NCBI GenBank assembly: GCA_030704615.1
Contig: CM060731.1
Coordinates: forward strand, 10,354,001-10,418,000
Source of the DNA: Takakia lepidozioides
Lineage: Eukaryota > Plantae > Bryophyta
Direction: 5' to 3'
Length of the DNA stretch: 64,000 nt
The translations under genes and the position numbers were made by a program. Shown in pieces: positions 1-64,000 of this stretch (position 1 is its first letter; each line of letters begins with the position of its first letter). Under the pieces are notes generated by a model. That model saw nothing but the letters and a program-made list of their open reading frames with translations, was not told the origin of the DNA and did not search any database.

Positions 1-1865
1 TTGACAATGCTTCATAGAAAACACGGTCGGCGGCTTAAGGTGGGGATCCAATTGAGTGCATGTGTTTGCTCTTTCAAAAACTGAGGCTGGATTTTGTGGG
101 GCAGTTCATAAGTATTGCTAAACTAGAGGAACTCCTTGGTCGTCCAGTACGTTTCTTATGTGTCACTTACCCTTCTACATACAGGTCACATGGGAAGTAT
201 GTAAATTCAAAAGGAATGATTTTGCAGCTCCCATGATGCTGGCAAGGCAGGCTTGCATTTGTGCACCCTGAATTCACAACACATAAGTGGATGAAGTAGA
301 AGAAGTGTAAATTCCTTGGGAGATAGGGATGGGTACAAATTGGGGCCGAAGTATGAAAGGACATTTGAACAGTTTTTTTTTTTTTGGTTGACACGCACCA
401 TTGTTCTAGAGAAGTGCACAGGCTTCGGTGAAGATGGAGGAGAGCAGGTATACGAGGAGGGGAAACATCACCATATTCAATCCTTTCATGTGTTTGAATG
501 AAAGACAACGGCAAAGAGAGATGGGGATGGAGAGGCCCATGTGTTCAAACATTGTGCCATAGACATGGAAATATATGGACCACAACGTCCCGAATTTCGT
601 ATGTTGGTGCAATCACGGTTGATATCAGGTGCCCTCTGTGTATGTATCACTATGGAAATCCGAATGGCACGCATAGAGAACCCTACACTTCGTTGATTCA
701 CCATTGTGCAACACACTGGACCTCGTGGCATGTAGAGCACAGGTGTTTGGCACGAGTTATATTAAATATCATTGCTGAGAGACCAATTGCCACACTGGCA
801 CCAGCACAATAACATTCATGTGATTGACTTGAAGACTGATTGCACTGGGGTGTGCATTGTGCCCATTTACGATTGTTGCATGGAATGGTATGTGCATGTG
901 TTACCAATTTCCTTTACATGCAGTTCCTGGCTTGCTTGTATATGCAATGTAGGCATGTGTTGCATGTAGGGAGCTACTTTGAAATACCCCAGTTACCAGT
1001 GCTTCTCAACATATACTTGTTGAAACAGTCCTAGTCTTCAGTATTGGGCATTATGTCACTGCCCAATACATGTAAGCAAGGAAACGGAACAGTAATGTGG
1101 CACTGTGAAGTGAGTGTGTTAAGATTGTGGGGCAACGGGGATCCCATTGGCTGCCATCATGTTGAACAACATGCCCTTGAATCAAAAACATTAGAGAGAA
1201 GGAAGAGACACCCCAAAATAGCATACCCCAATGTAGAGAAGGGCTGACTGGGGGTAGGAAAGAGGGACTGAAGCGAACTTGCAAAACAAAGCAGAGAACG
1301 TGCACTGACGGTCGGAAATGTGCTGCCTATAAGAAGAATAAGACACAGTTGTGGGAAGCAAAGGACCACAAAAATCAACGCAGAAAGGTAGACAATTAAT
1401 AAATAATACTTTCTGTAGCCAATTGTATCCAATGTCACAACGCTTTGCCGACTTTCTTGGCTCGTTTACACTGTCTGCGTGTGAGAGGAGCTGGAGTGGT
1501 GGCCACAGGGAAGAGAGGGCTGCTGCAATCTCCAACTTTGCGTGGGGGTTTGGGCACTGCATATGGAGGCTCGTGCGATGGGTGACCGTCAAGCTCGTGC
1601 AAAATAATGTCTTAAAGTTCATACCTTTTCTCGCGCACGGCCTCAGTAGGGAACCGGTCTGATGTGAGCTGCAAAGAAAGAAGAACAAAGAATGCAAAAG
1701 CAAACAATGAACAAGCAATGATCGTTGTTAGAAATTCATACAATTTTCGTAAGGATATTCATGTTCATTCTACCCGATACATGGATTCAGCACATTGCGT
1801 GAGCACATGAACGTCCACAACTAAAACAGGCGGCAAATGATCATGTAAACCATGAGCAGCTGCCT

Positions 1866-2273
1866 CTACCCGAGCTTGCACCACCAGGTTGTGGATTCAA
1901 GTACGTTTGCACTAAGTACAGCCTCAATGTAATGAACTACAAACAGACCGCACTGCCATGTGTTGGCCTGCTGTGGAACAGGCGGGCAGAACCACCGCTT
2001 GAGGTCAGTCGCATCCTTCCACCGGGGGCTTTCTGGGCTGATTCCTCTGACCATGGCCTAGAAAGTAGCAAACAATGGCTTGAAAGCACGACACTTGTGC
2101 AAACTTCTTATGCTATTCAAGTGAAGGTAGCGAGACGGTTCCAAGATAACCAGACTCCAATGGTCACTGCACAGGGGGGCAAGAACATCAGGTTAGTCCA
2201 CATGTAGCAATGGAGCACGACCTTCTTCAAAGGTACAGCATCAAGAAGATAGAAATGCATACACATTGTACTC
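1866..2273 (-). pseudogene. Ulp1/C48 SUMO-protease-like domain of a TE-borne gene (3' part; 5' part at 5149-7066, separated by an inversion)
   Basis: Minus strand reads ...APLCSDHWSLVILEPSRYLHLNSI...PPVPQQANTWQCGLFVVHYIE, matching the C48 His (HW), oxyanion Gln and Cys motifs; in-frame stops present. Confidence 0.75.
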
Positions 2274-3459
2274 ACTTGCATAAAATTGGCACAATAAGGG
2301 CTTCAACAGCCTCATTCCCGAAGAAGGGGAACCGTCTTTGCATCCAAATCCGCACAGAGTCGACTTGATTTGCCTGCTTTGCACAATGATCACGAAGGCA
2401 TATCCATGTGAAGCTATCTACAACACGGATTTTATTGCACACATGTTCAGGAAGAGAAAGTATTTTAACACTGTTCTTGTTGACGACACACCAAGAAAGG
2501 CGGCAAACAATCCTCCCTTCAGTGGGATTTTTCCAGAGCCATGGAAGGTGCAACCAGATTCACCAACTGATGAGTATCTAACAGAGGTGTTGTGGCCTTT
2601 CTTGTGGAAGGCATCGAAAGCTGCCAGTATTCCCAAGTTTTTGGAGTCTCAGCCTGTTTTCGGACAACAACCATACAACACTGCTACTGTGAAGGTACAG
2701 ACATTCTGACAGTGCTCCAGAGGCTACATTTTTGTGGGTTCATTCATTGCATTGCTTTCCTGGATGCTTCTCCTTGGTTGCTTGATTAATGCTAGGTTTT
2801 CTTTGCAGCTTTTCATGTTGGCTTTTTTTGTTTGATTCATACTTGGATTTTGTTTCTATTCACTACTCCTGTTTGCTCATTGCTTTCCTGGTTGATCTCT
2901 GGTCTGTGACACAGGAACTTGTGACAAACAAAGGTGATATTGTCGACAAGCCGGTACAGAGAGAGGGCAAGAGTGTCGACCCCGGCGAGTAGCCCCCCAA
3001 AAGAGGTCTCACCACACTGGAGACTGCAAATGGAGTAAGTCCAGGCCGTTGTCTTGTCTGTTATTTTTTTCCAACCTTGGGGCTCTCTTTAACTCGCAAA
3101 TGTTGAGTGTCCTAGTCGTGTGTATGTCATGGGTTTTCACATCGTGTTCTTTTTTGTGTGGAGTTGGGATCACAGTTCAGGGTGGGTGACGAGGTTCGGC
3201 TGTTGGATGTGAACTCCAAACGCAAGAAATGTGGAGTAGGGCTGATTGTTGCTCTTCAAGGTGCTGTGGTGGGTTACGGGTACCTGCTGCTGTGCCCCTT
3301 GATTATGCCTGTGTGTACATCAAAGAGGCATGTGTCAGTAACACCCCTCTACCATATGTGAATGGTGTTAGGAAACAGACCGAGTTGGGGCAGGTGGTTG
3401 GCCAGACAACACTTTGGAGTCTAAAGTTACTGAAACTTATGGAGCTGCGGAAGGGATAG
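2271..3459 (+). pseudogene. 3' exons of the CACTA TnpA-like/FCP1 gene (inverted): C-terminal half of FCP1/NIF HAD domain plus TnpA-type C-terminal domain
   Basis: NTVLVDDTPRKAANNPPFSGIFPEPW...DEYL...FGQ (2338-2709) fits the C-half of plant NIF/FCP1 domains. 3158-3459 (GDEVRLLD...PLDYACVYI...PLPY...ELGQVVGQTTLWS, one frameshift) resembles the En/Spm Tnp1/TnpA C-terminal domain. Confidence 0.65.
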
Positions 3460-3919
3460 TCAGTATTGCACTGTTTAACAGACTTCTTGATTCTAATAGC
3501 ACTAGAACATACTAGCTACAACAATTCAGCCCATGTGTGGGCTTGCTTGTTTTTGGCTGGGCCTTTTGAGGCATGGATTTTTTGACCTTGTGGCTTTTGA
3601 GTGTCCATTGGGATATTGGTCTCATTTGGATTTTTGTAATGTGATTTATAGGGCTTGTATTGCCCTGTAGTTGACTATTTTCATTCTCCTTGTGGTTGAT
3701 AGTATGCAGGAGGGATCCATTCTGTTTTCATGTTGGAATTTCACCATGTAATGAAGATTTTAAATCATTTAATTCACTTTCATTTTAAATAATAATATTA
3801 AAAATAATACCATTAAAAAAATCCAAGGCTACAATCTCCTTGTTCTTTTAAATATTAAATAAAAACTAAAAACTAAAATATGAACATTAAAAATATAAAC
3901 TATTTCGGAAAACAATCTT

Positions 3920-4635
3920 GATGACACGTGGCATCACTCTTGCTCAAACCAGAACACGTGGCAGTATATGACACGACATTCTTTATCCATATTTTCACCA
4001 CGTGTAAAGATCCGTAGTCATATATGCTAGTCATATATTTTGTCTGTGTGCCACATGTCACACATCTCAAGTGCAACAGGTGTCCCGCTAATATCTCTCC
4101 ATGTAGACATCCCTGTAGTCATATGAGCGAGTCATGTAGTCACCACGTGTGAAATCTGCCATAGCACACATGTCTCGCTAGCGCCTCTCCATGTAGGCAT
4201 CACTGTGCAGACATGTAGTCATATGATCATGGCAAGAAGTCGTGACATGTCAAATTCGCAGTGGCGCACGTGTCCATCCGTCGCCTCTCCATGTAGGCAT
4301 CACTTTGCAGACATATAGTCATATGATCCCCTGACGAATGCATGACGTGTTGCTTGCGCAGTGGCGCACGTGTCCCGTTGAAGCCTCTCCATGTAGGCAG
4401 CGCTCAACAGACAATGTAGTCATATATTAGTCATATAGTTGTGACTGCAACCCTCTCTGCAGCAGGACTCCAGGTGCCACGCAAGCAGTCATGGATATGA
4501 CTTGCAAAACGCAGTCCTAAAGACTAGTCGCTATGACAGGGTTTTTTTCACTACAGAGTGATGTAGTCATGAACGCATATAAGACTGAAAAAATAGTCAT
4601 ATGTGAAGTCATAAAAATGCTTATCTGTTGTAGTG
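3920..4635 (-). repeat. CACTA left terminus (inverted): ~31-bp TIR plus subterminal GTAGTCAT-type repeats
   Basis: Reverse complement reads cat|CACTACAACAGATAAGCATTTTTATGACTTC and pairs with the TIR ending at 24387; many TAGTCAT(AT) and CTCTCCATGTAGGCA repeats. Confidence 0.85.
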
Positions 4636-5148
4636 ATGTGTTGTAATCACCCATGATGATGGACAACTTGACATGACAGGATGTGACACATACTTATATA
4701 TGGCCGTAGGGAGATCGCGATGATCATGCTTTCGTGTTTTTTGCATCCGGTTCGCACGCACATGGTGGACCTGTCGATTCGAATACGGCCCCGCAGCTGT
4801 CACTCCCCACGTCGATGCTTGATTGATTTAATTCATGGCAGCCACAGGACAGGTTTTCCAAGCTCATGGCGTTGCATGGCCCGAAATGTGATGATCCCGG
4901 CGGAAGCGGTGTTACAAGCACTTCCTTGAGGAGTATGCATCGCGGCTATTATAAACTGTTGACTGAGCTGTGGCAGTGAAGCGATTACTCATTCGACTTG
5001 AGTATAGGGTTTCTTTTTGGAGAATTTGGAAGTCATTCGTGTGATTTGCAGCTATTTTCTTCCTCTTGCTTGCCAATTCTGTCTGTTGCAGTCCATTTGC
5101 GTGCTTCATGTTTTAGTTTGAGTTCTTGTTTTCACATTCCAGCAACCT

Positions 5149-7066
5149 TTGCTCTGCTGGAGGATTCTTCAGGAGGAGGGTAGTGGATTTGGAGTGGGCG
5201 CCGATATGGTGAAACAATCCTCCATGCGCGAAGCGCGTCGGACATACAATGAAACGTACGACTTTGATGAGTGGGAAAATCTCATATGCGAGGCTCACTT
5301 AGAGGCAAGGGTTGAGCAGCCCGGTGATGATAATAGGAAGCCATTCAAGTGTATCCACTGTCTTAAGCAATATAAAGATAAGAAGAAACTTAACATTTAC
5401 AGGATAAATGGTTGTGATGCTGCTGTGGGAAAGGGTGGGCCTAAACTGAAAATGTACCCTGTTTTTTAAAAGGGGCAGAGGCACATCATGGAGGCTGTTC
5501 TTAGTAAGCACGGGATGAAGCCTCTTTCCTGCAAGTTGATGAAGACGAGGGTAGAACGCGAGGAGACGACAGCAGAAGAGACTACACGAGAACCTAAGCG
5601 CAGGAAGCACATGAGTCTTCGGAAGGAGCCGGGAGTGGACCTTGACGATGATGATGACGATGACGATTTCTAGTTACAGGACGCACCACTTGCGCTGCCA
5701 CAGCAGACTGTTAGACCTTAGCGCATTCGAAAGGACTCATTGGACGCACCTCTGCCATCACAGGAAAGTCTTCCATCTGAGTGTATTGTAAAGTCTACGT
5801 TTGTAGGACCTCCTGCCATGCCGCAGCAAAGTCTTCGACCCGAAGTGCACGTTGGAGTTGCATCTTCAGGTAGACAAGATGGCAGACCTCCAGTGCACAT
5901 TCTGAAGTCCACACCCCATGCACCGCTAAGTAGAGAAGAGGCCAGGGAAGGCTTTGTCAAGGCGTCGTTGCTACTGACCTCGGATATTGTTGTGCCTCCC
6001 ATACCCGCACATGTTTCATGCCCAGGATTGACCTATATGATGAAGTTCGACTTGTTGCCCGACGGATTTCCATCTCTGGATGAGCCTTCTTTTCTCAATC
6101 GTCTTGTGGCTCTTATTGGGAAATTTGAGTTCGGGGACCAAAATGATGGGCAACGCTTTTGGTCAATGGTGGCTTAAAACGACGGGTAACACACCTTCTT
6201 CTTGGCCTGCACCTTCATGGTCACAACTCCTTCTTTGATTATGCGTGTCTTTGCATTTTGTTTGCAGTTGCCTTTCAAGTTTAGGGTTTTTGGTTAGTCT
6301 TCCTCTATTACTGACCAGCTCCATGACTCTGCAATGGCGGGGAAGCAGTTTGATGCACCTCCAGAGGAGAAGACAACTGTGGAAAATGTGGTGGACCTAT
6401 TTGCCATACGTCCTGGAGTAACTCGTGACCATCCCGCTCAGTTGGCGGAATGCCAACTGGTGATGGCACATCACAAGTATGCCATGGCATTGCTGGATTT
6501 CGAAATGAAGGAGTTGCAGCCCAGTCTGAGTTGGAGGCTCGTAGAAGGCAGTTTGTTGACGACAACATGGCAAATGGGATAGAGAACAATATGATGAGAA
6601 ACAGGAGGGAATCTGGGGTTTGTCGCCTCGGTACCAAATTGTTGCAACAGGTGAGATCCCTGAGTTGCCCCCCGATATGTTCACACATTCTGAGGATGAA
6701 TCTGATAGGTTGATGGTCATTCTTGAGGCTGCTCGCCACCACGCTCCACCTCCAAACATTCCGCTTTTCAGCAGGGTGTTCCATCAGGTTTGGATGTCTC
6801 ACGTTCACAACATGAAACCTATGTCAATTCCCCGAAACTCCATCTTGTTAACTCTGCAAAATCATCTTCTCAACACAGAAGATGGCCAGTGTGCCATTAC
6901 AAATGCGGGTGAGAATTTCCTAGAGATTGGATGCTTCTTGTACGGAGGCATGCCCCCATACGAGGGAGCCTGAACCCAGGTGCGTGAAGGACTTGCAGCC
7001 CTTCGGGGAGTGCGGAAAGAGGACTGCGAACACCTTTTTGAAGATCTGCATGGTTTCATGCGCGAG
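5149..7066 (+). pseudogene. 5' part of the TE-borne Ulp1 gene; degenerate zinc-finger-like motif and acidic tract
   Basis: KPFKCIHCLKQYKDKKKL, poly-D tract, broken ORFs. Frame ...HGFMRE (7066) joins YNVYAFLSS... (minus strand from 2270) and leads into the Ulp1 motifs. Confidence 0.5.
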
Positions 7067-10000
7067 GGTCCATTCTGGCCAGTCTGCCCACACTGTAGAC
7101 AAGTTCTTGAAATATAATGGCTTTGAATCAAACCCCTTACGGCATGGGAGGACTGTCACAGTGAAGGGCATCCCACTGGAAAACCAGGTTAGTGTGGGCT
7201 GCAAAAATATAGTCCACCATTGGGAAGAAGTTGCGAGCTTGGCAACAAGACCACACCACCACTTCAAAGTGTTCAAAACACTTTTGCAAAAAGTCATAAC
7301 AGCGTGGTCTCAAAACTACCATCTTCTTGCCACACATCTTCCCCACAAAACCTTTGGGAAGGGATGCAGGCCCATTAGCAGAATGAAAAGATTCACATAA
7401 CAGACCATTTAAGTCCAGAATTAGTAAATGCTTCCTCGTTGGTCCAGGAAGTAAACTGACATTTGGCTTCATCATGTGAGCAGGAGAAATTAAAGCATCC
7501 TGCTTGTTTGTTTTGTCCCCGCCTGCATCTTCCTCCCCATCTAAACTCCCACATACCTGCATACCAGAATCCGGTGTGCCCGGCGGCTCTGTCACCATTG
7601 CCCCTGGACTACTACTGCTGCCTTTGTACGTGGCAAGGCTGAATTTCCACGTGTACCTCACAGCTGGCCTTCCCTGTATCCTGCTGTTGCTCGGTCAAAT
7701 TCAAAAGATCATCAGTGACAGGAAGACATAAGGGCTTAGAGTGAGCACCAATTAACGTCTGAAATTGGGATTCCAAACATTTTGATACTGTCACAGCAGA
7801 CGTATCCATCGTAGATGTCACTGGTCCTGCGCCTGGTAGATTAATCCCCAATCTGGTCATAATGGCTTTCTGGTACTCAATCATACTCTGCATCTGTAAT
7901 TTTAATTCTGCCATGTCACGTCCTTGTGATTCCACCAGTTTGTCCAAGCCATCCATCCTGCCAACTACTGTAGAATATGCGAGACTTCCCTCCTGCCAAT
8001 CCATGAAAACTTGCCCAAGTATGAATCAAACCAAAAAACCTAGCATGAACAACCATTGGAAAGAAAACCCAAGCCAAAAGCCGTGAAAAAAACCCTAGCA
8101 ACCTATGATGTCGCGGCCCTTTGCCTTGAGGGCAGGGGTCGGACACATGGGGCTGCCCCTGTGGTGGGGGCAGCGGCAGCGATAGGTATGGGGGCTGAAG
8201 CACCCTTGAGTGCCCAAGGCACTCAGGGAAGGAGGCGCTCACTAGGTGGAGCCCCGCACACCGGGTTGCGGTGGGGGTGGCTCCACAAGGGGTGGTGGTA
8301 GCTTAGCGGGACTTAGTGGGGGTGGCATAGGACTCACCATGGGGGCGGAGACCTCGTGGTGGGAGTCGTGGGGAGTCTTGGGACTCATCACGGTCCATGG
8401 GGCCGGGTGAGTGGGCCAAGACTCACCGCGACTCATCACCGGGAGTCGAGGGTTTTCGTGGTGGTTCGCCATAAAATGGCATGGCTGGTTGTGAAACCCC
8501 CGCGGACAGCTAGAAGTATATATAGGGAGTAGTAACCCGAGAACGGTGCAAGCCCGTTGGTGACCAAAACTAGTGAGTAAGCGAGCGAGCCGGAAAGCGA
8601 CCAAAGAGTGGGGAGCTGTTCCGGACTGCCAACTACCAAAGGGAATTCCGCTGGTTCCAAATCGGTGGAGGGTTCTTTGGAGAACAAGGGGGACCGTTAT
8701 GCCCCGGTGAGCAGCCGAAGCTCCAAGTTGGCCCGGGCCAGGTTGGGAGTCAGGCGCGCGCATCAAAGCGAGTAACTATGACTTGAGGGGGAGCTTACCG
8801 AAGTGAGGTGCGCGACACTTGGTATCAGAGCTTAGAGTTCAGTACGATCGTCCTTGGGATTGGCCTCATCATGGGGTCGGGCAAGCCAAGCGAAAGCGGA
8901 ACGGCCCAAAAGATGATGATCCTGGTGAGCCCGATGGGGGCGACGTGTCACCGAGGCGGCCGTTTGAGGAAGCGATGCATGTTCCGAAAACGAGGCCGCT
9001 CAAGAGCGGGAGGAATCCGAGGAGTCGGAGCCCGAGGAATCCTGAGAGCTCCGACAACCAAGATGCCTCCCATGCCGGCAGCCTTTTGGGAAGGGTTGTT
9101 GGCGCAGTTTGGCGGGACGTTGAAAGACGTGTTGAAGGCGCTAATGCCACTTCCACTAAGGCAAAGTTTAAGGTGAAGCCTAAGGAACCCGGCACCTTCG
9201 AGGGCGTCCGAAATTGGAAGGCACTCAACACCTGGCTCCTGGAGCTAGAGCAGTACTTCCGGGCGGCCAAGTTGAGTGACGAGGATCGGGTGGAAGTGGC
9301 TCCCACCTATTTGAGGGGCTATGCTCAACAATGGTGGCAGAAAACGCCTTCACGACCGAGGTCCAAGCCCGGAAACCTTGAACTGGAGTGGGTTCAAGGA
9401 ATTGATGAAGAGACAGTTTGCCCCTCAACGCCCTGGCTTGCCCGGGACAAGATGAGGAATTTGAAGCAAACAGATGACATTCGGGGGTATGTCCAGGCTT
9501 TCAATGTGCTGTTGCTCGAAGTCGCGGACATGGCAGAACCAGAAATGGTCTTCAACTTTGTGGCGGGACTGGCCCCATGGGCCAGCGGAAGTTGGAGGAG
9601 AAGCCACCCAAGACTTTGAACGAGGCAATTGAGAGGGCTGAATGTTTCTCGGATGTCCCTAGGGGTGAAGACAAGGCCGTACGGAGCTGAACCACAAGAA
9701 GACCCGGCGGGAAGGTGACTCCTTCCGACCGGAAAAGAAGTGGGATAGGCCACGCGGCGACAATGGCACGTGGAAATCGAAGGGAGGGCCTTCACACGTC
9801 AAGGCGGCACCCGGTGCTTCGAAAGGAAAAGCGGGTGGAGCGGCTTATGGCGGACAGAAGGCGACCTTTGATGGAGTGTGTTTCAATTGCGGGGAGCCCG
9901 GGCACATGGCCAAGAAGTGCACGAAGCCCCGGCAATTGAACATGACTCGGCGACCACGAGCTGTCGGAAGATACCATCAGTCGCTGGTGGAAGCGGTGGT

Positions 10001-13000
10001 CGCCAGGACTTGCAAGGTAGGCAAATTTTCTTGTGAGTTGTATCAGGAAACTGGCGCCTTACGTAAAGGGAGTCAGTTATTGTTCGTGGATGGGATAATA
10101 TCCGGAACTAACGTGTCGTTGTTGGTGGACACAGGAGCGTCGCACTCCTTCATGACACCGGCAACGGCACAAAGTGGGACTCCCGACAAGTGACGTGGGG
10201 CCTCTATTGAGGTGCGTTCTGCCAAAGGAGAACCAATTGGCGACAGGTTGGCGTTTGATGTTCCTCTTCAACTGGGGAGTTGGGAAGGACGTGAGAACTT
10301 CACCATCTGCGAGATCGATGGAGTGGATCTCATTTTGGGGATGACCTTTTTGAGCAAATCCGGAGCGGTCATAGATGGCCGCAAAGAGTAGTCACGCTGC
10401 CATGTGGGATGGTGGCGAGTCTTACGAGTGTCGGAAACGCCCAAACCCGTGGGAGGGCGAATAAACCTTCTGTCAGCAAGGGAGTGGGCCGTGGAGGAGG
10501 CACACGAGCCCCAGTTTTTGCTTTACATTAGAGAAGTGAAGGGAGAAGGCGATGGGGAGCCGAGCCCAGATTGGATCAAGGGGATTTTGGAGAAATACCA
10601 GGATGTGATGCCGGAGGATTTACCAAGCGGCTTGCCACCGCGAAGAGGAGTTGACCACAAGATTGAGGTGATACCGGGATCGGAACCGCCTGCCAAGGCG
10701 CCCTACCGGTTGAGCCACAGAGAGTTGGTCGAGCTGAAGACTCAGCTCAAGATCTAATGTCAAAGGGGTATCCCCGAGTAAGTCACCTTACGGAGCCCCG
10801 GTGCTATTCGCAGACAAGAAGGATGGGACGCTGCGGATGTGTGTCGATTACAGGGCTTTGAATAAGGTGACTATCAAAAACCGGTACCTTTGCCAAGGAT
10901 CGACGACCTTTTCGATCGGTTGGCAGGAGCGAAGTATTTCAGCCGGATCGATCTGCGCTCCGGCTATCATCAAATTCGGTGGCGGAAGGAGATGAGGAGA
11001 AGACCGCGTGCAGGACAAGGTATGGTTCATATGAGTTCTTGGTGATGCCTTTTGGGCTCACCAATGCACCAGCGACCTTTAGCACGCTGATGAACAGCCT
11101 TTTCCAGGAGTGGTTGGATGACTTTGTGATCGTGTACATCGACGACATCTTGGTGTACTCGAAAACAAAGGAGGAGCACCTGGAGCACCTCAAAAGGGTG
11201 TTCCAAAATTGCGGGAAGGAAGCTGTATGCCAAAGCTTCAAAGTGCGAATTCGGGGTCACAAAAGTGGAGTTCTGGGGCATGTGATTACACAGGATGGGA
11301 TCAAAATGGATGACAGAAAGGTGAGGGCGATCTTGGACTGGGAGCCTCCGACTTCGGTCCCGGGAGTGCGATCCTTCCTAGGACTCGCCTCCTATTACCG
11401 GAAGTATGTGAGAAATTTCGCCAAGATCGCGGGGCCGTTGTCAGACCTTCTGTGTAAATCCAAAGTCTGGGTATGGAACACCTTTGTGGCTTTTGCTGAA
11501 TTGAAGCAGCGGATGGCGGAAGCTCCAGTCTTGAAAATCCCGGAGTTCGATCGTCCGTTCGAGATTCATACAGATGCGTCGGACTTCGCGATTGGGGGTG
11601 TACTGATGCAAGATGGACGTCCAGTGGCTTACGAAAGTAAGAAACTGAATGAAGTGGAGCGACGGTGGCCGACGCACGAGAAAGATGAAGGCGGTGGTGC
11701 ACTGTCTTGAGCTTTGGCGCCACTATGTTGGTTCCAACCCAGTGAAGGTGTTCACGGACAATGTCACGGTGAAGTATTTTGCCACGCAGCCCAAGTTGTC
11801 CCCAAAACAACTTAGGTGGCAAGATACTTTGGCGGTGTTCGACGTGGATATCCAGTACAAACCGGGACGGACAACGTGGTGGCCGATGCTTTAAGTAGAA
11901 AGCAGCAGCTCTGTTGGTGTACAGGGCGAGACGGCGCTCCAAAGGAAGATCCGGAAGGCTTGCCGGAAGGATGAGCTGGCGAAGTCCGTGATGCAGGACT
12001 TGAGGAGGGGGTTAAATCGCAGTTCCACTTGCAAAATGGACTGCTCCGGTATAAGCAAAAGCGTCTCTACGTGCCGAAGGGAGGGATCAGAGATAGTCTC
12101 TTGAGAGAATGCCATGATAGCCCGCTTGCGGGCCACGGCGGAGCCAAGCGCACTGCGGCACTCTTGAAGAAAGAGTATTTTCTGGCCCAAACTGAGGGAG
12201 GAGGCAGAGGAGTATGTCAAGACATGCACCACATGCCAACAAAACCGGAGCGAGTACAAAAAGCAAGCGGGGCTGTTACAACCCTTGCCGATTCCAGGGG
12301 ACTTGGGAAAGCGTCTCGATGGATTTCATGACTGCTATGCCGCTGTCAAAAGGATTCGATGCAATCATGGTGGTGGTGGATAGGTTCAGTAAAATGGGCC
12401 ATTTCATCCCCACCAAGGAGACGGCAACGGCGCAGGAGACAGGGCGACTTTACTTCGCCCACGTCTTAAAGCATCATGGAGTCCGAAGGATATTGTCTCG
12501 GACCGCGATCCAAAGTTTACGAGTAAATTTTGGAGGACACTTTGGAAGAAGATGGGGACGAGGCTGAAGATGAGCACCGCCTTCCGACCTACGACCGACG
12601 GCCAAACGGAAAGAGTGAATTCCGTAGTGAAGCAGATCTTGCGGAATTACGTGTCGGCAGACCAATCAGACTGGGTGGAACACTTAGACGCGGCAGAGTT
12701 CTGTTATAATAACACAGAACACTCCGCAACGGGAGTTTCCCTTTCGTATTGGTCTATGAAAAGCACCTCTGGTGCCGACAAGTTGGGCCGCCCAGGACGT
12801 TGAGGAACCGGCAGTAGCGGCGGTACTGGAAGAACGCGAGCGTTTGTTGAAGCTCGCAAAGTACAACATTGCCAAAGCTAGGAAACGGTATGAAAGGCAG
12901 GCGAATCGGAAGCGGAGGGAAGTGAAGTTTGAGGCAGGCACAGAGGTTGGTTGAACATCAAGAATTTCCGACTACCTCCGGAAGTGAGTCCAAAGTTCGT

Positions 13001-16000
13001 ACCTCCGTATGCGGGACCCTTTCGCATCCGGAAGGTTATGATGAGGATGTGTATGAATTGGAGCTGCCGGCAAACAGCAAGGTGCATCCAGTATTCCATG
13101 TCTCCCTTTTGAAGCCTTACTTCAAAGATGAAGCGCGTCCGAATCGGCATCAAGTGTTGCGTCCGCCACCTATGCTGTTGGATCATGAAAATGAACCTGA
13201 GTACGAGGTGGAGGCAATAGTACTTAAGTCAAGGAGGTTCAAGAACCGAGAAACAGAGTATCTCGTCAAATGGAAGGGCTATCATCATGTGGAGGCATCT
13301 TGGGCGTGCCTCAGAAATGGGGAACGCATCCGAGGCGGTTGCAGCGTTCGAAGGGCGACCTCAAAAGCGGAAGAAGCGTTGATGGGGACATCAACCTTGG
13401 AGCGTGGGGAGGAAATGCATGCTTAGCCCGGCTTAGCTAGCGCAGGAATCCGATTGCAAAAACTTGTATTGTACAAATTTGCTTTAAATGAAATGTTTCA
13501 AATGTTGTGCTTCCTATTTTGTTTGGAATGGTGATGCATGGTATGGTTGGCTAGTGTGTAGAATGCATGCTAGCTTACAAAAGTGGGAGAGGTAAATTGG
13601 TTAATCGTGTGTTTGCGCAGTGCCGAAATCGGGTGACTCCCATCCAAGGGCAAGGAAACTTGCGCCTTCTTTGGGAGTTCACGTGCTAGTGCGCACCTGG
13701 CGCGCTTGCGCGTACTATAACTGCGCTACCGAGGGGGTTGCCTTGTAGTGCGGGCTAACGCGGAAGCTACGTTTCCGTTCACGTACTATAATCGTGTAGC
13801 CTCGGACGAAGTCGTAGTGCGGCTTCGGCGTGTTCCCGTACTCAGGCCAGCATTCCAAGGCGGACCCAATTGTAGTGATTGGGGCGCACGGGTTTCAAGG
13901 TTATTTTCCTAGTCAAAGAGGTTCGAGGTGAACCCTTGCTCAAGGTGATGCAAAAGCGGCATCATGAGCGGTCGCAAGCAATGTTGTTGCAGTAAGGCGA
14001 TTCGATCCTCGGGGAGGATCGTTCCTTGGCCTTGAAGTAGGCCAAGAAGAGTGCACTGGGAGGAGCTGAGAGGCTCCACCCTTGCCAGGACTTGGAGGAA
14101 GTCGGCTGAACTAGCTAGTGGAGAGTAGAGTCAAGTGGGTTTGGTTCTTTGCCATGGGACGCCATGGTACGGAAAAAACTCCTTGATGTGGGACGCCACA
14201 ACTTGGATGTTCGTTTCTAACAAAATGGACAAGTCGATGAGGACATCGACTCCCTGTTGGTAGGGGTGTGTGTCGCGGCCCTTTGCCTTGAGGCGGGGGT
14301 CGGGACACATCAGGGCTGCCCCTGTGGTGGGGGCAGCGGCAGCGATAGGTATGGGGGCTGAAGCACCCTTGAGTGCCCAAGGCACTCAGGGAAGCGGAGG
14401 CGCTCACTAGGTGGAGCCCCGCACACCGGGTTGCGGTGGGGGTGGCTCCACAAGGGTGGTGGTAGCTTAGCGGGACTTAGTGGGGGTGGCATAGGACTCA
14501 CCATGGGGCGGAGACCTCGTGGTGGGAGTCGTGGGAGTCTTGGGACTCATCACGGTCCATAGGGCCCGTGGTGAGTGGGCCAAGACTCACCGCGACTCAT
14601 CACCGGGAGTCGAGGGTTTCGTGGTGGTTCGCCATAAAATGGCATGGCTGTTGTGAAACCCCCGCGGACGGCTACAGAAGTATATATAGGGAGTAGTAAC
14701 CCCGAGAACGGTGCAAGCCCGTTGGTGACCAAAGACTAGTGAGTAAGCGAGCGAGCCGGAAAGCGACCAAAGAGTGGGGAGCTGTTCCGGACTGCCAACT
14801 ACCAAAGGGAATTCCCGCTGGTTCCAAATCGGTGGAGGGTTCTTTGGGAGAACAAAGGGGACCGTTATGCCCCGGTGAGCAGCCGAAGCTCCAAGTTGGC
14901 CGGTGGCCAGGTTGGGAGTCAGGCGCGCGCATCAAAGCGAGTAACTATGACTTTGAGGGAGCTTACCGAAGTGAGGTGCGCGACATATGATGCAGCAACC
15001 ACTCTAGCAAACGTGGAAAACACACTTACCCGCCTGTCAACTCCCAGCTGACAACCGTGACACTGAACCCTCTTGAATTTCATATAATGTAGGAGGGCAC
15101 CCTGATAGTGTTTCCTACAAATTAATCCATGCCACAAACAAACCCATACCACAAGTCAGTAAGCAATGTGAGGGCTGACGATATACACATAGCAATTCAA
15201 TGAGGAACAAAATACAGAGTCGTGATGATGCCACTTACCAAGCGTGCTTCCACCATTGCCTTCCCACCACGGCCAGTCTTGGTAGGATTCAGAATTGCAC
15301 CATTTGCCTTCTTCATGTTGCCCGACACTTTGTGGAACACCTCTGTCTGCCAGTAACTTACCAAGCTTGTTCCAAACCTCGTCAGATACGAGTAATGGGT
15401 TTCCCCTTACCACAACCACGCAGTGTGTGCTTCAGAACGCTGCTCTTCATTATTCTGCCAATTGTTGTTTTAGGTGGAAGAAGTCTTTAACTCGTGCGGC
15501 GTATATGAAAATAGCTTAGCCAGGGTGATCTTTGATTCGTATACAACTTCATCAGGTTGGTTGTTGATGGCTCGGGAACAATCTATTGTGATATAAGCCT
15601 GTCCTTTAAGGGCAGCGTGCCATACATTCGGGTCTGACCATACGGGGCTACTTTGAGGTTCGTCAAAATCACCGTGGGAGGAAGACCTGCAGCTATTCTC
15701 TCTTCCTGACCTTGGCAAGCGTCAATTTTGGCTGAGCTATTAGCCCTCCTTAAAGCATTGTTCTATCATTCTTTGAAACGACACCCTCCCCTCCTTCAGA
15801 GACCTCCGGCGCTCAGGAGAATTCAAAGCAGGATCCTGCCAAGTAGGGACTGGTGGCCATGGTTGTGGCCAGAAGGCCGAGGACCATACTGGCCATACTG
15901 TCCCATAAGCAGGAGGATATTCCGGTGGTTGCCACCCCCATAGCTATTAGGGGTGGCAAATATGGTGAAGGAGGATACTGGCCATACTGCCCATATGGAG

Positions 16001-17230
16001 GAGCACCATATTGACCCTGACCATACGAGTGCCAGACTGTGGGTACTGAGGCATACCATATAAGGTGGGGGTACTGGTGGCACAGAACCCACAACGTTGG
16101 GAGAGTTAGGCCACCTCCCTGCGTTCTTGTGGGCGGTTCTCCAGTGCTAGCAGCAAGGATCGTGGATCCAGTGCGCTTGTGCTTGCCTGATTGAAAGAAA
16201 TTCCCCAGTACAATGTGGGTGTGATTACACATACATATAGGCAGCAAGCAGCAAATCCTTGAATTCAAGCAAAACAAACTGGAAGCACATATCATTTGTA
16301 AGGACAAGATTACCCAAAACTCAGTATGATCTTGGGCAGAAATCTCCCAAATTTGATTGGCCCCAATGATGTCCTCCCCAGTACATTTTTGAGCCCTCTT
16401 AGGTATGGGGTGTTCCTGAAATCCTAGCAAGATTGAAAGGACAAACCTGATGGGTCCATGAGAAGTATCCCTCCAAGTTTTACTGATATTCTGGTTGCAT
16501 AAGTAACCCAAGTATCTCTATAAGTAGCCATTGTAGCTTAGTACCAGGACGTTGGTTTCATGGGGCAAAGAATTGAACACACCTGAAGTCTACATTGGCC
16601 TGACATCATGCTTTGGCACTTCAAACTTGTCTAGTGGAAATCATTGTGATTGTGCCTTGGCTGACCCCTTGCATTGTCCAATTCCCTGTCTTGACAGACT
16701 ACCCTATCTCTTCGTGATTTTACCAAAAAATACATAATTAGAATCATGGTCATTGTGAAGAAAACTAAACTCACAGACGGAGAAGGTGTTCGTAGTGTAG
16801 ATGATGGGCGTTTTTGTCCTGCGACATGAGCATGGGCATGTTCTCCTCGGCTTGCCGTGGCATCCGCCGACGACGCACTCGCCTTCGCACTGGCGTGGGA
16901 GGAGTGGATCGTCCTCATCGTCCTCAGAGAGCCCTCAGCGAATCGTAGTCTTCATCGTCTTCAGTCTGGCACTTTGCCTTGCAGGACCTTGATCCCTACC
17001 TTTTTCTTCGGAGCGCGTGGCTTGCGAGGGCGATTCGCTCCCGCAAGCCTGCACAAACACCTCCATGACCTCCCTCTCAAACAATCACAAAACAAATGTA
17101 AGCATACATACCCTAATACTCTTAAGCCTACGCTGAACCACAGCCGCACCCTACCAGGACGTAAGCTGCCCAGAATGACGGCGGACATCTCCCGCCTAAT
17201 GACACCGTCCTCAAACCTAATCGTCACTCA
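7064..17230 (-). CDS. CACTA TnpA/Transposase_24-like multi-exon gene fused to an FCP1/NIF-like HAD phosphatase domain (frameshifted; intron contains the LTR element)
   Basis: 15230-15400 reads [47 protein letters not shown]|gtaagt (Ptta/En/Spm-like). 7064-7450 reads [12 protein letters not shown]...[23 protein letters not shown]...[12 protein letters not shown]. Donor near 15030, acceptor near 7994. The 5' end is approximate. Confidence 0.6.
8109..8817 (+). repeat. 5' LTR of chromovirus
   Basis: TGTCGCGGCC...GCGCGACA, direct repeat of 14271-14985; TATA-like tatatatag near 8517. Confidence 0.95.
8820..8831 (+). promoter_or_regulatory. Primer-binding site (tRNA-iMet)
   Basis: TGGTATCAGAGC 2 nt after the 5' LTR. 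Confidence 0.9.
8871..13426 (+). CDS. Gag-Pol polyprotein with C-terminal chromodomain (multiple 1-bp frameshifts)
   Basis: Gag WLLELEQYF; knuckle [14 protein letters not shown]; [12 protein letters not shown]; [27 protein letters not shown]; RH TDASD; [33 protein letters not shown]; chromodomain EYEVEAI...EYLVKWKGY...ASW. Confidence 0.92.
14271..14985 (+). repeat. 3' LTR of chromovirus
   Basis: Direct repeat of the 5' LTR, preceded by purine-rich ggtaggggtgtg and followed by TSD TATGA. Confidence 0.95.
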
Positions 17231-17647
17231 CTGCATGTTGTTTGCCTCTTGTTTGTACAAGTCGCAGCTACTCGCCCCCATTTGTGCTATGAAGCTTATG
17301 ATCGCTGTAGGAAGGTTAGAGGATAAGGCAAATCGCAAGTTTAGTGGGTGGGTATCCAAGTCAGGAACTAAACTCACCCATCTTCGACTGCTTGAACGTT
17401 GCTTCCACCTCCTTTATGGCAGCAATCCGGCGCTCTCGGAACTTCTCGTACTCAGTGAGAGGGACTGTCACTTCGAAGACCTTCCGCTTCACCATGGACA
17501 CTCAGAGAAACGATACTTATAGTATACTATAGATATAGAAATAGCACATTGGCAGCTGGTGCAAAACTAGAGACAATGCACTGTGCGTAGCATGCAAAGA
17601 GGGAAGGGGTGACGTTCAAAGCATGTACAGTGCAAGGTGGCGAACGG

Positions 17648-20600
17648 ATGCGTAGGCGTAGAATAGATGACCGTCTATGGCGAATGGAAGAAGCTTTATG
17701 CCACAAGGAATGGGCATACAAAAATGTTATGCAACTGCGATGAGTGTCATGGAGGAAAAGTACTCTGTTGGAAACAGTGAGGAATCATTACATGATACAC
17801 GGGAGGGATCCTCTTCTCAACGCTGTTCTCTTCGGTAAGATCGCCACTTTCCCTTCAGCACTTTAGTTTGAATTTTGAATGCAACGATCCTCTTCTCCAC
17901 ATGTCGACATTTCGTTGGGTGATTGTAGTCAAGAAGTCATAAGATACAGACGTGAGTATGACTACGCCACTTCCGTTATCACTTTAATTAATGCACATGT
18001 CGTGTTTTCATTGGTCATGTGTAGTCATGTAGTCATATATGACTAAGTAAGTGACTGCAACTATGACTTCAATGGTTACAAATGTCGTGTTTGATTGGGT
18101 GTATATTCATAAGATACATACGTAAATATGACTGCATCACTGCAAAGTCACCGTGCCTCCTATGTCATAATATGAACAAGTGTCACATCGTTGTTGGTCC
18201 ACTCACAAGATGACTATTGGGATGCAGGGATGTGAATATTCAGATGATGAAGACGAAGGCCCTGCGGCACAGCGGGAGCCCAATGTCACAGAGAACGCAG
18301 ATGAGAGTGGTGGATTGGAGGTAGAAATGCAGCGTGCATTGCAGGAAGCTTTCTCTTTGCAGATGCAAACAGAGAGGACCCCATTCATGGGAAGAACGAT
18401 CACACATTTGCCGATCATGACGATGATCTCGACGATTCCGGAGACAATGAATTTGATGAGAATGCTCACCTGCACGTTGATCCCGAGTATGATAAACTCT
18501 TCCGAGCGTCGCAATGTCCACTTTTTGAAGGGTGCTCCATCAGCCGGCTGCAAGCAACTTTGACGTTGCTGAACGCATGCACTACCACAAGTGCACCAAT
18601 GCATTTGTGGATGAGCTTCTGGGATTGTTGCGTAAGAGTTTTTTGCCTAAAGAGAATTCATTGCCGAAAACTCACTATGAAGCAAAAACCATGATTGCCA
18701 AGATGGGATTGCAGTACACGATGATTCATGCCTGTGAGCGTGGTTGTGTACTCTTCCGTGGGGAGTATGAGAATGTAGACATTTGCCCAGTGTGCCGCAG
18801 TTCCCGTTACATTCCAGGTCGTGGAAGTGTGCCCAAGAAAGTATTGCGACACTTCCCTGTCATTCCAAGGTTGAAACGTATGTACCGATGTAAATCGATC
18901 GCTAACCTCATGACATGGCACGACAGACATAAGAGCCAGGATGGGTTGGTTCGACATCCAGCTGATAGCAAAGCATGGAGACACATTGACACCACATTTG
19001 CGGATTTTGCTGCAGAGCCACGATCTCTGCGATTTGGATTGGCCTTAGACGGTGTAAATCCCTACGGAGCTCAATCCACAAGTTGGAGCACATGGCCCGT
19101 TCTCTTGGTCAATTACAATCTGCCTCCGTGGTTAATGACCAAAAAGTTCTTTGTCATGTTAGCGCTACTGATTCCTGGTAAGGAGTCTGTTACCTCGGAC
19201 AACGTAGATGTTTACCTGATGCCCTAGTGGAAGAGCTATTGGAACTATGGAGAGGGATTGCAGCTCATGATGTTTCCCGTCCTCGTGGTCAACGCGAATT
19301 CACACTGAGGGCAGTGTTGATGTGGTCAATCCATGACTACCCTGCATATGGCTTGCTCTCAGGTCAAGTGACGAAAGGTTATGCTGGTTGTCCAGCTTGT
19401 GGACCCGGGGTGACTTCACAGCAGTTACACACATGTGGAAAAATTGTTTTCCTAGGCCACCGAAGATTTTTGGCCCGCAATCATCTATATAGAAGGTCAA
19501 GAATGTTCAATGGCGCTACTGAGCATGGAACTCCTCCAAAAACGCAGACTGGAACACAAATCAAGGACCTTGCAACAGCTCGCACTGCATGGGTGGAAAA
19601 CGGAGGGACGCCAGATAGCAGGACAGACCCAACAAAAACTCATGGAGTTAAGCGATTGTCAATTTTATATGTCTTACCTTATTGGAGGTAATTCCTTCAT
19701 GGCCTTTAAATTGGCTGTGTACATTTTTGCGTTTTCTATTTAAATTGTGATGAGTAAATGCTCAATTGCTTATGTGTTCATTTTGTAGGGTCTCCTCATC
19801 CGCCACACGTTTGACGCAATGCATTGCGAGAAGAACTTGGCTGAAAATATTATTAAAAATATCTTTGGTGAGAAAGACACATTGAAAGTTCGCCGTGATT
19901 TGGAGCTACTTGGGATGCGCCCGGAATTGTGGCTACAACGTGATCCTGACAGAGCAGATAAGTTAATTATGCCTCCTGCCCCTTATGTCCTCACTGAGGC
20001 TGAGTTACAAGTCTTTCTGGAGATTGTGCAGAACTTGAAAGTGCCAACAGGCTACGCATCAGCTTTCAAAAAGCATGTGGTGAAGAAGAAGTTGTTAGGC
20101 ATGAAATCACATGACTATCATGTGCTCATGCAGCAAATTATACCGCTTGCTATCCGTGGGCTCATGCCAAGTGGTCCTCGAAGGGCCATTTTGCGAGTAT
20201 GTCGTGTATTTAAGAAGTTGTGTGCAAAAGTGGTGAATCCTGTAGAGTATGAGGAATTGAGAACTGAAGCAGTTCTCACTCTGTGTCTTATAGAGAAGGA
20301 GTTCCCACCATCATTTTTTGATGTGATGACACATCTGGTTGTTCACCTAGTGGATGAGTTGTACTTATGCGGGCCCGTAGCATCTCGTTGGATGTACCCC
20401 ATGGAGCGGGCAATGAAAGATATGAAGGGCTACGTAAGAAACATGGCAAGGCCCGAGGGGAGCATGACAGAAGGATACCAATTTGAAGAAGCATTGGGTT
20501 TTTGCACAGAGTATATGGCAGGATTTGATGGAAGTGTACGAAGGGTGTGGGATGCAGATGAGGCAGAATCTGTGGAACGTGAAGTTGTGGAAGGAAGTTC

Positions 20601-21769
20601 TAAAGCCCGAAAATTGAATGACCTGTGTGATATTGTACATGAGTACATCATTCAGAACCATCCTCGTCTATCAGTCATGTTGGGGTAAGAAATCTACTTC
20701 ATTGACATTCAGATTTCCAAGTTTTAGTCATTTATCATTAGTTGGCATATGGCGTCTTTTCAAATCTCCCACGCCACCTCTGTCAATCTCCTGGCTGACC
20801 CTCGGATTGTGACAGGATATATGAAGCAGAGTCCACACGGATAGAAGCCAGACGACGCTTGTTTCGTGAGGAGAAGGGCTGGAAGGCATGAGCAATCCCA
20901 CGGCAATTCAGTACCCTCCTGATTTGCATCCTTGTCCTCCATTTGCTGTTTGGCTCCCTCAAGGTGTACGGGATCATCTCTCAATTCAATCAGATGGGCT
21001 TGATCCTACAACACGTGAGGAATTACTGGATCTTTCAAGGCCTCCATCATTTACTGCCCTGTCATTCAAGAGTATGACAACGTATGGTAACCATTACAGG
21101 GTTACATCCCCCGGCATGAACACAACAAGTATGGTGTCTTTTGATTGTGGAGTCTCATCTGTTTTCCAGCACCAGCCCATTACCAACAATTCAGGCAATG
21201 ACATGGAGGAACCTACAAGATATGTGGGTCTTATAAGGGAGATTTTGCAAATTGACTATGGCCAAACACAACCTATAGTGTTTTTGTGTTCGTGGGTACG
21301 GGCGAGTCGCGTGGGTCGTCAACCTATGTCAATGAAGCAGGATGATGCTGGCTTCACACTTGTCAATTTTAACCGTATGCTTCCACCTTCTGAGCAACCT
21401 TTTGTGTTTCCTGGCCAGGTTGATCAAGTGTTTTTTTCTGATTGTGTGAAGGAGCCGGGGTGGAAAGTCGTCCTGGAGAAGAGCCCCCGAGCACGTAGAG
21501 TGGTCTGCGACATATCAATTGATAATGATGATGTGGCGGAAGTGGAAGGATTGTTAGCCCCACAAAGACTAGAGGAGACTGTGGTTACTGATGGCCCAAC
21601 ATGCAGCCGAGCGGTACCGGTTACTCCAGAGCAGGTGGCCTCCTTGTACCTCCGAGCACCCCATATACGTGGTGATGATGTTCAGCCAACCCTTGGAGAA
21701 GATGAAGTCTGTGATGAAGACAGTGATACATGTAGTGAGCTAGACATAGATGAGGATGATGAAGATTAG
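17648..21769 (+). CDS. CACTA (En/Spm) TnpD transposase, ~4 exons (approx. 17648-17834, 18228-19687, 19789-20684, 20815-21769)
   Basis: CNCDEC...VRNHYMIHG (transposase-associated); IHACERGCVLF, HPADSKAWRHID, LALDGVNPY, WPVLLVNYNLPP, DYPAYG (Transposase_21); MHCEKN, KSHDYHVLMQ, WMYPMER (DUF4218); QPFVFPGQVDQVFF...WKVV (DUF4216); GT-AG introns; a few 1-bp frameshifts. Confidence 0.93.
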
Positions 21770-22119
21770 ATATGCGCGATTTGTGCACTCCAGTTATAGA
21801 CCATGCATGATAGTTTAAGGTGGTAACACTCCCTTCGCATTCCCATTAAGATATCATGCTTGGACACTGGATTTTATGATCAATTATGGAGTGCTTTCCT
21901 TTCAGCACCCTTTATTCATTTGTTGTTGCAATTGGCTTTGGACCAACCCGTGCTGGTACCATTGCCATGGGTTTTGCCTGCAATGTTTTCTTGCCATGGA
22001 TTCGGCACACGCCACGAAAGGCCATCCAGACCATCCTCTGGAAATGCTCCAATGTTGTTTCAAACATCTCCACATTGCAATGGATACAACACTGACATTA
22101 GATGAGTGAAAGTGAGACT

Positions 22120-22277
22120 AGACCTCCAGCCAGCCGGCTTTCCCACATCAAATTGAAGGGGATCTGTAGATTATAGATAACGGCTGTTGCCTTCTCAATG
22201 TCTTTTCCAATGACCTCTGCAATGAACTGGGGTATAAGATCCTTCAAATCACAAGTTTGAGCATCACGCACAAGCCA
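22120..22277 (-). pseudogene. RPS3A: Captured 40S ribosomal protein S3a (eS1) fragment, copy 1
   Basis: LVRDAQTCDLKDLIPQFIAEVIGKDIEKATAVIYNLQ then FDVGK matches the eS1 C-terminal region (CDLKELVAKFIPE.IGKEIEKAT..IYPLQ...PKFDLGKLMEV). Confidence 0.8.
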
Positions 22278-22878
22278 CTTACGGGGATAGAGTTTCCAAT
22301 GCGAACCATTGGTCTTTTATTGATAGCATTGTTTGTAAAATACATGGACCAACATGGTCAATTTGGGAATGACATATAGTACGCTTTCATGTACTATGTA
22401 AGCATGCAACTATGTACCAGTGACGTGGCTTGTTCGCCACTTAACCTGTTTGCCCATTCAGCCAGCTCCACATTGTCATGGATTTTGCATGCTGGATTGT
22501 GAGGCCATCCACACCGTCCTCTGGAAATGCTATCATGGGGTTTCAGCTATGTCCACATTTCCCTGGATTATGCCTGCACGAAGCAAGGCCAACTGCATTC
22601 AGCACCCTCCACTTTATTATAGTATTGCAGTAACATTCAAAGCACTTCAATTTGTATCCATCGAAAACATCTAGGCTGGAAAAAGACATTGTTGCAGCAG
22701 AACTTAGGAAAGTACTTCTCCCCTTCCATACACACGTGAAATGAAAGAAGCCAACCAACAGCATACCAGCCAAGAAAATATGAAACCAGCCAAGAAAAGA
22801 GCCAATATATGCAGTGAAGGTCGACACTAAATGAAACTTATCCAACACTTACATTAGAGGAGGGAAGCTAAGTCATAC

Positions 22879-22995
22879 CTCCATAAGCTTGCCCACATCA
22901 AATTTGGGAGCTTTCAGAATTTCTCCTTTCCGGTTGAATGAACTTGGCTACAAGATCCTTCAAATCGCAAGTTTGAGCTTCACACACAATGAACT
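22879..22995 (-). pseudogene. RPS3A: Captured RPS3a fragment, copy 2
   Basis: CEAQTCDLKDLVAKFI, a deletion, then ILKAPKFDVGKLME followed by a gtatg donor-like site. Confidence 0.85.
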
Positions 22996-24069
22996 TGCAG
23001 GGATTGAGCTTCCAATGCGAACAAGGAGTCTTATATTGATAGCATTGTTGTAAAACACATGGACCAACAATGACAGTCTCTGGAATGACATATAGTACAG
23101 TAATGACATGTAGTACAGCATGCCGCTTCCAGTTGACCATCTACCCATGTAGGTTTCTTGTAGCTATCCTTCCACAGGGAATCATAGGTAATGTGGAGCT
23201 TGAAATCCAGCCCTCTTGGATGAATGTGGACCCACACTCTATCCCTGCTCCTTCAGCTATCCATGCCTCTGACCCTACAATTCTACCAGCAAACACCCCA
23301 ACCATACTGGTGTGGAGTTCTTCCCAAAACACCCCAACCCTACTTATCACAATCTGAAATGCATCTGCTTCTCTCTGTAGTCCAACAGGCATTCGCCTTT
23401 TTGTCTCCATTGTCCCACCATTGGGGTCGGAAAGTGTTCACCCCTCACCTCTATTATATGTTTTTGGATACTTCCCTGCTGCCACACTGGCAGTAACTTG
23501 CCAAAGTCACTCCAAACCACCACAGATGTACCCAACGACCTAACTTACAGAATTCAATATGCATCTTGCGGTCGAGTCTGATGAGAGGGCAACACAGGCT
23601 GAAATAGGTTGAAGAAGAAGGTGCCCTACCACATTGTCCTTGACCTGTCCTGACCCATGGAGGATTTGACCGATGACCTCTTGTGTGTGCTGCTTGTGTC
23701 TGTAGTCAGGTAATGTTGGATTGGTCTGTCAGATTGAACCACTACGGCGTAGATGAGTAGTCAGAGATTGAAACACGCTTGCTAAGACCAAGCTGACTCT
23801 CCCAAGAACGGCGAGCTCGCTTGTCCTCGTCTCGTCCTCGTCTTCTCCTTCGTGCATCATTTGCTCAACGCCTCCATCCCACGCCCCTGCATATCCTGCT
23901 AAGATCGCGTTCCATCCCTCAGCTATGTGGTGTGGCGCAGGAGACAAAAAGACGCCAAGTCCCAGCCCTCCTTTCTGTTCACGATTACACTAATGGGCAA
24001 CCTTATTAGCAAAAAATTTAACTTTTTTAAACCTAATGGGCAACCTTATTTGCATTATATGTGCCTTCA

Positions 24070-24387
24070 AAATGACACGTGTAGTGATGTAGTCATATAA
24101 ATAGAGCTCTGAAACCATCTTCAGTCATGGAGTCACAAGATTCCATGAAACGTCGTCCACATGTAGTCAAACATATCACACTAGTCATATAAACCATCCC
24201 TGTCATCATGGTCAACAATGTTTGACCAATGCTCCCTAACTTTCCGGAGTCATGTAGTGATATCCATTACTACAAAGTCATAAAACTAAAACTGTAATGC
24301 ATTTCAGCGCTCTGTAGTCATGTACCTAGTGCAGTTTTTATGACTCCGCCAAACCCGTAGTCCTAAAAACGCTCATCTCTTGTAGTG
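24070..24387 (+). repeat. CACTA right terminus: subterminal repeats and TIR
   Basis: GTAGTCAT repeats; ends GTAGTCCTAAAAACGCTCATCTCTTGTAGTG|cat. Confidence 0.88.
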
Positions 24388-24684
24388 CATGGATCATGTT
24401 ACATCCCATCCATCCGAATCATGTGCTAATCCCGCGCGCGATGTTGGGTTGTGGTGATAGGTGTCATGTGCCACAAAGTTCATGTGGTGTGGTGACGGCC
24501 GGCCAGCGGGGGCGGGGCGGGGCGGGCGGGCGGGGGGGGGGGGGTGGCACGGGGGCGAGGGGGCGCAACGACCGCAAGCCGTGCAGGAGCCGGCGAAGGG
24601 GGTGCGGCTGGGGTGGCGGGGGGTGCCACGCAGGCAGGACCGTAGGGGTCACATTAAACTCCCGGGCCTTTCCTAATGTGCGCC

Positions 24685-26392
24685 GTGGACAATTGGGGCT
24701 CTACATGGGAGATGCATTTGGATACTTGAATAGAAGATTGCACTTTAGATGGGCCTCGACATAGGAGATGCATTTGGGACGTTATATAGGAAATTACACT
24801 TGGTCTTAGATTTCAATTCTTCACACACGGGCCAACGACATAGGCTATACTAGAGGTCGCACTTGGGCCTTGACATGGGAGACGCGCTGGGATACATAGA
24901 AGATCTTACACTTGGGCTTAGATGACAGTGGACACTTGGGCCAACGGCACTTGCATGCTACCCTAGATGTCGCATTTGGGCCTCGACATATGAGACGCAC
25001 TTGGATACATAGGGGATTGCACTTGGACTTAGATGACACTGGACACTTGGGCCAACGGCAAATGCTACCCTAGAGGTTGCATTTGGGCCTCGACATAGAG
25101 ATGCACTTTGATACATAGGGGATTGCACTTGGACTTAGATGGGCCTTGACATAAGAGACGCACATAGGAGACGCCAAAGTTGGATGCATAGGAGATTGCA
25201 CTTGGGCTAAGATGACATTGGACACTTGGGCCAACGACACATGCTACCCTAGTCATCTATGAAGCAAGACGTTTGTTTTGTTTTGTTTTGTTTTGTCACG
25301 TTGAGATGTCCCAAACCGCAAGGCCCCAATGCTGGTGCTTGGTATCGTTGGAAAGCCCTCGACGAGGAGGGGTGCACGGGCTTGGTCTCATGATTTTTGG
25401 ACATGCGGTGTGGGAGATGTGGAATTCCAAGTACTTTTGGTCGCTGGAAATTCACGAAAAATAGCAAAAATGGCAACTTAGTGGGCATTCATGGGACAAT
25501 GGTTGGAGCCTCGATGGGAGAGAAATCAAGGGAAAGGTCTCCGGTTCAAATCTGGTCGTAGGCTCTGTGGAAAAAAACTGATTAGACTTAGATGACATTG
25601 GACACTTGGGCCAACGGCACAGGCTACCTTAGGGCCTAGAGGTTGCACTTGGGCCTTGACATATGAGACGCACTTGGATACATAGTAGATTGGACTTGGG
25701 CTTAGATAACAGTGGACAATTGGGGCTCTACATGGGAGATACACTTGGATACATGAATAGAAGATTGCACTTGGGCTTAGATTTCAATTCATCACACATG
25801 GGCCAATGGCATAGGCTACATTAGAGGTCGCACTTGGGCCTCGACATAGGAGACCCACTTGGATACATAAGAAATTACACTTGGGCTTAGATTTCAATTC
25901 TTCACACATGGGCCTTGACATAGGAGACGCTACTTGAATACATAGGGGATTGCACTTGGACTTAGATTTCAATTTTTAACACGTGGGCCAATGGCGCAAG
26001 CTACCCCAGGCCTGGATCTCCCAAACAGGAGGGTCTCTAGATACATAAGGGATACATAGGGTACAGGCTATCCTAGAGGTTGCACTTGGGCCTCGACCTA
26101 GGAGACCTACTGGGATACATAGAAGATCTTACACTTGGACTTAGATGACACTTGACACTTGGGGCCACGGCTCATGCTACCTTAGAGGTCGCATTTGGGC
26201 CTCGCCATAGGAGAGACACTGGGATACATATTGTATTTGATCTTAGATTTCAATTCTTCACACACATGGGCCATAGGCACATGCTACCCGCATTAGGATA
26301 CATAGAAGATCTTACACTTGGGCTTAGATGATAGTGGACCCTTGGGCTTAGATGACGCTGGACACTTGGGCCAACGGCACATACTACCCTAG
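24685..26392 (+). repeat. Degenerate ~100-bp tandem array (CACTTGGGC sub-repeats) in two blocks, 24685-25252 and ~25585-26392
   Basis: Reiterated GGACACTTGGGCCAACGGCAC..TGCTACCCTAGAGGTTGCACTTGGGCCTCGACATAGGAGACGCACTTGGATACATAG..TTGCACTTGGACTTAGATG. Confidence 0.9.
25256..26392 (+). mobile_element. Putative non-autonomous Helitron
   Basis: a|TCTAT... start and ...TGGGCCAACGGCACA (hairpin)-tactacc-CTAG|t end; sits in an A|T context without TSD. Confidence 0.5.
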
Positions 26393-27138
26393 TATATTAA
26401 AAATTTACAAAGATGCTAATTTTATTTTTTCTATTTTGATATCAATTATTTTTAATATTTTATTGAGGGAAACACCCTCATGACCGCTCTTCACAAATCA
26501 GGCCCCTTAATTATAGTTAGAGGATACAATAACCTCTTTCAAAGTAACCTCGCCATGAGGAATATCAAGACATTAGAAGAAGTGATAGCCGTCCAACACT
26601 GCTACCGAGCGTGTGGCTGGATGACCTTGGTTCAGGCATGCATGCAGCTTTTAGGGTTTGATTTGTAGGGTGCTTCGGTGTTAGATGTTTGAGGATTGAT
26701 GGTGAACAGGAGACGACCACACTGGGATATCACAGGTGCAGTTTTTAGGGGCCAGGTTCGCTCTCTCAACTAAAACCGTTTTGCATTATAATGAGCATGG
26801 AACCAATCCTATTATTATTAATGCTTCACTTTTCAGGAATATATGTGCCATAGTCATGCAATTTTTGGCCTTTGGCTGCAGGTTCTGAAAGCTTGTCACT
26901 TTTATTATGTACAGGATCCATAGCCGCCATCTTCAGAAATCAGAGACTTGTGTGTGCTTCATTCACTCTGTCGTTCAGACTTCAGACCTACCACAAAACT
27001 CCATACAAATGTGCTTCAAGATCAACATCTTGAGACTGGCACCAAGTCGCCAAGTGGTGAACAGCTATGTGAAAAGACAACAAACTCAGAAGTGAGGGTT
27101 TCTTCTGAAGTATAGAACTATCCTTGTGATGTTTGTTC

Positions 27139-27765
27139 TAGTGTTGGAGTGGTATACCTGGTTTAACCTAGGTATGGTATACAGGTATGAATATATATAT
27201 TGAAGAACATACCAGTCGGGTATGAAAGAACCAGTGTACCCATGTGATACACGTAATGGGGGAGTATGGCTTTAGGATTCCCCGCACACATACCATACCA
27301 GTCTGGATATATGGAGGAATAGCATGGTCCCAATACCAATATTGCGGTGAGTTCATGGCGAATGGAGATAGGTACGAGTATATGTTAGTGCAGCTAGTTA
27401 TACCCTGTACTACAATTTGGTTAATTCAAGGCTCCATGTTGCAATTTAGACTTCATTTGCTGTTTCACGCTCCTTTGGGTTACCTTTGCCTAGTGTTTCA
27501 CGGCTTGGATTAAAAATAGCTATGTGCTAAATGACATTTATTTCTAAGTATGGTGAGCTGTAGAAATATCATACCAGTGCTCATACCCCCAGTATCACTA
27601 CAGAGAAAGGGCAATACCAGCACCATACTCATATACAGCCCAAAGTACAACTACTCATACCAGATTCATACCCAAGTTGCTCATACCTGTATAGATACCT
27701 ATACAGGGACCCTTCATACCAGGACCAGTCTGGTATTAAAAAATGGACATTCCCGTCCAACACTG
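27139..27765. mobile_element. Possible MITE-like remnant
   Basis: Inverted ends TAGTGTTGGA / TCCAACACTG with (TG)GTAT/ATACC-rich interior; similar motifs at 40068 and 59309; no TSD found. Confidence 0.3.
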
Positions 27766-28763
27766 TAACTGACCAGGACAGGGATAGGCCAATACAAACT
27801 TTGATCCAACCAGCTCACCTTTTCAAGACTTAAGGTAGCCATGTAAAGAAGCACAAGACACAAGGATATCTCAAGGCCAAAGCAAGCACCTGCACACGAC
27901 CTCTATAGCTCCATGACTAAAACTTGGCAGTCTAAGTTTAGTGAAACCTAAGAAACTACCCATGATACTTTTTAAGGGTTAAGTTTTGTCACTTCATGGT
28001 CTCCCAACCCATCCGGTGAGGCAATCCGACATTGTTTAGCAGGCCCAATTCCTTTGACCTATCAAACTCAACAAATTTTTTGCATGCTATTGCTGCTATG
28101 TGAGCCTCCAAGGCACAGTAGGTGTATGTGTGGAGTGTAGGGCAAGGGAATTCAAGGATGAAGATCTGTGGTGGGGGGGGGGAGGGGCGCTAGGCTGAGT
28201 GAGAGAAGAATTCTTCTCCCATCCAGTAAGGCAGGCACATAATGTCATAATGTCCAGCAGGCCCAATCTCCTACTTCAGGGAGCTAGACACAGAGGAATA
28301 TATGTAGAGAAATATAACAGAGGTCCACAAGTTCACCCCCGTATCACTAGGTGCAAACAGATAAGGGTAATTTCCGTTACAGCATGTAACAATTGTCACA
28401 GTTTGCAACATTCCATTGATCAAACAGTCATCCTAGTCATATGCCATCTCCCTCAATACAATCCATGTGAACATCAACTCGCTATCTCCCAGAGTAAATC
28501 CCCACTAAAGATTCATCTACATACTCACATCACCCTGCTATTTGTACTCAAATTGTTGCTACAAATGTGCACAAGCACACCCTTACATGAACTCAGTCTG
28601 CAGAAAACTCAGTCTGCAGAGGTGTGATAGATTGTAATAGCAAATAGTGCGGTAAATGATCAGGGAGCCATATACATAGAAGACACTTACAAAATGTGGA
28701 CAGCCGTATAAGGAACAAGATGCTTTATTGTGCTAGTACTTATATCACGAATCCTGCATAAAT

Positions 28764-30371
<1,608 letters not shown>

Positions 30372-30510
30372 TCAAATCTTACAGAAACACCTACAAGCGC
30401 AAACTCTAGCACTACACAGAGAGAAAGCTGAGAGGAGACTGAGAACTCAGAGAGAGCGCTCTACAATTCCCAAGCAAGTAAGAAGTGAGAAGAGAGAGCG
30501 AAGGCCTGCG

Positions 30511-30518
30511 TTTATATA
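30511..30518 (-). promoter_or_regulatory. TATA box of the polyubiquitin gene
   Basis: TATATAAA on the minus strand ~150 bp upstream of ATG, followed by a CT-rich leader. Confidence 0.7.
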
Positions 30519-30892
30519 ACGCAGAACAGCAAAGAAAAAGTTAAGGAAAAGTAAACAAGAGATGGCGAAGGAGCTGCTCGAGAAACACGAGGCCTTCGCC
30601 GAACCTCACACCCCACCGGCCATAGCCGGTCGTCGTTCTGCCTTCTTCTGTACATTTTACCTTTATTCCATCTTTTCCATATTAACCTGTAGTAACGTAG
30701 TAACTAGTAACCTTAACCCTTAAGTTCCCAAGCGACCTGAATCGGGTCACTTTGAATTTGCAGTTCGACCTAATTTTGCAGATCTAATCTGATGGGCCCC
30801 ACTCCTGAAGCTTTAATGACAAGGGATTTGTCTCGAGTATGATTAAAAAAACAAAAGCTTTTACATACAAAAAATATCTTAGATCTCTGCAC

Positions 30893-30980
30893 TTGAGCAG
30901 GTAGCCCAGTGGTTGGGTGTGTCTGCCTTACCTGTGCATAACCTAGGTGATCCTGGGTTCAATCCTTCAACATGTGCCTT
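30893..30980 (+). mobile_element. tRNA-derived SINE-like head
   Basis: A-box-like TAGCCCAGTGG and B-box-like GGTTCAATCC at tRNA-like spacing; no valid cloverleaf. Confidence 0.45.
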
Positions 30981-32375
30981 CAGACCGTCAATTGGGCCCT
31001 CGATGGCATGTGTGTTGAGCAGTAGGCTCTGTAAATTCACTGGACGTTAAAGAATCTTTATCTCATTTACGTTTTGGGGCCTGAAAAGGACTTGTTGACT
31101 GCTGACGTGGCAGGTAAACAAGCCCAAAACAGATTGCATTCCAAAAGCCATTTTTGGCAGAAAATTAGCAATTTTGGAAAAAGCACTTCACCTTGTGGTG
31201 AGTGAGCATTACATACACACATCCACCATTGGCTTTTAAAAAATTTGTAGAAAAAAAAGTACTTCATTTGGAGGCACATTTTCTCTTGTCAATTTTGAGA
31301 TTTCTACCCCTATGTAATTGCAAGCATAGCAACCATAGGTGAAAAAATCAGTTGGACCTGCAATTTAGTGGGGTCATAGCCACTCCACTATTGATTTGGA
31401 AATGGTGGGTCTTGGGGCAAGCAAAATTGGATAAAGCTAGGTTTTAATTTTGTCAAACCAATTTCTTTCTCACTTTTTATTTGGGACCTGATATTTGAGG
31501 TCCGGGCAAACGCTATAATCTCACAATTTCCACGGTGGAATTGGCTCCTTTTTTTGGTATGTTATGCATAAATGAGCTGGGCCCATTGCTATAAGGCTGG
31601 AATCTCTGGATGATTTTTGGTAGGTTTCTAGGGGCAATTTACTGCAGCTGGGTACCCAAAATTGATAAAATCAAAAAAGGGCTTGGAACTTATTGGTTAA
31701 CTAAAAGTAAACGAAGAAACTAAACAACAACTAAATTTACCCTACCCTAATATGTACCCCCACTACCCCCACTGTGACTGGGTTTCTCCTACTTCCATCT
31801 TTTCCTTTTTAACCTCTTCTAAATGTAAAGTTGAAAAACTGAAAAGGACTAGACTAAAATTACCCTATCCTAAAGTCTGTGACCGGAAATCCCAGTGACG
31901 CACGACCGGAGAAGTCGGTAACCGGCCCTCGGGGGACTGGAAGGTTCGGGAAGATGCCGGCGGTGGACAAACGGTCTCGACGATGAAAGCGGAGACGGAC
32001 GTTGACGAAAGGCACCGACGCGTCGGTGACACGCTAGGGAAGAGCCAACAGAGTGTTGGTCTCTCATTTTGGGCGTCACTAGTGGAACTTCGCAATCGAA
32101 CAAGCAGCAAGTTAGTATCGTCCTTATGGAGCAAGCATTTTGGAAGCCTCAAAGAGGCCCTCAAAGGAAGGCTAACTCTGGAGAGCGAGCATGCAGTGCA
32201 CAACAATGACAATGAGCCAGGGTTAGACTCGAAAGTTATCGCCAAAAGGATTGTCATACTGCTCATAGCCTCTTGATAAAGTAGCTTCCCACTACAAACA
32301 AGTGTTTCCTTGAATCTCACAAGGGGTGCCAGCCTCTTTACTGAACAATCTGCTATAATTCAACAATCACAGCTG

Positions 32376-32884
32376 TTATCCATCAGCTGTCCATGTAAAT
32401 GCAAGAAGCCCAAGCCCAAGAGAGGTGGAAAGTATGAACCCCCCAAACACATACAAGGTCCACCTTGATATCTTTGTTTCCTTCCCAGCTTTCTCCATCT
32501 TATCCAACATGCCCCTGATTCTATCAATATCCCCATCTTTTGCCGCTTTCACAATATCCCCTTCCATTGCAGCAAATTGCTTCATTCTTAACTCTTTTGC
32601 CTGGTCTCGACTTGACCAGATAAAACTGGTAATCCTCCACAGCAAAATCCCCATATAAATCCCTGCAACGACATCCACACTGTAGTGATGTCGTTCTCGA
32701 ATCTCACGCTGTGCTGAATGTACGACCAACAGCCATACTAGCACTGAAGTCCACCCCGGATACGCTTCCTGCATGTACCAAGCACCAATTATCAGCCCCT
32801 TGAGTTCACTGGCCTGATAAGATTCCCTTTACAGTCAAGTGAATTCATTTTAGACTTCCAAATGATCTGCATTTTCCCATGGCA

Positions 32885-32925
<41 letters not shown>

Positions 32926-35900
32926 CTTGGATGAAGCTGACCTGGAGGGGTTGTGTCTAAAGCCAAGTCTGATGCCCAAAGACTGTCCGATGAATTTAAA
33001 CTCGGGGTGGAGAGCCTATCTTGAACAATAAACAGATGCAGAGAGGAAAAGGAGATCGTAATTGCCCAATGTGCAGGCAACCTGAAGACAATCTCCATTT
33101 TCTGATACATTGTCCGGGGTATTCTCCCCAGAGAGTGACCCTCTTCAGGAACGTCAAGAACATGGTCCCTGCGTGTCTGTTCACCAACTTCGAAAATCTC
33201 GAGGCTGAGCCTAAAGCCCTGGCCCTGTTGGGTCTAACTTTTCGGCTGCTCACACACAGCAGATTGATGCTTGTGTGGAGGGCTTTCTAGAGGATATCTG
33301 GAAAGCCCGAACTAGTTGTTTATACGAAGGTGTCACGTGAGCCCCTCACAAAGGTAGTACCTTTTCCCTATGTTTCTGTCCAAACTGGGCGTGGGGCCTA
33401 TTCTTATGACTACATCCTTTTCTTTGTTACTACACTCAAGAATTGCTTGATCGCTCTCTCTCTATCCTTGAATCCTAGTGAACAAACAGGACATTTGATG
33501 GTGAATTAGTCCATGATGTCTTGTGCTAGGCTCTGTAGCAGCAACATACTGTAGTATATGTGTACACCTTCAACATGATCCGGTCAATGTACATTGCTCT
33601 CGCCCGTCTACTGTAGCCAATGCCTTGTGTTAGAATTAGGAAACCTGAAAATGAGAGGCTTGAGGATTTTTCTCTCTCTATCTCTTTCTTTCCTTGAACG
33701 TCAGATGGTGGGGCCAGTTGCCACATATGACTAATATCAGATATCCTGAGTTAATCGACTCTATATCTTGGACGCAGGATCACCCTGTCAAACAGGCTAA
33801 GCCCTGGCGGAAGAGAGTAGAAGAGATTCTCAAGGATCTGAATCTAAGTCCGCAAGCCTTTCTTATCCCTGCTGGATAAATCTGACTTAGAGGCGGTACT
33901 GTCCAAAGCAATGTCTGTCGCCAGGAAATTGTCTGATGAAAATGATAGGCAGAAAACTTCCCTGAACTTGTTTCCAGTTTGTGACATGGGAGAGGCCATC
34001 ATGGATGACCTCAAGGGTTTACCCACCCTCGGCACTAGACTGAAATTTAAACTCAAGGCGGGAAGCCTACCTTTGAACAGCAAACAGAAGCAGAGAGGAA
34101 AGGGGGATTGCAAATGCCCGTTGTGTGGGCAACCTGAAGACAATATTCACTTTCTGATTCATTGTCCTAGGTACTCTAACCAGAGAGACGTCCTCTTCAA
34201 ATCCATCAAGGGAATTGTGCCTGTACCCCTGTTTACCAACTTTGAAAGTCTCGAGGCTGAGCCAAAAGCCCAGGCCCTTTTGAGGCCTAGTTATTGGGCA
34301 AACCACACACAGCAGATTGATGCTTGTGTAAAGGGATTTCTAGAGGATATCTGGAAAACTCAGATGAATTGTCTGTTCGAAGGTAAGTCATACTACCGGT
34401 GTCAGCCCGTGACAAAGGTAGTTTCTGTCCCTTTGTGTTCTGCTCAAACTGAGTGCAGGGTCAATGGCCACAAGGCTACGGCAACAACGTCTTATGAATA
34501 CATTCTTTCCTTGAATGTGGCTAAGTTCTTTGTAACAGCATTCAAGAATTGCCTGATCACGTTATTCTGTTCAGAATTTTCTGCCTAGAATGGAACAGGA
34601 AATTGGAGAACGGGATGACTCATTAGGATGAATCATCAGGGTTCTCTGTAGGTCTTAACCTAAAGCAGCTGCCTACAAGGCCTGGCCACTCTTCTCATTT
34701 GGAAGAGGAGCAGGCAAGAGCTGAAGGAGCTGAATCATTTACTGCTGAACTATGGCTACAAGTAAGGTATCCAGTCAGACTCCTCAACCACTTTGAAGGG
34801 CTGCTTAGTATGGCAACACAAAGAGAGTTGACACCATGAGGAACTTACCTGGAACTTACCTGGACTTGACTGAGTTCTGCTCTGAATCTATGAATGCTTT
34901 TGCAAATCAAAGGCCTCCATATGTCCCCTTGCTGTAGTACTCGGCTCAGTAACACCTACCTTTTGGGAATGGGTGCTTGAACAAAACGAAGTTAGGCATA
35001 AAACTTCCGTGAACTTGTTTCCAGTTTGTGACATGTGAAGGGCCTACCTACCCTTGGCCCTAGACTGAAATTTAAACTCAGGGTGGGGAGTCTACCTTTG
35101 AACAAAAAACAGGTGCAGAGAGGAAAGGGAGCTTGTCAATGCCTGATGTGCGGGCGGCCTCAAGACAATATCCATTTTCTGATACAATGTCCGGGGGTAT
35201 TCTCATCAGAGAGCGACCCTCTTCAGGACCATCAAGAACATAGTCCCTGTACCTCAATTCACCAACTTTTAAAATCTTGAGGCTGAGACTGAAGCCAAGG
35301 CCCTATTTGCTGGGCAGCTCACACACAGCAGGTTGATGGTTGTGTGAAGGGATTTTAGAGATTGTTTATACCAAGGTATCCCACTACTGGAGTGAGACCC
35401 TCACAAAGCTAGTGTCCGGTGATCGTTCCCTCTTGTTCCGCCAGACTGGGCACAGGGTCCATGGCCAAAGGCTACGGCAAACACCTTCTCTCTCTCGCAG
35501 TGCAACCCCAGCCACATGTGTCACATCCATCGCAGGTAGAGGGCCACAGTTGGTATTTAAATTTTCCCAGTTTGATGCCAATGCCAGCTCTTTGACCAAC
35601 ATGCGATTCCTTGTACGTGGAGTGGTTGAAGGAGCACCAAAGCAATTTCAGGATATCCTGGTGATAGAAGCTCCACAATGGGCTCCAGGAGGGTTGACCT
35701 CCAGTGGGAACCATTCCTCCTCCCTCTCAATTCAGTGCTTTGAGACATTCAGAAGAGGAACTCGGAACAAACCTCAAACAACAGCAGTATATTGCAGACA
35801 CCAGCTCATAACAATGACAAGATATATGGGAAGACGCACCGTCCATGCCATGGCAGTAAGGACAGAGACCAGCATGTGGCCACTGAAAATTAAATCATTG

Positions 35901-37849
35901 CAACCACCGCCGGCTCTCTTCAAGGTCGTAAACCAGTTTTCACCCGCGCTGTGAGGGTAAAGCTCAGGGTCTGGGGGTCTTAAAATGTTGACCAGGAACT
36001 GCATGGGTCCCCAGTTTGGGACATACTCGGCTGGGTATTCACCCACTGATGCTGCAAACATAAACACAACCACAACCAAACATGTCGCCTGAATACTGAT
36101 CCAATCTGAAAAACGATCTTTCTAGAGAGATATAGAGAGACGATTCAAGTCTCATCTAGCTGGAACTATTCTTCCTCTATCTTAACACCATTTGACGAGT
36201 TGCACTTGGCCCCTATCGGCAGAAACATCTTCCATGCAATTGCTGCTGCAAAGTCATAGTCGTCATTTCAGCTGTTCCACTCCAGGTGTGCTACCAGATA
36301 AGCATGCACTGACAAACTGATAGACAAGTGAATTTCATGGACAGACGAGATGTTACAGACACCAAAAAAAACACATCTGTCAAGAGACAAGGAAATGACT
36401 TGCCATAGCTCTCATCGCGGTTAATTAGCTCCCGTATACTCTCAGGGTTGTTGGCGTACGGGAAATAGAATTTTTGTGCCCAAGGGTGCGGATAACTGGC
36501 TGTTCGAAAACGAGCATGTGCACACCAAGGTCTTGCCGACGGCAAAATAGTTGACACAAACGTCAAAACACGAATGAGCCGTCCTACCCCCATGGTAAAC
36601 ATATAGCGTGCCCCAATGCCAAGACCGGGGGCTTTGATGCAACCATACAACACAGAGAATGCCAGAAGAAGGAAGAGCATCAGGTAGTGGTGGAGTCCAA
36701 TAACTGGGGCCCGTAGCAGCTGCACGACTGGAGAAGGGAGTTTCTCGTTTAGAGCCAATAACAGCCATTGGCCAATGTCCGGAAGGGGGGCAGATCTCCT
36801 GCAAGAAGTGTACGACATAGAGAAAGTGTGGGTGTGTGCATTGCAGGTTTGGTCCCCCAACTTTCAAGAACAAGCTTTTCAGATATCTTAAACTGGGTGC
36901 AGGAAGGGGAGACCAAAGCAAAGGAAAAGGCATAACAAAGAGAGGAGGTAGGAGAGAAATAACTCTCCAACGCAATAATAGGTGGTGTGCCTAAGATCAG
37001 AAACTATTCTGAACACTGAAAACAACCGGCTGTACAATCATGTCGCAAAATCTTGCCCCAACTCTTGCAGGACACAACTCACAGTCCAAAAATATATTCC
37101 ACATGCACTAAATAAAAGGCCCACACTTGGGCCTCAAACATCATGCTACTGCTAACTTCCGCCTCCCCACTGCAAACGAAAAAAAAACCAACTGGTACAG
37201 ATCTTGGAAATGTCGATGCAGCTCAAGTTCACTTATGATTTCCAGAAAGAAATCTTTACAAAGAAACCATGTGGCTTCGATAGGCAAATCCGACTACTAG
37301 ATTTGCTTCAATATTTAAGGCCCCTTCCTCAAAATCATGTTGCTACCCGAATTTATAGTAGGTCACACATGTCTGTCATGGGGATCCAATTTTCACGCCA
37401 AATTGCTAAACTTATTAATTCTACGAGGAAGCTAAATTCCATACTCATCCCTCGCACGATCCATTTGTCTCCATTCGCAATCAAACCCGAAATCCCATGA
37501 ATTTCTCATTTGTGAGTGTACACAGTACATGGAAACAACACTAGGAGGGTCAGGCTTACCAATGCCAGTCAAGACCCATCACTGTGGTGACGTACTGTAC
37601 CGAAATAGCTTCGATGACCAGAGCGCTCAGCATGAATACTAAAGATCCCACAAACACCCCCACACTGCGAAGCTCGCGATTCCAGTACCCATAGAAAGGA
37701 GCCCGAACTGCTGCTGCAACTGCAAAAAATCCCCATAACAAAGGTCTCAGTCTCTCATGCAGATCTGGTGCTACTTCTCGCAGGTAGTCAACTCCTATGT
37801 AGCAAACCGCTGCCACCCCCAGCGCCTTGGGGTACGAGGCCATCGCCAT
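32376..37849 (-). CDS. PLM: Sphingomyelin-synthase-like PAP2_C protein, PHLOEM UNLOADING MODULATOR homolog; exons 37849-37560, 36798-36404, 36051-35840, 32768-32376 (429 aa)
   Basis: GLDWH, PLPDIGQW, STILPSARPWC, AGGGCNDLIFSGH, HSAQREIRERHHYSVD, AAKDGD recalled as matching Arabidopsis At1g43580; exon lengths sum to 1290 nt with compatible phases. Confidence 0.93.
32887..32921 (+). repeat. (CT)n microsatellite
   Basis: Direct observation. Confidence 0.95.
32935..33400 (+). mobile_element. LINE 3'-end fragment (CCHC zinc knuckle), copy a
   Basis: RNCPMCRQPEDNLHFLIHCPGY; homologous to copies b and c. Confidence 0.7.
33690..34490 (+). mobile_element. LINE 3'-end fragment, copy b
   Basis: KFKLKAGSLPLN...CKCPLCGQPEDNIHFLIHCPRYSNQR...FLEDIWK, typical non-LTR ORF2 C-terminus. 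Confidence 0.75.
34500..34920 (+). repeat. Old dispersed repeat, related to 60490-60845 and partly to 33405-33495
   Basis: Shared TTGAATGT.GCTAAGT...GAATTGCCTGATC..TTATTCTGTT...TTAACCTAA...AGCAGGCAA...TACTGCTG...TATGGCTACAAG.AAGGTA. Confidence 0.7.
34970..35480 (+). mobile_element. LINE 3'-end fragment, copy c
   Basis: KFKLRVGSLPLN...CQCLMCGRPQDNIHFLIQCPG. Confidence 0.7.
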
Positions 37850-38532
37850 CCTCCCTTCGTCTTCCCCACGCCTCGTACATGTTATGTTCCTCGTATCTGC
37901 AACCTGCCCACGTGGTATTTATATCAAAACCATGGATACTACGTGGCAAATGGCTGTTGGTGGGGTTCAAAGAAACATTGCAGCATATTCTTCCTCTCTT
38001 GGCATCTTCTCTCTTTTCTGATTCTCTCTGCGAACAAATTTGTGTTCTAAAGATTCCTTTAGTGGGTGACGCGATGTAGGATTGGGCAGTGCCGAGGTTG
38101 TGGGATTGAACATTGAACGAGCGTGTGCAACGAGATGATGACTGTGTAAGTATTCATTGCCAGTCTCACTCGCGACCGTTGCCTCCTGATTTGGGCCTGG
38201 GTTATGAATTTTAAAATGCAAATTTCTCACAGTAAAACCCTCTTCTTCACTCATGTCTACATCCCCATGTTCGACGTCATACATTTACAGCGATGTCTGT
38301 ATGTGGGCCATCCCATGCTCTGCCATGACATGCACTTCCATACATTGGTGGCAATATATTTAAGTACCATCTCGAGCCATCCCATACCATCGAGTCTGGT
38401 AGTGCATGTTAAAGAAGTTCGTTGGATTGTAGTCATTTCCCGAGCCATTACAAAATCAAAATCGAAGCACAATCCAATGATCACAGCAAATATTTATTAG
38501 AATTATATATACTGGAGTAAACCTATTAATAC

Positions 38533-40065
38533 GTACTGACCTAGCTTATTAGGCAATAATTAATTCAAAATCAAGTGCCTAATTAAATTGAGAACATTTT
38601 TGGAAAATGTGCCTAAAATTTGGAAAAATTTCATGAGAAGTGCCTAATTACTCGAAAAGTATGAAAAACACCAAAATTTCCAAATTGTGAAAAACACAAG
38701 CAAAGAGAAGTAGGGTTGTGCCAGATGTTTAGGTATAGGAAAAATAAAACAGGTAAAAAAAAACAAAAAAAACAGTTGGAAAGGTTTAGGGTTTAGTAAA
38801 TACCTATGTTGGTCTGGTATCAACATTTTGGGATACCAGGCTGGTCCTGGTATATGGGTGGATCTGAAAATGACATACCAGGGGAACATTGGTACCGGGG
38901 ATATTTATCAAGTTAGATACCAGTCTGGTAAGGGTATTGAGAAAATTTTCATCACTTAAGCAATGGTATCAATAGAAATGTGCCCAAGTAATACCAGCTG
39001 GTATATATACTGGGATCTGGTATCAAACAAGCCTTCAATTGACTTAAAAAACACTTGAAGAGTGTATCATACATGAAAAGCGGAACTGCACATGAAAAAT
39101 GATCTCATTGCCACCGACTGCAAACTTCATATCATACTTTATTGCAAATCAATGTTGCATGCACATTTGCTCTCATGGCGCAATTTGTGGGCTGAAATTT
39201 TTTCCACGCATGAACAATTTGGTTTGAGACACCTCAAGGACCTAAGACTTGTCCCCTTGAGACCATATTAACACTCTTCCCTACTTCCCGTCAACAAGGA
39301 TTGATACTAGTCGAAGAATGGTTGTGAAACGCTTGCAACGAGTATCAATACTAAATCCTAGCCATCAACTCCAGACTAGTATGGTATTCGCTAACCCTAC
39401 GCTGGCAGATTCGTTTTTATTATTTAGGTCCCTCACCTACAAACATTAGGCATGTATTACAGTCGACCCTGGATAAATAATGAATAATTGTTAGGCACCT
39501 CCCTCAAAAACTATTGTTGAGGTAATTTTCTCGTAAAAAAAACATAATGGTCTTGAAAATAGATGTTACCTCAACAATTGTTTTTGACCTCCCTCAAAAA
39601 CTATTGTTGGGGTAATTTTCTTTTTTTTTAAACATAATGTTTGATATGTGATAAAAGAATGTGAAGGTTGTATGTACCAGTGTTGGTTTGGTATGGGTAT
39701 CAGACCCGAGTATCAACCCTGGTATCAGGAACCAGACCAGCCTGGTCCTAAATTCTACATTTTTATTAATTATTAGGTGCACCAACAGTCAGTAGCTCAG
39801 TTGGTTAAGTGCACTTAGTGCCACCCAGATGGTTCCGGGGTCAAATCTTGCTACTGAGGGGTGTGGTATGGTTCCTGGGCGATGTCCCACTCATTCGCCT
39901 CCATGGTGCATAAATGAAAGAGGTTATTTTCTCCTCTCATTACAAAGGGGCCTGATTTGTGAGCTGTCGCTCCCAGGTGTTTCCCTTTTTAAAATATTTA
40001 TTTTTTATTTTAAAAAAAAGAAAAGAAAAGAAGGCGCAGAAGTGCCTAATAAACTAGGTCAATAC
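38533..40065. mobile_element. Putative non-autonomous TIR DNA transposon upstream of PLM
   Basis: GTACTGACCTAGCTTATTAGGCA (38533-38555) versus reverse complement of 40043-40065, GTATTGACCTAGTTTATTAGGCA (21/23 match); AT-rich non-coding interior. Confidence 0.55.
39787..40032 (+). mobile_element. tRNA-derived SINE-like element
   Basis: A-box TAGCTCAGTTGG, B-box-like GGGTCAAATC, ~150-bp body and A-rich tail. Confidence 0.5.
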
Positions 40066-40373
40066 TACTAGTGTTGGGAGGGTATTGGGTACGCAGAGGG
40101 TATCAACCAGTGTTGGTCTGATATCTTGAATTGGAAATACCAGAAGGGTCCTCGTATGCAGTGCTGAATTTTTTTTAAGGCAGGTAGGTTTTCCAATAAT
40201 GCAGCCCCTGATTTTTTCAAGTATGAATCTGGTATGTATAGAGTGGTTTTAAGAGAAAAAAAATCAATCCGGACATGAGCAATGACATCTGAATGTCAAT
40301 AAACGTATTAAAAATTAATAAAATAAAAATGGTACTAGTATTCAAATGACCATCTGAACAGTTCAAATGGCCA

Positions 40374-42569
40374 TGTCAAGTTAAATAAACACAGTGTGAA
40401 ACTAACTAGAATAAATCTAGTTATTTGTATTTAACACTTGGAATTAGTTCAAGTGTTAAGTCAGGTGTCAAGTTTAGCTTGACACCTGAACCATCTTAAC
40501 TTCACGAGCTCGTCAGTCAGTCGTGCGACTCATCTCTCTCGAGTTGAGCCTGCACGACGTAGCTCCCTCGCTGCTTAGCATCTGAATGTACTTATGGAGG
40601 GAGAGTAGGATGTTGTGGGGTGGAGTCCCCATAGCTTGGGGTGCCCCTAGCTCGACTCTTATTTTAACGAGTGATTGTATTGTATTTCGTGTTTTTGTGT
40701 CAACAGACACTCTGTGAGTTTAGTTTTCATATCACTCGAGCGAGATGGCTTGTGTCTTTTAGTGCGAGATACGAGTCTTAGTTAGCACTAGTGTCTTGTT
40801 TTTGTGTTTGAAGCTTCCTTAAGATGTCAGCTCAGTTGAGTGAGTGGAAGATTGAGTGGAAAAAAATTAGCAGTTGAAGGGATTACTCGTGTCGAGAAAA
40901 CCTGTAGTTAAGAGAAAAATGAAATTTTGAGAAGAAAGATTGGCTAGCAACGCTCCGAATGGTGTAGCCGTTGCTGCCAAGCCGTATTGGAACCAGCTCA
41001 TGACCTGCAACATCTAGCCTATAATATGCCAGGGATAAGCCACACGGAAGAGTATCTGCAAGGGTTGATGTTAGCCGATCTTGTAAGCTAGGAAGCTGAT
41101 AACAACACATGACGGGGCTGACCGCAACGTAGCCAGTTGGTTGGCGTCGATATGTTTACAAGGTACTTGCAGGCTGGTGCTTAAAAACCACAATGACAAG
41201 CAGAATATGGAGTGGCTTATTGGTAACTGAGTTAGCAAATATAATGAAAAGCCGTCACTCAAGTTGATGGTTGTTAAGAACAGGAAGAAGCGGGGAGCGG
41301 CAGTGTCTCGGTAGAGCAACCTGACGGTAGAGATGTGAAGAGAAGTGGAGCACGGTGTGAGGCCATGTTGGCTGGAAGAACTCAATGAATGATTTGCCAT
41401 CAGAATATTGGGTTCGTGGTCTGGCGGCTTCCATCGACTCGGACAAAAGCTGAACAGACCAGACCCTCGTTTTGTTTTCATTAATCGTATCCAAAGTCGA
41501 CCTATCGGGCTGGATATGACATTGGCTCTAATGGAGGACGATTAGCTAGCTCCATCGACGAACTCTGCAATGGTGGAGCTGCGGACAGAAGCTTGAATCA
41601 GAATTAACTTGGGCAATCGGCACTACTGCTCAGGTGGTCCTGGTTGGGATGTCCACTCGTCCATCTGTAGGTTTGATAAATCTACAGGGGCGATGTCATA
41701 GCGCACCTAGGTAGTCAAGTAACACCTCAGTGACACTTACGTTGCTGAGAGGGTAAGGTAATCATGATGGATTGATGTCAGTGGCAAGATGAACATGACG
41801 GATCTTGAGACTGTTGGAGACCTGCGAACAATGGAGTTTGGATGGCCTTGACTCGAGGAAGGTGTGAAGAAGATTGACAAGCTCCTCCGCCGTGACCAGG
41901 TTGTGGTGATCTCATTAATCTTTGTATTTTCCATGGTGGGCTATTTGAATTGGAATTGATCAGGGTTCGTTTTGCCTGCCAATCGAATACCAATAGTCAA
42001 CGATATGGCTGGCCACCACGTCAAGGTGAAGCTGGATTGAAGTTGGAAAATGGTGGATGGCTGTGAAATTGATTAGTCAATTCAAATGAGGGCCAATTGC
42101 TCTTGAATCGCTGGCCGAAGGTGGTGTCGGGCTCTAAATGGCTTGGGGATTTTGCGGGCACTCGCATGGCACTCGCATGGCACTGTATTTTTTTAACTTG
42201 ATGGGAACCTACAGGGAATCGCAAAAAGAAAAAAAAAAAGAAAAAAAAAAACGTGGGATCAGGGAACCAAAAGAAACTAATTGAAAATAGTTTTTCCTTG
42301 TATTTGTTTCCATTTAAGGTCATATATTATGTTTAGAGAGCCTGTTTGGCCACATCTTTGTCAAATGAGCTCCGTTTGACGCAGTTTTTGGGGAGATAGC
42401 TGCAGGAAGGGGAAATCTATCAACTCAGACCTCGTTTTAGTTTTTTGGACCTGACCAAAAATCTATAGAATTTTTCTAATGTAAATTAGATCTTCCCCAC
42501 ATATATTTGAGGTCCATTGAATAAGCTGTTTCAAGTTAGGGATGATCACCAAGCTTTCTGTTCGTAACA
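40374..42569 (+). mobile_element. Non-coding repeat 'A' with TGT...ACA ends (solo-LTR-like or non-autonomous element)
   Basis: First ~360 bp recur at 57785-58125 (+) and 54085-54404 (-); 42335-42422 recurs inverted at 52214-52308. Confidence 0.65.
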
Positions 42570-42573
42570 CACC

Positions 42574-45500
42574 TGTCACTCTTTGACATTAGTGTATGGC
42601 TAGAGAGGAAATGGAGAGTGTCGGGATGAGGGCATGCTGGGGTTAGGAATTGCTTTAGTCTCTCCTCCCCATAGCTTTCCACCCTCTCGGTAGGCCAAAA
42701 CCTTTCCATAGGTGGAGGCAAGAGTCAGTCCGGGTTTTTGGGCTGGGGTATTCTGCAGGAGCAGCACTGCGGAGGGATTTTGGTGTGGGGGTGTTGATGT
42801 TTTGATTTCTTGTGTTTGGATCCCCCCCAACACCTGCATGCTTGACTGTGCGTCATGTTGGTTTTGTGTGGGCGCTTGCTTTCATAGGGATTAGGCCGGA
42901 TTTGATCACCGGTCAATCCTAGAGTATGTTGTCGGTGGTGAGGCTGGAGTGATGACCAGCAAGAACACCAATGTTTCTTCTATGGTGAGACTAGGTTGAT
43001 GACCAGCCAACCATAGGAGTTCTTGCGGTGGATGCAAGTGCAGGTGCCCTGAGCCACTGGGATATGACCCTTAAACCGCAACAGATGCCCACCCGTGTCA
43101 CTATTAGAATTAGTACTAGAGCCTTATAGTGTCACGTGGAGGAGGTGCGGGTTGTGAGTATCATCACGGAGTTACCCAAGGGTTTTGAGGGGAGTACGGC
43201 TACAAACAGTAACAGTGAGAGTGGGTTCACAAGACGAGGGGTTCGGTTCAGACCACCTTCATCTCCACCCTCAACTAGTGTAGAGTCTGACACAGACTCG
43301 GAGGCTTCATCAACATGTGTGCAGTTTTCTTCGTCATTATTGTGGGACGACATGGAGGAGATGTATGGAACTACCAAGGGGCCTCGTAGGTACTCTGGAG
43401 CTGTGGGCACAATCAAGCTGGATGACTTTATCTAGGAGTTCGACAACTAGTGTGATTTGCAGCAGATACGCAATCCACAGCTGTTCACCCCATTCATGGT
43501 GTGGAAGTGACTGTTCCAGCATTTGGAAGGCCTGCCTATGGACGATTACCACGAGTTCAGGCGAGGACATGAAGCAGAGATTGAGGAGTGGAGGATATAT
43601 TGGTCACTTGACTACGTCTCCATTACTCGAGGCATGACGCGACCAGTAGCTGCATCAGCACCAATATCTCCCACTGCCAGCACTAGTAGTGGAACAAGTA
43701 GTGTCGGTACTTCTGCAGGTGGTACCAGTTCAAAAGGTGCTACTACTCCTCATGCCACAGCTACAACACATGTGCCTAGATTCAACCCGGTGGTGGAGTT
43801 CTTCCAGGAGTTGTGGAGGAACTACCAAGGCGTACGGACAGAGAAGCTGCGAAGTTTGCAAGACTTCCAGTGCAAATCCAGTGAGAGCTTGCGAGAGGCC
43901 TACACTTGTATGAGGCGCTTGATAAATGTGACCCAAGGGGTTACTGAAGCTCAGGCAGTCCAGTTCTGGTATGGAATTTTGGACAATGAGCTCAGGAGAA
44001 GGGTGCGGGATGCAACCCTGTTACAAGCGGCCCAACCCACATTAGCAGATGTGTTTCTGTTGGCTGAGCGGATTGAGCTCAACATGGTGGAGGAGCGAGT
44101 TGTTACCATTGGATTTGGCAAGGACATGTCTGCATGAGGCGCAGCTGCCAGCCAACAGGCACAAGGGACTGCCCAACAATGTGGTCAGGGGGGCAAGGTT
44201 GCCCAATCCAAATTCCATGGAGCTTACATGGGACCTCAAGTGCAGAGGCCAGTAGCATCTTTTGCAGGCCAACAACAACCAGGGGTGGTACGTTGGACAT
44301 GTGGAGGACCCCATGTCAAGAAAGATTGCCCAGAGAGTGACAAAGGGCCGACACAAGTACAGCCTGCATAGTTGCAGTGTGGGCATTGTGGCAAGTATGG
44401 GCATGGAGATGCCCAGTCTTATGACTTGCACCCTGAGTTGCGGCGAGGCCAGTTCCAAGGGAACAATGGTGGTCGAGGGAGAGGTGGAGCACCTCAGAGA
44501 GGTCGAGGTGGTCAGGCACGAGGTGCATGACAGGGCAAGCACAGTATGGCCAAGGATGTGGAGGTTAGGGCGTTGACCAAGGCATGGCCAACCGGCTTCA
44601 GCAGCTAGAACAAAGATTTGCTGCCATGGCTACAGCTCAGGTGGTACCAGCTCCAAGACCTGAGGGTCCACTTCCTGTTCTTCCTTAGCAGCGTCATCCT
44701 GACGGAAGAGACATGGGAGACATGAGATTTATGTGTGGGGCAGCACTACCACTACTGCAGGTGGAGTCTACTGCCATGAGCCACGAGGTGCAGATGTGGA
44801 GTTGGATCTACAGCGTGGGGAGGCTCGCCGTCAAGCTAGGTTGCCTCAATCATTCATCTTGGCGGAGATAGGGTCGATGACATCCATGGCACCTAGTTCT
44901 CGCCCGACGGATACCGAAGTAGAGGCCGTTATTGAGCTATTGGGGAGAGCTACACGTGCAGCACTGACACCTGCTGCCAAGGCTAGTGCAGCCAGTGTGT
45001 TGTTGGGGGCGGCCACCTCTTTGTGTCAGGCCACAGTGTTCTTGGCAACCATGATTGCGACGCCGGGGGTAAGACCAGCTGTAGTGTTCAGACTAGCAAC
45101 AACACTCTGTGAGAGTGAGGAGATCACTTCATCTTCTGCGGAGTTAGTGGAAGGTGTAGTGGCAGAGGGATCCTCGGATTTGAGGGTAAAGACTGCCACG
45201 GCTGCGCCATGTCAAGCTGCAGCTGTCAGGTTGACGGAGCTGCTAGCTATGCCAGCCTTTGAGCGCGCCATGGTGACATCTGGAGTTGTCTTGTTAGACA
45301 ATCAGGATGATATTTTCTCTTTGAGTGGACCGGCAGGCAAGAGGTACCGGCCACTGCGGGCCTTGTTGGACTCGGGAGCTCAGCCACTGATGTTGGGCAG
45401 AGCTGCTATTGCAGGTTTGGGCCTCATGGAGGCGGATATGGAGCCTTGTCCTTTCCAGATACAGACATCTCTGGGAGATTAGAGCAGGCTTGGGGCATGA

Positions 45501-47258
45501 TACGGCGTGAGTTGGCCATTAGACTACAGCCGGATCATCCTATAGATGGCTCAGTGATGCCAGCCAAGGCCATTATGACAGACGCGGTCTCTTACGATGT
45601 CTTCGTTGGTGGGGCAGTGTTGTATCACATGGGCTTCACCCTGGATTTTTGGGAGGAGTCAGCATCCTACAGGCCTAGATGACAATCAGGGGATGGTCGT
45701 CGTGTACAGGTTCCTGTGATATTCATTGGGGGTGTTGCTGCTGCCCAGCGGGGCAAGATGCCAACACTAGCAGCCTTCACAACTGCAGTTAATTGGCCTG
45801 GAGAGTTGCTGGAGGGCAATGCCCATGCAGATGATGTGCCACCTCCAGCAGAACAGGATGACATGCATGATATGGCGGAGTTGCCTGCCATGGTTGTTCA
45901 CACTCCATTGTGGGGTACGAGTAAGGATTTGCAGCAGGATGCTGATAGACGGGTGCAACAAGCTTGGGTAGATGTCTTTGTACCGTCAGGAGAGGAGGAG
46001 AGTGCGGTGATTGCACAAAGACCACCTCAGTTGTCGCCATTGGACACCACACCTATTGTGTGGCAGTGCCCGGATGAAGGCATATGCCTTCTGGACTTGT
46101 TTGGCGGGATCAGCACTGGATTGGCTACAGTGTTGCAGGCAGATGTACGAGTTCGACGTTACCTGTATGTGGAGAGGGATGAGACTGCACGACGTGTCTC
46201 ACTGCGTTATGTTGCTCAGTTGGTGCAGCAGTACCCTGATTTGTTGCCGGTGTCTGTAGTTCGTGGATACCAACAAGCCTTGTCAGCAAACATCTCTTTG
46301 TTGGGGGCATATGATTTGGAGCGGGTTGGCCATATTCACTTGGTAGTGGCAGGTTGGCCCTGCCAAGGGCATTCATCAGCCGGGTATGGCAATGGGTTAC
46401 AAGACTCAAGGTCACGTCTGTTTTGGGAGATGTTGAGGGTCTTACGCTATTTACAGCTTCAGCAAACAGACTCTCCGACATATATCTTGGAGAATGTGCC
46501 ATTGATGGGTGATTCTCGGGCCAAGGTGATGGCCGGTGTTCATCAAGTGCGGTCTTGGCTTGGGTCAGCAGTGTTGCTGGATGCAGCTGCAGTGGGGTCA
46601 CGGGCTCATCGCCCACGACTATGGTGGACCAACTTGATGTCACCTGCACTGCTCAAGCGTGCATTTGATGGGGTGCAACGGCCACCAAACCTGACGGTGG
46701 ATAGCATTTTGGACATAGGGAGATAGTCTCAACGTGTGAGACACGATGACTGATCATCTTTGGCAGTGGTCAATAAAGTGGATCACCCACGAGCAACATT
46801 ACCTACACTGCTCAGCTTTCCAGGATCTTATGCTTTCCGAGATGGTGGACCTGGCCTCTTGTGGGATAGCCAGTTGCAGCAGTTAGTGGAACCCAATGCT
46901 GACGAGCGCGAGCGGGCGATGGGTTTTACCACTGGTACCACGGCGGTGCCATCTCTTTCTAAGGCATCACGTCGTCAGGTGTTGGGGCAAGCAATGGATC
47001 TCAATTGCTTGACCTAGATTATCAGCTTGGCTATGGCTGAGCAGCATAGAGTACGGAGTACACTTCCCTTGATAGTCTCTCTGCCTACCGAGACGGTATA
47101 GGCAGCGAGTGGGGGCGAACAGGTGCGGACCACGAGGTGTAGGCCGCATCTATGGCACACGTGGGAGGTGCTCGAGGTTCAGAGGGATTTGGCAGCCAAG
47201 GCGGCGGTGATGGATGAGGTTGGGGATTTTTCTCGGGTTGAGGAGGTCCTCAAGGGTG
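42574..47258 (+). mobile_element. DNMT-carrying Ty3/gypsy, copy 1 (leader, gag, protease, methyltransferase; truncated before RT)
   Basis: Gag 43136-44690 with knuckles (WTCGGPHVKKDC, CGHCGKYGH); PR RALLDSGAQPLM; C5-MTase; several in-frame stops. Confidence 0.9.
46075..47030 (+). pseudogene. DNMT3-like C5 cytosine methyltransferase domain (copy 1)
   Basis: Motif I LDLFGGI, II YVERD, IV AGWPCQGHS, VI YILENV, VIII AHRPRLWWTNL, IX ERERAMGF, X RRQVLGQAM; stops at 46724, 46750, 47015. Confidence 0.93.
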
Positions 47259-47600
47259 TGTCGTGCGCATACGTATCGCTACACAACTACATCACTGTCC
47301 AAACCACACCACACATATATGCACAATAAAGTAGTCTGCCACAATCGCCCCCCTAGCTGGTGGTTAGGTCCCTCTAACTCCAGATAGCTACAAGATGTAA
47401 TAGCCACAGCCGTACTAAGTCCTCTATCACTGTCCCTTTTGTTCTCAAACTCTATAGACCAAGAGGCCGGGTACAAGAGCAACCCCATCGTTAGTCGCCG
47501 TCTTGCAATCTGTGAACTTGAGTCAGGATCTCGTGTGTTGGTCTCCTAGTAGCTTGGCCTTGCATTTTTTGTTAGCCTTCCATGGTTGTATCCACTCCCA

Positions 47601-47745
47601 CTATCCAATGCAATGCAGACATAACCAATCCCCATCATGAACCATCTCAAGAGGTGGAGTCAAGCATCCTATATGCCAACCTCTAGAACATCGATCACAC
47701 ATCAGCATGGTGGCTGCCCCTCTAGCAGACCCACACAACATGCAC
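47601..47745 (-). CDS. PHD finger at the integrase C-terminus
   Basis: CMLC-x11-CDRC-x4-HIGC-x11-WLCLHC, a C4HC3 pattern with LTPPL and conserved Trp. Confidence 0.92.
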
Positions 47746-50700
47746 CTCAAACTTGCAGGTACCACTGCCAGGTTTGGATCAATCCTGCCATCGATATTCG
47801 GAAGGTGACATGGCGCGCAATTACGCACATGGTCCTTCCAAGTCATGCCATCCCGACCCTCCAAGATCAAGACGCCTGAGGGAAATACCTCTCGAACCCT
47901 CAAAATAACATGTCATGCAGTCACATCCAGGGTCGTTGGAGCAGTCTGCTGCAAATAAACATAGTCACCAGGGTGAAATCTCCGAACCCCAGGACGATAG
48001 CCCCCACCACGTATGATAGCATACCTCAATGTATCACGATGTTGCGCAATGGCAAGGTTCTCGAAAGCCATGGGCATGACTTTCTTGAACAACTCCGCGC
48101 GCTGACCACATGTAGTGCCCACACGTCCGGATCGTCAAGGTTGAGAACTGTAGTAGCTTCTCTACGAATGGATGCAGGCAAATCTGGCTCTCGGCCAAAG
48201 AGAAGAAAATATGGTGAGAAGGAGGCAAGTGATGCTTGCTTGCTGAACCTGTAGCCCATGGCTAACCATGGTAACTAAAGGTCCCAATCTCCTAGGTGTC
48301 CCTTTTGCAAGCCATACTTGCGCAAACCCCTCTTCACTGTCTGAACAACCCTCTCTGCCAAGCCATCGGCCTCAGGATGATCCCGAGAAGTGGTGCGGTG
48401 GTCTACCAAGGCCTTGTCACACAACGTCTGAAACTCCCCCAAGAACTCATCTCCCTTGGTCCGTGAGTACCTCAGCTGGAGCACCGAATCGGCTAAGTAC
48501 ACAATCCAAGAATGCATACGCAGCTCCCTCACTAGCCTTATCAGGCAATGGAACCAACTCGATCCACTTGGAGAAGTGCTCCACCATCATCAACACGTAC
48601 TTATTGTGGCGCATGGTCAGTGGCAACGGCCCTACGAAGTCAAGACTCCACCTCTAGCCCAATCCCATGATCGGAAGAGGGTGCAATTGTGGAGTAGGGG
48701 CGTTGAATGAAGCACGCACCCTGTCACACACCATGCACCTAGCCACAAATTGTTGCACCTTTGTGTGCATACCATGCCACCAATCCTGCCCCTGCAGTAG
48801 ACTATGAGTGCGTCGCACCCCAAAATGCCCCAACTCCTCATGGGCATGCCGCACTAACCGTGCCCGCTGGGTTGGGTGAGGCACAATCCTCACTCAACCA
48901 TCTTCCCACACTTCAGAGCAGGTGTGTCCCCTCCCACTTGAACCTCTTGGCTCGTTGTAGGATCCGATCCCTCTCTTTGGCAGTCATAGTGGCTGCCGTG
49001 CCCCCAGTGCGGAGATAGTCCAACACAGCTGAATCCTCATGTATATCTTTGGCGCCACCTTGCTCATTGCTGGCCTCAGGATCCTCAGACACTCGGTCTA
49101 CAGTCATCCCTGTTGTAGGTCCAACCTGGCCTTCCGCTGCCAAGATACACAAAAATGCAAATGCATGCCATCCGGGCACCATCTCCTCGTCCGTCTCACC
49201 GTGCCACCGAGCTCCAGTGTCATCCTGCTGGCTCGTGCATGGATTGCGACTCAACCCATCCACATCCCGATTGACCAAACCCGGTCGATGCACAACCTGA
49301 AAGTTATACTCTTGAAGTATGAGTGCCCACCATGCAAGCTTCCCCGTAAGCTTGTCTGACTCCATCAACCACTTGAGTGGCTGGTGATCCGTGACAAGGG
49401 TGAAGAGATTGCCATATAGATAGCACCTGAAGTGTGCCACGGCCCACACTGCAGCTAAGCACTCTCCCTCATATGAGCTATACTTAGCCTCTGCAGCGTT
49501 GTTCGAGCGACTGTCATAAGCCTTTATAAACTCTCTTCCCTCATCATCCACCTGTGTAAGCACCGCTCCAAGCCCCATCATGCTCCAATCTGTATGCAGC
49601 TGAAAATGACGCCCCCTGATAGGTCGTCTCAAGATGGGTATCGAGGTCAACCTCGCCTTGAGCTCTTGGAAAGCTCGTTCTTGCTCATCTTTCCACTGCC
49701 ACTCCTGGTCCACCTTGGTCAGTTTGGTTAGAGCCTTTGCAATGGCACTAAATCCCTTAACAAACCGTCTATAATAGTTTGCTAACCCCATGAAAGCTCG
49801 AACTCGGCTCACATCCGTGGGGCGTGGAATCTGTGCAATGGACTCTACCTTAGTCTGCTGTACCCCCAATCCTCCAGGATATATCATGTGACCCAGATAC
49901 TCAATTCGGTTGTGGAAAAACTTGCACTTCCCCGGATGTAAGTTCAATCTGTGCGCCCTCAAGCGCTCAAATACCACCTGAAGGTGTCTCTCATGCTCCT
50001 CTACCGTAGCACTAAAGATGATGATGTCATCTATGTAGCACCGAGTAAACTCCACCCCTGCTAGAATCCTGTCCATGACTCTCTGAAATTCTGCCAAAGC
50101 ATTTTTAAGCCCAAATGGTAAGAACCGCCACTGGTATAGGCAATCTTTCTCGTGCTCATTGATCCCCCAGAATGTCATCTTCTGCTTATCCGCCTCCTTG
50201 ATCGGCAACTGGTGATATCCAGATCGTAAATCCAAAGTGCTAAAGATTTTGGCATGCCCAATGGCATCAAAGATCTCCTCCGGTATCGGCATGGTATACC
50301 TATCGGACTTGGTCTGACAATTTACAGGCCGGTAATCACCGCACATACGCCTCTCCGTCCAATTGCCATAGACATCCTTCTTGGCTGACATCACTATGGC
50401 TGAAGCATACTCTCCCCCAGATAGCTCCACCAACCCAGCCTCCCAAAGGTCCTGAGTTCTCATCTGAATCAATGACCTCTCTATGTCACTGTATCTATAG
50501 GGTCTCCGAAAGATTGGTGTGTCAGTAGCCAATTCAATGCGAATCTCTTGACCCTTCAGTGCTCATAAGTCCTTCAAACTGAAGGCAAAGCAGTTCCTGT
50601 AAGTCCTCACAAACCGCCGTATACGTCGTCTCTCTCCTTCGGTGACTATAGGTCCAACATCAGGCTCCCAGTTGTCCTCCGTGACTGCAACCTTGAGTCC

Positions 50701-51028
50701 AGCAGGCTTAGAGGTAGAAGACGCGTCTCGTGGTTGCTATGCTGCAACCTCTTGAGCAGTGATCACTACCTCCTCTATCAGTGACAATGTCTCATCCTGC
50801 CCCATCATCCCATCCTTGAGGACCTCCTCAACCCGAGAAAAATCCCCAACCTCATCCATCACCGCCGCCTTGGCTGCCAACTCCTTCTGAACCTCGAGCA
50901 CCTCCTACGTGTGCAATGGATGCGGTCTGCACCTCGTGGTCCTCACCTGTTCGCCCCCACTCGCTGCCTGTACCGTCTCGGTAGGCAGGGAGACCATCAA
51001 GGGAAGTGTACTCCGTACTCTGCGCTGC

Positions 51029-51985
51029 TCAGCCATAGCTGATAATCCAGGTCAAGCAATTGAGATCCATTGCTTGCCCCAACACCTGACGACGTGATGC
51101 CTCAGAAAGAGATGGCACCGCCGTGGTACCAGTGGTAAAACCCATCGCCTGCTCACGCTCGTCAGCATTGGGCTCCACTAATTGCTGCAACTGGCTATCC
51201 CACAAGAGGCCAGGTCCACCATCCCGGAAAGCATGAGATCCTGGAAAGCTGAGTAGTGTAGGCAATGTGGCTCGTGGGTGACCCACCTTATTGACCACTG
51301 CCAAAAGTGATCGGTCATTGTGTCTCACACGCTGAGACTTTCTCTCCATGTCCAAAATGCTATCTACCGTCAGGTGTGGTGGCCGCTGCACCCCATCAAA
51401 TGCACGCTTGAGCAATGCAGGTGGCATCAAGTTGGTCCACCATAGTCGTGGGCGATGAGCCCGTGACCCCAATGCAGCTGCGTCCAGCAACACTGCTAAC
51501 CCAAGCCAAGACCGCACTTGATGCACACTGGCCATCACCTTGGCCCGAGAATCACCCATCAATGGTACATTCTCCAAAATATATGCCGGAGAGTCTGTTT
51601 GCTGAAGCTGTAAATAGCGTAAGACCCTCAACATCTCCCAAAACAGGCGTGACCTTGAGTCTTGTAACCCATTGCCATGACCAGCTGATGAATGCCCTTG
51701 GCAGGGCCAACCTGCCACTACCAAATGAATAGGGTCAACCCGCTCCAAATCATGCGCCCCCAGCAAAGAGATGTCTGCTGGCAATGCTTGTTGGTATCCA
51801 CGAACTGCAGACACTGGCAACAAAATCAGGGTACTGCTGCATCAACTGAGCAACATGGCGTATTGAGACGCGTCGTGCAGTCTCATCCCTCTCCACATAC
51901 AGGTAACGTCAAACTCGTACACCTGCCTGCAACACTGCAGCCAATCCAGTGCTGATCCCGCCAAACAAGTCCAGAAGGCATATGC
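51029..51985 (-). pseudogene. DNMT3-like methyltransferase domain (copy 2)
   Basis: Same motifs as copy 1; motifs III-X uninterrupted in ORF 51029-51823; one stop (51909) and one frameshift upstream. Confidence 0.93.
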
Positions 51986-52213
51986 CTTCATCCGGGCACT
52001 GCCACACAATAGGTGTGGTGTCCAATGGCGACAACTGAGGTGGTCCTGGTGCAATCATCGCACTCTCCTCCTCTCTTGACGGTACGAAGGCCTCTACCCA
52101 GGCTTGTTGCACCCGTCTATCAGCAACCTGCTGCAAATGCTTGCTCGTACCCCACAATGGAGTGTGAGCAACCATGGCAGGCAACTCTGCCGTACCATGC
52201 ATGTCATCCTGCT

Positions 52214-54404
52214 AGATAGGTAGATTTCCTCTTTCTGCAGCTATCCCCCCAAAAAACTGAGTCAAACGGAGTCCATTTGACAAAGATATGACCAATTAGG
52301 CTCTAAATCATTTAAATTAGATCAAAAGGGGTTTTTTTTTTTTTAACACCAAAACGTTCTCGCCATTAAAAATTGCTCCCAAGTCATCTACGAGTTCCCA
52401 ACACGTCCACGTAGTTCTCACAGATTCCCTGGATTTCACCTACAGGTGTTTCAAACATACACCGGTGAACTGCTCTGCTCCAGCCAAGATTTGTAGCTAT
52501 GCCGACTCTGGGGCTTTGATTCTTCGCATCCACTCCATCTAGCACACCCTTCCATGCCACACTTGACGTGCACATGCCTCAGTGAAGCAATCTGAACACC
52601 TTCGCTCTTCATCAGGGCTGCCAAGCTTCTATTGCAAGTACATGTAAATGAATTATGTGGAGCCTGAGTGACACATCTGCCCCTTTAGTTGTGCACCCAA
52701 CGAACTAATCTTCAGAGGAACAAAATCTAACTCCTACCAACTCGTCTAGCTCTATCAAGTTCTGCGCTTTTGCCTCGCCCAATCTGCATCAGCCCCCAGG
52801 GTGCAAAACCTAAGATTTTGGTAACACAGGGCGCACGCTTCTCGCAGACTTATTCCAAATGTTGTGCCTCGTAACAATGCACTGCAAAATACCCTTAGAT
52901 CATGTCATATGACCGAAACACCTCCCAAAGATTGTTGTGTTGCATTCCCTGAAACACCAGGCACACTAGTGCCCAGCGCAGGAGAGCCTTGGGAAAGTCG
53001 GCCATTCCCTGCAACTGACTGCCCGTTCTCCAAAGAGATTCCTCCGGTCCCAAATTTGTTGTCTAAATGCTGGAGACCTGGAGCACCGCCCTAACCAGTT
53101 GTTGTCCCTGGCCGAGCATGGTCTAGAGGTTGCAGAGGTCCTGGTTCTGACTTCACGTGTGTTAGCTGTGAGGCTTGCACAGGCAAGAGCTTCTTGTCTC
53201 TTTGCTTTCGAAGCTTCTTCTGACTGGAACCTAAGGGCTGAACCTTGGTCTGCAGGTCCGAAGATTGGTCTGAAGAGAGAGCAAGTGTAGATGGCAGCTG
53301 CCCACCAGGTTTTGACAGAGTATCATCAGGGCTTGTCCGTGCATTAGGGATGGCTCGAGTGCTTGCATCGCGGAAAAGAGAGCCTAAAAATGCACGCATA
53401 CGTTGATGGTGTTTCAAACAGTACACCTTAGTGGCCATTGGTAAGGGATTAACCTCAGCCGTATCATGCAGCTTCCCGCCATACTGAAGGCGATTATTGT
53501 TGGCTTTGAAGTGCTGCAGCAACACTTTGAATGGTTTCCGCCTTCCTATTACTGCCCGTTTGTTTGCTTCAGTGTGCAATTTACAGGTCAAGGATCAGCG
53601 ACAACAGGCACCAAATTGCCCCATCACCACCCCACAAAGCACATCTAGCTCCTCCGTTGTCAACAACTTTGGTCTTTTCCGAGGTGGTGATTTGGTGTCC
53701 GCCAGACTTGTGCTTCTTGGCCCTAGCCCTGCTCCATCCTCTCCTAGTCATCCTCTCGGCGTCCTTACCAAGCTGACCCATAAGCACGACAACCGCTTCT
53801 CATTCGGCCTTCACTACTCGCACACCATACATATGGTCAGAATGAGTCTGAGTTCCTACTGTCACCACCAACCAAAACCAAGAGGCAGGAGCCCTCCTCT
53901 GATTGCTATGCTTTCCATGATCATCTATATACCCAGAAACCAGAGATGATCGGAACCTGCATGTTTCTTTTTGTTTTTTGTTTTTTTTTTAAGCTTCTCA
54001 AACTAAGCACTACTTACACACATGTAATCATACAAGTGCTAACCCTCAACTCCTACCTTGCACTTACAGGTAAGAGATCATCTCTCTCGAGTGATAGAAA
54101 CTTAGACTCACACTGTTGACACAAGAACATGAAATACAACACCATCACTCGTTAAACTAAGAGTCGAGCCAGGGGCACCCCAAGCTATGGGGACTCCACC
54201 CCACAACATCCTATTCTCCCTTCATAAGCACACTCAGATTCTAAGCAGTGAAGGAGCTCGGTCGTGTAGGCTCAACTCGAGAGAGATGAGCCGCACGACT
54301 GACGAGCTCGTGAAGATAAGATGGTTCAGGTGTCAAGCTAAACTTGACACCTGACTTAACACTTGAACTAATTCCAAGTGTTAAATACAAATAACTAGAT
54401 TTAT
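52214..54404 (-). mobile_element. Repeat 'A' family member, inverted and truncated at both ends
   Basis: Both ends homologous to 40410-40750 and 42335-42422; the middle is not visibly alignable. Confidence 0.65.
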
Positions 54405-57400
54405 GGAGAGGTCCTTGATTCAGATGATGACTCATGACCTCTGGGAGGCTGGTTTGGTGGAGCTATCTAGTGGAGAATATGCTTCAGCCACAGTGATGCC
54501 AGCCAAGAAGGACGTCTATAGCAATTGGACGGAGAGACGTATGTGCGGTGATTACCGGCCTGTAAATCGTCAGACCAAGTCTGATAGGTATGCCATGCCA
54601 ACACCAGAGGAGATCTTTGATGCCATTGGGCATGTCAAAGTCTTTAGCACTTTGGATTTACGATCCAGATATCACCAGTTGCCGATCAAGGAGGCGGATA
54701 AGCAGAAGACGACATTCTGGGGGATCAATGAGCACGAGAAGGATTGCCTATACCAGTGGCGGTTCTTACCATTTGGGCTTAAGAACGCTCCTGCAGAGTT
54801 TCAAAGAGTCATGGACAGGATTCTAGCAGGGGTGGAGTTTGCTCGGTGCTACATAGATAACATCATCATCTTTAGTGCTATGGTGGAGGAGCATGAGAGA
54901 CACCTTCAGGTGGTATTTGAGCGCTTGAGGGCGCACGGATTGAAGTTACATCCGGGGAAGTGCAAGTTTTTCCACAACCAAATTGAGTATCTGGGTCACA
55001 CGATATATCCTGGAGGATTGGGGGTACAGCAGACTAAGGTAGAGGCGGATGTGAGCCGAGTTCGAGCTTTCATGGGGTTGACAAACTATTATAGACGGTT
55101 TGTCAAGGGATTTAGTGCCATTGCAAAGGCTCTAACCAAGCTGACCAAGGTAGACCAGGAGTGGCAGTGGGAAGATGAGCAAGAACGAGCTTTCCAAGAG
55201 CTCAAGGCGAGGTTGACCTCGATACCCATCTTGAGACGGCCTATCAGGGGGCGTCATTTTCAGCTGCATACAGACTGGAGCATGCTGGGGCTTGGAGCGG
55301 TGCTCACATAGGTGGATGATGAGGGAAGAGAGTTCGTAGTGGCTTATGCTAGCCGCTCGAACAACGCTGCAGAGACTAAGTATAGCTCATATGAGGGAGA
55401 ATGCTCCCAAGGGAATACGATTGCGTAAGACATACTAAGGTCATTTCCAGTAATGTGTGAATGTACGAATGAACAAATGGATGACGACCAGTATGGATGA
55501 AGAATCCTAGAATGATGCCAATATGACTGTGTAAATGTGATTTTATCACTACATGTGTAGATGTGTCGATAGGCGGCTGGGTAATGTAATGCCAAATTGA
55601 CCTACAAATGGGAGTTTGTAGCCTCATAGTTCAACAAATGCGACCCCCTATGCTTTTCTTTAGAACACATTTTCTGCAAGAACAAACAACACATATACAT
55701 AAAGATGATGATTCATACACAAAGTTCCAAACGATTATGCGGAGATTACATAATAGACAACGGTTACGGTACTGTAGAAAAGGAAGACAATGAGGAGACC
55801 TACACAAAGAAAAATGAAGTGAACTTGCTTTTCAAAAAAGGAAACTCAAAAGCTAATGGAACAAAAGGAACCACAAAAAACATACGAACAAAAATATTTG
55901 ACTGAAGGCCCATGATGTCAACTCCAATGGATGTCAGATCAAGACTTATTGTTGGAGTGTGGGCCGTGGCACACTTCAGGTGCTATCTATACGGCAATCT
56001 CTTCACCCTTGTCACGGATCACCAGCCACTCAAGTGGTTGATGGAGTCAGATAAGCTTACGGGAAGCTTGCACGGTGGGCACTCATACTTCAAGAGTATA
56101 ACTTTCAGGTTGTGCATCGACGGGGTTGGTCAATCGGGATGCAGATGGGTTGAGTCGCAATCCATGCACGAACCAGCAGGATGATACTGGAGCTCGGTGG
56201 CATGGTGAGATGGACGAGGAGATGGTGCCCGGATGGCATGCATCTGCATTTCTATGTATCTTGGCAGCGGAAGGCCATGTTGGACCTACAACATGGATGA
56301 CTGTAGACCGAGTGTCTGAGGACCCTGAGGCCAGCAATGAACAAGGTGGCGCCAAAGATATACATGAGGATTTAGCTGTGTTGGACTATCTCCGCACTGG
56401 AGACACGACAGCCACTGTGACTGCCAAGGAGAGGGATCGGATCCTACAATGAGCCAAGAGGTTTAAGTGGGAGGGGACACACCTGCTCCGAGTGTGGGAA
56501 GATGGTCGAGGGAGGATTGTGCCTCACCCAACACAGCGGGCACGGTTAGTGCGGCATGCCCATGAGAAGTTGGGGCATTTTGGGGTGCAACGCACTCATA
56601 GTCTATTGCAAGGGCAGTATTGGTGGCGTGGTATGCACACAGAGGTGCAACAATTTGTGGTTAGGTGCATGGTGTGTGACAGGGTGCGTGCTTCATTCAA
56701 CGCCCCTACACCACAATTGCACCCTCTTCCGATCATGGGATTGGGCTACAGGTGGAGTCTTGACTTCGCAGGACCGTTGCCACTGACCATGCGCCACAAC
56801 AAGTACGTGTTGGTGATAGTGGAGCACTTCTCCAAGTGGATCGAGTTGGTTCCATTGCCTGATAAGGCTAGTGAGGGAGCTGCGTATGCATTCTTGGATC
56901 GTGTACTTAGCCGATTTGGTGCTCCAGCTGAGGTACTCACGGATCAAGGGAGAGAGTTCTTGGGGGAGTTTCAGGCGTTGTGTGACAAGGCCTTGATAGA
57001 CCACCGTACCACTTCTCGGGATCATCCTGAGGCCGATGGCTTGGCAGAGAGGGTTGTGCAAACGGTTAAGAGGGGTTTGCGCAAGTATGGCTTGCAGAAG
57101 GGACACCTTGGAGATTGGGACCTTTAGCTACCCTGGTTAGCCATGGGCTCCAAGTTCAGCAAGCAAGCATTACTTGCTTCGTTCTTGCCTTATTTCCTTC
57201 TGGCCGAGAGCCAGATTTGCCTGCATCTATTCGCAGGGAGGCTGCAGTAGTTCTCAATCTTGACGATCCGGACGTGTGGGCACGTGCATGTGGTCAGCAT
57301 GCGGAGTTGTTCAAGAAAGTCATGCCCATGGCTTTCGAGAACCTTGCCATTGCACAACATCGTGATACGTTGAGGTATGCTACCATACGTGGTGGGGGCT

Positions 57401-57782
57401 ATCGTCCTGGGGTTCGGAGATTTCACCCTGCATTGGATAGTGGGAGTAGATACAACCATGGAAGGCTAACAAGAAATGCAAGGCCAAACTACTAGGAGAC
57501 CAACACACGAGATCCTGGCTCAAGTTCACAGATTGCAAGACGACGACTAACGATGGGGCTACTCTTGTACCCAGCCTCTTGGTCTATAGAGTTTGAGTAT
57601 AATAGGGATAGTGATAGAGGACTTAGTACGGCTGTGGCTATTACATCTTGTAGCTATCTGGAGTTAAAAAGACCTAATCACCAGCTAGGGGGGCGATTGT
57701 GACAGACTACTTTATTGTGCATATATGTGTGGTGTGGTTTGGACAACGATGTAGTTGTGTAGCAATACGTATGCGTACGACA
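54403..57782 (+). mobile_element. DNMT-family Ty3/gypsy, copy 3 (RT-RH-INT; PHD deleted; 3' UTR, PPT, 85-bp repeat 57698-57782)
   Basis: Highly similar to copy 2; foreign insert 55406-55955; deletion junction near 57430. Confidence 0.92.
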
Positions 57783-57784
57783 GC

Positions 57785-58125
57785 TGTCAAGTTAAATAAA
57801 CACAGTGTGAAACTAACTAGAATAAATCTAGTTATTTGTATTAGTTCAAGTGTTAAGTCAGGTGTCAAGTTTAGCTTGACACCTGAACCATCTTATCTTC
57901 ACGAGCTCGTCAGTCGTGCGGCTCATCTCTCTCGAGTTGAGCCTACACGACCGAACTCCCTCGCTGCTTAGCATTTGAGTGTACTTATGGAGGGAGAGTA
58001 GGATGTTGTGGGGTGGAGTCCCCATAGCTTGGGGTGCCCCTGGCTCGACTCTTATTTTAACGAGTGATTGTATTGTATTTGGTGTTTTTGTGTCAACAGA
58101 CACTGTGAATTTAATTTTCATATCA
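57785..58125 (+). repeat. Repeat 'A' 5' segment
   Basis: Direct repeat of 40374-40734 with small indels. Confidence 0.9.
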
Positions 58126-58126
58126 T

Positions 58127-58211
58127 TGTGGCAGACTACTTTATTGTGCATATATGTGTGGCGTGGTTTGGACAACGATGTAGTTGTGTAGCGATACGTA
58201 TGCGCACAACA
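58127..58211 (+). repeat. 85-bp terminal repeat 'B' (third copy)
   Basis: TGTGGCAGACTAC...GCGCACAACA, matches 57698-57782 and reverse complement of 47259-47343; followed by GCCA. Confidence 0.92.
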
Positions 58212-60010
58212 GCCATTTCAATATTCAAGAAAACCACAAGGGAAACCTGCTTATCTCACAGGATACCAACCCCCATACAATTATACACTGAATCAAAATT
58301 GCATCCATAGTGTCTCATAAACGCTCATAAACACATGAAACCTTGCATCCATAATGTCTATATGAGCATATTAAGATGATAACCGAACATACTTGAAACG
58401 ACGAGTCGAGCTCTGGTAGGGGCCGGGGAATGGAGAACCCTAACCACCGCCTGTTAGGGTTTGGGGGGGCTGCCCGGGAACTCGAGAACCTTCTGGTAGG
58501 GTACTACAAATGTTTATAGGAACAGAGAACAGTAGGTTAGGTTAGGAGAGACCCGGGTTGATACTCAGCAAAACCCAGGTACCAAACCAACACAGGTATC
58601 AATGCGGGCATGTGGACCCAAACCTGCAAGGTACATTGTTGGACAATACCAGGTTCATAACCTACCCGGCGGTTAAGTGCTGAGTTCATATTGATGCTGA
58701 GACGCGGACCCTTGGATAAGGCTTCAGTGATATTGATATTGATATTTATGAGGGCTAAAAAAACTAGATTTCCCACATATCAATATCATGTCACATTTTA
58801 GTTTTGATTCCCCATCGCTTCAAGGATTTAACACCCCCTTAAAAACATATTAAACCGAACTAATACTTAAACGTCGTCAAACATTGCCAAAATTTACACA
58901 CCGTACCTTAAAAAATACAAACTACTTAGAGTACTTAGGAATACTAACTAACTTGATAATTCTAGCCACCTAAATAAGTACATCAGTATTAGTTAGTAGA
59001 TAATATTTTGATTTAATTAGTTAGTATCCCTCATCACTTTGATAAGTTCGGATAAATTTTACATGGATGGACAGGGTGCTCTTAAAAAATGGTTGAAGAT
59101 TTTTTTTAAAACCCCGAGCCCGGGTTGATAATAGTAGGTTATCATCCATGTTTGATTGTTGTCTAATAATTTTGATAATGGGCTTGATTGATAACCCCCG
59201 GGTATGTAAAATCCTAAATAATTCTAGTATTGGTCTCCGGCGGGTATGTCCACAACCTCATCCAACCAATACCCGGAACCAACGGGTCTTACAAAAGATA
59301 ATAACCTCCCAACACTGGTCAGTATGGTATTGTAGCGTATAATCCATTACCAAATAAATCTCCATCCAAGGCTGTTCATTTAAAAAAAAAAAAACGAAAA
59401 AACGGAGGGTACCTCAAATCCCGGAAGGGTCTCAAGATAGACCCTTCTCTGGCCTAAAGAACCATGATATTTTGAGTACCTTCTGAATTTCGTTAGGTAT
59501 CTTGCCAGCATGGCAAGGACCTTGCGGGCTGGAAGGTACAGTGCAATTTTCTGGCCTATAAACGACCTAAAAATGAACTAAGAAAAATATCATGCTTCTT
59601 TCCGTTGTATGCAACGCTTGGACACGTAAAAACCGTCATATTTTTTGGCTTTGTTAAAATTAGGGCTTCCCTGCTTGGCTGGATGAGTCTCTGCTTAGTT
59701 GTTTCCGCATACAGTGTGACAAGTGGGGGACCTACATTTGTCTCGCTCAGATCACACTGAAAGCTCAAATAGTCTGGGAGTGTTCACATGAGAAGCCTGC
59801 CGTAAGACCATTGATTTGCTTTCCCATCGACTGAGTCCTCTATGAGATTTTCTCAAAGAGTCTTCCATTCTCGTCTTCTTTAGGGACTGTATTCTGCACT
59901 GAAAGGCACGCAGAAAACTGCTGACTCCTGACGACCTCCGTTGTTCATGGGTTGATTCATCATCCATGGCTGAAGCCTTCCTGGCGATGCTGAGACGATG
60001 GTATCTGTAC

Positions 60011-63000
60011 ATGGATCCTGTTCGAACTTGCTCCTCAAGGTATTTCTACTTCATCTGATCTGTGGGAAGATGAACAAGTGTGTAGTACCCCGATATCTCT
60101 AATCGACGAGGGCAAGGGAGGCATTTACCCTCCCATTGTCTATTTGTCAGGGAACCGCAGCTTTCTCTTTGGTGTTGAATGTGGATGCTATTCACGAATC
60201 AAATGTGGTTAATATGACCATTATGACGTCCCGTTACTTTTGGATGGGTCTGTAAATCCCTGTCTCAGTTTCCCAGACACTGAGAAGACTCTTGCTGGTT
60301 TTCCTTTTGCACAGCTCTACATATCTCTGGTGGGCCCTAGCTGTGTATGGGTGGATGAGATTCCTCTCTGTTTTGGAACTAACAAGAGCCTGTGGACCTG
60401 AGAGAAAGAGGCCTTCAGGACAGTGGGTACTTGTATCTCTCTCCATCTTATGAAGAACCTTCATTTCATTTAATTTCTTTCCTTTCATTTTCCTTGAATG
60501 TAGCTAAGTCCTAATAACACCACTAAGGAATTGCCTGATCCCATTATTCTGTTGAGAAAGCTGTCAGAACGGAACGGGTGCACGGAGAGACTCATCAGGG
60601 TCTGCCCTAAGTGGTTAACCTAAGACAGCCGAGATGAGCAGGCAATTGTTGAAGGAACACTTACCTTACTGCTGGGGTATGGCTACAAGCAAGGTACATT
60701 CCAGGCTCTACAAGCACTGTGAAGTGCATAGAATACTGCTTGGTATACATTTCACAAAGAGAGGATGGTTTGATGAAAACACATAGACTTGACTACCTCT
60801 ACTCTGAACCTGTGAATACTATCTGGAAGCTAAAGGCTTCTACATGGGACATACTGGTATTCAGTTGAATACATTGCAAGTGATGCAACGTTGGCAAGTT
60901 TACATTTTCCTTTCCTTTCTGACCAATGTGGCTTCCCTTTGGTGGAGTATTCTTACTCATGGAGGAACATTCCCTAAACCTTCTCATGCAAACTTATGCA
61001 ACTTTGCTATGGAATATGGCTCCTCTTAGGACCTTCCTTGTGGAAATGGGTGCTTACTAAGACCATGATCCCCTCCCTCTGGAGTATTGGGAATGAGTAC
61101 TTCTTCTCCCCAAGAATGGATGCGGGGTCTATGGCCACAACGCTGTGGCAAAGAACGTGTCATGAGTACTCAGCATGACATCTCTCTCTCTCTCTCTCTC
61201 TCTCCCTTTGCTGGACTTGGTTTTCTAGTTTATTGTAGGTACCGCACACACACACACTCTGACTCCCCACAGCCACACACTTGAGACTCCCTGCTTCTCC
61301 CCTATTTCATCCATCATTATGAAACATTGTTTTTGATTGAATTTTTTTTTCCCCTCCCACACACTGCACATCCCTGCTGTGACCCATTTATAATCAAACA
61401 CCACCAAATGTATTCGGAGAGATAGATACGTTGCAATGCCGACACCATGTTTGGATGGGATATGCAAGTGGTAAACCCAGGTGTGGTGAAGACACATGCT
61501 CAAGACGGCTTAAAATGAATTCTTGCAATTTCTGCTAGCAGTTGCAACTCTAACTAGGCCTTCGTTTCTTTTGGTTATGGATAACATTTTGTAATTCAAT
61601 AATGATGATGGCATATGTGTTCTCCTGGCAGTGAAGAAAGAGAGGCAGGTTCGGATGAAGATCTCATCCCAGGGCTCCCTAACGATCTCGCAATTCATTG
61701 CCTAGCCAAAATTTCACATGGCTACCATGGGTTACTCGAAGCTGTATCCAAGCGCTGGCAGGGTTTGATTCGAAGTCCTGAGTTTGCACAATGCCCAGGC
61801 GCAGGGGGGCCAGTGTGGCGACTGGCTATTTGTTTTGACTGAGGAGCCTAAAGAGGGATACTGGACTGCCTATGACCCAGCAGCTAGTAAGTGGCATGTG
61901 CTGCCACGGAGGCCAGGTGTTAATGCTCAGCATCGCCACTATGGGTTTGCGTGTGTAGGGGTGGCCAAAAAGCTGCTGGTGATGGGGGGTTACTACACAG
62001 GATTTAATCGACATCCCCCAGATTGCTTGGCTACAAGTGATGCGATGCAATTTGACCCTTTCTCCAGGCAGTGGAGTAAGGTCAGTAGTATGTGTGTGCC
62101 CCGCCGCAACTTCGCATGTGCTGTAATAGGTGGGAAGGTCTATGTGGCGGGTGGCTGCAGCTCTTCAGGGCCAAGCCCTCTGTCAGATGCAGAGGTGTAT
62201 GACCCTTCTGAAGATAGGTGCGTGTATTTTGAATTCTTAGGGCTTGAGAAAGCTGTGCCTTTGTTGAAATTGGCGGTAGTGGACACAGGTCGCCTTTGAA
62301 GTAGTAAGGCACCAGGCATGAATGACAGAACACAACTTGTACAGTCCCTAGTCTGACGGTAGGCCGAAGTAGAATAAGATGCACTCATTGATGGCACCCT
62401 GCAAATATACTGGCCCTCTAAGAGCTGTGAGGGTTAAGACTCAGGCCAAATTGTCCTGGAGCTTGAGCATAGCAGATGGATCACTAGAATTGAGTGGTGA
62501 AAAAATGGCTGGTAATGACATCATGCTAGACCATGCGATTGATTCTACCATCTTACCTTCCAATAGATGCCCACATGTGGCCTTTCTAAGTGTTGTATGA
62601 AATAGGTGGCATTATAGGAGACAGACAAACACATATAAGAATGGCATGTGTGTAGATGTATAATTGGAGGTACTGTAGTGATAATTTCCCTCGCATGAAT
62701 TTCTGCAGGTGGGAAGTGATAGCGCCAATGCCTGATGGGCGGGAGAATTGTGTTGGGGTTTCCTTATCAAATTTGTTCTATGTCATTGCCGGCCCTGCGG
62801 AGAATCAGCCGGATCAACAAACAGTGGAGATCTACAATCCGGTACGGGCAACATGGTAACTCAGTTCATGATGTAGGGTTATTCTCACGACACAAGAAGC
62901 CTTGCCCTGTTACAACCATGCATGGATCCATGTATGCATTAGATGTTTCGGACGGAAACATCATCAAAGTGTATGATTCTCAAGTGGGTGAGTGGGTCAG

Positions 63001-63274
63001 TATTGGTCCCATTCCAAAAATTGAAAAGGATTCCAAAGGTTTGAACTTCGGCCTCATTGGTCTGCGGGATGAGTTGTATGTGGTGGGTGGCATGGTGGTG
63101 AGACGGTTGGCCAATAATGGGCAATCCACAATGTGTGACATTGTGAGGTTGAATTCGGTGATTGCTTGTAACCCTACCATCGAAGGCAATAGTGTGACCT
63201 GGAGGCAGTTGAAACCTATGGGGGAGTCAAGAGGGGCAGTTCTGGGTTGTGCGGTTTTAGAGGAGAGTTGGTGA
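60011..63274 (+). CDS. F-box/kelch-repeat protein (At1g16250-like); exons ~60011-60039, 61632-62217, 62709-63274; two apparent 1-bp frameshifts
   Basis: LIPGLPNDLAIHCLAKISHGYHG (F-box), WLFVL, kelch repeats GKVYVAGG, AEVYDP, ELYVVGG; phase-compatible GT-AG introns. The first exon is inferred; an in-frame ATG also lies at 59966. Confidence 0.88.
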
Positions 63275-64000
63275 AACATGGTCAAGCCTTCGTCTTCGAC
63301 GCACATACATCTTTTCTCTCTGGCTTAGTGCTTAACTCCTACCAGGGGTGCTCAAGAGAGCCACTTTTAGAGAGCCTGAAGGAGACCATGTATTGAAATG
63401 TGCGATGTGCAGTCTAGAAGGTGTGGCCTCCATGGCCTCTAATTTAATGTTGCTTGCTCGTTTTTGCACTCTTGGTGCAAGGTCCTTCAGCTAGGTAGCT
63501 CTGCTTAGTGTGCCTGTTGTTGTTGATAGCCGCCTGTAGTAAGTTAACCCTCAACCCTTCATCTCCCACGGTGGTTTTGAACGTTGTGGACAATTTGGTA
63601 CCTTGTTGAACTAAAATCATGCAACTTTTCACCACCATTCATCCGCTACTGAATTATTGTTAAAATCCCTAATGAAATGAGAAGAACCCAATAAGCCCCC
63701 TAACTGGGTTCAAATCTCCTGTTGGATGTCATAAAACACCAAAATGAACAAGATGCAATAGTGACGCAATGAGACTCATTTCCAGAAGGTCTGCACAATG
63801 ATAGCTTCCTACAAACTACAAGCTACAAGGTATTCACCTCTCTGAAGTCTCTTTGTCCCTCTGTTTCTCTCCTGCAAGTCCGTGTACCGTTGTGTCTCTT
63901 TAGTGCCGGGTTCAATTTTCTACTACCGTTCTTCTTCCCGGCACGAAGCAGTAGCGGGCAGTTATCGTCTTACACAACAGATCAGGTCAAAGATGTGGAT

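Follow-up and report, generated by a model that had tools for sequence, protein, structure and literature searches.

The described element closest to the one reported here is KnitGypsy-Dnmt3 of Klebsormidium nitens, which we compare by its description. The sections of the original report that deal with this element describe an unpermuted Dnmt3-like domain within a Gypsy element, under purifying selection and accompanied by DIRS-like repeats (de Mendoza et al. 2018, PMC5890265). In that account the element was acquired within the K. nitens lineage, and its DNA methyltransferase (DNMT) shares an open reading frame (ORF) with the reverse transcriptase (RT) and RNase H (RH); the same paper proposes self-methylation of the cDNA. 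In yeast, KnitGypsy-Dnmt3 produced no methylation, a result that its authors call inconclusive, and SymbioDIRS-Dnmt3 methylates CG (PMC5890265). EpiLTRs and DAM-LTRs are likewise LTR elements carrying DNA methyltransferases, but their DNMT is related to DNMT4 and accompanied by DAM and chromodomains, and it is set apart from the streptophyte Gypsy-DNMT3 by the authors (bioRxiv 10.64898/2026.05.21.726589). Since KnitGypsy-Dnmt3 has been known since 2018, the idea of a Gypsy-borne DNMT3 is not new, and the locus analysed here is less novel than an earlier note on this DNA had claimed, although we found no land-plant report of Gypsy-DNMT3 in the literature searched.

Two nested insertions

The window, a 64,000-nucleotide stretch of the Takakia lepidozioides genome, contains two elements, with element II nested inside element I (Table 1). 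The earlier note counted three copies; there are two insertions, and the Gag-protease-DNMT piece and the RT-RH-integrase piece (54403-58211) form one element. Because of this nesting, a single insertion carries Gag, protease (PR), DNMT, RT, RH and integrase (INT). Element I is bounded by a 4-bp target duplication (GCCA at 40370-40373 and 58212-58215), lacks ∼326 bp at the site of element II, and has an RH interrupted by a 547-bp insertion (55406-55952). Its A1 and A2 repeats differ by 12 substitutions in 298 shared columns, and its B1/A2 join reads GACA-GC-TGTC. The SCA7 fragment in the leader of element II appears, from its sequence, to be a piece of a host-like gene. Both elements are dead.

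Table 1. Features of the two Takakia elements (window positions)
Feature	Position	Strand	Remarks
Element I	40374..58211	+	GCCA both sides, same strand, collinear domains; order A1 - 5' leader - Gag - PR - DNMT - (element II) - RT - RH - INT - (PHD deleted) - PPT - B1 - A2 - B2
I, repeat A1	40374..40733	+	LTR-like, TGTCA start
I, predicted self-primer within A1	40530..40544	+	Complementary to 40734-40747, one mismatch
I, primer-binding-like site	40734..40747	+	Directly 3' of A1
I, Gag	43352..44530	+	62% to N-terminus of Marchantia P0002; 6 in-frame stops
I, aspartic protease	45282..45727	+	LLDSGA at 45363-45380; frameshifted
I, DNMT3-like C5 methyltransferase	46079..47035	+	Stops at 46724, 46751, 47015
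I, RT, RH, integrase	54403..57430	+	PHD part deleted at 57430
I, 3' end	57687..58211	+	PPT-like run 57687-57696, B1 57698-57782, GC spacer, A2 57785-58124, B2 58127-58211
Element II	47259..54404	-	Nested in element I; order clipped A1 - leader - (gag, PR deleted) - DNMT - stop - RT - RH - INT - PHD - PPT - B
II, repeat B (3' end)	47259..47343	-	CGACA terminus; A2-B2 absent after it
II, polypurine-tract-like run	47345..47354	-	
II, PHD finger, integrase C-terminus	47604..47753	-	Pfam PF00628, E 1e-09
II, integrase	48278..48951	-	HHCC zinc finger, D-D-E motifs; frameshifted
II, RT + RNase H	49237..50544	-	Open frame; YIDD at 50023-50037
II, conserved in-frame stop, DNMT/RT boundary	50737..50739	-	TAG CAA CCA
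II, DNMT3-like domain	51032..51986	-	One stop and one frameshift, N-terminal part
II, leader: SCA7 zinc-binding domain fragment	53493..53681	-	Pfam PF08313, E 6.3e-14
II, A1 and primer-binding-like site	54079..54404	-	A1 without first 37 bp; site 54079-54092

Domain content

As the earlier note had proposed, this is a Ty3/gypsy element with a DNMT3-like domain between PR and RT. The remaining domains follow the Ty3/gypsy order Gag-PR-RT-RH-INT, with INT after RH. Both DNMT copies contain the six methyltransferase motifs quoted in that note, arranged canonically, on the plus strand as LDLFGGI (46091), GWPCQ (46352), ILENV (46484), AHRPRLWWTNL (46604), ERAMGF (46910) and RQVLGQ (46973), and on the minus strand at 51974, 51712, 51580, 51460, 51154 (EQAMGF) and 51091; the lesions of the two copies differ, again as claimed. 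The full domain order, for which the note had called for a consensus, is already displayed by natural copies (seven loci, and the relative P0322, a single open protein of 2,811 aa).

Pfam identifies DNA_methylase in both window copies (E 3.5e-10 and 2.8e-11), RVT_1, RT_RNaseH and PHD in the minus-strand copy, and rve in the plus-strand integrase (56453-57124). The integrase domains recognised are rve and Integrase_H2C2, with an HHCC zinc finger and DDE motifs; Pfam finds no chromodomain, and a PHD finger stands in its place. No Pfam match to a tyrosine recombinase was found in the element frames or in P0322. Gag and PR were not recognised by Pfam in the element frames, and these assignments rest on homology to Marchantia P0002, two CCHC-like knuckles (44300-44329 and 44378-44404) and the LLDSGA motif. 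The N-terminus of a relative matches Gag/CCHC look-alike clusters.

The methyltransferase

The window DNMTs have unpermuted motifs I-X with the catalytic PC and ENV. Profile comparison gave E 8e-21 to DNMT3A and 4e-7 to M.HhaI, with the best permuted DRM-type chain at 2e-10. A predicted model of the DNMT of a relative (L022; pLDDT 87), which is 64-67% identical to the window copies, aligns with the DNMT3A-DNA structure 6f57 at TM 0.74/0.82. Judged by profile and predicted model, DNMT3 is the nearest solved sequence and fold. Our DNMT tree covers element DNMTs only.

Loss of the PC and ENV motifs is an outcome that the earlier note had considered. Among moss-type loci the catalytic Cys is present in 58/58, as it is in both window copies; Cys and Asn are both kept in 58/58, and the ENV Glu is found in 55/58. 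In the 16 algal-type loci whose sequence spans these residues, Cys, ENV and both motif VIII arginines do not vary. Motif IV reads EC instead of PC in 89 of 150 distant relatives. The domain is kept across the family under purifying selection, with a dN/dS of 0.39 (0.23-0.68) for the window DNMT pair, similar to RT (0.33) and INT (0.23), and 0.10-0.13 for window DNMTs against other loci. Selection is weaker on DNMT than on RT, both in deep pairs, where dS is near saturation (∼0.11 versus 0.05), and in the medians for moss-type copies (0.61 versus 0.44). Between the two window elements, C-to-T differences occur at similar frequency in the CHG (0.136 per site) and CG (0.157) contexts; they thus give no sign of a CG-only self-mark and fit host enzymes.

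Family distribution

The Ty3/gypsy-DNMT family belongs to mosses and liverworts, with members in Marchantia, Calypogeia, Sphagnum and Closterium. The host of the window is a moss, and the analysis speaks against algal contamination. Green algae contain a variant form with DNMT placed after RH; DNMT lies after RT/RH or before INT in 99 of 150 representatives. Gag, PR, DNMT, RT and INT share one strand in 15 of 58 moss-type loci, seven of which also have PHD, and one 5,009-bp contig from a second organism links DNMT to RT-PHD. Nearly all full-length relatives carry the PHD finger on the integrase. Of 41 protein-search matches, 16 are Marchantia polymorpha gene models (MARPO or Mp-chromosome), and more occur under other labels; no Klebsormidium-labelled proteins appeared among the protein-search matches to the family. 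Loci were collected via DNMT and many are one insertion seen in several samples, so these counts are non-independent and the fraction of members without DNMT cannot be derived from them. In the RT tree, which includes no named Tcn1 reference, the family falls outside chromodomain-bearing and other ordinary Ty3 rows with a branch support of 100.

A conserved stop between DNMT and RT

The in-frame stop at the DNMT/RT boundary of element II recurs, followed by CAA CC, in 35 of 38 related loci. The paired ORFs are 1,319 and 1,040 aa long, and the longest contig of each is 8,781 bp. This stop is likely a read-through site rather than a lesion and, given its conserved position, the methylase is likely made at the level of Gag. 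The earlier note had the enzyme packaged with Pol; our reading below keeps the particle, but because the stop splits RT-RH-INT-PHD from Gag-PR-DNMT in the land-plant clade, the DNMT is not simply part of Pol. CAA CCC ATG comes directly after most moss-type stops, so re-initiation could replace read-through. Several algal-side relatives (P0322, P0507 and P0353) have no stop.

Split ends, target duplication and possible self-priming

The split terminal repeats, 4-bp duplication and putative self-priming site were absent from the earlier note. The termini have the form A...B-A-B, complete as A1...B1-A2-B2 in element I and two other loci (L031 and L057) and retained in the 3' part of L062. All six insertions with both ends (5/5 loci plus element I) have a 4-bp target duplication, within the 4-6 bp of Ty3/gypsy elements. 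The ends are not two complete identical LTRs. The left end is A only and the right end B-A-B or B, so we do not claim a canonical LTR element. The B1/A2 join reads GACA-GC-TGTC or GACA-AT-TGTC in 5/5 intact joins. A/B joins are variable, flush or one base off in 3/5 and holding primer-site or purine-run remnants in 2/5, and 60 contigs of run X1 continue through B into the start of A. Together, the split ends and 4-bp duplications suggest that the integrase may cut an internal palindrome of end-joined cDNA.

A symmetric circle would also predict A-B-A...B insertions, and none of the left ends examined has this form, which counts against the reading set out below.

A G-rich run precedes B1, and the primer site is complementary to A and lacks a TGG start. 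Of 14 moss-type left repeats, eight have a complement of at least 10 nt and six fail this test. In element II, a 15-nt stretch inside A is perfectly complementary, a length attained by 0/200 shuffles; the 7-nt perfect stretch of element I is attained by 19/200. The complement differs in sequence between two hosts. The primer site suggests self-priming as a possibility.

Proposed mechanism and alternatives

We lean, with caution, towards a reading in which this moss and liverwort family, whose DNMT ends the Gag-protease frame, methylates its own new DNA copy in the particle before integration. Gag-PR-DNMT would be the main product and RT-RH-INT-PHD would arise by read-through of the stop, which would place far more DNMT than RT molecules in each particle. 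The element would prime its own reverse transcription, in the manner of Tf1/Tcn1. Plus strands may start at the purine run before B, so that the repeat at both cDNA ends would be B+A. These ends would be joined, in a circle or by an RT end-jump, and the integrase would then cleave the GACA-NN-TGTC palindrome that now lies internally, lose two bases and insert A...B-A-B; if it used the inner site of each repeat, a dead-end A...B form would result. Precedents are foamy viruses, whose integrase cleaves palindromic joins between LTRs (PMC1180852), and SymbioDIRS-Dnmt3 with its CG activity in yeast (PMC5890265). Released DNMT would methylate the long-lived double-stranded intermediate, so that the copy might arrive marked like host repeat DNA, and the PHD finger could read histone H3 at the target.

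The palindrome-cutting step alone faces a possible, though less probable, alternative, in which the ends are inherited via RNA as in Ngaro and VIPER, the A2/B2 join is not remade, and single-B copies reflect B1-B2 recombination or assembly collapse. The A1...B1-A2-B2 order equals that of VIPER and Ngaro as far as the source excerpt describes them (PMC6681497), the flush or near-flush joins agree, and single-B forms can be secondary, since L044 (single B) and L062 (B-A-B) have a nearly identical 3' flank. Against this, the element lacks a recombinase, it has a DDE integrase with 4-bp duplications, and inheritance does not explain the remnants in two joins. It is very doubtful that the DNMT guards the integrase site in restriction-modification style, methylating the first-finished B/A palindrome so that only the newer one is open to integrase and the integrated B1/A2 is spared. 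Every full copy does retain an uncut GACA-NN-TGTC site, with no A-B-A left end seen, but an RT end-jump explains this asymmetry as well; CG and CHG cytosines are present in the palindrome and at the end of B, but the AT-spacer variant is poorer in them. DNMT co-occurs with split repeats in the moss family and, by its partial description, in Klebsormidium. In two algal-type elements the same 10-mer comes after a G-run, a weak match, as these are 2 elements among 13 loci and 6-13 of 100 simulations produce a looser version of the pattern.

Action on host chromatin, either with the PHD-bearing integrase at the insertion site or in trans genome-wide when expressed, seems unlikely. The PHD finger of nearly all full-length relatives, the algal-type DNMT directly preceding integrase and the ample enzyme that Gag-level expression would supply speak for it, but in land plants RT and RH separate DNMT from integrase, and the protease would free it. 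Retention of the domain for nucleic-acid binding or RNA modification within the particle, not as a DNA methylase, is quite unlikely: the Klebsormidium domain showed no activity in yeast, many algal relatives have EC for PC, and DNMT sits on the structural (Gag) frame, but the catalytic Cys is invariant in both sets described above, as are ENV and the motif VIII arginines in the algal-type loci and Asn in the moss-type loci, and the fold is complete in the L022 model. A broader reading is highly speculative. It posits a Ty3 lineage of great age in green plants, still living in groups from chlorophytes to mosses and liverworts. This lineage would integrate end-joined cDNA by cutting a palindrome in its own repeat, fill its particles with a DNMT3-type methylase by way of stop-codon read-through, and use that enzyme's methylation to pick and protect integrase sites. 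If true, it would amount to restriction-modification-like logic within a eukaryotic retroelement.

Significance

LTR finders that require two matching LTRs would overlook the split ends, which may explain the absence of this clade from the plant classification, as far as the part consulted goes (PMC6317226). If the end-joined route is correct, it would be an unusual integration path for a DDE-integrase element. Annotations list family copies as hypothetical host proteins, and these could distort plant methyltransferase counts. What use a transposon makes of the DNA methylase it encodes has been a question since 2018, and the known cases come from algae with few genetic tools. Marchantia polymorpha has many family copies, methylation mutants and methylome data, which make the question directly testable.

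Comparison with known systems

SymbioDIRS-Dnmt3 is a DIRS element with a tyrosine recombinase. As partially described, this dinoflagellate element resembles the moss family in its DNMT3-type enzyme, split or DIRS-type repeats and proposed cDNA methylation; the moss family differs in its DDE integrase. DIRS repeats comprise A1, A2 and two B repeats, according to a review. Ngaro, PAT and VIPER, in the portions of their descriptions available, share the A1...B1-A2-B2 ends but use a tyrosine recombinase, whereas the moss family carries an rve integrase and shows 4-bp target duplications. Tcn1/Tf1-sushi chromoviruses are described, in the excerpt consulted, as self-priming elements of non-seed plants without a tRNA primer (PMC6317226); unlike them, the moss family has a PHD finger and no chromodomain. 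Gypsy elements with a PHD finger are also found in Chlamydomonas (Gypsy-7a_cRei and REM1), where the partial descriptions name no methyltransferase. The available description of KnitGypsy-Dnmt3 makes no mention of target duplication, self-priming, a palindrome or PHD, and the moss and liverwort family is set apart from the element so described by the in-frame stop before RT. Nevertheless, both are Gypsy elements that combine a Dnmt3-like domain with DIRS-like repeats, and distant relatives such as P0322 have DNMT in one ORF with RT and RH, as that account reports for KnitGypsy-Dnmt3.

Structure of the two elements and their host

The window holds two C5-methyltransferase domains whose motifs (I, IV, VI, VIII, IX and X) follow the canonical order in each, as the earlier note had described and as both six-frame reading and the motif map bear out. 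The Pfam searches that it proposed recovered DNA_methylase in both copies, RT, RNase H (RH) and PHD in the minus-strand copy, and rve in the plus-strand integrase (INT). Pfam gave no match for the Gag or protease (PR) of the window elements; these were identified by homology to the Marchantia protein P0002, by motifs, and by Gag/CCHC look-alikes of a relative. The three copies of the earlier note reduce to two elements, II being nested in I. Since element II lies between the DNMT and RT of element I, a single insertion does carry Gag, PR, DNMT, RT, RH and INT, and this part of the original reconstruction stands. At their junction element I has lost approximately 326 bp and element II 37 bp. 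Element I lacks PHD, element II lacks gag and protease, and both contain stops and frameshifts. Within element I, the copies of terminal repeat A differ at 12 of 298 sites and those of repeat B at 5 of 85.

The leaders of the two elements (52212-54030, minus strand, and 40790-42330, plus strand) are wholly unlike from ∼60 bp past repeat A1 to a common 84-bp block. Each ends near an A-rich run, and that of element II contains an SCA7 domain fragment. Host transcripts may thus be acquired by the family in this region.

The four-exon PLM gene of the window shares 75% identity with a Sphagnum protein. In the PLM tree (one gene, 28 rows) it branches with the mosses, outside Sphagnum and the other sampled mosses (99/98). 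This placement of an intron-split host gene identifies the contig as moss and rules out algal contamination, which the earlier note had seen as a danger to its reading.

Features of the window, with strand where assigned
Feature	Position	Strand	Description
Ordinary chromodomain Ty3 element	8109-14985		LTRs 96% identical, many frameshifts; pol CpG ratio 0.94
CACTA-type transposase pieces	18171-21769		Transposase_21, DUF4218, DUF4216
Repeats	24685-26393 and 32993-35480		Degenerate tandem repeats; three-copy repeat, cysteine-rich frame, no Pfam match
Host genes	28764-37918 and 61769-63274		Seven-unit polyubiquitin; four-exon sphingomyelin-synthase-like PLM; kelch-repeat gene
Element I	40374-58211	+	GCCA flanking both sides
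DNMT of element I	46079-47035	+	Six-frame reading, motif map, Pfam DNA_methylase
Element II	54404 to 47259	-	Inside element I, between its DNMT and RT
DNMT of element II	51032-51986	-	Six-frame reading, motif map, Pfam DNA_methylase

A conserved DNMT3-like domain

The family profile matches DNMT3A best (E 8e-21), followed by DNMT3B/C, a permuted DRM-type chain (2e-10) and bacterial enzymes, in agreement with the proposal that the domain is DNMT3-like rather than a permuted DRM. A model of the open DNMT of the metagenome locus L022 (pLDDT 87) superimposes on DNA-bound DNMT3A with TM scores of 0.74/0.82. All 58 moss-type loci (L018-L075) retain the catalytic cysteine, as do both window copies. 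The arginines of motif VIII have decayed in roughly one-fifth to one-third of the dead moss-type copies but are invariant in 16 algal-type loci (DNMT between RH and INT). At motif IV, 89 of the best 150 representatives (P0379-P0524 plus four earlier proteins) have EC and 49 have PC.

Between the window copies, dN/dS is 0.39 for DNMT, 0.33 for RT and 0.23 for INT; in deep pairs the DNMT value is 0.10-0.13, with dS near 2. No deep ratios are given for Gag, PR and most RT pairs because their dS is saturated. Selection has kept the DNMT domain, somewhat less strictly than RT, and the neutral evolution against which the earlier note wanted its reading checked is not what these ratios indicate.

A fixed stop places DNMT with Gag

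Most loci have Gag, PR, DNMT and RT in one common frame, the modal offset being 0 in 22/35, 40/41 and 25/36. Between DNMT and RT, 35 of 38 loci have a stop followed by CAA CC at a constant position, 32 found by pattern and three by inspecting the pattern misses; the remaining three have two stops, TAC and an insertion, respectively. Four natural proteins of 1,278-1,332 aa (P0002, P0325, P0347 and P0366) terminate at this stop, and RT-RH-INT-PHD is annotated as a separate second ORF of ∼1,040 aa. The DNMT is therefore not a plain part of Pol, as had been supposed: the stop divides Gag-PR-DNMT from RT-RH-INT-PHD. It is absent in the more distant relatives P0322, P0507 and P0353.

In element II the stop reads TAG CAA CCA (50737-50739), and the CAA CCA matches the read-through signal CARYYA. 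The commoner context, CAA CCC ATG, departs from CARYYA at its last base and supplies a start codon. Our literature search on the read-through motif found no paper. Whether RT is reached by read-through or by a start at the ATG, the reading frames would put DNMT on the abundant Gag frame.

Terminal repeats and a possible integration route

Full copies (element I and loci L031 and L057) have the structure A1 - body - purine run - B1 - two bases - A2 - B2. L062 retains the 3′ part of this structure, and the end of L022 is A2. A single-B 3′ end is found in seven moss-type loci and in element II, and comparison of L044 with L062 indicates that such ends can be secondary or the product of assembly collapse. 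All six insertions with both ends carry a 4-bp target duplication. We rejected the alternative that A belongs to an unrelated element as its LTR and that B is itself a very short LTR, because L057, L031 and L062 share the B-A-B end and 4-bp duplications bound the whole unit.

All five intact B1|A2 joins are palindromic, GACA-GC-TGTC or GACA-AT-TGTC (L055 is deleted there). Among 13 algal-type loci, a palindrome search was negative in nine, several of the loci having <2 kb after PHD. The five A|B joins differ, and two of them retain primer-site or purine-run remnants. In a rearranged copy (L027 5531-5819, L028 13189-13477), the A|B join carries 9 nt of primer site and a few extra bases. Sixty contigs of sequencing run X1 extend from B into A.

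The bases directly after A1 complement a stretch within A, over 10-17 nt in eight of 14 moss-type loci and over 15 nt in element II; the test failed in the other six left repeats. In seven of the eight loci the complement lies at position 164-171, ∼25-30 nt past a TATA-like box at 138, and its sequence differs between the two hosts. We infer that reverse transcription would be self-primed from this stretch in A, that the cDNA would carry B+A at each end, that these ends would become joined, and that integrase would cut within the repeat of the end-joined cDNA. A plain symmetric circle is made less likely by the absence of A-B-A...B copies.

Distribution and domain order

The DNMT query returned 41 longer proteins, including many Marchantia polymorpha models, Calypogeia fissa, two Sphagnum species and Chromochloris. 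Searching with RT brought in Coleochaete (RT-RH-INT-PHD, with no DNMT seen in that ORF) and Closterium (DNMT-RT). No DNMT match bears a fern, lycophyte, hornwort or seed-plant label, most matches being unlabelled. Scanning metagenomes yielded 87 loci; 80 were retained, and 58 (L018-L075) were taken as moss-type. Fifteen of these 58 have ordered Gag, PR, DNMT, RT and INT, seven of them also with PHD. Among 11 moss-type loci checked, the closest proteins are from Sphagnum in eight (74-95%) and from liverworts in L018, L062 and L064. In a viral-contig scan, the matches at 17 loci were no more than weak and partial, at 28-53% over short stretches, and were set aside.

In L076-L092, DNMT is placed between RNase H and integrase. 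A profile search found 511 cluster representatives at E 1e-30 or better; the best 150 comprise 99 with the algal-type order, 10 with PR-DNMT-RT and 41 with DNMT alone. The algal-type group is large (L076-L092, P0034, P0038 from Chromochloris and P0392 from Scenedesmus), and its RTs form one clade (96). We met no report of a chlorophyte Gypsy-DNMT3 in the literature compared.

The RT-RH and DNMT trees (quick method, midpoint root) each split moss-type from algal-type elements, and in a quick midpoint-rooted tree the RTs of both types stand apart from ordinary Ty3 rows, which include no named reference clades. The pattern fits one old acquisition of DNMT, after which the domain would have moved within the element. 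In the RT and DNMT trees, the Sphagnum-type elements join those of liverworts (95 and 98) and not the moss elements of the window, which suggests old paralogy or transfer between bryophytes.

In run X1 (69,568 contigs), every domain has a high summed contig depth, but this depth is not a copy number and X1 may be the source sample, and it was left out of the evidence. Run X9, which we guess to be RNA, covers Gag, PR, RT and INT and not the DNMT core, and counts as evidence in neither direction. One contig of run X7 (organism B) places the family in a second organism, at 90-94% DNA identity.

Possible roles of the methyltransferase

We somewhat favor a route in which DNMT would be packed into the particle at Gag level, freed by the protease, and would then methylate the double-stranded cDNA, so that new copies would enter the genome marked like host repeats. 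Between the window elements, substitutions are more frequent at CG (0.157) and CHG (0.136) than at CHH (0.073), indicating that the genomic copies were methylated without telling by which enzyme. That DNMT instead marks host chromatin seems unlikely to us. CpG depletion was discarded as a sign of self-marking: the ratio is 0.36-0.58 in element domains and 0.41-0.73 in host coding DNA as well, against 0.94 in the other Ty3 element of the window. A non-catalytic or RNA role for DNMT is, we think, rather improbable, and a role in guarding the integrase site slightly more so.

Relation to known elements

Our literature search found no land-plant DNMT-bearing Ty3 family, although most subscription journals were outside its scope and a report may exist. 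Besides PMC5890265, the comparison drew on the portions available of PMC6317226, PMC6681497, PMC8566409, PMC8616336 and PMC1180852 and of the preprints bioRxiv 363937, 2022.06.16.496473 and 2021.02.12.428880. We found no printed account of the occurrence of the family across mosses and liverworts (Marchantia among them), of the algal form, of a stop preceding RT, or of these ends and their target duplication.

The nearest known system is KnitGypsy-Dnmt3 (PMC5890265). The available text gives it DIRS-like repeats and a Ka/Ks below 0.2 and reports that no activity was seen in yeast; Figure 4c of that paper may show its domain order and PHD. Marchantia is never named in what is available of its main text or three supplements, and later work, as far as available, treats KnitGypsy-Dnmt3 as a streptophyte case. 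The DNMT-bearing Gypsy element of the window is a real observation; the idea of such an element is already published (PMC5890265).
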